Assembly: GCF_006345805.1 (NCBI RefSeq)
Contig: NC_043021.1
Location: 5,766,001-5,830,000 of the forward strand
Length of the DNA: 64,000 nucleotides
From: Octopus sinensis
Lineage: Eukaryota
Direction: 5' to 3'
Position numbers and translations under genes: made by a program. How positions within the stretch are numbered: the stretch's first letter is position 1; each line of letters begins with the position of its first letter. The notes beneath the pieces are model-generated. The model was not told the origin of the DNA. It saw nothing but the letters and a program-made list of their open reading frames with translations, and made no database searches. Of this stretch, positions 1 to 64,000 are shown in pieces.

Positions 1-325
1 ATCTGGCACCTGTGTCAGTGGCACATAAAAACACCATCCGAGCGTGGCCGTCTGCCAGCCTCGTCTGGCACCTGTGTCGGTGGCACATAAAAACACCATC
101 CGAGCGTGGCCGTTCGCCAGCCTCGTCTGGCACCTGTGTCGGTGGCACATAAAATCACCCACTACACTCTCGGAGTGGTTGGCGTTAGGAAGGGCATCCA
201 GCTGTAGAAACACTGCCAGATCTGACTGGCCTGGTGCAGCCTTCGGGCTCCCCAGACCCCAGTTGAACCGTCCAACCCATGCTAGCATGGAAAACGGACG
301 CTAAATGATGATGATGATGATGATG
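1..325 (+). mobile_element. SINE-like family D copy with internal 62-bp tandem array, (ATG)n tail
   Basis: Body gttggcgttaggaagggcatccagctgtagaaa...ggacgctaaatgatgatg recurs more than 12 times in the window. Confidence 0.85.
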
Positions 326-339
326 ATATATATATATCT

Positions 340-1090
340 CCGTGCTGTGGGCACGTAACAAACACCATCCGATCGTGGCCGTTTGCCAGCCTCATCTGGC
401 ACCTGTGTCAGTGGCACATAAAAACACCATCCGAGCGTGGCCGTCTGCCAGCCTCGTCTGGCACCTGTGTCGGTGGCACATAAAAAAACACCATCCGAGC
501 GTGGCCGTTTGCCAGCCTCGTCTGGCATCTGTGTCGGTGGCACATAAAAACACCATCCGAGCGTGGCCGTCTGCCAGCCTCGTCTGGCACCTGTGTCGGT
601 GGCACATAAAAAAACACCATCCGAGCGTGGCCGTTTGCCAGCCTCGTCTGGCACCTGTGTCAGTGGCACATAAAAACACCATCCGAGCGTGGCCGTCTGC
701 CAGCCTCGTCTGGCACCTGTGTCGGTAGTACATAAAAAAACACCATCCGAGCGTGGCCGTTTGCCAGCCTCGTCTGGCACCTGTGTCAGTGGCACATAAA
801 AACACCATCCGAGCGTGGCCGTCTGCCAGCCTCGTCTGGCACCTGTGTCGGTGGCACATAAAAAAACACCATCCGAGCGTGGCCGTTTGCCAGCCTCGTC
901 TGGCACCTGTGTCGGTGGCTCATAAAATCACCCACTACACTCACGGAGTGGTTGGCGTTAGGAAGGGCATCCAGCTGTAGAAACACTGCCAGATCTGACT
1001 GGCCTGGTGCAGCCTTCGGGCTCCCCAGACCCCAGTTGAACCGTCCAACCCATGCTAGCATGGAAAACGGACGCTAAATGATGATGATGA

Positions 1091-1095
<5 letters not shown>
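340..1095 (+). mobile_element. Family D copy with expanded 62/64-bp minisatellite (413-916)
   Basis: Eight alternating units (plus one partial) precede the standard family D body and (ATG)n tail. Confidence 0.88.
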
Positions 1096-1152
<57 letters not shown>

Positions 1153-1237
1153 GTGCAGGAGTGACTGTGTAATAAGAAACTTGCTTCCCAACCACATGGT
1201 TCCAGGTTCAGTCCCACTGCATGGCACCTTGACCTAC

Positions 1238-1330
1238 GGGCATTTCAACTGCATTGACTGCACATTGTTGGATATGCAACATCGTCAGTGCAGTTTCATC
1301 AGGGTCCTTACTCTCTGCCATTTCGTGAAA
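1238..1330 (-). CDS. Candidate internal exon of an unidentified gene (FHEMAESKDPDETALTMLHIQQCAVNAVEMP)
   Basis: Strong acceptor ttattccttcag, donor CCC|GTAGGT, 93 nt open only in phase 0. No family recognised. Confidence 0.35.
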
Positions 1331-1825
1331 CTGAAGGAATAAAAAAATAAATAAATAAAAAAATTTATTAGAATAACAAACTAAGAATATTCCTTTTGAA
1401 ATGAGAGGAACGGTAAACTTGTAGTAGTAATAACAAATCTACATAAACATTCAATCCAACCGTGACCTATTTTTAGGACTATGTTTCTCGCTTCACCTAC
1501 CACATAGAGGTGAACCTCAGTCAAAATTCCCACGACTATTAATAGCAGCACCCACACCTCCTACTAAACACTTCATTCGGGTTTTCTGATTATTGCTTCT
1601 GTTTTGAACACAACATGTGATTCCTCTTACACCCAGCTTTTCACTTAGTACTTTTGTACTATGAAATATATATATGTGTGAAAGGGCATGGATCAGTGGT
1701 TAGAGAGTATTGGGCTCACAGCAAGACCCTTTATTTCGCGTTGCTCCATTTCACTCAGCTGTAGAAATGGGTTGCAATGTCACTGGTGCCAAGCTGTAGC
1801 AGCCTTTTGGAACCAAGTTTCTTAC

Positions 1826-1931
1826 TACACACTGTGTATATGTATGTGTGTGTGTGTGTGTATTTGTGTATGTGTGTGTATGGGTGTATATATGTATGCA
1901 TGTATATATGTGTACATATTACATGTACATC

Positions 1932-2024
<93 letters not shown>

Positions 2025-2251
2025 TATCTACACATACATGTATACATATATATCTACACATACATGTATACATATATCTACACATACATGTATACATATA
2101 CATCTATACATATACATGTATACATATACATCTATACATATACATGTATACATATACAGCTACACATATACATGTATACATATACAGCTACACATATACA
2201 TGTATACATATACATCTATACATATACAGCTATACATATACAGCTATATAT

Positions 2252-2283
<32 letters not shown>

Positions 2284-2340
2284 TTTTATATATATATATA
2301 TATATATATACATCTGCACATATACATGTATACATATACA

Positions 2341-2386
<46 letters not shown>

Positions 2387-2540
2387 TATCTACACATACA
2401 TGTATACATATATATCTACACATACATGTATACATATACATGTATACATATACAGCTACACATATACATGTATACATATACATCTATACATATACAGCTA
2501 TACATATACAGCTATATATATACATACATACATACATATA

Positions 2541-2572
<32 letters not shown>

Positions 2573-2710
2573 CATCTGCACATATACATGTATACATATA
2601 CAGCTATACATATACATATATACATATACATCTATATATATATATATATATATTCATGTATATATATATACATCTATCTATATACATGTATATATATACA
2701 TCTATATGAA
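1826..2710. repeat. Compound (TA)n/(TACA)n microsatellite block
   Basis: Directly visible; gives rise to spurious YI/HI ORFs. Confidence 0.95.
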
Positions 2711-2975
2711 TATAAATAATTTGGGAAAACAAATTTCCAAATCAATCAGGTGTGACCCTACAGTGTTACGTGCATCTGCATATCGTACTTTGGTGTCTAA
2801 TTTATCCTATATTTATATACTTAACTATAAATATGCAAAGTATCTGATATAAGTCAGTATTCAATTTTGAGGGATTAATCGATACGCAGGTATTCTATTT
2901 CAGATAATACAAAAATAACCTGAGTATATCTGACAGTAAACTCATGGTATCAGTTTGCACATCACGAAATAGCAC

Positions 2976-3204
2976 TTAACTCTTTAGTGTTCAAATTAAT
3001 ATGTCAAAAGTAATCCTTATTCATTTTCATTTTTTAAAAATTTATCTGATATTATCTTGTAGCTTCAAGATTTGAAAGATGTAATTGTTTATTTTTAGAA
3101 TGACATTGCAGGGTAGGTGTGAGATACTGGTTCTGGCCAGTTTGAGCATAAAATGAGTAGAATATTTGGGCCGGATATAGCCGGTTTAAACACTAAAGGG
3201 TTAA
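2976..3204. mobile_element. piggyBac-type MITE family 2 (other copies 9553-9786, 32362-32591, 37903-38115, 46085-46312, 47791-48017, 48042-48270)
   Basis: About 230 bp with TTAA CCCTTTAG...CTAAAGGG TTAA termini and no ORF. Confidence 0.8.
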
Positions 3205-3439
3205 AGGATATAACCTAAATTACCAGCTATATAATGTAATTCATTAATTATATCATACTTTAGTTAATACTTATATTTATTAAATATGAAGGAACTATAC
3301 GTGTTTCAGGATTTTTTCGCTGATACTAAAATGGGGATTTGAGGAAAAAAGGAAGATATGTATTTGAATTTTTCTTGTTATATATCAAATTTAAACACAG
3401 ACATTTTTACTCTGATGTTTAATCTTATATCTCACATTC

Positions 3440-5940
3440 TGTATTTCCCGAATCAGTACTCCAGAGTTTCTTCCAGGACAGTGGTCGCTCAAGTGCTTGG
3501 TCCTACTGCATCCATTGACCTTGGTGAGCAAGCCCTACTGCCTTCATCCGGTGAGCCTCTTCCGTTGAACCACACATCCTTTACACTATGGGTTCTCATG
3601 CTCCTGGTATTGGTGTTTTCTACCTCTTGGTACTGTAATTGCCAGTTCCTAGCTGTCCTTGACACACTACACCAACAATCTCATGGTGTTCCGAGTCTGT
3701 CTCTACTTCCTTCATAGTTTCCTGGGGTTTCCATTTTCTGCCACACTTTATGATCTTGTTGGTGTGTCTGACTTCCTCGTCCTCAGACAGAAGCAATGTG
3801 GTGAATGCTCTTGCCTCTGTGGTTTTGAATTCCCCCATCTCTGGTGAAATTAGTAGGCAGAGCTTAGAGGTGTCGCTGTACAGATTGTTCTGAAACTAGT
3901 AGAATGCCGGCCACCTTCACATGCACTTACTGTACAACCTCTCTATTGCCTCTATCCGAATCATGGAAGAGCCATAAAGCAAAAACGGCCACTGCAGTCT
4001 GGGTACGATGCCGTATTGGAAGCACTGCAGTTTGAATCTTCCCAGTAGCTGGCTTTTATCAACTGCCTTTAGCCAGTTGCCTAGTTGAGTTTCAATGTCT
4101 TCAGCATCACCAATATCCTTAAGGGAATGATCGTAATTTTTCCCAGGGCAGCGGACTTTTTCTTGGATTGTCAGAATCTCAGAACTCTGAATGTTGAAGG
4201 TGTCACTTTAACCCTTTCGTTACCAACCCGGCTGAAATCGGCTCTGACTCTGAGTACAAATGTCTTGTTTTCATAAGTTTTAAATTAAAATCTTCCATCA
4301 AACCTTAGTCACAATTTATGTTCCTAACACTAGCTGAATGATAACTAAGTTATTTTACTAAATTCTTTGTTATATTTAAAGTAATTGAAAGAAACACAGA
4401 GTATCTTAACATAAATATGGTAACAAAAGGGTTAAGGATATTCAAGTTTCAAGATTTTACTGGGTTGGACTTCAAGTATGACCATGTGGCCATCTTTTCC
4501 AGTGGGCTTTAATGTCTGCTGTGTCCCTTTGATTGATGGCATCATAACTTTTGTCATCCATGAATGACCTGCAAACTAAATTTCCTGTTTCCATCAGTTT
4601 TGGGACCTCTGGACTACTTCCTTCCTATCTCTACCAGTAGATCCATGGCCACCACAAAGAGTACCATGGAAATAGTGTACCTTGCCATAACGGGTTTTTC
4701 CAATTGCTGCCACTTAGTGGTAAAATTTCCCATAGTAAACCTCATCCTCAGTGGATACATGTGGAACATTATAAGTCTGACTACGTCTGTTGGTACTTGG
4801 TAGTACTCCAATGCACTTTGGAGTAGCTGGTGAGGCATGCTTGAGTACAATTTGGCAAGATCCAATTACACAACAGAGAGTATTGTTCATCCTTGTTTCT
4901 TTAATGACAAGGCCAATCACTTCAAGGCATTCAGAGTGGACTGGGACACTTTCTGAACACTTGTGCCGATGTGCTCATTGGCCAAGAGATATGAGGTTAA
5001 ACTTTGAACAATGATGGTTCAAAAGATCTTCCCCTCAACATCCAGAAGGGAAATCTCTTGAAACTGGTTAAGTTCTGCTGAGTTTTCTTCTTTTAGGGGC
5101 AAAACAACCCTCAGTGAATCAGGATTAGGGGCAAAATAGCCCTCCAGTCCAGGCTTACTGCTTTTTCTTCCAGATTAAACATAAAAGTCTAGCTACTTTA
5201 ACAGAAGCAGACAATTTTTGTATATTCTATACATGGTGCCAGGTGGCCCTGGTGCAGAACCTGCATGATATTTTGCTACCACTGCCCTCACTTTGTTAAA
5301 ACTGATGTCCGTCATGCTGAAGGCAGTGTGGAGTTTCAGTGTTGGCAGTGGATAGGAACAATCCCCTTATAGCATGCCTCTTCTGAGGTCACCATACACT
5401 ACTGCTATTCTGCTTTCCACTTTTCTAGAGCCTATTAACCTCCCACTTTTTGACTCTCTGAAGAGGTCAGCTGTGAACTGGAAGGAGTTGTTAAAAAAAA
5501 GCTTTGTTTTGCTTTCACTTCTCCCTCTCTGTTTTTTCTGAAGTGACTCTGTTCTGCAAAGCTGGAGTAGGTTTCTTCATAACTCCATAGTAAGTTAGTT
5601 TAAAGCACCTTTTCTTTCATCATCCACTTATTTCCAACTTTTCTTCAGCTGCCTTCGTTGTTTGCTTAATCCTACCATCTGATGCAGCCTCTTACTAGGG
5701 CCATTCTGCTTGTTGCTTTTGCTTTTCTTCACTCCAAAGATATCTTGGAATAACTGGTACCACTTGCACCAAGATTCTTATCTTCCTAGTGTGCCGCTCT
5801 TTAAAATATCCAGAATGATGTTCAAGTCCTTGTCCAACTGGGTCCATTTCAGATCTGTTGATAGTGGAAAATTCAGCTGTAGTTTCTTCTCAAAACCCTT
5901 GGGGCTGTCAGATTCATCCACTCCTCTTGCACATTAAGCA
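3440..5940 (-). mobile_element. Degenerate HERO-like (R2/RLE group) non-LTR retrotransposon
   Basis: RT motifs DLAKLYSSMPHQLLQSALEYYQVP..LRMRFT..TTKWQQLE..TISMVLFVVAMDLL and KCGRKWK..HHEIVGVVCQGQLG; many stops and frameshifts. Confidence 0.7.
4208..4435. mobile_element. piggyBac-type MITE family 1 (other copies 17322-17692, 20810-21038, 43313-43534; half copy 17737-17865)
   Basis: TTAA CCCTTTCGTTACC...GGTAACAAAAGGG TTAA termini; this copy is inserted in the HERO-like element. Confidence 0.85.
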
Positions 5941-5989
5941 AGCTAAGCATAGAAGTACTGGGAACCTTGGTTTGCCTCCTGGCAATCTT

Positions 5990-6235
5990 CTGATTGCCAT
6001 GGGGTGTAAGTGACTGAGACAACAACTCCCCTCTCCCAAGTGGGACACTGGGCCATCACAGGGTTCGTTTCCCAGCTATTACTGGGGCTCAGTTACTGCT
6101 GGGTGGACCGGAACAACGTGAAATGAAGTGGTTTGCTCAAGAACACAACACGCTGCCCAGTCCAGGAATCAGAATCGTGATCGTAAGATCACGAAAGCAA
6201 CCCCCTAACCACCAGGTACATGCTTTCACTATGGT
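5990..6235 (-). mobile_element. Degenerate tRNA-headed SINE with V-domain-like segment
   Basis: Reverse complement reads tggtggttaggg..gtgttcttgagcaaaccacttcatttcacg..aaccctgtgatggcccagtgtccc. Confidence 0.5.
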
Positions 6236-7009
6236 TACCACCTCACCATAGTTTACCTAATTTACAAAGCTTGTGATACAAAGACAGGTGCTTCACCATT
6301 GTCTGTCCTTACCTTTCTGTTTTTGCTAAACAAAGAGTGACAGGTGGCTACAGATGCGGTATTGTAGGTTAATTTGTGTATGGGTGTATATATTCACACA
6401 CTCGCTCTTGTTGAACAAAGCTGCTGATAATTCATTTCAGGTCAGGACTGTATATTTAAATGCTGATTATATTTCCTGAACATACAACTTATGATTCATT
6501 GATGTCATTATGAATATAATTATATATACCACCTCTCTCTCTCTCTCTGTCTCACTCCACACACACACACGAACGTTCTTGCACTCATACAAGCATAGGC
6601 GCAGGTGTAGCTGTGTGGTAAGAACCTTACTTCCCAACCACATGGTTCCGGGTTTATAGCAAGTGGAGTGCCTCATGGAACTATCTTGGGGGCTGGTGCT
6701 GCTTATGGGAGCATTTTTGAACATGCCTTCAGTTACACAAACAACCACACTTACTAGCTAAACCAATGACGCAAAAGTAGTACAAACAATCAAGGAACCT
6801 TTTGATGCTAATCTTCTACAGAAAGTCCCAGATGCCATATATGAACAGGCTGAAGAAAACAACATGCAAATTCAATGCAAGAAAATTCCAAGCCGTCTGC
6901 TACCAGCCTGTTTGTGCTGACATGCCACAACAAAGATACTTTGAACTGAAAAGAGCAGCAATCCTAGAGTCAAGTACAGTTCATGATCTGAGGATTGGTA
7001 TCTTTTTCT

Positions 7010-7229
7010 CTTTTACTTGTTTCAGTCATTTGACTGCGGCCATGCTGGAGCACCGCCTTTAATCGAGCAACTCGACCCCGGGACTTATTCTTTTGTAAGC
7101 CCAGTACTTATTCTATCGGTCTCTTTTTGCCGAACCGCTAAGTAACGGGGACATAAACACACCAGCATCGGTTGTCAAGCAATGGTAGGGGGACAAACAC
7201 AGAAACACAAAAACACCCACGCACCCACC

Positions 7230-7278
<49 letters not shown>

Positions 7279-7527
7279 ACAATTGAGGGTAAAATTAATT
7301 AATGTAATATAAGGTAAAATATATATATATATATATATATATACATACATACATATATATGACGGGCTTCTTTCAGTTTCCGTCTACTAAAACCACTCAC
7401 AAGGCTTTGGTTGGCCCGAGGCTATAGTAGAAGACACTTGCCCAAGGTGCCACGCAGTGGGACTGAACCTGGAACCATGTGGTTGGTAAACTAGCTACTT
7501 ACCACACAGCCACTCCTGCACCTATAT
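7010..7527 (-). mobile_element. tRNA-derived SINE family A with central microsatellite (copies also about 23506-24130, 32655-33043, 36343-36728, 37280-37449, 42522-42920, 44085-44400, 47060-47310, 49770-49915)
   Basis: Head ggcgcaggagtggctgtgtggtaag..ggttccgggttcagtccc (A/B-box like), internal (TA/TG)n, tail gactgaaacaagtaaaagag. Confidence 0.88.
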
Positions 7528-7599
7528 GAGAGGTAACACTTCATTTTATGTACATATCACCAAGATTGTGACAGTCTGCTGGTGAATGGCTTGATAGAT

Positions 7600-8195
7600 T
7601 CTGAGAACTTTCAGAATCAAGGAATCAGAATCAACTATGCTAGTTCTATAGATAACATTTGCCTTCGGCTGTTTGAACTCTTGCTCTCAACTGTGGCCTC
7701 ACCACAATATCAAATTAACAATGCAACTTGAAGCAGTTCAGTGGTGCTACACCAGGAAGATTGCATCAGTGGAACAGTTGAGCTATTGGGAGAGACGGAA
7801 AGAGTTTTAATTCTACTCCCTGGAGCAAAGACAGGAGAGATATGCCATGCTATACATATGGGATATCCTAGAGGGGTTGGCACCAAACTTTGGCATAGAA
7901 TGTTATACCAGCCTCCAAACTGGAAGTCACTACACTGTTCCAAAACTCTCACCCATTCTGTTTAGAGTGAGGCCCATGTACTGCAATAGCTTGGGATTCA
8001 AAGACCCACAGCTATTTAATATCTTGCCAAAACAACTGAGGGAGCTGCATGAAGTAGGGGTGGATGTTTTCAAGAAAAAACTTGACCTCCTGCTGTCTAT
8101 GATCCCAGATGAACCTACATCACAGCAAGAAACTCAAAACAGGGCAGCAGAGGCAAACTTCTTCCTTCACCAAAAGCCAGTCACAAAAGAGTGGC
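7600..8195 (+). mobile_element. CR1-group LINE 3' fragment
   Basis: YIWDILEGLAPNFGI..CNSLGFKDPQLFNILPKQLR..FKKKLDLLLSMIPDEP; the upstream part is frameshifted. Confidence 0.75.
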
Positions 8196-10194
8196 CATTT
8201 GAAAAGGGGATAATATTGTTGTGCCACAGTATGGCCACAGCCTTTGATGAGCTGAAACACATAAAAGAATACACACACACACGTACACACATACAAGTGT
8301 ACGTATGCTGATTAAAATAATTTGCTAAACTTTTTAAAGTTGTGACATGGGAAAGTTTCCAGCAACACCTTCTGCATGTAATCCATAGAGTTAAGCTGCT
8401 GCAAGTATACTTAAATATAGTGAACCAAAAATCTCTCAATTTCTCTCTCTCTCTCTCTTTCTCTCTTGTTTGAAATTATCGTTGGTAAATATATTGATAA
8501 TGTTCTGTTTGCTGTGATTAATATCAGTTTGTTTGGAGGGATATTGTAGATTTAGGTTAGAATAGTGTTGTGTGGGGGGAAAGTGCGATATAGTTAAAAA
8601 TAGAGGTGAAAAAGTATGGTGGGAGAGAAGGAGAGTGTGAGTGGAGATTGGCAAAAAGAGCAGAGTAATGGTGAGATTGTAGTCTGAGTGTAAGGAAGTA
8701 GTTAGTATGAGTGTGAGTGTGTGTGTGTGAGAGAGAGAGTAATAGAAATGAGAGGTCTAAGTGAAATCTATATGAGTAAGAGAGAGAAAATAAAACAGAA
8801 AGAAAGAAGAGGGGGTGAGTATGCATGTTGGTCTCAGAGAGAGAGAGAGATGTGTGAAAGTGTGTATTTGTGAAGGAATAAAATGTGTGTGTGTGTGAGT
8901 GAGCGTGCAAATGCAAGAGAGGGTTAACAAATTGCTTGGTTTTTCTAACTAAATATTTCTGCAGAGAAAGAAAGAGAGCAACAGCAACATTAATTGTGAC
9001 AATAACTGCAATGCAAACAAGCAGATCCACCCAAAACGATAAAAACAAAACTGATATCCTCTGAGAGGTGAAGAAAGTTTGAAGAGACCTCAAAGCTGAA
9101 GACGTGTGAATTAGGTGGATTTCAGCCATTGACCTGTTTTATAAACAATATCATATAAAAAAACATTGTATGTATTACAATTGTTGTAGTAGTCAAGGTA
9201 TTGACAGTGGGGACAGCCACAGTGGCGTGTAAAAGCATGTGTGTGTGTCTGTGTGTTTGTAGTCACATTAACAGTTTTTTTTCTTTTTGTTTTTCCTTTC
9301 TGGGTTTGGAGAGAAAGAGAGAGAGACAGTGCCATTGGATACTGTGGGCATTCTGAGCCTGGTGATATTATTGAGGCTGTTAATGTTCGGCTTAACCTAT
9401 TTCTGTACTACCCACAAGGGCTAAACGCAGAGAGGACAAACAAGGACAGACAAACGGATTAAGTCGATTATATCGACCCCAGTGCGTAACTGGTACTTAT
9501 TTAATCGACCCCGAAAGGATGAAAGGCAAAGTCGACCTCGGCGGAATTCTGCTTAACCCTTTGGCATTCAAATTCTTCTGTAAAATGCATTGCTTATTTA
9601 TTGACATTGTTTCAAATTAATCATGCATTATCTTATAGCTTTGAGATTTCAACGATGTGATTGATTGTGTATTTTTAGAATGATAAATGATAGGGTAGGT
9701 GTGAGAGGCGAGATTTAGGTGGTTTGGACACAAAACAGGTTGAAGATTTGGGCTGGATGTGGTTGGTTTAAATGCCAGAGAGTCAAACTATTGCATGTTG
9801 ATGACTGCAGTAAAAAATATGGAGCTGGTGATGAGTGATTTCAGAAGACGATTGTTCTTGGGAGAATAATCTTTGGTGATTGTTTTTGTGCAGGGACTAG
9901 TGAGGCTGGAAACAGCTTGTATGAGGTAAAAGGAAAAATGAGTGAGTTGACAGAGCAACTCTGAAGAAAGGGCCCTCAAGAATGCCAGACAACTGATCTA
10001 ATTGGTTGCAGTAGAGCAAACTCCATTGAATGGCCAGGTGATGGTATAAAACCAGGCAATATGATATATCTGTGATCCCCAAAAACGAGGTGGTAGGGAC
10101 CTTTATGGTTAGGTAGTCTGTAGGAACTAGGAGCAAGGGGCAGGGGGTAACATTGTTAATAAGTGGAGAACCCAAAACATAGCAATTTCATCAC

Positions 10195-11110
10195 TCAGTT
10201 CCCATGAGGAGGGAAAATTTTTCAAAAACCTCATATCACCAAAGATCCTGATCCTTTGTCATCTCATCCATCAGGCAGAGAGTCCTGAGTTCAGCCTTCA
10301 CCACTCCACCCCATACTTTCCTGAGTCTCCCTCTTCTGCAAGCTTTAAGTGAAAACGACACTTCTTTATATAGCTGTCCTCATCCTTCTACATCACATGT
10401 CCATACCAGTGCCAGCTACTTTCTTGAACACATCTGATTCCTCTTATACCCAGTTTTTTCCCTCGGCACCTTTGTACCAATTCTTTCACACACATCCACA
10501 TTGCACATCCAGTGAAGCATGCTTGTGGCATTTCTTTCTAATCTTCTCAAGTCCTCTGCATTCAAGGCCCATGTCTCACTACCATACAGAAGTACACTTC
10601 TAATACAAGCATCATACAATCTGAACTTTTCTCAATCAGGTCTTTAATCTAATGACTATACTCTTAGAGCAACAAACCTCCCCTACTAATTGCATCTTCT
10701 AATTATCAACTTCTTCTAATGAGCCGTCTAGGCATTTAAGAGAGCTGGTTTCAGGTGTGCTTGTACGTTCTACTCCAGTGCATTTATCAAATATGAAGCT
10801 TATATTTTTGGATAGTCTGCCAGTGATTCCACTACATCTCTTGTGTGTCCGTAGTTTACATTGACTTTAGTTTACGGAATTTATACATACTTCTTTTCTA
10901 CAAGAGCAATGCCATTTCCCTAAAAGTACCAGAGTCCTGTTTTCTCTCCTATTTACTAAAACCTTTGTCCATGCATCTACTTTAAAAGTCTTCTATTCTA
11001 GGAATAGCTTCCATGCTGAGATTTCCTTCTGTAATTCCCCTATAGAATTCAATTATAAGGACTAGATCATCAGTCTTAAATTCCACTTCATGGACAACCA
11101 GTCTTAAACT
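10195..11110 (-). mobile_element. RTE-clade LINE 3' fragment
   Basis: YDACIRSVLLYGSETWALNAEDLRRLERN plus an upstream Cys-rich GKW.C..C segment; stops present. Confidence 0.8.
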
Positions 11111-11431
11111 CCACTTCAAGTTTTTTTAATAATAATTCTTGTTTAACACATGCATCTTTTCTCAGGATAAGTTATGATTTCAGATCAATAACTTGAAGTT
11201 TCATAACTTTATTGTTGACTGAACATTTAAATACAAACTGACCTTTTGGTTGGCAGCTGTGTTGACAATTCTTTTCAGTATGACATTGCTTAACTGTCAT
11301 GGACCTGTGTAAAATATGCATAGTTTGTTGTTTGGAATATTTGTTTTGTGTTGCAGTGTCATACTTGAAATCAATACTCTGTCTTCTACTAGTATGACTT
11401 GTGTCCAGTCAGTTGTGATGCCATCTGGAAA

Positions 11432-12185
11432 TATGAGATGCATTCCAGAAGTTTTGATACTTTTTTTTCAAGACAGTGAGTTATAAGATGTCTAAGATTA
11501 TTGTCATTTTAGTATATCATTACTGCACATCCAGTAATTTGACCTACCAACTTTAGTTATTCTAGACTGAAGGAGACGACTGTAACAGCACTTTTATCAT
11601 ATCCTGCAAAAAAACACTGCTTGCCACTGCCGACTAGCTTGCAGAAAGCAGTTGGGATATTTGGAAGGTTGCAATGTAATAAAGTTTTGTGTTAAACTGG
11701 GCAAAAATGCCACAGAAATTTATGAAATGTTCGACACTGCTTATGGATTAACTTTTTTGCTGGCATAAGCAGTCCAAGGATGGTTGAGAAGTGTGGGAGA
11801 GAGAGGGGTGTCAGAACATCAATGCTGGTTGAGAAAATTCACAATTTTCTGGTTGAAGACCATCTTATGTCTATAAAGACAATAAGCATATAGTTTGGGT
11901 TTGGTGTGACAACTGTACATAGAATTGTTTATGACGATTTGAACAGGTGTAAAGTTTGTTCCCAGGTTGACAAAGATGGGTATCAAAACTGTCCCTCACC
12001 CCCTCCTTACAGTCCAGACCTTGCTCCCTTTGACTTTTGGCTGTTCCCCAAGCTGTAGGAGAACCTCGAGAGCAGTTGTTTTGAAGATGAAAGAGGCTGT
12101 GACAAGAGTCCTGGACACCTTTACTTTAGAGGACTTTAACTTCCATGGCGCTTTCATGAAGTAACCGGAATACTACAATTTGTGG
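11432..12185 (+). mobile_element. Degenerate mariner transposon
   Basis: FCVKLGKNATEIYEM N-terminus and HPPYSPDLAPFDFWLFPKL motif; TIR-like TATGAGATGCATTCCAGAAGTTTTG at the left end. Confidence 0.8.
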
Positions 12186-12269
12186 TGCTGACATAAAAAA
12201 ATGTATTTCACAAAGTCTTAACTCTAGTGACCTACTGAATAAACCTGTCTGTGTTGCAACAGATGTTGA

Positions 12270-12830
12270 ATATATTGCAAGATCTGATGTTTTTACTGAT
12301 ATAATGAATCATCTACAAACTCTTAACTTGGCACTCCAGAGAAAGGCTAAGATTATTTCTAATCTTACTCAGTTTTCAGCTTTCAAAGTAAAATTAAAAC
12401 TTTTCTAAGAGACATTGTTGAAAAATTTCAGGCACTTTGCCAATCTCAGAAATGGAGTGAATCCATTTCCTGATGCTAAAATAAAAGACCACAAACCGGA
12501 ATACCAGCATAAATTACAAAGATTACAAAGATTACTTGATAATTTCCTAACCAGGTTTGATGACTTGCACAAGGTGAAGCAGGACTTTCTTGATGTGATC
12601 AATGATGGTTGTCCAATTCTCAAACCTCTAGTTATGGAATCACGAGGCAATGGATTTACAGAATTTAGGTCTAAAGAAGATCCGTAGATCCTTGTCTACA
12701 AAAGAGTTCTGGAAACAAGTTCCAGAAATAGAATGTCCTAAACTGAAGAAAACAACTGTGCAACCACTCTGTAATGAATTTTATGAAATGGAAGCATTGT
12801 GCAGACCTTACAAGCCACCAACTTATTGAG
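12270..12830 (+). mobile_element. hAT (SPIN/GTF2IRD2-like) transposase C-terminal fragment
   Basis: DLMFFTDIMNHLQTLNLALQ..FSAFKVKLKLF..NFRHFANL; frameshifted. Confidence 0.65.
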
Positions 12831-13185
12831 CCAATTCATATAGCCTTGATGGAAACCTGAAAGACCTCTGCTAGCAATAAATAGCAGCTTTAATAGCCGG
12901 ATATGTGTTGCATTGTCATAAAAATTTGCAAGTCTCCTTTTATAAGATAGGATCTGGTTTAAATAACTCTAATTTTATTGGTTTGCCTTTTTACATATTT
13001 TTCATGTTCCGACTAGATATTTACTAAGATAAATATTTTAATTATTTTTACCTTTTCTCTTTTATTCTTGATTGTCTAATTTCATGTTACTGAATGCCAA
13101 TTTGTACAACCTATGCATAAGTACACTTGAACATATGTGTGTATGTGTGTATGTCTATGTGCGGATGTTCGTTTCAATTTCACAG

Positions 13186-13330
13186 ACTAAATTCACCTGC
13201 ATTCCGCATCTGCTGTCTCTTGCTCACCCCCACCTCCAACTCTGTTGATTTAGCTTTCTTTTCCCCGGAGACACAAGGTGCCATAAATTATCTTTACAAC
13301 TGCCACACTTCCGAACTTCAAATTATAAAG
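13186..13330 (+). CDS. Probable preceding exon of the Yellow-like gene (LNSPAFRICCLLLTPTSNSVDLAFFSPETQGAINYLYNCHTSELQIIK)
   Basis: Acceptor tttcaatttcacag, donor AAG|GTAATT, open frame. LYNCHTSELQ fits the Yellow LY.V.TS.LR pattern. Phase 0 joins the 16325 acceptor. Confidence 0.45.
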
Positions 13331-14858
13331 GTAATTTATGTACCCCACCCTCAATGTTTTTGTAGTTCATTATTGTATTAAATATGCTAAAACTTTTGGT
13401 GTACAAACTTAAACTAAATCAACTGCATTCATGAATAAATATTATTGCATACATGCAAAATGTGTTTGTAGCAATTAAAAAACATTCTTTTGTGTCACGA
13501 GTTACGCTCATCAGACTACAGCCAGCCTGGGGCACCATCATGGAAGTATTTAATCAATCATATCAACCCTAGTACTTTTTTTTAAAGTTTGGCATACTTC
13601 TATTATTGATCCAAGTTGTGTGGGACAGAAACACTGACACAGATACAAATGTAAACATGGTGTGAATATTGTTCATGTCATGCAACTCTCAAACACCTGA
13701 ACTTTATAGTCTTGTTAATCAAGTTTCACCAACTTTGGATTAAATGTTTCAAGTAGATTTTGGCATTTCATCTCAGGGGAAGTTGAAAGGTTACCTGCAA
13801 TTTGGATCTCAGCCATAAACCAGCATGTTTTGGAATATTTACACTTGCATCCCCGCAATAAATTTTCAGAATTTACCATATAAAAATGACATTCGAAAAA
13901 ATTGCCTTTCTTTTGCAGTTCAGTGTATAACTTGTAAACAAGATCACTACCTAATTATGACACCAGTGTCTGTCCTGGCACTGTTTTTTTCTCTATATTG
14001 CTAGCAGGGAGATGAGTTGCTGCTATCTCTAGTGGTCAAGTGTCCATCACTGATGAGAAGGTTGAAATCATGTGATCTGGTGGTCTCGGTGCTGGAGGTG
14101 GCAGGGATTTATCTCCCCGCTAGCGATATAAACAAGAGTGCATCATTCTCCAAAAGCCAATATGAGAAGTTCTCTCATGATATCTACCACAGTATAGTTT
14201 GTTCTAACAGAACATCCACATTTAAGTGGGCATAAATATTGCCTCTCGGTATTAATACTGCCTCTGTCACTTACGTATATTTTTCATGACATGGGAGAGG
14301 AGGACCATATGACATGCTGCAGCTAAACTGGAAAGGAAACTGCAAGGCTGCAGAGCTGAAAAAACCCAGAGATCCAACTAGAGAAAAGCAGAAAAAACAG
14401 CCCAGGGTTGAAAGCAGTGGAAAAAAGTTGTTGATGGCTTCTGCTTCATAGGGAGTGAAAGCTTTAAGTGATATGAATGAAAGGAAAGAGCTTAGCCTGT
14501 GACACCCATCTGATGGGTTTTTCTCTTGAAACCAGAGACTTGGCCCAAATACTTGTAACAAAGTGAATTCTGCTAAAGGCATCTAAGTGTCAGGTGGTAC
14601 TGTTAATCTGAACACATTATTACAATACAACAAAAACTCTTGCACTTTTGTAGCACTGGTAGTTGCTAATTCATTTTCTGTTCATGTTTCATTAAATCAA
14701 CATTATCTACCTCATGCTTACTAATAAATACTTCATTGCTATCTCATATTCCTTCACACATGCTTATTACTTATTTCACCTTGCTCGTTACCTCTTCATC
14801 GTCAGTTCATGTTACTAATTCTACATAATTTTCTCTTGTTGCTAATTGTTTCTCTGTG

Positions 14859-15230
14859 TGTGGAGGCGCAATGGCCCAGTGGTTAGGGCAGCAGACTCGC
14901 GGTTTCGATTCCCAGACCGGGCATTGTGAGTGTTTATTGAGCGAAAACACCTAAAGCTTCACAAGGCTCATGCAGGGGGTGGTGGTGAACCCTGCTGTAC
15001 TCTTTCACCACAACTTTCTCTCACTCTTACTTCCTGTTTCTGTTGTACCTGTATTTCAAAGGGCCAGCCTTGTCACACTCTGTGTCACGCTGAATCTCCT
15101 CGAGAACTACGTTAAGGGTACACGTGTCTGTGGAATGCTCAGCCACTTGCACGTTAATTCCACGAGCAAGCTGTTCCGTTGATCGTATCAGCTGGGACCC
15201 TCATCGTCGTAACCGATGGAGTGCTCCTAT
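14859..15230 (+). mobile_element. tRNA-derived SINE family B (copies 25733-26112, 48555-48940, 62547-62927; variant tails 24513-24794 and 58920-59212)
   Basis: Head tggaggcgcaatggcccagtggttagggcagc..gtttcgattccc; this copy is flanked by a ttctctgtgt direct repeat. Confidence 0.88.
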
Positions 15231-15373
15231 ATTCTCTGTGTATTGTTAATCACTCCCTCATTATCTCATGTTACTAATTGTTTTCACTTTGTTATTTTAT
15301 GTTGGTAATTACCTCCCAAATGATATTTCACATTGCCAATTACTTCCCTTATTTTTAATACTCATGCTGACCA

Positions 15374-16165
15374 TTGCCTCTTTTGCGGATTCTATGGACA
15401 GCAAGGCTCACCAATGGAGAAGTCCTTAAGCAGATCAGGCTGAAAATGTTGCTAGAAGCTGGGATCACCAAGCTTAGATTGGCATTTTTCGGTCATATTA
15501 TGCGGAGAGAATTCCTGGAGAAGGACATCATGCTCGGAATGGTCAGTGGCAAGAGAGGAAGAGGCCGACCAAGAACCCGCTGGCTTGACACCATCAGGAG
15601 TGATACCGAAATGGACATGGCCAGTCTGAAAGAAGTGGCCCAGGATTGAACTGACTGGAGGACACTGATCCAACGAGTGACCGAGAGTCGACTTCGACTG
15701 AGTGGATAGATAGATAGATATATATTATATATACGGAATGGTCAGTGGCAAGAGAGGAAGAGGCCAACCAAGAACCCGCTGGCTTGACACCATCAGGAGT
15801 GGTGGACATGCCCACAAAGTCAGAAAACAACACAGCTCCCATGATTTTCGGAAACATTTCTTCACACTCAGAGTTGCTGAAGCATGGAATAAACTGCCTG
15901 CGTCAGTTGTTGACTGCCATGACACTGCATCCTTTAAGGCCCTCATACTTTCCGAAATCCGTCAAAACTACACCTGATTATATATACACTTTCGATGAGT
16001 TGTAGTGCACCTGAGCACTGTACACAATGTTTTATTATTATTATTATTATTATACCGGAATGGACATGGCCAATCTGAAAGAAGCAGCCCAGGATAGAAC
16101 TGACTGGAGGACACTGATCCATCGAATGACCGAGAGTCGACTATGACTGAGCGGATAGAGAGAGA
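15374..16165 (+). mobile_element. Two tandem RTE 3' ends, the second split by a CR1 3' fragment (15802-16051)
   Basis: FFGHIMRR..GMVSGKRGRGRPRTRWLDTI occurs twice; CR1 HFFTLRVAEAWNKLP with (TTA)n tail; RTE resumes at 16052. Confidence 0.82.
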
Positions 16166-16324
16166 TTTTTAATACATCATAATTTTTTTCGTTGTCGATT
16201 CATGTTGCTAAGTTATTGCTAATCTCGTCCCATGTTGCTAAGTTATTGCTAATCTCGTCCCATGTTGCTAAGTTATTGCTAATCTCATTACCTTCTCTCC
16301 TTCTTTTCTCATTGCAGCTTACAG

Positions 16325-16762
16325 AAAATTCGTACTATTGGAACGAAATTGGCAAAAGGATTTGGCATGTTGATGGGGTGGAGGTACATGTACCTGACAG
16401 GTGTCGAGGATAAAGTGGTGTATGTTTGGGACCGCAACGCTGACCTGGAGAAGCAGAAAGGTATCGTCAAATATGCTGGCCTCGTTACCATGGAAACACA
16501 GAAAGAACTGAAAGTTAGCCCCGAGCTCTCCTTGCACCCGGGAAAGATGTCCTTTGACAATCACGGGAACCTGTGGATCATAACTACGGATTACCAGTTG
16601 TACTTCAGAAATTCCACGGAGGGCGAAGGCTACGAGACAAAAATTGTGAAACTAAAAGTCGATGACTCAAGGGAAAAGCGAACCACTTCGACAGCAGCTT
16701 TGGACCGGAAGCTCCTTATATTGTTAATAATTGCCACGGTTATGTTGTGCATTGTTTTGTAG
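16325..16762 (+). CDS. Yellow/major royal jelly protein (MRJP) family protein, terminal exon
   Basis: Open frame KIRTIGTKLAKGFGMLMG..YVWD..TMETQKEL..MSFDNHGNLWIIT..LYF follows the C-terminal propeller blades of Yellow proteins. It is preceded by a strong pyrimidine tract and AG (16317 or 16324), ends in TAG, and has AATAAA at 16814-16819. Confidence 0.75.
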   Translation, partial: KIRTIGTKLAKGFGMLMGWRYMYLTGVEDKVVYVWDRNADLEKQKGIVKYAGLVTMETQKELKVSPELSLHPGKMSFDNHGNLWIITTDYQLYFRNSTEGEGYETKIVKLKVDDSREKRTTSTAALDRKLLILLIIATVMLCIVL

Positions 16763-17384
16763 GAATTTGACAAAAAGAGTTATGTTATGACTATTAGAAG
16801 AAGGATGCAAAAGAATAAAGTAGAAAGAGGAGAGAGAATGTGAGTGTGTGTATTTTATTATTTTTCAGTGTCTGCTGTTATAGTTGTTGTTGTTGCCTTG
16901 TTTCCAACAAGAGGAGTTTCAGGTAATACAAGTGATCCTAGTTTTAAGCATAAATTCATGTACATACTTTATCACCACCACCTCCACCACCACCATCATC
17001 ATCAATTTACGTTTGCTTTTTGCCTACTGGCTTGAATCAGATTGTTCTATTCCAGTAAAAATTCTTGTCACTCCTGAACATCCTTTGTCATCAGATTCAC
17101 AACAACAACGCCGGAATATTGCTTATCTTTATTGTGCTAGCATCGATTAGTTCAGCAGTTCTCAAATTGAACAAATACCAAGCTACCTCCAGCAAAAAAA
17201 AAGGAAAAAGAAGCATAGTTCTTTTAGCATCTGTCCCTTCTTTATGGATGAAGACAAAACAGAGCTTGCACTGTATAAATTTTCTTCTTTGATTACCATA
17301 GTTTGGACAAGTTTACAAAGTTTAACCCTTTCATTACCGTATTTGTTTTGAGATGTTCTGTGTTTCTTTCAATTACTTTAAATA

Positions 17385-17525
17385 TTAGGTTGTCCCAAAA
17401 GTTCGTAAACACTTGCGAAAATTGAATTTTTACTCGCCAAGTACTAACAAAAACAACAAAAATTATTCCTCAAAATAAAGACCATTATTTTCCAAGACTT
17501 TCTACGAACTTTTGGGACAACCTTA
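17385..17525. mobile_element. 141-bp Tc1/mariner-type MITE (second copy 56566-56706)
   Basis: TIR ggttgtcccaaaagttcgta, TA duplication on both sides; this copy sits inside MITE family 1. Confidence 0.88.
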
Positions 17526-18399
17526 TATAACAAAGAATTTAGTAAAATAACTTAGTTATCGTTAAGCTAGTGTTAGGAACATAAATTGTGACTAAGATTT
17601 GGTAGAAGATTTTAATTCAAAACTTATGGAAGCAAGACATTTGTACTCAGAGCCAGAGGTAGTTTCAGCCAGATTGGTATCAAAAGGGTTAAACAGGCTT
17701 TACATTTGACAGATTAATCTGAATGCTAAAGGGTTAAGCTAGTGTTAGGAACATAAATTGTGACTAAGGTTTGGTGGAAAATTTTAATTCAAAACTTATG
17801 AAAATAAGACATTTGTACTACAGGGCCAGAGCCGGTTTCAGCCGGGTTGGTAACGAAAGGGTTAATACTATCTTAATTTTATTAAACATGGCAATTTATC
17901 CAGCAGCTTTTCAATCCTTAAAAGCTCTTCTATGAGAAACACTGAAACAGCTCCATTTCCTCACGACCCCTTAGCTACTGAAATGTGTAAGAGGCTGCCA
18001 GGATTGGTCTTTAGTCAACCCATTTTCCCCTGTATCAGTTTTTATTCAGATTTGCAACACTTGTAAATGAGTTCACTTTGCTGCAGCTTGTACAGTTTCT
18101 GTTTTGCGACTACGGGAGAGATCTTTACATTAAGTGTTGCGTTGTATTTGTCCCATGTGTCTGTCTGACAGCTCTAGAAATGTCACCTCCAACACAGCTG
18201 AGAAACTGCATTTCTTTGTGATGTAGGAGATTACGTTATGACACTGGTCATAAAGCCAACATTCATAATGCTCGTGGCACAGTTGTTTAGACAATAGATG
18301 ATGACGTGGCTGGTGTTTATGAGAGGATTGTCTTTGTGTCTTGTGTGTGTGTGTGCATACATACATACACATATACACACATACACTTCTCTATCTATC

Positions 18400-19700
<1,301 letters not shown>

Positions 19701-20111
19701 AAATAAATCTTTAAAATGTTTCATCCTCAAAGCTGCGGTCAGATATATACATACCACACACACACATGCACATACATATATAATGGTGGTTGTTGAACTT
19801 GTCCATGTGTATAACCATAACTGACAAATTATCTTATCTTAAAGATAAGGTAGGACAGTGACCGTTACCAATGCCTGTGCTGAAATTTAAAGTCAATAAC
19901 AACTTGTGCAACACTACTAAGACATCTAGCTTTTGTTTTTCATCCTGTGGGGTGTCCAACAAAAATTGCCCTCCTTACCAGGCAAGCTTGGCAGGATTGC
20001 TGGTTTAGTCACTGACACCACTGCCATGCGACGGGTTGTACCGCATTACATGCTGCATACGCTTGCATACATACATACATACATACATGCATGCAGGTAC
20101 AAGCATACATA

Positions 20112-20508
20112 TCTTTATATATAAAAGTAAGGTTGTGTGCTGTCTGTCTCCTACGATTTAGATTCCTAACTACTCCCACATTTTGCGGTGCAGTTTAACC
20201 AAAACCGGGTATCTTATAGTCATGATTCATATCGAGCCCTTCTGGGTATTAGCGCGCGTCTACGATGAGTCTACGATTTAAAAAAAAATTTACCATCAAT
20301 CTTTCCCATTTTTAATGCATTTTTGGCATATATAAGGGAAGTAACTCTCTAAAAATTTATTATTAAATCTCAGAACGTAAAAAGCCACAGTAACACCCCT
20401 CGCTTTGTGGTTAGCCATATTGAGATGGCTATTATACTTTACATCTCTAAAAATGCTTATATAGTTATTTCCCTTACAAACCCGAGCAACGCCAGGCGAT
20501 ACTGCTAG
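20112..20508 (+). mobile_element. Non-autonomous Helitron (near-identical copy 40356-40746; related element 37454-37821)
   Basis: A|TC start, 3' hairpin cccgagcaacgcc(a/g)gg, CTAG|T end, no TSD. Confidence 0.85.
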
Positions 20509-21059
20509 TACTTATATAAATATAAATATATAACGTAAAGTATACTAGCCATCTCAATATGGCTAACCACAAAGGGTGGGTGTTACTGTAGCTTGTAGCC
20601 CCAGGAGAATATCGTCTCCAGCTGGCTTTAGGCACACTTTCTGTGCACTTATGATATTTGCAAAGGGAGGTCATCCCTCTCTCGTAAACCTAAGTGATAC
20701 GCACGGACTGCAGTTTCGAGGTAATTTGCCTCTTGTCAGACAAGAGGCAAATTAAAATGCCCGTGTGTTAGATTGTAATTAAAGGCTGCTAGTCACCACT
20801 CTTCACAAGTTAACCCTTTCATTACTGTATTTATTTTGAGATGTTCAGTGTTTCTTTCAATTAATTTTAAATGTAACAAAGAATTTAGTAAAACAACTTA
20901 GTTATCATTAATCTAGTGTTAGGAACATAAATTGTGACTTAGGTTTGGTGGAAGGTTTTAATTCAAAACTTATGAAAACAAGACGTTTGTACTCAGAGCC
21001 AGAGCTGGCTTCAGCCGGGTTGGTAATGAAAGGGTTAAACAGGCTAAATTCCTACCTGA

Positions 21060-21575
21060 CTTGTCCATTACTCTGATGTCTCCTGTTCTGTGGAGTGGGC
21101 ATTTTTGGCTGTATTACTTTGAAGTTGTTCTGTTAACACTTGTTCACTTGAGTGGGCTTTTCTATCAGCTGAGACTCCAACCTCTGTTGTTTCTGCTCTG
21201 GTGTCTCATGTTTCCTCAAGTGGACTTGTCTATCAGCCGAGACTCCAACCTCTGTTGTTTCTGCTCTGGTGTCTCATGTTTCCTCAAGTGGACTTGTCTA
21301 TCAGCTTGAGACTCCAGCCTTTGTTGTTTCTGCTCTGGTGTCTCATGTTTCCTCAAGGGGACTTGTCTATCAGCTTGAGACTCCAATTGCCATCATTTCC
21401 ACTCTGGTGTCTTTTGAGCCCACAAGCAGGCTCGACTGGTTGTTACAAACTGAAGTTATACTTCTCATTGCTCTTGTGTGTCCAGGGCATCTCATTGTCT
21501 CTGAAATTGGAGCCTGACCTGCCTTTCTTCTTATGCTTCCCTAGCCCTTCGACCTCTGGAGTGTCAGTCATCAGA
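21060..21575 (-). mobile_element. Degenerate Helitron-like N-terminal coding fragment with 68/69-bp repeats
   Basis: Minus frame RRAREA*EERQVRLQ..HETPEQKQQRLESQADRQ repeats resemble ETPEQR..RL repeats of Helitron Rep/Hel N-termini; stops present. Confidence 0.5.
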
Positions 21576-22594
21576 TGATTGAAAAGTATTATTTTGGCTT
21601 TTATACATCATATCAAATGTGAAATATATAAAAAAATCAAAAATAAATTCCATAACATCCAAATCAATTTTTTGTTATTTCTAAATTCAATCATGTGGCT
21701 TCCTAAGCTTCGTAAAAATCGGTCCAGTATGACAATTTGTGTTCTATACACAGGAATTCATATGATTATACAAAAACAAACAAAACAAATTTTAGTGTTT
21801 GATTTAGCTGTTGTTTTTAGCACATTTCATAACCCTCCTCATTTGTTTTACAATCTGATGTATTGCTGTTTTGCAATATTTTTCTCCCCCCCATGAACAC
21901 ATTTAATGGTCTTTGGGATAACTGTGATTTAAAAAGAAAACGCAAAAAAATATTTTAAAAAGTTAAAAAATAAAAAAAAAATTTTTAATTAAAAATAAAA
22001 AAATTTTATAGCTGTGTGAATTCCTGTGTGTAGAATATAAATTCATAAAAATTTTCTGAAAATTCTAAAAAATAAAAAAAGTTACAAAGGGTTATATGGG
22101 GTGCTTAAAGTAGAATTCCACATCTTATTGTGTCTAGGGAGGGTTATTAAGCCAATAAAAATTAAACACACACACTGTTTCAATACCACTGCTTTATTTT
22201 ACCAACTGACTAACTATTCAATTGTTTGTTTAATGTGTTGATTGAACATTCAATTGGTTGTTAGTTTTCTCTGTCAGAGTCCTTTCATGACCTCCTCACT
22301 GATATGCCCTCTTCTAGATCTGCTTTCGGTCTGTCTGAGGACTAGTCTGTAAGTGTGTGTGTGTGTGTGTTTACTTAGGTACATGTATCATATGCATGTA
22401 TAAGTGGATTAGCCCATTTTTTAAATAGGTAAGAGTCTGTGTGTATGTTTGTGTGTTTGTTCTTGTGTGCATGTGGATTCCCATGTGTGTGTGTGTGTAG
22501 GTGTGCATGTCTATATATATTATGTGTTCATTCTTGTGAGCATGTGTTCCTCTGTGTGTATGTGTGCATATCTATATGTATTGTATTCATTCTT

Positions 22595-23180
22595 GGTGAG
22601 CTGGCAGAGACGTTAGCACGCCGGGCGAAATGCTTAGCGGTATTTCATCTGCCGCTACGTTCTGAGTTCAAATTCCGCCGAGGTCGACTTTGCCTTTCAT
22701 CCTTTCGGGGTCAGTAAATTAAGTACCAGTTATGCACTGGGGGCCGATGTAATCGACTTAATACCTATGTCTGTCCTTGTTTGTCCCCTCTATGTTTAGC
22801 CCCTTGTGGGTAATAAAGAAATAGGTATTTCATCTGCTGTTACATTCTGAGTTCAAATTCCGCTGAAGTCGACTTTGCCTTTCATCCTTTCGGGGTCGGT
22901 AAATTAAGTACCAGTTATGCACTGGGGGGCCAATGTAATTGACTTAATCTGTTTGTCTGTCCTTGTTAGTCCCCTCTGTGTTTAGCCCCTTGTGGGTAAT
23001 AAAGAAATAGGTATTTCATCTGCTGTTACATTCTGAGTTCAAATTCCGCTGAGGTTGACTTTGCCTTTCATCCTTTCAGGGTCGGTAAATTAAGTACCAG
23101 TTATGCACTGGGGCTGATGTAATTGACTTAATCCGTTTGTCTGTCCTTGTTTGTCCCCTCTATGTTTAGCCCCTTGTGGG
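22595..23180 (+). mobile_element. SINE family C (Deu/Nin-like core) with tandemly triplicated body; other copies 9398-9549, 24908-25310, 41257-41491, 41983-42211, 55340-55860, 56180-56370, 58335-58530, 60698-60930, 61480-61920
   Basis: Core gcctttcatcctttcggggtcgataaattaagtaccag resembles the Deu/Nin domain; 20-bp TSD at 41237/41492 and 16-bp TSD at 60682/60931. Confidence 0.85.
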
Positions 23181-23269
23181 CAATAAAGAAATATATATGT
23201 CTTGTATTCATTCTTGTGTGTGTATGTATGCATGGCTGTGTCTGTGTGTGTGTGGTTGTGTTTAGCTTC

Positions 23270-23400
23270 TCAGCTAAACTCCTAGAAGTCTCCCCGATGT
23301 ATGCCATATTCCAGTTCTTACAATCACCCTCCATGCATTTTGTATGGTAGCCTGTACTCCTGGTCTTCCAGTCTTCTTAAAAGTACACTGGTAGGAGTAT
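23270..23400 (-). mobile_element. Penelope-like GIY-YIG endonuclease fragment
   Basis: Y..C..DC...MAYIGETSRSLAE motif. Confidence 0.6.
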
Positions 23401-24129
23401 AATGACAGCAAACAATCGTCAGTTCTCTACCAACATGCCACATAGCATTATTATCATTATTATTATTATTATTATGGCTAATTTCTAATCAGGACTACAG
23501 CAACATAGGCGCAGGAGTGGCTGTGTGGTAAGTAGCTTGCTAATCAACCACATGGTTCCGGGTTCAGTCCCACTGCGTGGCATCTTGGGCAAATGTCTTC
23601 TGCTATAGCCCCGGGCCGACCAATGCCTTGTGAGTGGATTTGGTTGATGGAAACTGAAAGAAGCCTGTCTATACATGTATATATATATATGTATGTATGT
23701 GTGTGTTTGTGTGTCTGTGTTTGTCCCCCTAGCATTGCTTGACAACCGATGCTGGTGTGTTTACGTCCCCTTCACTTAGCGGTTCAGCAAAAAGAGACCG
23801 ATAGAATAAGTACAGGGCTTCCAAAGAATAAGTCCCGGGGTCGATTTGCTCGACTAAAGGTGGTGCTCCAGCATGGCCACAGTCAGATTACTGAAACAAG
23901 TAAAAGAGTATGTGTGTGTTTGTGTGTCTGTGTTTGTCCCCCTAGCATTGCTTGACAACCGATGCTGGTGTGTTTACGTCCCCTTCACTTAGCGGTTCGG
24001 CAAAAAGAGACCGATAGAATAAGTACTGGGCTTCCAAAGAATAAGTCCCGGGGTCGATTTGCTCGACTAAAGGCGGTGCTCCAGCATGGCCGCAGTCAGA
24101 TGACTGAAACAAGTAAAAGAGTAAAAAGA

Positions 24130-24360
24130 GAGTATAGTCCTGCCACACTTCTCAGTCCATCATCACTGCCTCCAGGTCCTGAATATGTTCCAGGTCAGTG
24201 TCTGCAAGTTGTCGATGTAAGTGTGACAACATTTCTCTCTTCTTACATCACCATGAAGTGGGTTCCACAAGACTAATTTGGATGCTTCCAGTCCCAGGTG
24301 GACCGCACACTGACCACCTAGTCACAATCATCTTTGCCTGATCTTCTCACTGTGTTGATG
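24130..24360 (-). mobile_element. RTE LINE 3' fragment
   Basis: Degenerate WEPLHG..TYIDNL..DTDLEHIQDLEAVMMD.EVW. Confidence 0.55.
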
Positions 24361-26249
24361 CTATGCTGCTGTCTTCTCAGATCAGGCAAGGAAGAGAAGC
24401 GTACTGAATCGAATTAGTATCAAAATTTGTCTTAACACCCTTGAGACTCATCATTATGACAGCTACCTGAGTCTGTTCTCTAAAATCAGACAATTCCAAT
24501 ACTAACTAAAACGTCACCGTGACTGACCAGGCTATCAGATGTTGCTACACATCGCTGATCACAATGCGCTTCACATTGTTTTAGCCTTCAAATGACGCCA
24601 CCCTGCTGGCTAAGCGAGCAGGCCAACAGAAGAAAGAGTGAGAGGAAGTTGTGGCAAAAGAGTACAGCAGGGATCGCCACGACCCCCTGCCGGAGCCTCG
24701 CTCAATAGACACTCACAACACCCGGTCTGGGAATCGAAACTGCGATCCTCCGACCGCGAGTCCGCTGCCCTAACCACAGGGCCATTGCGCCTCCACAACT
24801 AAAACGTATGCATAGTAAATATAATACCAGAACCACAATACCACTTGCACTACCTGCATAACACATGCAGAAGTATGTGGACGTGCTATAGACACGTATG
24901 TATAGGGTGAGAGCTGGCAGAAACGTTAGCACGTTGGGCGAAATGTGTAGCCATATTTCGTTTGCCGTTACGTTCTGAGTTCAAATTCCGCCAAGGTCAA
25001 CTTTGCCTTTCATTCTTTCGGGGTCGATTAAATAAGTACCAGTTACGCACTGGGGTCGATGTAATCACTTAATCCGTTTGTCTGTCCTTGTTTGTCCCCT
25101 CTGTGTGTAGCCCCTTGTGAATAGTAAAGAAATAAGTATTTTGTCTGTCTTTATGTTCTGAGTTCAAATTCCGCCGAGGTTGACTTTGCCTTTCATTCTT
25201 TCGGGATCGATTAAATAAGTACCAGTTACGCACTGGGGTCGATATAATCGACTTAATCCATTTGTCCCCTCTGTGTTTAGCCCCTTGTGGGTAGTAAAGA
25301 AATAGGTATGTGTAGGGTAATATTAGAATGACAGCAAGATAATCAGCAATCCACAAAGAGAAATACTTGTAATTATAAACAATTCCAGTATGCAACCATA
25401 CACATTCACGAACACACAAGCCCACATAAAAACATATACACACAAGAACACAACTATACACACATCGGCATGAATACCCACACAGACATACACTAGCACA
25501 CACACACACACATGCAAACATACACACAGACTTATATGTTTGAAAGAAAACTTCTTTTGTTATTTTAAAATTGTCAGCAGTGTTTATGATCTGAAAATTG
25601 CTATTACACAATCCATTTGTCAACGAAACAAATGTTTATACCTGAACATATACTTTTCATTTAATTTCTTTTTTTTTGTGTGTATGTATGTATGAGCATA
25701 TATTTGTTTTCAAATGTGTGTGTAATTTTAGGAAGCACTCCGTCGGTTACGACGATGAGGGTTCCGGTTGATCCGATCAACGGAACAGCCTGCTCGTGAA
25801 ATTAACGTGTAAGTGGCTGAGCACTCCACAGACACGTGTACCCTTAACGTAGTTCTCGGGGATATTCAGCGTGACACAGAGAGTGAAAAGGCCGGCCCTT
25901 TGAAATACAGGTACAACAGAAACAGGAAGTAAGAGTGAGAGAAAGTTGTGGTGAAAGAGTACAGCAGGGATCACCACCATCCCCTGCTGGAGTCTCGTGG
26001 AGCTTTAGGTGTTTTCACTCAATAAACACTCACAACGCCCGGTCTGGGAATCGAAACCGCGATCCTACGACCGCGAGTCCGCTGCCCTAACCGCTGGGCC
26101 ATTGCGCCTCCACGTGTGTGTAATAAAAGCATATGTAACAATGTATGAAATTTTTGTAAGTGTAATAATACACACACACATACATATATATATATACATA
26201 TAAGAGAACAAGGTGTATGTTACGCTGCAATAATTTATGTCTAAAAAAT

Positions 26250-26500
26250 ATATATAAAAATACAAAATGGGACAAGAACGCAAAACATTCAAATAGACGA
26301 TACAAAAAACACGGACAGGTCATTCGAAGCCTCTAATCTTCAGTCAAGAACCGCATCATCCTCACAATTTCGGCTGATTAATCTTGAAAGGATGATCCGG
26401 TTCTTGACTGAGGATTAGAGGCTTCAAATGACCCATCCGTTTTTTTGTGTCGTCTGTTTGAATGTTTTGCATTCTTGTCCCATTTTGTATTTTTATATAT
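26250..26500. repeat. Foldback palindrome, about 113-bp arms with a 26-nt loop
   Basis: 26250-26362 is the near-perfect reverse complement of 26389-26500; embedded in (TA)n. Confidence 0.9.
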
Positions 26501-27759
26501 ATATATCATCATCATCATCATCATCGTTTAACGTCCGTTCTCCATGCTAGCACGGGTTGGACGGTTCGACCGGGGTCTGGGAAGCCAGAAGGCTGCACCA
26601 GGCTCCAGTCTGATCTGGCAGTGTTTCTACAGCTGGATGCCCTTCCTAACGCCAACCACTCCGTGAGTGTAGTGGGTGCTTTTTATGTGCCACCTGCACA
26701 GGTGCCAGGGGAGTCCGGCATCGGCCACGATCGGTTGGTGCTTTTAACGTGCCACCGGCACGGAAGCCAGCCAAATATATATATATAAGGTTTTGTGTCT
26801 GCCTATGTATATGATTATGTATGTATATATCTACATATAAGTCTTTTATTTTTTACTTGTTTCAGCCATTTAACTGTGGCCATGCTGGAGCACCACCTCG
26901 AAGGATTTTTAGTCAAATGTATCAACCCAAGTACTTACCTTTTTAAAGTCTGGGACTCATCCTATCGGTCCCTTTTTCTGTTCACTTGATACAGGGACAT
27001 AAACACACCAACTTGCCCAAGGTGCCCTGCAGTGGAACTGAACCAGGAACCATGTGCTTGAGAAGCAATCCTCTTATCACACAGCCACACCTGCGCCTGT
27101 ATGTATCTATATTGCATTTCATCATCATCATCATCATCATCGTTTAACGTCCGTTTTCCGCGCTAGCACGGGTTGGACGGTTTGACTGGGGTCTGGGGAG
27201 CAGGGACTGCCCCTGGCTCCAGTCTGATCTGGCAGTTTTTTCTACAGCTGGATGCCCTTCCTAACGCCAACCACTCCGCGAGTGTAGTGGGTGCTTTTTA
27301 CGTGCCACCTGCACAGATGCCAGAGGGGTCTGGCATCGGCCACGATCGGTTATTGCTTTTTTTCGTTGCATTGCGGCAGGGGGGGAGGGTTCCGGCAGAG
27401 AGGAGAGAGGGAGAGGGAGAGAGAGTGGTGGGGGGTGCATGTAATATAGGGGAGCACCAGTGGGGAAGGTTTGGGGTAACCGCGAACGAATGGCGGGCTG
27501 CGAAGATTTTGATTGGGGACAGTAGACTTAAAGCAATCGGGGTTTGAAGAAATGAACAGAGTAACGAACAAATTAACTTGGTACCGAGGGGATAAACAAA
27601 TTAAAGGGTTATATTTTAAGAACAAGCAGAATTAGTGAATAGATTCGAACATTTAAGGGTTAGCAGCAAATGTATGTGTGTAGTACAAGAGTCAGGAAGA
27701 GATGAAATGAGAATTCTTAGCTTCATTGCTATGATCATCGCTGTGTGGTCAAGAAGGGG

Positions 27760-27855
27760 TGAATGAAAGATAAGCACACGAGGTGATTATTTATATAGGT
27801 TCACCGGAAGTGGGTTGGAAAGACGGAAGTTTTGATTGAAAGTAATGGCGGAGGA
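27760..27855 (-). promoter_or_regulatory. Candidate Pol II promoter (TATA + Inr + two ETS sites + YY1-like site)
   Basis: Minus-strand TATAAA (27795-27790) lies 31 nt upstream of the A of Inr TCATTC (27764). ACCGGAAGT at 27803 and ACGGAAGT at 27823; AATGGCGG at 27844; non-repetitive, CpG-retaining context. Confidence 0.45.
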
Positions 27856-29959
27856 CGAACGAAATATCTTCATACCGAGGCATTTTATCCTTTCTTCTAT
27901 ATAAGAATTAAAGTGTATATGTGTGTATGTATCTATGTATGTGTGAGCATGTGTTTGTATTTATGTATGTATAAGCATGTATATGTGTGTATAAATCTAT
28001 GTATGTATACATGTGTGTGAGTATGTCTAAATATATTTATATATATATATATGTATGTATGCATATGTATTTGCATCTGCATATTTATGTTCATATGTAT
28101 ATATGTGTATCTGTGCGTATATATATGTGTATATAAATTTGAATGTGTGTGTGCATACATTTATTGTATTGTCTCTAACTCTCCCTTTTTTTATATTACT
28201 ACTTTTTGTTCTTTATTCTCCCCTTTAACAATTGGACTCCTTCTTATTGACTATATATAAAAGCTTCATCCAAATATATATTTTATATTATTTGCCTCTC
28301 TGTTTGAAGAATTTCTAATAGGACATATCTTACATGTTTCCTACTTGCACAAATTTGTAATTCCTATTAGCAAACGAAACGTGTAATGGTGAATAAATAA
28401 AAAATTTTTTCCAATCTCCTGTATTGATATATACCATCATCATCATCGTTTAATGTCTGCTTTCCATGTTGGCATGGGTTGGACGGTTTGACCGAGGACT
28501 TGCTAGCCAGGATGCTGCACCAGGTTCCAATCTGATCTGGTAAGGTTTCTATAGCTGGATGCCCTTCCTAATGCCAACCACTCTGAGAGTGTGGTAGGTG
28601 CTTTTTACACGTCACTGGTATGGGAGCCAGTCAGGCAGCACTGGTATTGGTCACGCTTGAATGGTGCTTTTTACGTGCCACTGGCATGGGGGGGGGGGCA
28701 GTCAGGTGCAACTGGTATCGATTGTGCTCATATGGTGTTTTTACATGCCACTGGCACAGAAGCCAGTGAAGCAGTACTGCCATTGACCACACTCGAATGG
28801 TGCTTTTTATGTGCCACTGGCACAGGTGCCAGTCAGGCGGTACTGGCACCAGCCATGACGACAGTTTCACTTGACTCAACAGCTCTTCTCAAGCACAGCA
28901 TATTGTCTGACCATTTGGAGCGTACTTTTAAATGGGCTGGTTATGCAGCTCTGGCATTGGCCATGGCTACGATCTCACTTAGTTTGCCGGGTCTTCTCAA
29001 GCACAGCATATCTCCAAAGGTCTCAGTTGCTTGTCATTGCCTCTGTGAGGCCCAATGATCGAAGGTTGTGCTTCACCACCTCATCCCAGGTCTTCCTCTA
29101 CAAGAGTAAGTTTTCATTTCATGTAGCATTTCTTCAATTCAGGAAGTTAAACAATTTGGCTTTTTTGAGATTTAGGAAACATTTTCACTTTCAAATCTAA
29201 ATACAACCCTTCCATATATTGGTTGATGTGATTCAGACTTAAGATGTCCAATGAACAAACTCTGACCTTGAGTTCAAACATCAGTGGACATGCCCTCCAT
29301 ATTCATTAATGAACAATAAATGTAGAGACACAGAAACATCATCATCATCATCATCATTTAGCATCCGCTTTCCATGCTAGCATGGGTTGGACGGTTCAAC
29401 TGGGGTCTGTGAAGCCAGAAGGCTGCATCAGGCCCAGTCTGATCTGGCAGTGTTTCTATGGCTGGATGCCCTTCCTAATGCCAACCACTCCGTGAGTGTA
29501 GTGAGTGCTTTTTACGTGCCACCCGCACGTAAGAAAAAAAAGACAACTCAAAACAATATGTTTACTCAACTTGCCTGACTACCCACTTTACCTGGATCAG
29601 CAGATAAAGTGGGCAATTTGATAGCGAGATTGGCAGATAGATAAATAGGGAGACCAGGAGGTATGTGGGTGACAGGTAGATAGTTTGGCAGATAAATTGA
29701 TAGGTAGGTAAATTGATAGCAGGTAAGTATGGATGTAAGTAGGTAAACAGATAAATATAGATGCAGGCAGATTGTTAACAGGATTGTTAAAAGATAAGTA
29801 GGTTAATAGGTCGGCAGGTAAGGACTTACAGGTTGTTCAGGCTAAATTTGACAGTTTGCATTCAAGGAAAAGAAAACACAATAACCCATCCAAAAATTAA
29901 AATATTTTTTAAAAATTCAAAAAGAGAATATTAACTAGATTATGGCTGGGTGATAAGAG

Positions 29960-31800
29960 TTTACTCAAAGAAGCTGCCTTCAGGTTCCACTATGCCCTCA
30001 AGAAGGCTCCAGATTCTGGCACATGCGTTTCTCATTGTGTCTCTGGGAAGATCTTCAAATATTTCCTTGACCTTTGCCACCAGTAGACCTTGGTGTTGCA
30101 GACAGAATATTTTTCAACTGTGCTTCATACATAGTAATCGGGGGAATTAGGAGGCTAGAAAATGGGGCTGGTGAAGTTGTAGAAATTTTCTGACAACAGT
30201 TTCTAACTCTTTCCAGGGGTATGGTAAAGAACTGAATCCCACTGCTACATACACTCAGAGCCATGCTAATAGATTAGGAGTGAGATTTAGGATTTCTTGT
30301 TTTTTTTGTGAATTGATTTTGATAAAACTTTTCCCAACTGGTTTGCACACTATGGTAACACAATTGTTATGTTTTCATTATTCTGTGAAATGTCCTTTTT
30401 TTATTTCAGATTCTTCAGATTTTGGGTGAACCATGGTAATAGCTTTTGAATGAAAATATCCCATCTGGACATTGTTTTTCAGAAAATGAAGGGTAATAAT
30501 ACATATTAACCACACATTGAGTATATATTTAACAGAAAACCATAATATTATAACATTTATTGACATAATGAATTATTTAGCCACATGAGCACCAAGGAAG
30601 AAACGATCTGACTGTGGGACCTCCAAGACTGTGACAGCTAGCAATTTAAGGAATATTGGCCACAAGTTATGTGGGAAACCTGGACAAACAAGCAAAGCCA
30701 TTTTCACCACCTTCAGATTTCCTCATGTACCAATAACCACCAAAAATTGCAATCTCGGGACCATGGCTTTTGTTCAAGAACCCCTGAAACTGCTTTCTTC
30801 ACAGGAGTTTGAGGCTTCAATGTACATGACGTTAGACATGAGTTGTGTTTCACTGATGAGACCAGGGTGACCCTTGACAAACCTGATGGTTGGGCAAATG
30901 ATTGGGTCTATTTTGGAGATGAGCAACAATAGGGTGGAGGGGTCATATTGTGGGCTGGTATCATTGGGGACAAACTTATTGGTCCAGCCAGAGTACCTGA
31001 AGAGGTTAAAGTGACCACAGCTGACTACTGCAATCTCCTGAAAGAGGTCTTGGATCCCTGGCTAGGTGACACATCACTATCACTTCTAAGGAATCTCATA
31101 CTAATGCATGACAATGCTCCCTCCCACTCTGCTAGGACCACCAAAGCATTCTTAGGGTCTTGTGGCATACAAGATGAAAGGTTGGAGGTGTGGCCGCTAG
31201 CATCTCTGGATCTCAACCCTATCGAAAAACTTTTATCCATCATTAAACAAGATGTTTAACCGATGAACACCAATTTATGTTGAAAGATGTCTTATGGGCA
31301 ACCATGGAAGCTGCAGCAGAGGCAGTCCAACCTGCTACTATTAAGAAATTGATAGATTCCATGACTAACAGGGATTTTGAAGTTATCTGTTAAAATGGTG
31401 CTCATATGGCTAAATAATTCATTATGTCAATAAACGTTATAAAATTGTTTTCTGTTAAATATATACTCAATGTATCCTTAAAATGTATCATTACCCTCCA
31501 TTTTCTGAAAAATAATGTCTAGATGGGCTATTTTCATTCAAAAGTTATTAGCATGGTTCACCCAAAAAACTGAAGAATCCGAAATAAAAAAGAAAGGACT
31601 CTACACAGAATAATGAAAACATAACAATGATGTTGCCAAAGTGTGCAAACCAGCTGAGGAAAGTTTTATCAAAATCGATTCAAGAAAACTGAGACATCCT
31701 AAATTTCACTCCTAATCTATTAGCATGGTTCTGGATATATATGGCCTTCTAGCAGCAACCCTCTCCAGCCAGGGATTGACTGCAGTACCAACAGCTTCAT
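29960..31800 (-). mobile_element. maT-like (DD37D-type) transposase remnant split by the TRT-like element (host parts 29960-30251 and 31738-31800)
   Basis: Rejoining at TA restores PWLERVAARRPYM*QWDS..HT.GKS*K.LSENFYNFTSP..PPNSPDYYV. Confidence 0.7.
30252..31737 (+). mobile_element. Tc1-like DD37E (TRT-type) transposon with about 343-bp inverted ends
   Basis: TDETRVTLDKPDGW, WAGIIG, and HDNAPSH..NPIE with 37 residues between D and E; TA TSD; 30252-30594 mirrors 31396-31737. Confidence 0.85.
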
Positions 31801-33931
31801 ACATCATCATCATCATTTAGCGTCCGTTTTCCATGCTAGCATGGGTTGGACGGTTCAACTGGGGTCTGTGAAGCCGGAAGGCCGCATCAGGCCCAGTCAG
31901 ATCTGGCAGTGTTTCTACGGCTGGATGCCCTTCCTAACGCCAACCACTCCGTGAGTGTAGTGGGTGCTTTTTACATGCCACCCGCACAGGTGCCAGACGG
32001 AGCTGGCAAACGGCCACGAACGGATGGTGCTTTTACGTGCCACTGGCACGGGGGCCAGGCGAGGCTGGCAACGGACATGAACGGATGGTGCTTTTACGTG
32101 CCACCGGCACGGGGGCCAGGTGGGGCTGGCAGCGGACACGACGATCGGATGGTTCGCTTTTTGGTAATGTGCTGTCTGAATTGAGCCAAAGACCCTGTTC
32201 AAAGATGTAGGGATGAATACCAATGTGCAGACAGGGAATACCTGCTGTGTCCCTTCCTACTTTTTCACGGCTTCATAATCTCCATCGTAGCTGTCCATGT
32301 CACGTCTTACAACTTTTACAGTGTTCACAGAGCATTGAGAAGCAGTCATGATGTTGGCACTTTAACCCTTTAGTGTTCACATTATTCTGCCAAAATTAAT
32401 GCTTTTTCATCCACTTTGTTTTTGAACTAATCATGCATTATCTTGTAGCTATGAGATTTTGATGAGGTAGCTGTTAATTTTTAAAACGATATTGTAGGGT
32501 TGGTGTGAGAGACCAGATCTGGCCAGTTTGAACATAAAACAGGCAGAATACTTTTGGCCGGATATGGCCGGTTTAAATGCTAAAGGGTTAATCATCGTTA
32601 TACAGGTAACTCTTTTCCAATTTTCAGATGACTTGCAGCCCTTCACATCACTCTCTTTACTCTTTTACTTGTTTCAGTCATTTGACTGTGGCCATGCTGG
32701 AGCACCACCTTTAGTCGAGCAAATCGACCCCGGGACTTATTCTTTGTAAGCCCAGTACTTATTCTATCGGTCTCTTTTGCCGAACCGCTAAGTGACGGGG
32801 ACGTAAGCACACCAGCATCGGTTCTCAAGCAATGCTAGGGGGACAAACACAGACATACATATATATATATACATATATACGACAGGCTTCTTTCAGTTTC
32901 CGTCTACCAAATCCAGTCACAAGGCATTGGTCGGCCCGGGGCTATAGCAGAAGACACTTGCCCAAGATGCCACGTAGTGGGACTGAACCCGGAACCATGT
33001 AGTTGGTTAGCAAGCTACTTACCACACAGCCACTCCTGCGCCTATCAATTAACTTTTTCTCAACTATAACCTTAATCTTTATGCTCTCCAACGCCATTGA
33101 CTTTTCACCAATACATCAAGCTGTTTCTGAAAAAAGGAGACATTAAAAAAAAAAAAATCAAATTTACCCCTAACACCTTGTATAATTAACTAAATACCAC
33201 AAATTTCTTAGCTAATTAAACAGCTTTCTTTGCTAGCTAGTTGCCACAATGCTCTTAGCTAATTAGACACCACAGCTTTCTTAGTTAATTATAAGCCACA
33301 GCTTTCTTAGATACTGCCAGTTCAATAAAATCAGGTAATGAGGAAGTTGAGGTTAAGACAGAGATGTCAGACAAACATCATCATCATCATCATCATCATT
33401 TAGCGTCCGCTTTCCATGCTAGCACGGGTTGGACGGTTCAACTGGGGTCTGTGAAGCTGGAAGGCTTCATCAGGCCCAGTCAGATCTGGCAGTGTTTCTA
33501 CGGCTGGATGTCCTTCCTAATGCCAACCACTCCGTGAGTGTAGTGGGTGCTTTTTACATACCACCCGCACAGGTGCCAGATGAGGCTGGCGAACGGCCAC
33601 GAACGGATGGTGCTTTTACGTGTTACCGGCTCAGGGGCCAGGCGAGGCTGGCAACGGACACGAACGGATGGTGCTTTTACGTGTCACCGGCACGGGGGCC
33701 AGGCGAGGCTAAAAGACAGAAAACAGGAAAAAGTAAAAAGGATCAAACATGGAATAATTTCTTGAAAAATCTAATTTCAAGAAACCACTGCCATTACCAC
33801 AACCCATCACACACCACCACCACCACCACCACCACCACCACCACCACCACCAACAACAAATAGATAAAAACACTGACAAGGAATTCTTAAAGAAATGAAA
33901 ACGTTTTTTTTTTCCCCCTTAATTTTACAAA

Positions 33932-33937
33932 TTTATT
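33932..33937 (-). terminator. Candidate poly(A) signal AATAAA of the GLTP-like gene
   Basis: tttatt on the plus strand about 120 nt past the stop codon. Confidence 0.4.
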
Positions 33938-34057
33938 CAGAATATGTAGTTCAATAATCAGTCATGTGCCACTGCTCTGTGCCATCACTGTCACTGCACC
34001 ATGCTGAAAACAATGTCGCATGAGGATCCACCACCGCTGTGCTCTGCTGTGACGATG

Positions 34058-34162
34058 TTACACTTTGTCATTGTTCTCCAGGTTATACTCGATCAAAAGA
34101 GACTTAAATACTTCCAGGTTGCTTGATAACGAGTCCAGATACACCTGAAGGTCATTAATGAA
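34058..34162 (-). CDS. GLTP: GLTP-like terminal coding exon (FINDLQVYLDSLSSNLEVFKSLLIEYNLENNDKV*)
   Basis: Acceptor ttccattgaattccag; 34 aa then TAA; ends in KV like GLTP. Total CDS is 621 nt with an intact frame. Confidence 0.9.
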   Translation of the reverse strand, partial: FINDLQVYLDSLSSNLEVFKSLLIEYNLENNDKV

Positions 34163-34715
34163 CTGGAATTCAATGGAAAAATATATATAAATATATCACA
34201 CATATAACTTGAAAAATTGTGCTTGAAGGCATGACACATTACCAAAAATTTGGGCTCAAAAAAGATAGTGCTACATTCCACTCCTATACTCTATGCCAGC
34301 ATTTCTCAACTGGGGTTCTCCAGAACCCTAGGGTTCTCTGAGGAAGAGTTAGATAGGCTAATGCAGTCCCACTGCATGGCATCTTGGGCAAATGTCTTCT
34401 ATCACAGCCCCACGTTGACCTAAGCCTTTTGAGTAGATTTGGCAGACAGCAGCTGAAAGGAGGTTCCACATACATATATCACCATCTTAATTGCTTCCTA
34501 GCTACATGGTTTCGGGTTCAGTCCCACTGCGTGGCACTTTGGGTAAGTGTCTTCCACTATAGCCCCGAGCCGACAGGAGCTTTGTGATTGAATTCGGTAG
34601 GTGGAAGTTACTGCTGTGTGTGTATGTGTGCGTATAGCTGCTCAATGCCTCTCCAAAAGAGAGAGAGAGGGATAATTATATATAAATAAAATGACAGTGG
34701 CACATAAAAGCACTC

Positions 34716-35026
34716 ATGTGGTGACATGTAAAAGCGCCCGTGCAGTACCACGTAAAAGCGCCTGTGCAGTACCACGTAAAAGTGCCAGTGCGGTACCACG
34801 TAAAAGCATCCGTGCGGTACCACGTAAAAGCACCCGTGCGGTACCACATAAAAGCGTCCGTGCGGTACCACGTAAAAGTGCCTGTGCAGTACCACATAAA
34901 AGCGCCTGTGCAGTACCACGTAAAAGCACCCGTGCATACCACGTAAAAGCGCACGTGCGGTACCACGTAAAAGCGCCTGGGCGGTACCACGTAAAAGCGC
35001 CCGTGCGGTACCACGTAAAAGCACCC
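34716..35026 (+). repeat. 24-bp minisatellite (gtgcggtaccacgtaaaagcgccc, about 12 units) inside a family D copy
   Basis: Directly visible; followed by the family D body at 35030-35195. Confidence 0.9.
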
Positions 35027-35229
35027 AGCACACTGTGTTAAGTTGTTAGCATTTGGAAGGGCATCCAGCTGTAGAAACCATGCTAAAATAGGCAGGAGTC
35101 TGGTGCAGTCACACTGGCTTGCCAGCTCTGGTCACACATTTGTCAGCGCTAATCCAACCCATGCCAGCAAGGACAACAGATATCAAATGATGATGATTCT
35201 ATATAAACACACACGTGTTGTTCATGCCT

Positions 35230-35855
35230 CGAAATCATGGTTGTTAAAGAACAACCAGCACTGTCGTTTAACTGATGTTTGTTTCCAGCCTTCTGTGAAA
35301 AACCGCTCTATGTTACGCTGGTGAGACCCATATTGGAGTACGGGATTCAAGCCTCTTCTCCTTATCTCCTCAAAGACATACATCATCTTGAAAGAGTCCA
35401 GAAGCTGGCTACCCGCATGGTTCTTGGTCTCAAGCATTTGTCTTATGAAGAAAGGCTGAAGACGCTCGGCCTTTATTCTCTAGAAAAACGACGACGCCGT
35501 GGTGATCTCATTCTTGCTCACAACATCATAAGCAGAAAGTGTAACCTCTCGAAAGAGCTATTCTTCACTCCTGCTCCAGAGCATCGGCTGCGGGGTCACT
35601 CCGGAAAGCTCTATCTGCGACGATTTCACCTCAATCGAAGGAGAGGGGCTTTCTCCATCCGGGTTGCGGATCCGTGGAATAAGCTGCCGGACGAGATAGT
35701 GAAGATGCCGACAACCACTCGGTTCAAAGTCTCTCTTGACCAGAAAAGGCCCGAACTCTTTGCATGAACACCCTCCCTGTACATAACTCCATGTCCCCCT
35801 ACATGGCCTTGCTTTTTGCTTTTTGAGCCAAAAAATTAACTTAACTTAACTAACA
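35230..35855 (+). mobile_element. CR1 LINE 3' end (3' UTR fragment also at 36876-36953, minus)
   Basis: LYVTLVRPILEYG..LERVQKLATRMV..SYEERLKTLGLYSLEKRRRRGDLI..RVADPWNKLP; (TTAAC)n tail. Confidence 0.9.
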
Positions 35856-36097
35856 TTTGGCCATGGGGAAATAAATGCTGTTGGGTATTGAACTCATGAC
35901 TTTATGAACATGAGCTGAATGCCCTAACCACTAAGCCATGTGCCCTCACAAAAGCCAGAATGTTATGAGTGGTAACAAAATATGGGCAGACAATTTGTTC
36001 AGTACTGTCTGTCCAAGGGGAAATATTACTTCACTTGGAATGTATACTGAACCAATTCTAGCATGCAATCGTTGAGTAAATAATTTAGTTAACCCAC

Positions 36098-36175
36098 CTG
36101 TTCTTCATCTAAGTTGGTACCGTTACACAAAATGTTCATAAGGCCCGTACGGCTTGGGGCTGCTATTGAAATAAT
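36098..36175 (-). CDS. GLTP: GLTP-like coding exon 5 (IISIAAPSRTGLMNILCNGTNLDEEQ)
   Basis: Acceptor ctctttcaccag, donor CAG|GTGGGT, 78 nt, phase 0-0. AAP motif follows in correct order. Confidence 0.9.
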
Positions 36176-38206
36176 CTGGTGAAAGAGAGAGAAATATTGT
36201 AAAGGGTAACAGAAACAGCAATAACAACAGTAACGATGAAACAAGTTGGACACAAGCCAAAGCAAGAGCATCCTGACCTGCTAGAAATAGCAGCCATATC
36301 CTCAAGACTATTTTGAGTAATGAAACGCAGTCCTAAATATAGGCACAGGTGTGTCTATGTAGTAAGAAGCTTGCTTCCCAACGACATGGTTCAGGGGTCT
36401 GTTCCACCTTGGGGGGGGGGGGGGGCAAGTGCGTTCTACTATAGCCTTGGGTTGACCAAAGCCTTATGAGTGTATTTGGTAGGCAGAAACTGAAAGAAGC
36501 CCATTATATATATGTGTGTGTAGTTGCTCCCTGTAGTCACCACTTGACAAGTAGTGTTGGTTTGTTTATGTCCCTGTGATTTAACGAGTCATTAAAAGAG
36601 ACCAATAGAAATAGTACCAGGCTTTAAAAAAAAAAAGATAAATTCTGGGCTTGAAAACATTTGACTAAACACTCTTCAAGGCATTGCTCCAGCATGGCCA
36701 CCGTCTAATGACCGAAACAAGTAAAAAATAGAGATACTTTATATGAATACAGGACATGCTGCAGTTGGAAGACCTGATCATAGGAAGACCCGATCATAGG
36801 AAGACCCGATCATAGTTGTCTAACATGGACAACTGGATCAAAACTGACCCGAGGATAGAAAATGATGTATGAAGTTAAGTTAGTGGAGTTAATTTTTTGG
36901 CTCAAAAAGCAAAAAGCAAGGCCATGTAGGGGGACATGGAGTTATGTACAGGGTTATATATATATATATATATAACATCATCATTAGTTGTTGACAGTAA
37001 ACACCTGTATTGTTTGTTTGGTTCCTTGGAAGCAGCTCAAAATACACAACACCTCTGTAATCCCATCAAATTGACAGCATGACCTTTTTTGATGCAATTC
37101 ACCTTTTGATGTTGTTTCTGCTGGCTCATTACGCTTGGACCATGATGGTTTTCGATTGATATTATTGTAAACAATTTATTTCCCATCACCAGTGGTGACT
37201 TCTTTAAAAAAAAAAGGGCAATTTCATTGCATTTGAGATGAATATTGCAAATATATATTGCACAGACACACAAACATACATATGTACAACAGGCTTCTTT
37301 CAGTTTCCATTTACCAAATCCACTCACAAGGCTTTGGTCGGCCCAAGGCTATAGTAGAAGACACTTGCCCAAGGTGCCACGCAGTGGAAATGAACCTGGA
37401 ACCATGTGGTTGGTAAGCAAGCTACTTACCACACAGCCACTCCTGCGCTTATATCTCTCTCTATATAAACGGCAGTTTGTCTGTGCGTTTTCTGTGTGTC
37501 TGTTTTCTCGTACCCTCACCCTGACCACGGCTTTCAACCGATTCTGATGAAACTTGACACACACATAGCCCAATGTCATAATTCAAAACTAACGCAGCGA
37601 AAATTTTGAAAAGTTCCCCCAGTTCTGAAAAAAATCGATAAATTCGACATGGGGTCGAGAATCAGAAACCCAAACCACAGACCGTCTAGGGGACTCCACC
37701 TTTTTTAACTCTCAAAAAAAATTTACCATTATTTTTTTTCCATTTTTTTGCTATAACTCTCTAAAAATGCTTTATAGTTATTTCCCTTACAAACCTGAGC
37801 AACGCCGGGCGATACCGCTAGTTTAACATAATATCATAAGGTAACTGATATCTAAAAGATATAAAACTTTGAAGCAGGCAATGCAGCAGATCTAAAAAGC
37901 ATTTAACCCTTTCGTGTTCAGATTATTCTGTTAAATGTATACTTTTTCACTCAAATTGTTTGGAATTAATCATGCATTATCTTATAGCTTTGAGGTTTCA
38001 ATGATGTCATCATCATCATCAATGTTTATTTTTAGAACGTCACTGTAGGTTAGGTGTGAGAGGCTGGATATCGCCAGTTTGAATATAAAACATGTATAAT
38101 ATATTAAAGGGTTAATGATAAATCCAAGAGGCATTAGAAAATGAGTGAATGAAAGACTGAGCAAATGAATGAAAGCAAAAAAAAAAAAAAAAAAAAAAAT
38201 CCTTAC

Positions 38207-38357
38207 TGAAAATAGTTTCTGTACAAGCCATCCGTGGTATTGACTAAGTGTTTCATCATAGGATTTTTGAATGAGTGGATGTAGTGACTGAGATGCTTTT
38301 CCAGCTTTGTGTTCTTCCAAATATCCAGACAGAAAAACGTATATGAATTCTAGAGCT
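38207..38357 (-). CDS. GLTP: GLTP-like coding exon 4 (ALEFIYVFLSGY...YDETLSQYHGWLVQKLFS)
   Basis: Acceptor tttctacttttag, donor TCA|GTAAGG, 151 nt. Carries the YHGW.VQK.F motif. Confidence 0.95.
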
Positions 38358-38399
38358 CTAAAAGTAGAAATAACACCATCGTCAGCTCTCGTCAATTTA

Positions 38400-38969
38400 C
38401 TCGTTGACTCATTGTGTTAAGTGAATCTCTTTCAATTTATGTGGAACCCAAATATCAAGCTTCTTAACAAGTCCAAGACATTTAGAATTATTTTCAATTG
38501 TTTTGTGTGATATGTATAACACCTCTGCAATCTATCACACACAATCAGATTCAATAATGGCTTTGATTCAGTCATCATCAACTTCAGTGGGTCGACCAGA
38601 ATATTGGTCATCTTTGAGTGAAAAATCTCCAGAATGGAATTTTTTAATATCATTTCTGACATGTGTGCATTCTGTTAAGTAATCAATACCATAAACTTCA
38701 CGTCTTTTTGTGAGTTTCACCAGCTTCCTTGCCTTTACGGAAATAAAAAACCAAATTATTGTGAAAATGTTTGTCTTTTGCACTCAATGTTAAAATTGAC
38801 ACTGAACTAACAGTTGTAGACAAAATTATGTGCAATTTGCTTCTAAAGTAAGCTAAAAGTAACAGCTTTCAAATGTCAAAGGGTAAAAAAAATCATAACA
38901 TTGACAAAAGTCATTAAAAAAAAATTGTAACTATTTACGAAAAATGAAATTACTTTCTTGCCAACCCTA
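38400..38969 (-). mobile_element. mariner 5' fragment
   Basis: TIR-like AGGGTTGGCAAGAAAGTAATT; GDFSLKDDQYSGRPTEVDDD and WVPH motifs. Confidence 0.75.
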
Positions 38970-39099
38970 GATATATACACACACACACACATTATATATA
39001 TATATATATCACGTGACCGACCAGACCATCAGATGTTACTACACATCGCTGGTCATTTTAGCCTTCGAATGACGCCACCCCGCTGGCTAAGCGAGCAGG

Positions 39100-39136
<37 letters not shown>

Positions 39137-39220
39137 ACCGACCAGACCATCGGATGTTGCTACACATCGCTGGTCATTTTAGCCTTCGAATGACGCCACC
39201 CCGCTGGCTAAGCGAGCAGG

Positions 39221-39280
<60 letters not shown>

Positions 39281-39281
39281 C

Positions 39282-39377
<96 letters not shown>

Positions 39378-40800
39378 ATATATATGCACATACATATGGT
39401 TCAAATCTACGGAAAACAAAAGACCAAGACAGGGGAGGGAATAGCAAGCAGGTGTATTAATTTGACTCCCAGGAAAAATGGAGAAGTCTTTGATATTTTG
39501 AGCCTATGCTCTTTGACAGAAAAAGATGAAAGGCAAAAAATGGAGAGATAACGAAAAAGAATTAACAATTTGGGATTAACAGTTCTACATATTGAAATGA
39601 CTGGAATAAAAGAAGCCAATGAAAGGGAAGATAACAGTGAATCAGCTGAACTGGGTGCGCAAGTGCATGTGTGTGTGTGTATATGAGGATGTTGTGTGTG
39701 TATGAGGGGGTGATCATAAGATTAGCACTCTACACAAATGCATACTATTAATGTAGTTTATCATCACCATCATCATAGTTTAGCGTCCGCTTTCCATGCC
39801 GGCATGGGTTGGACGGTTCAACTGGGGTCTGGGAAGCCAGAAGGCTGCACCAGGCTCCAGTCTGATCTGACAATGTTTCTACGGCTGGATGCCCTTCCTA
39901 ACGCCAACCACTCCGTGAGTGTAGTGGGTGCTTTTTACGTGCCAGGGGAGGCTGGCAAACGGCCACGGTCGGATGGTGCTTTTTACGTGCCACCGGCACG
40001 GAGGCCAGTCGGAGTGGCGTTGGCAACGGCCACGTTTGGATGGTTCTCTTACGTGCCACCGGTACTGGTATCACAGCTACAATTTCCATTGATGTTGATC
40101 GATTTCGATTTTGATTTCAGTAGTTCTCGGGGGGGGGGCCGATTCAGCATGACCGTGTGACAAGGCTGACCCTTTGAATTACAGGTACAATTCATTTTCC
40201 GTCAGCTGAGTTAACTGGAGCAATGAGAAATAAAGTGTCTTGCTCAAGGAAGAAAGCATTGCAAAACAAGGAGAGGGAGAAAAAACATAAAAGGTGAGGA
40301 TTACATATAAGAGGAAAGACATATTGCAAGGTAAGAGGAAGCAAACCCCAGCTAATCTTTATATATAAAAGTAAGGTTGTGTGCTGTCTGTCTCCTATGA
40401 TTTAGATTCCTAACTACTCCCACATTTTGCGGTGCAGTTTAACCAAAAGCGGGTATCTTATAGTCGTGATTCATATCGAGCCCTTCTGGGTATTAGCACG
40501 CGTCTACGATGAGTTTACAATTTAAAAAAAAATTTACCATCAATTTTTCCCATTTTTGGCATATATAAGGGAAGTAACTCTCTAAAAATTTATTATTAAA
40601 TCTCAGAACGTAAAAAGCTACAGTAACACCCCTCCCCCCGCTTTGTGGTTAGCCATATTGACATGGCTATTATACTTTACATCTCTAAAAATGCTTATAT
40701 AGTTATTTCCCTTACAAATCTGAGCAACGCCGGGCGATACTGCTAGTTAGAATTAAATTTATACTGGACAAAATACAGTTGGAGTGCCTAAAATGATTAC

Positions 40801-40922
40801 CTCTTCAACCAGAGTCCACTGATACCAGCATAGTTTGTTGTCTTGTTCTCTTGTTCATCCAAGAACATTGCTTCAAGGTGGGAGAAGGTAGCAGGGTCTG
40901 TGTCATACTTGGTTTGTAGTTT
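40801..40922 (-). CDS. GLTP: GLTP-like coding exon 3 (KLQTKYDTDPATFSHLEAMFLDEQENKTTNYAGISGLWLKR)
   Basis: Acceptor ttactacag, donor AG|GTAATC, 122 nt. Carries the YDT.P..F and LWLKR signature motifs. Confidence 0.95.
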
Positions 40923-40983
40923 CTGTAGTAAGGAGACAATAGAAACACTTGAATTTATGAAGAACATATACAATGAGGTAAAC

Positions 40984-42684
40984 CAGGGGTTCCCAACCCT
41001 TTTTGTTGTTATCGCCCACTTTTCCACACACAAAAATTCCCATCGCCCACCTGTGCAGTAATTTTCAAGATGTAAAAATAAAGCGTATTCAGAACGGTTG
41101 CTTAAAAAATGAAATATTGCAAAATGGGCATTCGGAGTTGAAACGTTATTCAGAAGAATGATGTTTTTGATTGCTAAATGTTTCTCAATGAAATAAAATT
41201 GAAAAATGATACATGTATTAAATGTTCAACAAACTCACCATTGGTTACCTATAACCTATTTCTTTATTACCCACAAGGGGCTAAACACAGCGGGGACAAA
41301 CAAGGACAGACATAGGTATTAAGTCGATTTGATCGACCCCAGTGCGTAACTGGTACTTAATTAATCGACCCCGAAAGGATGAAAGGAAAAGTCGACCTCG
41401 GCGGAATTTGAACTCAGAACGTAACGGCAGACGAAATACAGCTACGCAATTCGTCCGACGTGCTAACGTTTCTGCCAGTTCGCCACCCTAAACCATTGGT
41501 TACCTATAACCGTTGACTCATCCACTTGTATTCAGAAGATTGGAGAATTTGAATGAGTTGAGGACATTCCTGGCCATTTCATCTATTCGTCAAGAAATTG
41601 TATTGTTACTAATTGGAATTTTCTTGATAATTTTGTCAGACTTCTTGTGCATTAGAGTTGACAGAACTTCTTCAATGACAGGTCGAAGCAATGTTTCTCC
41701 TATAGTGTGGGACTTTCTGGTCTTTGCGACCAGTAATGCAATATTGTACAACACAATCATACCATCATTTTCCTGTATAGTTGCTTCTGTAAACATCGTG
41801 TTCAGTGTTTTCTGCTTTTCGAAAGAAACCTTAAGTTGCCAAAAAATGACAATGGTTTGTCTTTTTTTGTCAGAATGCTTGGAATCAAAATGATATTTCA
41901 AGTGTGAAGGCTTCACAGCTTCCTTGCTCAAAGTTTGCTGGCATAAAAGACAGTTCCGAGGAGAAGCAATAAATCCATATGTTTCTTTATTACCCACAAG
42001 GGCTAAACACAGAGGGGACAAACAAGGACAGACAAATGGATTAAGTCGATTATATCGACCCCAGTGTGTAACTGGTACTTAATTTATCGACCCCGAAAGG
42101 ATGAAAGGCAAAGTCGACCTTGGCGGAATTTGAACTCATAACGTGACGGCAGACGAAATACGGCTACGCATTTCGCCCGGCGTGCTAACGGTTCTGCCAG
42201 CTCGCCGCCTTAGTCCTCAGTTAAACCATCCAACCCATGCCAGCATGGAAAGCAGATGCTCCTGGTGACAAGTTTTCTTTACCGGAGGCATCAGGAAAGT
42301 AAAAATTTGAAAAAAGAATTCATAGAAGCAGAATCGGCAAAGGCAGAAATTCACGATGCACGCTGATGTGTGTGCATCTAATGCAAGTGTAGTGACGTGG
42401 TTAATGGGTCTGGTCACTACTTTTGATCTCAGAATAGCCCTAAAAATGACTTATCACATACGATAAGGATGAATGGATGAGGGAACAACAGATATAGTTT
42501 GTTCAGTAATTTCTTCCATATAGGCGCAGGAGTGGTGTGTGGTAAGTAGCTTGCTAACCAACCACATGGTTCCGGCTTCAGTCCCACTGCGTGGCATCTT
42601 GGGCAATTGTCTTCTGCTATAGCTCCGGGCCGACCAATGCCTTGTGAGTGAATTTGGTAGACGGAAACTGAAAGAAGCCTGTCG

Positions 42685-42750
<66 letters not shown>

Positions 42751-43607
42751 GAGTTTGTCCCCCTAGCATCGCTTGACAACCGATGCTGGTGTGTTTACGT
42801 CCCCGTCACTTAGCGGTTCAGCAAAAGAGACCGATAGAATAAGTACTGGGCTTACATAGAATAAGTCCCGGGGTCGATTTGCTCGACTAAAGGCGGTGCT
42901 CCAGCATGGCCGCAGTCAAATGCCTGAAACAAGTAAAAGAGTATACATGAAGTGGCAATACAGAAGTACAGAGAGTGTGTGGGCGGCAGAGGAGAGAAAC
43001 GAAGATATGCAAAAGCTGGGTCTGCCAAAGGTCAACTGGCGAAATCGTTTGAAGCCACTCTGTTTATGCCAAAATAATCATTTGATGTTTAGCCACTGTG
43101 TAGGCGTTTTATTTTGGTGACTGAAGAGTTGTTTGTCTCACTGGGGTGTGGTAGCAGATAGTGTTGTTTGTTTGTTTCATTAAGGAGACAGATAGGGTTG
43201 TTTATTTCTCTGGTAAGGACAGATGAATTACAATCGTACAGCTGTATACTACTTCCTTAGTTTAGACTAGGGAAAACATAATTACCGAAAATCCTTTATC
43301 GCCCACCATTTCTTAACACTTTCGTTACCAACCCAGCTGAAACCGGCTCTGGCTCTGAGTACAAATGTCTTGTTTTCGTATGTTTTGAATTAAAATCTTC
43401 CATCAAACCTTGGTCACAATTTATGTTCCTAGCTGAATGATAATTAAGTTATTTTACTAAATTCTTTGTTATATTTAAAGTAATTGAAAGAAACACAGAT
43501 CATCTCAAAATAAATATAGTAACGAAAGGGTTAAAAATTCGTTTATCGCCCACCTGATAATTGAAATTGCCCACCAGTGAGCGATATTGCCAGGTTGAGA
43601 AACCCTG
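40984..43607 (-). mobile_element. hAT/Buster-type transposon with nested insertions
   Basis: TIRs CAGGGGTTCCCAAC / CAGGGTTTCTCAAC; 8-bp TSD aggTAaac/atgTAaac; BED finger CLLC..KPSHLKYHFDSKH; SHTIGETL; PISNNTISRRIDEMA. Confidence 0.85.
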
Positions 43608-44655
43608 ATGTAAACATACCATACAGCCACTGACTTTTTCCTTCTTGTTGTATCCAGGTCAACCTAACCCCAACCCAGCAAAAATATGATCAAAGAAAAA
43701 AAGCTCTGACACTGAGCCTCATCGTTTACTTTGGTGGCAGGAGTCAATAAAGAACCAGTCAAGTACTGGAATTGATTTATCTTCTCTCATTCTCTCCCTT
43801 GAATCAACACTGAACACAATGTTTATGGAAGCAACTGATGGTATGATTGTGCCGTACAATATTGATTCAACAGCACAAGACTGACCACGTCAAGAAACCC
43901 ACCAATCTTTCCACTGCCCCTTCACTATTCAATGGTGCCCCCTCAGATTTACTCTACTTCAGCATTATTACAAGTGTCCACCCAGAATATTCTGAAGTAC
44001 CCCCAGGTACCAAAGTCTGGCAGCAGGTCAGACACCAAATTGTCATAGTAACATTCAATTTTCTTTCTTTTTCTTGGGCAAGTGTCTTCTACTATAGCCT
44101 CGGGCTGACCAAAGCCTTGTGAGTGGATTTGGTAGATGGAAACCAAAAGAAGCCCGTCGTATATATATGTATGTGCATGTATGTTTGTGTGTCTGTGTGT
44201 CTGTGTTTGTCCCCCTAGCATTGCTTGACAACCGATGCTGGTGTGTTTATGACCCCATCACTTAGTGGTTCGGCCAAAGAGACTGATAGAATAAGTATTG
44301 GGCTTACAAAGAATAAGTCCCGGGGTCGAGTTGCTCGATTAAAGGCGGTGCCCCAGCATGGCCGCAGTCAAAATGACTGAAACAAGTAAAAAGAGAAAAA
44401 GAGAGATATCTATACAGTGTGTTTCCTTCGGTTTCCAATAACCAAATCAGCTCACAAAGCTTCGGTTAGCCCAAGGTTATAATAGAAGACACTTGCCCAA
44501 GGTGCCATCAACAGTTTGAACTTTGTTGCCCTTGGTTTGACATCTTCGACATCAGCAGTAACGATCTGCTTAACATATTACTTGACTCTACAATCTTTTC
44601 CGTATCAACTTTAAACCAAAAGGCAGTCCGAATATATTAGAACTTGAACTCTTAC

Positions 44656-44711
44656 CTCAATGTTTCCAGTAATATCAGATCGAATTGGTGAGAAAGTAGT
44701 TCCAAAGCCTT
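44656..44711 (-). CDS. GLTP: GLTP-like coding exon 2 (EGFGTTFSPIRSDITGNIE)
   Basis: Acceptor ttttctattgcag, donor GAG|GTAAGA, 56 nt. Matches the GLTP motif F.PIK.DI.GNI (Asp48/Asn52 equivalents). Confidence 0.93.
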
Positions 44712-47700
44712 CTGCAATAGAAAAGAAAATATTATCAGGACTATAACCTCATTCACCAGCATGACTATAACTTCAATCAACAAATGAAAATAGACAGTCT
44801 ACCATTGAACAGGATATGTCTTTTTCAGGTAACATGTCAGAGAAATTTGGTTGAGTTACCTGCCGTTTTTATGATGCAGCTCTATTTATAACACCCACTT
44901 GCAGCTAGGTAGACTGGACAGTCAAGGCAGATAGGCTAAGTTTTTATGTTAACATGAAAATGCCATGTTCATGGTTACAGTAGAATTTTGGTGACAAAAT
45001 ATAAGCTACTGATCTCTCAGAAGCTCAGCTGTTACCCAAATCACTCAGCCATTCATATTCTTTCCAGACAATAAATACTCAAGTGAAAATCAAAATCAAA
45101 ATCGATCAACATCAATGGAAATCGTAGCAGTGATACCAGTGCCGGTGGCACATAAGAGAACCATCCGAACATGGCTGTTGCCAGCACCGCCCAGACTGGC
45201 TTCCGTGCCGGTGGCACGTAAAAAGCACCCACTACACTCATGGAGTGGTTGGCGTTAGGAAGGGCATCCAGCTGTAGAAACATTGCCAGATCAGACTGGG
45301 CCTGGTGCAGCCTTCTGGCTTCCTAGACCCCAGTTGAACCGTCCAACCCATGCCAGCATGGAAAGTGGACGCTAAACGATGATGATGATGATGATAATTA
45401 TAAAAGAGATCTTATTCCACTTTGTAGCTAATAAAGGCTGTGACATTTTAATTACTAATCACTAATGATTGTCACCTCTTGAACCAACTTCAGGGTCCAG
45501 GATACACATCCTCTGTGCTCCCACTTCATACCTCTCAGAACAAATTGCAGCCTTACTGCTTATTGTACTGGCGTTGAGTGGGGACTGCAATGTATTTTTG
45601 AATACTCTCCTCCTGAGACCCAAACACATCCCTTGTTAACCCATGTAATAGACAATGTGGCATGGTCGTTCTTTTACACCCTTTCCATATTGCAGTTTGT
45701 GGTAGTCTTTATTTGTGCCAGGCACCAAACCAGTATTTGTATTGGGCCTATGGAAAATATATCCACCCAGTGACATAAAACAAATATTGTATGTACCAAA
45801 TGAAATCATATCAATATATATATATCATCATTGTTTAACGTCTGTTTTCCGTGCTAGCACGGGTTGGACGGTTCAACCGGGGTCTGGGAAGCCAGGGGCT
45901 GCTCCAGGCTCCAGTCTGATCTGGCAGAGTTTCTACGGCTGGATGCCCTTCCTAACGCCAACCACTCCGCGAGTGTATACATATATGTTATGTGTCTGTG
46001 TGTATATATATACACACACACACACACACCAGTATATACTGAGATGCAAATTATACACACACACACACTTTTTTTGAGTAACACTTAACCCTTTAGTATT
46101 TAAACCGGCCATACCAGGCCAAAATTTTCTTGCTGTTATATGTTCAAACCAGCCAGCTTTGACCTCTCACACCTACCCTACAAAGTCATTCTGTAAATAA
46201 ACGGGGACATCATCAAAATCTCAGAGTTACAAGATGCTGTACAATTAATTTTAAACAATATGATTAAACAGGCTTTACATCTGACAGAATAATCTGAATG
46301 CTAAAGTCTTAAACGTTTGAAGTTGTTGAATTTGTCCCAATTTATAAGCTTTATACTTTCTAAGTCGTTTGACATGAGCTGGAGTCATTCTGCTTACGCT
46401 TTGCATTAGATTCATAATGCTTAATGAAATAGCTTTCTAAATTATCCAAAAGCATTTCTACTCTCTTCCTATAATAGTGTCTCTACTTTAATTTCTATTC
46501 ATTTACTATTCATTACCCTAATTATATTTGCATACTATATCTTACTCACTACTAACCATAATCATAAACCGGTATTATTCAATCTGCTGTGATGATTCAA
46601 ACAAACTTACAAATTAATTAAGGGTATATTTTTTCCTCCCTCTGAAGAAATTAAGCTCAGAAGCATGATTTTATACTTATTTAACCTCACTAAACTAATT
46701 AAAACAGCCATAATGGATAATGATCGATTTTTTGCTGATAATAAACTCTTATTAACTTCAATATCTCTATTTTCTTATTCTTCATTTGCATGATTATAAA
46801 CCATGGTTTATATATAAACCTGTTATTTTTATGGATTTAATCCTCTCCTCAAAATATTAGGTACTGAACCAATTTAAATTTGTCAAAATATTTTCGTCGC
46901 TTTGAGACCGCGACCTGTTCACTGATAAAACTTAAGTGAATCATACGGTTTTTGTGTGTTTCTTAAATTGCTTATAAACACCTTCCACGCTGCAATTGTT
47001 TTCGTTCCAGCACACGATCTCAGATCAAGTCACTCGCTATGCAAGTACATCTCCGTAAACACACCAGCATCGGTTGTCAAGCAATGCTAGGGTGAAAAAC
47101 ACAGACACACAAACATGCACACACACACACATACATATATATATATACGACGGGCTTCTTTCAGTTTCCGTCTACCAAATCCACTCACAAGGGTTTGGTC
47201 GACCCGAAGCTATAGAAGAAGACACTTGCCCAAGATGCCATGCAGTGGAACTGAACCCGGAACCATGTGGTTGGTAAGCAAGCTACTTACCACACAGCCA
47301 CTCCTGCGTATGTATATATATACTACATGGATGATATTTTCAATCAAGACATTACACCTGTATCTGCTTCAGTGCTTCAATTCTGTGTACGTACATATAT
47401 TTACTCTGTTGTTGACTTTGATCAATGGTTTCTCCTGTTAATTTGATGCACAATTTTCTATCATTAATACCACTATTGATGTTTTTGACAATACGAGTGT
47501 GCTAGTTTTACAATAAAATAAGGGCAATTTTGCAACTGAACTGGTCAGATGAGTTTCATAGTTAACTGGGAACAAAAAGAGTTGATGTCAATTACTTTTT
47601 AATGTAATTAAATATTCAAGGTTACAAGAAAAAAGAAAAAAATATTGCTACTGTCATTATTTGAAACTAGCCATTGCCAAATTAACTGGTGAAACTTGTT

Positions 47701-48429
47701 TTTCTATGAAAGAAAATGAAGGTGGTAACAGTCCTTGAAGATTTTATTTCTTAACAAAAAAGATTTGAAGTGCCTCAGGATGGTCACAGTTTAACCCTTT
47801 AGTGTTCTGATTATTCTATCAAACATAATGCTTATTGATTCCCATTGATTTGAATTAACCATGCATTATCTCATATCTTCAAGATTTTGATGGTGTAATT
47901 ACTTAATGTATAATAACATTGTAGGGTAGGTGTGAGAGCCTGGATCTGGTCAGTTTGAACATAAAGCAGATTAAATATTTTGGCCGGATATGGCTGGTTT
48001 AAATACTAAAGGGTTAAAGTGTAAAGCAAGTAAAAAGTATATTAGCCCTTTAGCATTTAAACCGGCCATATCTGGCCAAAAGTATTCTGCCTGTTTTATG
48101 TTCAAAGTGGCCAGATCTGGTCTCTCACACCAACCCTACAATATCGTTTTAAAAATTAACAGCTACCTCATCGAAATCTCATAGCTACAAGATAATGCAT
48201 GATTAGTTCAAAACAATTTGGATGAAAAAGCATTAATTTTGGTAGAATAATGCAAACACTAAAGGGTTAAATAAAAAAATATGCAGATGTTAAATTTTAC
48301 CATTCTACTGATTTAAAAAAACGAAGGTTGTTTGAGTTGACTGAGGATGACTTGCATTAGGGTTTTTCCTGCAAATGGTATGAGTGATATGTCTCTGTAG
48401 TTGTTACACTGAAGGCCATTTTCTTTTCT

Positions 48430-49000
48430 TTTATAGAGGTGTATGATGCAGACGTCTTTGAATTCTTGTAGAATTTGTTTGGGTTCCAACATGTAGCAAA
48501 CAGTGCAAATAGTTTATCCTGTATTCTCCATCCGCCACGTTTGTAGATCTCAGCAGTGGAGGCGCAATGGCCCAGTGGTTAGGGCAGCGGACTCGTGGTC
48601 GGAGGATCGCGGTTTCGATTCCCAGACCGGGCATTGTGAGTGTTTATTGAGCGAAAACACCTAAAAGCTCCACGAGGCTCCGGCAGGGGGTGGTGGTGAA
48701 CCCTGCTGTACTCTTTCACCACAACTTTCTCTCGCTCTTTCTTCCTGTTTCTCTTGTACCTGTATTTCAAAGGGCCAGCCTTGTCACACTCTGTATCACG
48801 CTGATTCTCCCCGAGAACTACGTTAAGGGTACACGTGTCTGTGGAGTGCTCAGCTACTTGCACGTTGATATCACGAGCAAGCTGTTCCGTTGATCGTATC
48901 AGCTGGGACCCTCATCCTCACAACCGACGGAGTGCTCCTATTATAGATCTCAGCCGGAATTGCATCAGACCCAGCAACTTTACCATTGGTTAGTCACTTA
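48430..49000 (-). mobile_element. RTE reverse-transcriptase fragment split by SINE B
   Basis: GKVAGSDAIPAEIY | EIYK..QEFKDVCIIHLYKRK; TSD tagatctcagc at 48544-48554 and 48944-48954. Confidence 0.8.
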
Positions 49001-49727
49001 AAAGTCAGTTGAAAATCTCAAGTGTATGTGTGTCACTTAGATGACTGTGGATACATGAGGGAGCTGGTTTACTGCCTCTACAATTATATGAAAGGGGCTA
49101 TAGTAGAAGACACTTGCCCAAGGTGCCATGCAGTGAGACTGAACCCGGAACCATGTGGTTCATAAGCAAGCTATTTACCACACAGCCACTCCTACGTCTA
49201 TAAAATATATAAAAAATTATGTTGTCACTACTTTGGTTACTATAATTGGTATCATTAGTTACACTCACCCTCAGGTAGTGGCTTGTATCGCTAGGGGTTA
49301 TGCAATCACGTATATGGGTTGCATGTGGGATAAAGAGGGTACCTCTGGTGGTCCATTGGCGCCATTAACATGAGCCAGTACTACTGGCTAAAGTGGGATT
49401 AGGGGCAAGTTTATAGGTGCAAAGTTCTAATCTTGTCAAATATAGGTTGTAACCAGGCTAGCTGATGGATGCAAGTTCTCAGTTCTCATTACATCTTGTT
49501 TACTAATATTATTTGTAATATTCTCATTGCTATGCGTAGACAAATTACGATTGCTAGAATTACAACTTACAAGCAAATCATAACTTAAAGGGTTACAAGG
49601 AGCTTTAGTATTACTGATATTTACATCATTAAGATTATTAAAGTTGTTATTAGGGGCTAAATCAATATTACTGCAAACATTATCAATCCCACAGGCCAAA
49701 GAATACCCTTGTTGCTTACTTATTTTG

Positions 49728-49765
<38 letters not shown>

Positions 49766-50580
49766 TCACACGATGGGTTCCTTTCAGTTTCTGTCTACCA
49801 AGTCCACTCACAAGGCTTTAGTCACCTCAAGGCTATAATAGAAGATACCCTAGCTGCCGTGCAGTGGGACTGAACCCAGAACCATGTGGTTGGGAAGCAA
49901 GCTTCTAAACATAGCCACGCTTGGGGATGCATTTTGAAACTTATGAAATGCTTTCAAAATGTCCTTATTTGGTTTGAATTCAATATTTACAAATTATATA
50001 TCTACCTATATACACACGTTTCAATATTTTACTTTTATACACACACACATCGTATTTACTGGGGTACAATGCCATCTTATAAACTGTGCAATCCTCACTT
50101 TTACACCTTAATATCAGTAATATTTTTTGTTTGACACTCGGGTAAAATGCTACCCCTCCGTTTTGTACTATATTTCTCGCCTCACACAAAAGTAAATATG
50201 TTATCTATTTACCAAAATGATTTGTGTTGACAAAATCGTTAGAACATTACTGAGATATTTTGTGTTATTATTGCTCTTAGTGGATTGATTTCGAATCTTG
50301 CTGAGACCAACTTAACATTTCATCCACTCCAGAAGCAATTTAATCGTCTATATCCCTTCCTTTACAAATGTGTTGTACCTACGATTCATTAACGATCCTT
50401 TATCCTTCCATCGTTAATTTAAAAAAAAAAATAAGGTACTTAATAAAGTACCAAGGTCTGTTTAGAACGACACTACTTGTTTCTTTTAGAACACTTGACT
50501 ATTAGAAATCGCGTAAAAATTTATAATAGCAATAGATTTAGTTTTAAAATATTAGTGGTAAAAAAAAAGAAGTTTCTTAC

Positions 50581-50689
50581 CTAAGAATTTGACGATGTAT
50601 CGACTGGCATGAAGAAGTTGGACAACTTCTATGTGGCCTTGGTCAGTAATTGCAGGGAATAAATACGTGGAATCACCGAAAAATGTCAT
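50581..50689 (-). CDS. GLTP: Glycolipid transfer protein-like, coding exon 1 (MTFFGDSTYLFPAITDQGHIEVVQLLHASRYIVKFL)
   Basis: ATG at 50689; 109 nt; donor TTAG|GTAAGA; phase 1 joins exon 2. TFF start resembles the FAPP2/invertebrate GLTP-domain N-terminus. Confidence 0.85.
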
Positions 50690-50778
50690 TCTGGCAATGA
50701 AGAACTGTCGTTATATTAAGTCATATGTGTATATTCACACCTATATATATATGTATAAACCTCCTCTCCTTCTCTCTA

Positions 50779-50818
<40 letters not shown>

Positions 50819-52200
50819 TACGGTATATTACTGGTTATGGCATGTAACTGGTCAGAATGTTATACACACCCCGTGATTTTTCGTCCTAATAATTAATCTT
50901 CCGGTTTTTGCCTTCTTTGAAATATGTTTTTCGGGTTGTTAACCACAACAAACATGGGCGGTCTGGGTTTTTGTCTACCTTTTCTATATATTTCCAGAGT
51001 TCTTTGCCGGTTTGTGGCTGTGTTTCTTAGTTTTACTGGAGTTCTGATTCAGCACAGAAATCTGTTTCGTTGTAGCCTTGAAGTTTTTTTTGGTGTCTAT
51101 TCTTTATTCTGTACTTTTCTCGCCTCGTCCATCTGATTCAGCTGTTAACCAATGCGGTAGACAACTGCCTGTGAAAGCATAATAGATAAAAGAATGTAAA
51201 GTAGTTATATATATACATATATCAAATGAGAAATAGGCTATACAACGTACTACTACTACTATCTATTAAGAAAAAGAGAACTCGGTACTTCTATTGATAA
51301 AAAGTTTAGTGGGATTTGGCACCTCACAAGTGACCACTTATTCATCCCAGATGGGAATCTTCGGGCGATAATCTCTATATATAATTATATATATAAATAA
51401 ATTAAGCACTAAGCTAATACATTTGTTAAAACTTGTCCCTCACGAGTAGTCTTCTTTGCTTATTGCCGCGTGTGCATATATATATATGTATATATAAAGA
51501 TAGGGTGTGTATAATGAGCCCTCGTTAAAGTCGTGGGCCAGTCCGTTTTATGGGTTGTATAAAGAACTTACTCCAGCTGTGTTCTTCCTTATTTTTTTTT
51601 TAAAGATGAAGTATGCATTTTAAGGAAATGTGGCTGCTATTTCTAACATGTCGAGTGACAAGCAGACATCTACGTATATGAAATTCTACACGCTTATATT
51701 ATACAAAAAGTAACTGTTGGAGTATATTAAGGTAGCCGGGTGTAAACATGTCAGAACATTGTAGATAGGGTGAGCATGTATGTGTGAAAAACAGGCGGAT
51801 AGATAAACAGATAGGTAGGTAGCCAAAGATAGTTAATAAAACAATTAGACAGATACAAATAATTAGGCAGACATAGAGAGATGTTTACTTAATGCTTCCT
51901 TAATATTTTGCCAACCTGTTTTACAAAGTATTCCTGCAGGGGTTTGGTGTCTGACGGGGCAGCACTATATCACATGAAACATTACCTGGATATATTGGAT
52001 GCTTTAACCTACGTTTGAAAACAAAGGATGATGTTCTACAGAAGTAATAATAATAATACGGAATAACGTAAACGAGAGTTGGGGGAATACCTCTTTTGTG
52101 AAAGAATGGGTTGTAAAAAAAATGGGTGGTGCCGGTTCGTATGGTAATAAAAGGGTTAAAAGGAGGAAGAGGGGGGAAAAGTGAAAGAAAGGGAGATAGA

Positions 52201-53586
52201 GTAAGATAACAATGGGAGAAAAAGAGAGAGAGAGAGAGAAAGTAAAGTTATACAGTTAAGGAGTGAGGGAAGAGTAAGAGGCATTTAGATATACCAATAT
52301 AATAAGGATGGGTAGGAAGCAGAGATATAGTAAGATAACAATGGGAGAAAAAGAGAGAGAGAGAGAGAAAGTAAAGTTATACAGTTAAGGAGTGAGGGAA
52401 GAGTAAGAGGCATTTAGATATACCAATATAATAAGGATGGGTAGGAAGCAGAGATATAGTAAGATAACAATGGGAGAAAAAGAGAGAGAGAGAGAGAAAG
52501 TAAAGTTATACAGTTAAGGAGTGAGGGAAGAGTAAGAGGCATTTAGATATACCAATATAATAAGGATGGGTAGGAAGCAGAGATATAGTAAGATAACAAT
52601 GGGAGAAAAAGAGAGAGAGAGAGAGAAAGTAAAGTTATACAGTTAAGGAGTGAGGGAAGAGTAAGAGGCATTTAGATATACCAATATAATAAGGATGGGT
52701 AGGAAGCAGAGATATAGTAAGATAACAATGGGAGAAAAAGAGAGAGAGAGAAAGTAAACTTATACAGTTAAGGAGTGAGGGAAGAGTAAGAGGCATTTAG
52801 ATATACCAATATAATAAGGATGGGTGGGAAGCAGAGATATAGTAAGATAACAATGGGAGAAAAAGAGAGAGAGAGAAAGTAAAGTTATACAGTTAAGGAG
52901 TGAGGGAGAGTAAGAGGCATTTAGAGATATACCAATATAATAAGGATGGGTAGGAAGCAGAGATATAGTAAGATAACAATGGGAGAAAAAGAGAGAGAGA
53001 GAAAGTAAACTTATACAGTTAAGGAGTGAGGGAAGAGTAAGAGGCATTTAGATATACCAATATAATAAGGATGGGTGGGAAGCAGAGATATATAAGATAA
53101 CAATGGGAGAAAAAGAGAGAGAAGTAAACTTATACAGTTAAGGAGTGGGGGAAGAGTAAGAGAGCATTTAGATATACCAATATAATAAGGATGGGTAGGA
53201 AGCAGAGATATAGTAAGATAACAATGGGAGAAAAAGAGAGAGAGAGAAAGTAAACTTATACAGTTAAGGAGTGAGGGAAGAGTAAGAGGCATTTAGATAT
53301 ACCAATATAATAAGGATGGGTGGGAAGCAGAGATATAGTAAGATAACAATGGGAGAAAAAGAGAGAGAGAGAAAGTAAACTTATACAGTTAAGGAGTGAG
53401 GGAAGAGTAAGAGGCATTTAGATATACCAATATAATAAGGATGGGTGGGAAGCAGAGATATAGTAAGATAACAATGGGAGAAAAAGAGAGAGAGAGAAAG
53501 TAAACTTATACAGTTAAGGAGTGGGGGAAGAGTAAGAGGCATTTAGATATACCAATATAATAAGGATGGGTGGGAAGCAGAGATAG
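52201..53586. repeat. Purine-rich 120-129 bp tandem satellite, 11 units
   Basis: Unit starts at 52201, 52330, 52459, 52588, 52717, 52842, 52968, about 53093, 53213, 53338, 53463. Confidence 0.95.
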
Positions 53587-54911
53587 AAGCAAAGGGAATA
53601 AGGGAGTAGGAGGAGAAATGGAACTATGAATAGGGACAGTGGGAGAAGAGAGTAGCTATAATGCTTCAATAGACGAGATAAGAAGAATGGAATATATATT
53701 GGGGGACTTTACAGCCTCTAAAGTTACATACGTACAAGAAGGGGCTGGAATAAACAGGTTTTGCAACATTTGTTTCAGTGTAGTGTGGTGGTAACAGCCG
53801 CAAGTTGCTGAGTTTTTTCCGTCTCATACTAATTTATCTGGTTACCATTTTACTTGATTCAGTCATTAATTAGACTACGGTCGGTCGGTCGGTCATGCTG
53901 GGGCAACGCCTTGATAAATTTTTTAAGTCGAATGAATCGATTCCTAGTACTAATTTTATTATTTTTTTTAAAGACTGGTACTTATTTTATTTATTGTTCT
54001 TTTTTTCGCCGGACCGCTATGTTACGGGGACGTAAATAAACCAACACCGGTTGCCAAGCGGTGATGGGGACAAAAACACACACACGCATATATTGATTAC
54101 GGGCTTCTTTTAGTTTCCGTCTACGAAATCCACTGACAAGGTGTCATGCAGTGGAACTGAACCTGTAACCATGCAGTTGGGCTGAAAGCTTCTTACCACA
54201 CAGCCAATGACTGCGTGTATTGCATAAACTGTTTCATAAATAATTACATAAATAGATATTATCCAGCACCAGCTGTGTGCCAATTCTTCATCAGGTTGCT
54301 TACTTTTCAAAGCACTGAATAAATTAATAAATAAATTCATATATTGTTATATTTTGGGATGGTCGTTTTTTTTTTTTTTGCTAGTCAAATAAACACACGT
54401 TCTTAACTCGTTTTTTTGATTTTTTGTTCTTATTTTATCTTAAGTCCATCGTCTGGAAATCTTTCGTCACACACCTGTAACCTCCTCAGCAACTCTTCCA
54501 TCCCACGTGTCTCCTTCTGTTCAGTTTAGTCCATTCTGTCTTTCTGTGATGTATATCCTTATCTGCATTTGTGTCTGTATCTGTGTGTGTGTGTGTGTGT
54601 GTGTGTGTGCACGCATGCATGCATGTGTATGTATGCATGTCTATGTTTCATTTAAAAGTATCCTTCAATCACTGGGCAATATGCTGTGCTTGAAAAGACC
54701 TGTTGAGTCAAGTGAAATTGTTGTCGTGGCCAATGACTGTGCCATATGATTGGCACCTGTGCTGGTGGTACCATTTGAATTGACTTATGTCCATGCTGCT
54801 TGACTAGCTCCCATGCCGTCAGCATGTAAAAAGCACTATTCGAGTGTGGTCATTGCCAGTACCACCTGATTAACTCCTGTGCGGGTAACACATAAAAACC
54901 ACCCACTACAC

Positions 54912-55113
54912 CAGTGGTTTTCAACCTGGGTTCCACCAGTACAGTCCAGGGGTTCCGCAAGAAGTTACAAAACTGCTAAAATCGGCAGTAATTTTTAATT
55001 CTCCTGTGCAGATATGTGTGCATAAGACTATTAAATTATTGCACAGGGGTTTCCTCGAGCCAGTGGAATGTTTCCTCGGGGTTCCGCTCCAGCAAAAAGG
55101 TTGAAAAGCACTG
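54912..55113. mobile_element. 202-bp hAT MITE inside a family D copy
   Basis: TIR cagtggttttcaacc / ggttgaaaagcactg; perfect 8-bp TSD cactacac. Confidence 0.88.
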
Positions 55114-56979
55114 CACTACACTCTCAGAGTGGTTGGTGTTAGGAAGGGCATCCAGCTCTATAGAAACCTCACCAGAACTGATTGGAGCCTGGCGCAGCCT
55201 TCTGGCTTGCCAGTCCTCAGTCAAACCGTCCAACCCATGCTAGTATGGAAAGCAGATGTTAAGTGATGATGATAGTGATGATGATGATGATGATGTTAAT
55301 TTGTTTATTTACTATGTTTAACAACAATTTCGACCAAGCAGAATTATTAGGACATCGGATAAAATGCCTTGCGGTATTTGTCCTATAGGCGACGAGCTGG
55401 CAGAAACGTTAGCACGCCGGGTGAAATGCGTAGCTGTATTTCGCCTACCGTTACCTTCTGAGTTCAAATTCCGCCGAGGTCGACTTTGCCTTTCATCCTT
55501 TCGTGGTCGATTAAATAAGTACCAGTTACGCACTGAGGTCAATATAATCGACTTAATCCATTTGTCTGTCCTCTCTGTGTTTAGCCCCTTGTGGGTAGTA
55601 AAGAAATAGGTATTTCGCCTGCCGTTACGTTGTGAGTTCAAATTCCGCCGAGGTCGACTTTGCCTTTCATCCTTTCGGGGTCGATAAATTAAGTACCAGT
55701 TAATCCATTTGTCTGTCCTCTCTGTGTTTAGCCTCTTGTGGGTAGTAAAGAAATAGGTATTTGTCTTGACTCTTTACATTCTGAGTTCAAACTCTGTCGC
55801 GGTCATCTTTGCATATCATCCTCTCAGGGTTAATAAAGTAAAGTCTCATCCATGTTCTGGGGGTCGAAAATTGTCGTTGGCTTCAATTTTCGACTCAACT
55901 AAACAACATTAACACGTCCGTAATCAAGTGATTCGTCTGAGTTCCTCGGCGGTCACTATTTGACAATAATGTCTGGAGTTGAATATAATGTCGACTGTTG
56001 CTAACCAACTCAAACATTAATTTACGTGTTTTTGAACAAATAATTTCTGAAGTTACGTCAACAGTTTATTTTTTAAATTTGACAGAAATTTTAGAAAGAA
56101 CGATCGCAAAACACGATTCTAGGTAAGTTACAAAAAGGATATTAATATATTTTAATATTATTCCTCGAAGATTTCATACTGATTTCAAATTTTGGCGGAA
56201 GGTCAGTAATTTCGGGGGGAGGGAGCAAATCGCCTTACAACGACCTCAGTATGCAACTGGTACTTATTTTATTGACTTCGAAAGGATGAAAGGCAAAGTT
56301 GACTTCGGCGGAATTTGACGGAATCAGACGTAAAGACGGACGAAATGTCGCTCAGCATTTTGTCCGGCCGCTTTAAACTCCAAGTTTTCATATTAAAAAT
56401 AAAAAAAAAACAAACAAAAAGTATGTTAAGATAACGGCAGCTATAAATTATATTGTTACAGAAATTTGTTCAAACTGGTGATGGTTTGAGGCTGACATTC
56501 AGTTATTAAACTTGTTTAACTTCGAGCCAACGTTGATTATCCCCAGCTACGATCATCCCGTATTATAAGGTTGTCCCAAAAGTTCGTAGAAAATCTTGGA
56601 AAATAATGGTCTTTATTTTGAGGAATAATTTTTGTTGTTTTTGTTAGTACTTGGCGAATAAAAATTCAATTTTCGCAAGTGTTTACGAACTTTTGGGACA
56701 ACCTAATATTACATGTATCTTGGACAACATTATTAACCTATCCTTTCCTTATTTAAGGGAGTTGGGAGTGAGTTGAGACATTCAGCTGGTATTTTTGGAA
56801 CCTCCGATTCTTCAAAACATTCGATCCAAAGCTTGAACGATGTTGCCAATTCACTGCCTTAGTACCATAGAATATATATCTCATTTTATGGTACCACCTT
56901 CAACTTATTTCTCAACTCAGAGTCAGAAATAGCAAATGAGGTAATTTCCCCAGGGCACTAAAATCTGGAGGTTTGCTGG

Positions 56980-57220
56980 CTTGAACCCTTGACTCCCTAT
57001 AAAGTACAGACCATTGATGGATGACATTTCTCCACCATTCTCAACTCTTGGCTGTCTTTTCTACTTCTCTCCAGTTGGAACCTTGATTTTTCACCTCCGC
57101 TATTCTTAGGGCACCCTCTCCAATTCCCTTGTGGATTCCTTGTAATATTTTTTTCCTGGGGTGAAGGCCTTCCTCTCCCAGGTCTTGCTGGTTTTGAACT
57201 GTCATCAATGCTTCTATAAC
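56980..57220 (-). mobile_element. Degenerate RTE 3' fragment
   Basis: GRP..NWREVEKTAKS*EWWRNVI pattern typical of RTE ORF ends. Confidence 0.5.
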
Positions 57221-57747
57221 TTTGCTTTCTACCAGGTAGGGGTATTGACCTTACGTAAACCTAATTTTACCTCTGCGAAGAGGTGGTTCATATAAGAAGA
57301 GATGGAGAAAGACAAGAGATTAAAAGTATGAGAGAAGGGGCCAGAATAGCTGGTCATAATTAGGAATCCCTTAATCATAGCTCTGATGGATAAGGGTTCA
57401 AGTGGGGCTGTTAAAAAAAAAATTTAAACCTCTCATCACACTGATATTTGTGGAAAATTAGATGAGTGTGGCAAGCATGGTCTGAGTGAACAACCCCACT
57501 CTGAGCATTTGCCTGTGGGTGGGAGAAGGACAACTGAGAGAGGGCACTTGCGTTGGTGGTCAGAGTGACTGTGATTTTTGAGGGGGTTTCCACAAATAAT
57601 CCTCAATGGTCTCCTTTTAGAAAATTTTTCTTTGTTTCAATTATATTTTTATGTTTTGTTATTTTTCTTGCTTACATGTTTTTTTTTTATGCAATCCCAC
57701 AATACATCATCCTACACAAGGCTCAATATTTTTGTTAATGCTTCTGA

Positions 57748-57796
<49 letters not shown>

Positions 57797-57856
57797 TATT
57801 ATTATCATTATTATTATATTATTATTATTATCATTATTATTATTATTATTATTATT

Positions 57857-58303
57857 GAGTGAGAGAGCAGTTCATGCTATCAAAGTGACACTGGGGTAAA
57901 ATATACGAAGCCCAATATACCCATCATGACTACCCGTCTGATAAGGGTACACCAGGCACATGCATCACAACCATATGTGCACGACATGGTGATCTCATAT
58001 CAATATAAACAGCACATGACCTTGCAGGTGGGGCCCAGTTAGAATTTTCTTCAGGTTGAGTAGCCCATCCCGCTCAAAAGGTCCCTGAATGAGGGTTGTT
58101 TAAGGATGTTGAAAGAACCACCCATGTTTCCAGAGGTGAATTATTCAAACCCCAAAGAATCCCTCTCAACACATGGCTATGATGCTCCCCCACTACTTCT
58201 GCTCGTGATCAGAGATGCACATATCGTCAGCCACTAAGGGACATGCTCAACTGGTTACGGTCTAGCAACTGACAAGCAAATCTGTAGTATTGAGCAGAAT
58301 ATT
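57857..58303. repeat. Unclassified about 450-bp element embedded in (ATT)n
   Basis: GC-richer block with sharp (ATT)n borders on both sides; no ORF or TIR seen. Confidence 0.5.
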
Positions 58304-58548
58304 TATTATTATTATTGTTATTATTATTATTATTATGGTGAGTAGGTAGGTAGAATCAATAGTGAGTCGAATGAAATGCTTAGCAGTATTTCTCCCAGTT
58401 CTTTACATTCTGGGTCCAAATTTGAGCTAAACTTTGCTTTTCCTCCTTTCAGGGTCAATAAAATAAAGTACCAGTTGAGCACTGGGGTCGATGTAATCAA
58501 CTTATCCCTTCCCTTAAAATTGCTGGCCTTGTGCCTACAGTAGGAAAG

Positions 58549-58583
<35 letters not shown>

Positions 58584-58591
58584 CATTATTA

Positions 58592-58668
<77 letters not shown>

Positions 58669-61600
58669 CACCTTGCTCACTCTCACTTGATCTTCTGTAG
58701 TGTAAGTAGCCTGGTAGTTCTACAAGGGAAAACTAATCTGGCCCCTTCTCTCATACTTTTAATCTCTTGTCTTTCTTCCTCTCTTCTTCCATCTCTCCTG
58801 AGGAAATCTTAGTGTTGCAAGCTGCATGGTGACCCCATCAGTGCTGGTGTCACAAAATAAGAAGCACCCTGTACATGCTGTAGAGGGTGGAAGATAACGA
58901 TAAATGTTGCCCTTTTCAAGCCTAGCCAGGCTCATGGGCTCGGTTTCCCGGTTTCTGTGGTGTATGTGCTCCCCCCAGCTGGACAGGGTGCCAGTTCATC
59001 GCAGCATTACTCAAGAAACAGGAAGAGAGAGTGAGAGAAAGATGTGGCGAAAGAGTAGAACAGGGGTCGCCACTAACCCCTGCCGGAGCCTCGTGGAGCT
59101 TTTTTAGTTTTTTTTCAGTCAATAAACACACACAACGCCCGGTCTGGGAATCGAAACCGCGATCCTACAATCGCAAGTCTGCTGCCCTAACCACTAGGCC
59201 ATTGCGCCTCCACAAAGGGTGGAAGAGCATCTAGTTAAAAAAATGTACAATGCTAAGGCAGTATGATGCAGTCTTTGGAGGCTACTAGATCATGTCAGAC
59301 CCTCCAGTCCATTCCAGCTTGGAACATGAGCATTCAGTAATCCTTTCTACTATGGGCACAAAGTTTGAAATTTCGGAGGAGGAAGTAAGTTGATTACATT
59401 GACCCCAGTACTCAACTGGTACTTATTTTATTGACCCGTGAAAGGATGAAAGGTAAAGTTGACCTCGACAGAATTTGAACTCAGAATGTGAAGACAGACA
59501 ACATGCTGCCTTAATGGACGCCTTAATAATGATGAAGCGCAAGGTCACAAATTTGGCAGGAAGGGGACAGTCAGTTATACTGACTGGTGTTTTATTTTGT
59601 TGACCCTGGAAGGGTGAAAGCAAATTTGGAGCTAGTTGGATTTGAAATCAAAACATAGAGAGCCTTGATTTAAATACTGCAAGGAATTTTGCATCATGTT
59701 TAAGGTTTATTAATTTTGGCATGACAAAAAATGTTCAGGGAGAACATGGTTGATGGAATTGACTGATGCTATGAACCTAAACTAAGCGTGCAGCTTTAGA
59801 TTGAAGAACAACACTTGGTGAGAACTTGCGTTCCTGCTTGTCAGGGTAATCCTAGATCTTGTGGTAGTTCCTTGATTGGCTCTAGTTGGAGGTTCTCTTC
59901 CCTCAAGTAGAATGGGGTCACATATTTGGTATACTTTATGTACTTTATGCTTCGTTTCCCTCTCTTTCTCCCCCCCCCCTCATCTTTTATTTAACCCCTC
60001 CCCCACGCATGCACAAATTGCATACTGTCTTTGTAGTGTCACCCTCATCTGATATCCCTGCTGTAAATAAAAGAAATAATCATCATCATTATCACCACCA
60101 CCACTACCACCACCATCCTCCTCCTCATCATCACCATTATCATCAATGATAATAATAATAATAATGGGATTTTGTGGGTCGAAATGATCAAAAAGCAACA
60201 AAATATATGAAATTGTAGGACAGATGTTTCAATGGTTGCTAAAACACAAATATATGTTGGATGTATTGTTCTAAAATATGGGGCAGAGCAGCTGACCGCA
60301 CAAGTTCTATAAATAAAAACAAAGTGTATATAGGCACCTAGGCAAACACATTACATCTGACACAAAAGCCATGCTAGCTAATAGATATAGAAATAAGACA
60401 ATTTTTCTTTCTAAATAATAGTTTTCAAACCCACTGAATCGGCACAGAAGTTAGTGCTAGTGTATTTAATACAGGGAACATTAGCTAAAAATAATTGTTG
60501 ATAGATAGACAAGTAAGATAGATAAGTAAGGTAGATAAGTAAGATAGATAGGTAAGCTAGAGAGATAAGATTGATAAATAGATGGATGGATAAAGAGTTA
60601 GGCAGGCAGTCAGTGGTTAGCCAACTAAATTGATTCTAGTACTTCACTTGTATTTTACTTTATTGGTCCTTCTGGCTTGCCAGCCCTCAGTCAAACCTAT
60701 TTCTTTACTACCCACAAGGGGCTAAACACAGAGAGGACAAACAAGGACAGACAAAGGGATTAAGTCGATTACATCGACCCCAGTGCGTAACTGGTACTTA
60801 TTTAATCGACCCCGAAAGGATGAAAGGCAAAGTCGACCTCGGCGGAATTTGAACTCAGAACGTAACAGCAGACGAAATACTGCTGAGCATTTCGCCCGGC
60901 GTGCTAACGATTCTGCCAGCTCGCCGCCTTAGCCCTCAGTCAAACCATCCAACCCATGCCAGCATGGAAAGCGGATGTTAAACGATGATGATGATGATGG
61001 TGAGAATATCTGAAATAAACTCGACTGCTCTCGCAGGCAAGAATACTAAAAATTAAACCCGAGTTCTCTGAAAAATTAAATGAAAAAACTGGAAAAATAA
61101 TCCAGAATCCTTATCTGGTACCTGATCGATCCCAATGGTAGTCATGGAATGTGAAGGTGGGTGTGTGGGCCATGTTTGTAATGCTGTGTGTGTGTGTGTG
61201 TGTCGTCTGCAGTGGGAATAGGGACAGTTTTCTCTATGAAGGCTTTTTTGTAGTCTATCCACTGACATAGTGTCTTTACGACCATTAAGGTCTATAGTGA
61301 AAAATTTACCTGTGTGTGAAAGAAGATGGAAAGGACCTGCATACGGTGCTGTTAACAGAAGTTTAACAACCTCTAAGCATTTTGTTCAGTGTGCAAATGA
61401 TTTTGCCAGCTTGCTGCCTTATTAATAGTGATGATAATAATAATAATAATAATAATAATAATATAATAATAATAATGGTTTCAAATTTTAGCACAGGGCC
61501 AGCTGTTTTTGAGGGTTGGGGGAAATCAGATACATTGACACCGGTTCTTGCCTTGGACTTTATTTTTATTGGCCCCAAAAGGATGAAAGGCAAAGTTGAC

Positions 61601-61917
61601 TTCAGCAGAATTTGAACTCAGAATGCAAAGACTGGTGAAATGTTGCTAAGCATTTTACCCAGTGTGCTAATGATTCTGCCAGCTCACCGTCTTAATAATA
61701 ATGATAATTGTTTCTACTATAGGCACAAGGCCTGAAATTTGAGGAGAAGGGTTAGTAGATTACATCAACCCCAGTGTTTAACTGGTGCTTATTTTATCGA
61801 CCCCGAAAGGATGAAAGGCAAAGTTGACATCTGCAGAATTTGAACTCAGAACATAAATATGAAAGACCACTCAGTAGTTTGTCCATTGTGCTAATGATTT
61901 CACCAGATCACTGCCTA

Positions 61918-61973
<56 letters not shown>

Positions 61974-63220
61974 TGATGTTGATGATGTTAATCTGATAAC
62001 ATTGTAGGAAGATATTTGATAATATATGTGTGCAAACCATTCAATACCATTTTTTTTTCTCCAGTATCGGTTAAAAAAAAAAGAAACCCCTTGTGTCTGT
62101 TTTTTACTTTTCTCAGTTGGTGTCATTCCAATTTAACCCATTAAACTAGTCAATCAACCATGGCACTGCCTACACTGTCTAGCCGCTCATGGCCTGCCCT
62201 ACAGAACATCTATATGCACACGTGGAATCAACGAAGATGTCGAGATGAAGATATGAGGCAAAGCTGTTTAAAGACAGACCGTTTTTTCCAGACAGGAAGG
62301 TTAAAAGCTGAAAAAATACAAAAGTGGACTTCTGATAAGTATTACCGTAAAAGGTAGAATTATCTGTTTGCAAAAAAAACTAAATGCTTGACTAACAAAA
62401 ACCTTCCCCAACCACCCATTCCTCCATGCCCTCACACATCCATCAACACACTAACCCTTTTCTTTTATTTTCATTTCTTATTCTTGGTTTTTAAAAATTC
62501 TTTTTTAAAGAATGCATGGAATTCCTCATGGGACAGTGGGGATGGAAGCACTCTGTCGGTTACGACGACGAGGGTTCCAGTTGATCCGAATCAACGGAAC
62601 AGCCTGCTTGTGAAATTAATGTGTAAGTGGCTGAGCACTCCACAAACATGTGTACCCTTAACATAGTTCTCGGGGATATTCAGTGTGACACAGAGAGTGA
62701 CAAGGCCGGCCCTTTCAAATACAGGTACAACAGAAACAGGAAGTAAGAGAGAGAGAAAGTTGTGGTGAAAGAGTACAGCAGGGATCACCACCATCCCCTG
62801 CCGGAGCCTCGTGAAGCTTTAGATGTTTTCGCTCAATAAACACTCACAATGCCCAGTCTGGGAATCGAAACCGCGATCCTATGACCGCGAGTCCGCTGCC
62901 CTAACCACTGGGCCATTGCGCCTCCACATTGGACAGTAATGTAACTTCTAAATGCAAAATTTCTGGCTTATGTAAATAAGGCTTTGGATTGAATGCTGGG
63001 AATTAGTTAGACATTGCATATAACTAACATTTGCTTCCATAGGGGCAGTGGTTGTTTATCTCCTTTCATAGCTCAGTGCCCCATTTCACTGTACGGCATT
63101 TTAAAAATGCCCCCTCCACCACTGCTCTCCTGCCCTTCCCCAAATAATTTTGCTGAAACTCAAAATTTAATTTTGAGCATTGGCTTCAGTTATGTTTCTG
63201 TTCTGTTAATAACACAATGT

Positions 63221-63400
63221 CTTATATTCTTATATTCTAGTCTTATATTCTAATCTTATATTCTAATCTTATATTCTAATCTTATATTCTAATTTTATAT
63301 TCTTATATTCTAGTCTTATATTCTAATCTTATATTCTAATCTTATATTCTAATATTCTAGTCTTATATTCTAATCTTATATTCTAGTCTTATATTCTAAT
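63221..63400. repeat. 13-bp minisatellite (cttatattctaat/agt)
   Basis: About 13 units directly visible. Confidence 0.9.
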
Positions 63401-64000
63401 CCCATCAAAGATTTCTATTTTTGAAAATGTGTTTAAAATATAAATTATGCTTGTGTTGTTAAGAAGCTTACTTTGTAAACTCGTAGTTTCAGGTTCAGTC
63501 CCACTGCATGGTACCTAGGGCAAGTGTCTTTTGGATCAACTAATATCTTGTATGTAAATTTGGTAGATGGAAACCTGTTGTATGTACACACACATGCGCG
63601 TGCACACACAAGCATCCCCTGCATTATCACTATCTCAGCTTACAGAATTTTGTGCTTATGGAAATTATAAAGTATGACCGTTAATTTTGGGATACAGTAT
63701 GTGATTTCACTTTTACAGAAACTTGTATTGCATAGTTTTAAATTGTTAACAATTTAAAACTATACTCCCTTCTTAGCTCATTGGTCATTAGCATTTAAAT
63801 TAAGATCAAAGTTTGTAGTTAATGATTCGGAAAACTATCTTCAAGTTACTCACATACATGCACACAAATACGCATGTTTATATTTTGTGTATAATGTGAG
63901 TATATATATATGTTACACAAGTTATAATATTAAATTACCAGTGACTAATATAAACTTAAATTTCATTAAATAGGAACTTAGAAAAGTATTATAAACCTTG

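What the first reader, a model, noticed from the sequence alone, without database searches (positions are those of the whole stretch)
13186..16762. Cephalopod Yellow/MRJP-family gene: candidate for the ink dopachrome-rearranging enzyme
Seen: exons encoding Yellow-type propeller motifs. Established: some insect Yellow proteins (Drosophila yellow-f/f2, mosquito DCE) convert dopachrome to 5,6-dihydroxyindole, and cuttlefish (Sepia) ink contains a dopachrome-rearranging activity with the same product. I do not know whether the gene for that activity has been identified. Inference: a Yellow-like protein is a natural candidate for cephalopod melanin chemistry. Many Yellow paralogs are non-catalytic, so this is a hypothesis only. 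The 5' exons were not found in the window.
Basis: partly seen in the sequence, partly recalled or inferred. Interest (0 to 1): 0.78.

Follow-up and report, generated by a model that had tools for sequence, protein, structure and literature searches.

The report
Last exon of octopus Yellow-like gene

Summary
The window is Octopus sinensis chromosome CM016883.1; bases 1-21762 match it at 100%. Window 16318-16762 (+) is the second and last coding exon of LOC115224275 (XP_029650946.1, 407 aa, "uncharacterized protein"). It encodes residues 260-407.

The exon alone scores below the Pfam MRJP threshold (13.9 bits against 19.8). The whole protein passes (45 bits). An AlphaFold model of the near-identical O. 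vulgaris ortholog matches only MRJP1, Aedes dopachrome conversion enzyme, LJM11 and 2QE8 at the top of the list. Family membership is therefore confirmed.

It has no homology to any Yellow protein, it is absent from three species' gene models, and its frame does not fit the conserved acceptor. The only 5' coding exon lies 2.8 kb upstream of window base 1, across a 19.1 kb intron.

The gene family in cephalopods is already published (Rosani et al. 2019, O. bimaculoides ortholog; expressed in skin, suckers and viscera). The ink-enzyme idea remains untested. The protein is absent from a published O. vulgaris ink proteome, and its putative pocket residues are poorly conserved.

One feature that paper's text does not discuss is a C-terminal tail that looks like a GPI-attachment signal. 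Interest is low to moderate.

The parts
16318..16762 (+). Terminal (second) coding exon of LOC115224275, the octopus Yellow/MRJP-like gene. The first base C completes the split codon CG|C for Arg260. Codons 261-407 follow, and the stop TAG is at 16760-16762.
   Evidence: Identical to XP_029650946.1 residues 261-407. tblastn against the Argonauta ortholog gives E 5e-53. The mollusc Yellow HMM gives E 3.7e-43. Against O. vulgaris there are 7 nucleotide differences, of which 2 are nonsynonymous.
1..16317 (+). The 3' 16.3 kb of the single 19.1 kb phase-2 intron of the gene. It is full of satellite, SINE/LINE and transposase remnants. Coding exon 1 (residues 1-259 plus 2 nt) ends 2,797 nt upstream of window base 1.
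   Evidence: Window 1-21762 equals L003 8579-30340 at 100%. Exon 1 maps to L003 5001-5782 and exon 2 to 24896-25340. No exon-1 homology exists anywhere in the window, on either strand.
16290..16317 (+). Polypyrimidine tract and AG acceptor (…ccttctctccttcttttctcattgcAG|C).
   Evidence: Same junction in O. vulgaris. Argonauta has the same intron position and phase (AG|T = Ser).
13186..13330 (+). It is an intronic open frame with chance AG/GT flanks and is NOT part of the coding sequence.
   Evidence: No similarity to any Yellow homolog or to the HMM. It is absent from the two-exon models of O. sinensis, O. vulgaris and Argonauta. It is phase-incompatible with the conserved acceptor. It has no counterpart in the Argonauta intron.
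16535..16594 (+). Stretch from His333 (CAC, 16535-16537) to Tyr352 (TAC, 16592-16594). It contains the motif HPGKMSFDNHGNLWIITTDY.
   Evidence: Read directly from the sequence. The residue numbers match Table 2 of Rosani et al. 2019, where these are the only two LJM11 pocket positions kept aromatic in the O. bimaculoides protein. The stretch aligns to 'YPNDLSIDQEGNVWFMSN' of Aedes DCE 9W1K.
16682..16759 (+). C-terminal tail, residues 382-407: TTSTAALDRK followed by LLILLIIATVMLCIVL. It looks like a GPI-attachment signal or a terminal membrane anchor.
   Evidence: Read directly from the sequence. AlphaFold predicts helix 385-406 after a low-confidence linker. Equivalent hydrophobic C-termini occur in mollusc homologs P0001, P0002, P0005 and P0014. 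The GPI reading is inference; no predictor was run.
16814..16819 (+). AATAAA, 52 nt after the stop codon; a possible polyadenylation signal.
   Evidence: Sequence only; not tested.

Best explanation
Window 16318-16762 (+) is the second and last coding exon of Octopus sinensis LOC115224275 (XP_029650946.1, 407 aa). This is the octopod member of the Yellow/MRJP family (a single gene in O. bimaculoides, per Rosani et al. 2019). It is the ortholog of the O. bimaculoides 'DCE/yellow' gene that they described.

Shown:
- The exon encodes residues 260-407.
- In the model this is about the last two blades of a six-bladed beta-propeller, then a Ser/Thr-rich linker, then a 16-residue hydrophobic C-terminus.
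- Exon 1 lies 2.8 kb upstream of the window, across a 19.1 kb phase-2 intron. In the model it encodes a hydrophobic N-terminal leader and roughly blades 1-4.

Inferred working model:
- The protein enters the secretory pathway.
- It is held on the outer or lumenal membrane face by a GPI anchor or a terminal helix.
- It uses the central propeller pocket to bind or rearrange a small catechol- or indole-quinone-type molecule.

The ortholog is reported as expressed in skin, suckers and viscera. The protein was not detected in octopus ink, and its pocket residues are diverged. I therefore think its main role is epidermal or general rather than in the ink gland.

My probabilities:
- About 0.3 that it has dopachrome-converting activity at all.
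- About 0.12 that it is the ink enzyme.
- About 0.45 that it is a non-catalytic binding or structural Yellow.
For: Identity of the locus:
- The window matches CM016883.1 at 100%, and the exon translation is identical to XP_029650946.1.
- The CDS has two exons in O. sinensis, O. vulgaris and Argonauta, with the same intron position and phase.
- The downstream GLTP gene is syntenic.

Family membership:
- Pfam MRJP scores are 45.0 bits for O. sinensis, 48.2 for O. vulgaris, and 55.8 for both O. bimaculoides and Argonauta. The cut-off is 19.8.
- The profile of mollusc homologs hits MRJP1 at 5.6e-37, Aedes DCE at 3.1e-29 and LJM11 at 2.9e-18.
- The AF2 model has pLDDT 80 and pTM 0.81.
- The ten best Foldseek matches are all MRJP1, Aedes DCE 9W1K, 2QE8 or LJM11, at TM 0.61-0.74. 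The next matches are generic propellers at TM about 0.45.

Selection:
- Against O. vulgaris, 2 of 7 exon differences are nonsynonymous.
- Against Argonauta, dN is 0.24 with dS saturated.

Tail: the hydrophobic C-terminus is conserved across mollusc homologs.

Expression and earlier description: PMC6678240.

Absence from ink: neither the accessions A0A6P7TPR5 and A0A0L8H478 nor the LOC names occur in the supplements of PMC10142993. Those supplements include an uncut protein table.
Against: - No expression, localisation or activity data for O. sinensis were available here.
- The window exon alone is below the Pfam threshold and gives no direct PDB sequence hit. Family assignment therefore rests on the full-length protein, most of which lies outside the window.
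- The GPI reading is by eye only.
- Absence from an ink proteome is weak evidence for a membrane- or melanin-bound protein.
- The O. bimaculoides tissue set, as far as I recall, had no separate ink-gland sample.
Confidence: 0.85

Rival explanations
1. This Yellow-like protein is the dopachrome-rearranging enzyme of cephalopod ink: it converts L-dopachrome to 5,6-dihydroxyindole in ink-gland melanosomes.
For: - It has the same fold and family as Aedes aegypti DCE.
- The Sepia ink enzyme yields DHI, as insect DCEs do, and is melanosome-associated (Derby 2014). A lipid-anchored lumenal protein could fit that.
- O. bimaculoides has only one Yellow gene. If the ink enzyme is a Yellow, it should be this ortholog.
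- In the literature searched here, no gene has been assigned to the Sepia activity.
Against: - It is not listed in the O. vulgaris ink proteome, although the search database contained it. A tyrosinase-domain protein and a peroxidase were abundant there.
- The ortholog is reported as expressed in skin, suckers and viscera.
- Only 2 of 7 LJM11 pocket positions are retained, and structure-aligned identity to Aedes DCE is about 17%.
- The review states that the substrate preferences of the Sepia enzyme and the insect enzymes differ.
- From my memory of Palumbo et al. 1994, the Sepia enzyme ran at about 85 kDa, co-purified with tyrosinase and was inhibited by tropolone and mimosine. That suits a tyrosinase-related protein better than a roughly 41 kDa Yellow. 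The paper is not held, so this is unverified.
Confidence: 0.12
2. It is a genuine dopachrome- or aminochrome-converting enzyme that works outside the ink gland, for example in wound or immune melanisation, or in tanning of the skin and sucker lining.
For: - Family and fold match.
- The ortholog is expressed above 100 TPM in skin and suckers.
- It has a secretory-type architecture.
Against: - Pocket residues are diverged.
- To my knowledge, most Yellow paralogs have no demonstrated catalytic activity.
- To my knowledge, octopus skin chromatophore pigments are ommochromes, not melanin. Skin expression therefore does not imply melanin chemistry.
Confidence: 0.2
3. 13186-13330 is a real exon, either alternative or species-specific, of this gene.
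For: It is an open frame of 48 codons with an AG acceptor and a GT donor. It is identical in O. vulgaris.
Against: - No homology.
- Not in any of the three gene models.
- Wrong phase for the conserved acceptor.
- The identity to O. vulgaris is not exceptional: 25% of windows in this intron are identical.
- It is not conserved in Argonauta.
Confidence: 0.03
4. The exon is a decaying fragment of a pseudogene.
For: Only one exon is present in the window, and its intron is heavily invaded by repeats.
Against: - The frame is intact and identical to the RefSeq product.
- Exon 1 is intact just upstream.
- Substitutions against O. vulgaris are synonymous-biased.
- The ortholog is expressed in O. bimaculoides.
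Confidence: 0.01

Closest known systems
Octopus bimaculoides DCE/yellow (LOC106872886, XP_052832718.1), described by Rosani et al. 2019, Genes 10:495
   Same: Orthologous gene of 407 aa. The numbering matches (His333 and Tyr352 both fall in this exon). Same MRJP domain and the same C-terminal tail apart from one residue.
   Different: Different species. The old O. bimaculoides model (260 aa, named 'Adipocyte plasma membrane-associated protein') lacked exactly this exon.
Aedes aegypti dopachrome conversion enzyme (PDB 9W1K/9W2C) and Drosophila yellow-f/f2
   Same: Six-bladed MRJP/Yellow propeller (Foldseek E about 1e-17, TM 0.69; profile E 3e-29). The D-x-x-G-N-(L/V)-W motif of the last blade is shared.
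   Different: - Structure-aligned identity is only about 17%.
- To my knowledge the insect enzymes are soluble secreted proteins; the octopus protein ends in a hydrophobic, GPI-signal-like tail.
- Activity is untested.
Apis mellifera MRJP1 (5YYL, 7ASD) and the sandfly salivary Yellow-related protein LJM11 (3Q6K)
   Same: Best and near-best structural and profile matches.
   Different: These are non-enzymatic: nutritional/oligomeric and biogenic-amine-binding respectively. Only 2 of 7 LJM11 pocket residues are retained.
Sepia officinalis ink dopachrome-rearranging enzyme (Palumbo et al. 1994)
   Same: It forms DHI, as the insect Yellow-type enzymes do, and it is associated with melanosomes.
   Different: It is known only as an activity. 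No sequence was available to compare. The reported properties that I recall (about 85 kDa, co-purification with tyrosinase) do not obviously fit this protein.

Membership tests
Yellow/MRJP (Pfam PF03022) | Significant match to the MRJP profile above the gathering score (19.8 bits). | tested here: met
   The full gene product XP_029650946.1 scores 45.0 bits across profile positions 31-283 of 288. Orthologs score 48.2 to 55.8 bits. The window-encoded part alone scores 13.9 bits, E 0.035, below the cut-off, but it aligns to the correct profile positions 199-284.
Yellow/MRJP (Pfam PF03022) | Six-bladed beta-propeller fold closest to solved family members. | tested here: met
   AF2 model of the O. 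vulgaris ortholog (98.6% identical in this exon): pLDDT 80, pTM 0.81. Foldseek ranks 1-10 are all MRJP1, Aedes DCE, 2QE8 or LJM11. A clear gap separates them from other propellers.
Yellow/MRJP (Pfam PF03022) | N-terminal secretion signal. | not tested
   Exon 1, outside the window, starts MQIYWNILVFFATSTVSVLG. This is hydrophobic and signal-like by eye; no predictor was run.
Dopachrome conversion enzyme (EC 4.1.1.84-type Yellow-f/f2, Aedes DCE) | Catalyses dopachrome to 5,6-dihydroxyindole. | not testable with these tools
   No activity data exist. No published catalytic residues for 9W1K were found in the paper library, so a residue-level test was not possible.
Dopachrome conversion enzyme (EC 4.1.1.84-type Yellow-f/f2, Aedes DCE) | Conservation of pocket-lining residues shared by insect Yellow proteins. 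| tested here: inconclusive
   This is taken from the literature rather than tested here. Rosani et al. Table 2 keeps only His333 and Tyr352 of 7 LJM11 pocket positions. Both codons are confirmed in the window.
Cephalopod ink dopachrome-rearranging enzyme | Present in ink, ink gland or melanosomes. | tested here: not met
   The accessions and LOC names of this protein and its O. bimaculoides ortholog are absent from the supplements of the O. vulgaris ink proteome (PMC10142993). These include the uncut protein table, and the search database contained these proteomes. This is a literature look-up and therefore weak negative evidence.
GPI-anchored proteins | C-terminal signal: a small omega-site residue, a short polar spacer, then 15-20 hydrophobic residues running to the C-terminus. 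| tested here: inconclusive
   …TTS-TAALDRK-LLILLIIATVMLCIVL fits the pattern by eye. A helix is predicted at 385-406. No GPI predictor or experiment was available.

The most novel reading that the evidence does not exclude
The single octopod Yellow gene encodes a lipid-anchored, melanosome-lumen dopachrome decarboxylase/tautomerase. It would be the long-unassigned DHI-forming 'dopachrome-rearranging enzyme' of cephalopod ink. Ink proteomics would have missed it because it stays bound to melanin granules.
Probability: 0.1. Interest if true: 0.65.

Novelty: already known. Interest (0 to 1): 0.25.

Why it matters
If this Yellow protein were shown to make DHI in the ink gland, it would assign a gene to an enzyme activity known since 1994. 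It would also show that insects and cephalopods use the same non-tyrosinase enzyme family for eumelanin. As things stand, the locus is an annotated gene whose family membership and possible melanin role were published in 2019.

This check adds four things:
- A corrected gene model for the window: one real exon, not two.
- The exact location of the missing exon.
- Independent confirmation of the fold against the new Aedes DCE structure.
- The observation of a GPI-signal-like tail shared by mollusc Yellow proteins.

Tried and rejected
2. The search for homologous proteins with the exon peptide: no hit. Yet identical or near-identical proteins are in that collection. This was a miss of the word filter, not true absence.
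3. phmmer of the partial peptide and of the full-length ortholog against PDB sequences: no meaningful hits. Only the profile of mollusc homologs reached the solved Yellow structures.
5. Search for exon 1 or other Yellow exons anywhere in the window, on both strands, by tblastn, phmmer and HMM: none found. Weak collinear hits near 28 kb on the minus strand are low-complexity (TA/CA)-type translations.
6. My by-eye match of 13186-13330 to the family's 'LAMSPDF..YLY' blade motif: rejected after the HMM test and the gene-model comparison.
7. Conservation of 13186-13330 against O. vulgaris as evidence for an exon: uninformative.
8. Palumbo et al. 1994 (PMC1138097): not held.
9. No paper found for the Aedes DCE crystal structure or its catalytic residues.
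10. No literature hit for LOC115224275.
11. No ink-sac transcriptome reporting Yellow was found.
Full report
**What is at the coordinates.**
- The first is 13186-13330. It has AG and GT flanks and 48 codons.
- The second is 16318-16762. It follows a polypyrimidine tract and an AG, and it ends in TAG.
- Between them lie a tRNA-like SINE head, fragments of LINE ORF2 C-termini and a 30-bp tandem repeat.

Pfam on the joined peptide gives MRJP at only 13.6 bits (E 0.043). The last exon alone gives 13.9 bits (E 0.035). Both are below the 19.8-bit gathering score, though the match falls on the expected C-terminal profile positions 199-284 of 288. A word-indexed homology search and a PDB sequence search found nothing useful.

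**Homologs and gene structure.**
- An exhaustive HMMER search of 1.84 billion representatives found a 407-aa protein, P0001. It is 59% identical over its residues 250-407 (E 5e-50).
- P0001 is from Argonauta hians, carries a proper MRJP domain (55.8 bits), and is encoded by just two coding exons separated by a 12.4 kb intron.
- tblastn of P0001 against the window hits only 16316-16759 (E 5e-53).
- A further search recovered the orthologs from O. vulgaris (CAI9740646.1), O. bimaculoides (XP_052832718.1, plus an older 260-aa exon-1-only model named 'Adipocyte plasma membrane-associated protein') and O. sinensis (XP_029650946.1, LOC115224275). The full-length ones are all 407 aa.
- The window translation is identical to the O. 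sinensis protein from residue 261 to 407. It differs from O. vulgaris at two residues.

**Where the window comes from.**
- Window 1-21762 equals CM016883.1 (GCA_006345805.1, O. sinensis) at 100%.
- In that record, exon 1 (residues 1-259 plus two bases, CG) ends 2,797 nt before window base 1.
- The intron is 19.1 kb, and exon 2 starts at window 16318. That base C completes CGC = Arg260.
- O. vulgaris has the same junction. Argonauta has the same intron position and phase.
- The glycolipid-transfer-protein gene lies downstream on the minus strand in both Octopus and Argonauta, so the locus is syntenic.

**The first 'exon' is not an exon.**
- A mollusc Yellow HMM run over every stop-free segment of the window, with filters off and E up to 100, hits exon 2 at 3.7e-43 and does not list the 13121-13378 frame at all.
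- The segment lies inside the single intron of the O. sinensis and O. vulgaris gene models. The Argonauta model likewise has only two coding exons.
- It ends in phase 0, whereas the conserved acceptor needs two bases carried over from the upstream exon.
- It has no counterpart in the Argonauta intron.
- Its perfect identity to O. vulgaris is unremarkable, because 25% of 145-nt windows in this intron are also identical.
- My own by-eye alignment to a blade motif did not survive these tests.

**Family membership.**
- The full O. sinensis product scores 45.0 bits on Pfam MRJP. The O. vulgaris product scores 48.2 and the O. bimaculoides product 55.8.
- A profile of nine mollusc homologs hits MRJP1 at 5.6e-37, Aedes aegypti dopachrome conversion enzyme (9W1K) at 3.1e-29, LJM11 at 2.9e-18 and 2QE8 at 5e-6.
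- An AlphaFold model of the O. vulgaris ortholog has pLDDT 80 and pTM 0.81.
- Its ten best Foldseek matches are exclusively those four proteins, at TM 0.61-0.74. After them comes a drop to generic propellers at TM about 0.45.
- By the strand pattern of the model, exon 2 supplies roughly blades 5 and 6, a disordered linker, and a terminal helix at residues 385-406.

**Protein features read from the window.**
- His333 and Tyr352 are both encoded here (16535-16537 and 16592-16594). According to Rosani et al. they are the only two LJM11 pocket positions kept aromatic in the octopus protein.
- There is one N-x-T sequon (NST).
- The tail TTSTAALDRK + LLILLIIATVMLCIVL runs to the very C-terminus, which is the layout of a GPI-attachment signal.
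- Comparable hydrophobic ends occur in other mollusc homologs.
- To my knowledge, insect Yellow proteins are soluble. The text of the 2019 paper does not discuss a tail.
- The GPI reading is an inference; no predictor was available.

**Selection.** Against O. vulgaris the exon has 7 substitutions, of which 2 are nonsynonymous. Against Argonauta, dN is 0.24 with synonymous sites saturated. This is consistent with a functional gene.

**What is already known.**
- Rosani et al. 2019 (PMC6678240) surveyed DCT and DCE/yellow genes across Metazoa. They found one DCE/yellow and one DCT gene in O. bimaculoides and rebuilt the full transcript, because the annotation was incomplete.
- They modelled the protein on LJM11 and noted poor conservation of pocket residues.
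- They reported expression above 100 TPM in skin, suckers and visceral mass, with DCT almost restricted to retina. They suggested a melanogenic role.
- The idea that a cephalopod Yellow protein may act in melanin chemistry is therefore already published.
- The Sepia ink dopachrome-rearranging enzyme is described in reviews as melanosome-associated and DHI-forming, with substrate preferences different from the insect enzymes. No gene is named for it.

**Bearing on the ink hypothesis.**
- The O. vulgaris ink proteome (PMC10142993) searched databases containing this protein, both O. vulgaris/sinensis LOC1152xxxxx entries and O. bimaculoides entries.
- Its supplements, including the uncut protein table, contain none of A0A6P7TPR5, A0A0L8H478, LOC115224275 or LOC106872886.
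- They do list a tyrosinase-domain protein among the more abundant entries, and a peroxidase.
- This is weak negative evidence, because a membrane- or melanin-bound protein could be lost during preparation.
- From memory only, since the paper is not held: the Sepia enzyme ran at about 85 kDa, co-purified with tyrosinase, and was inhibited by tropolone and mimosine. That fits a 41-kDa Yellow polypeptide poorly.
- Also from my own knowledge: octopus skin colour comes from ommochromes, so skin expression does not itself argue for melanin chemistry.

**Verdict.**
- The family call is right.
- The functional proposal is not new and currently has no positive support.
- I put about 0.12 on this being the ink enzyme. 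I put about 0.3 on any dopachrome-converting activity.
- I favour a membrane-tethered Yellow protein of epidermal or general function, whose ligand or substrate is still unknown.

Noticed in passing
window 34043-34165, 38180-38356, 40797-40922 (- strand): Exons of a glycolipid transfer protein (GLTP) gene. One scores 48.5 bits on Pfam GLTP. They are collinear with the GLTP gene downstream of the Argonauta Yellow ortholog, so the neighbourhood is conserved across octopods.
   Followed up: partly
window 15374-15710, 15738-16040, 16050-16160 (+): Inside the Yellow intron there are two partial copies of a LINE ORF2 C-terminus (…GKRGRGRPRTRWLDTIRSD…MDMASLKEVAQD.TDWRTLIQRVTESRL). The second copy is split by the 3' end of a different retroelement (…FFTLRVAEAWNKLPASVV…) and an (ATT)n run, which looks like a nested insertion. 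Pfam recognises none of these pieces.
   Followed up: partly
window 14858-14935 (+): tRNA-like sequence (GGCGCAATGGCCCAGTGGTTAGGGCAGCAGACTCGCGGTTTCGATTCCCAGACCGGGC), presumably a SINE head. ARAGORN calls no tRNA anywhere in the window.
   Followed up: partly
window 7361-7456, 23558-23669, 32880-32992, 37289-37394, 42572-42684, 44073-44159, 47148-47260: A dispersed repeat of about 110 bp, present in at least seven copies. It is shared with the Argonauta locus at 82-88% identity. Such conservation across octopod families is unusually high for an interspersed repeat.
   Followed up: no
window 2-932, with related copies near 26.4-27.3, 28.5-29.1, 31.8-32.2, 33.4-33.9 and 39.7-40.1 kb: A 63/126-bp satellite (AAACACCATCCGAGCGTGGCCG…) in a 9-copy array at the window start, with scattered solo copies. 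Related sequence occurs in O. vulgaris and in Argonauta. It produces long spurious ORFs on both strands.
   Followed up: no
window 16201-16286 (+): A perfect 30-bp tandem repeat, 2.9 copies (CATGTTGCTAAGTTATTGCTAATCTCGTCC), ending just before the polypyrimidine tract of the Yellow exon-2 acceptor.
   Followed up: no
window 30933-31256 (+) and about 11.3-11.9 kb (+): Remnants of a mariner/Tc1-like transposase: DDE_3 at 27.8 bits, a weak HTH_48 hit, and a '…PPYSPDLAPFDFWLFPKL' motif.
   Followed up: partly
L004 9959-10381 (ENA ERZ21867824, contig ctg81199l): A 30-kb contig from an assembly filed as a metagenome carries a spliced exon-2 homolog of this gene. It is 34% identical, has an AG acceptor at about the same place (residue 265 against 260), and has the same hydrophobic tail. 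It is evidently host (probably mollusc) DNA. It shares no repeats with Octopus.
   Followed up: partly
one search compared: The word-indexed protein search returned nothing for the 147-aa exon peptide. Yet a 100% identical protein (XP_029650946.1) and a 98.6% identical one are in that collection. A negative from that tool should not be read as absence.
   Followed up: yes
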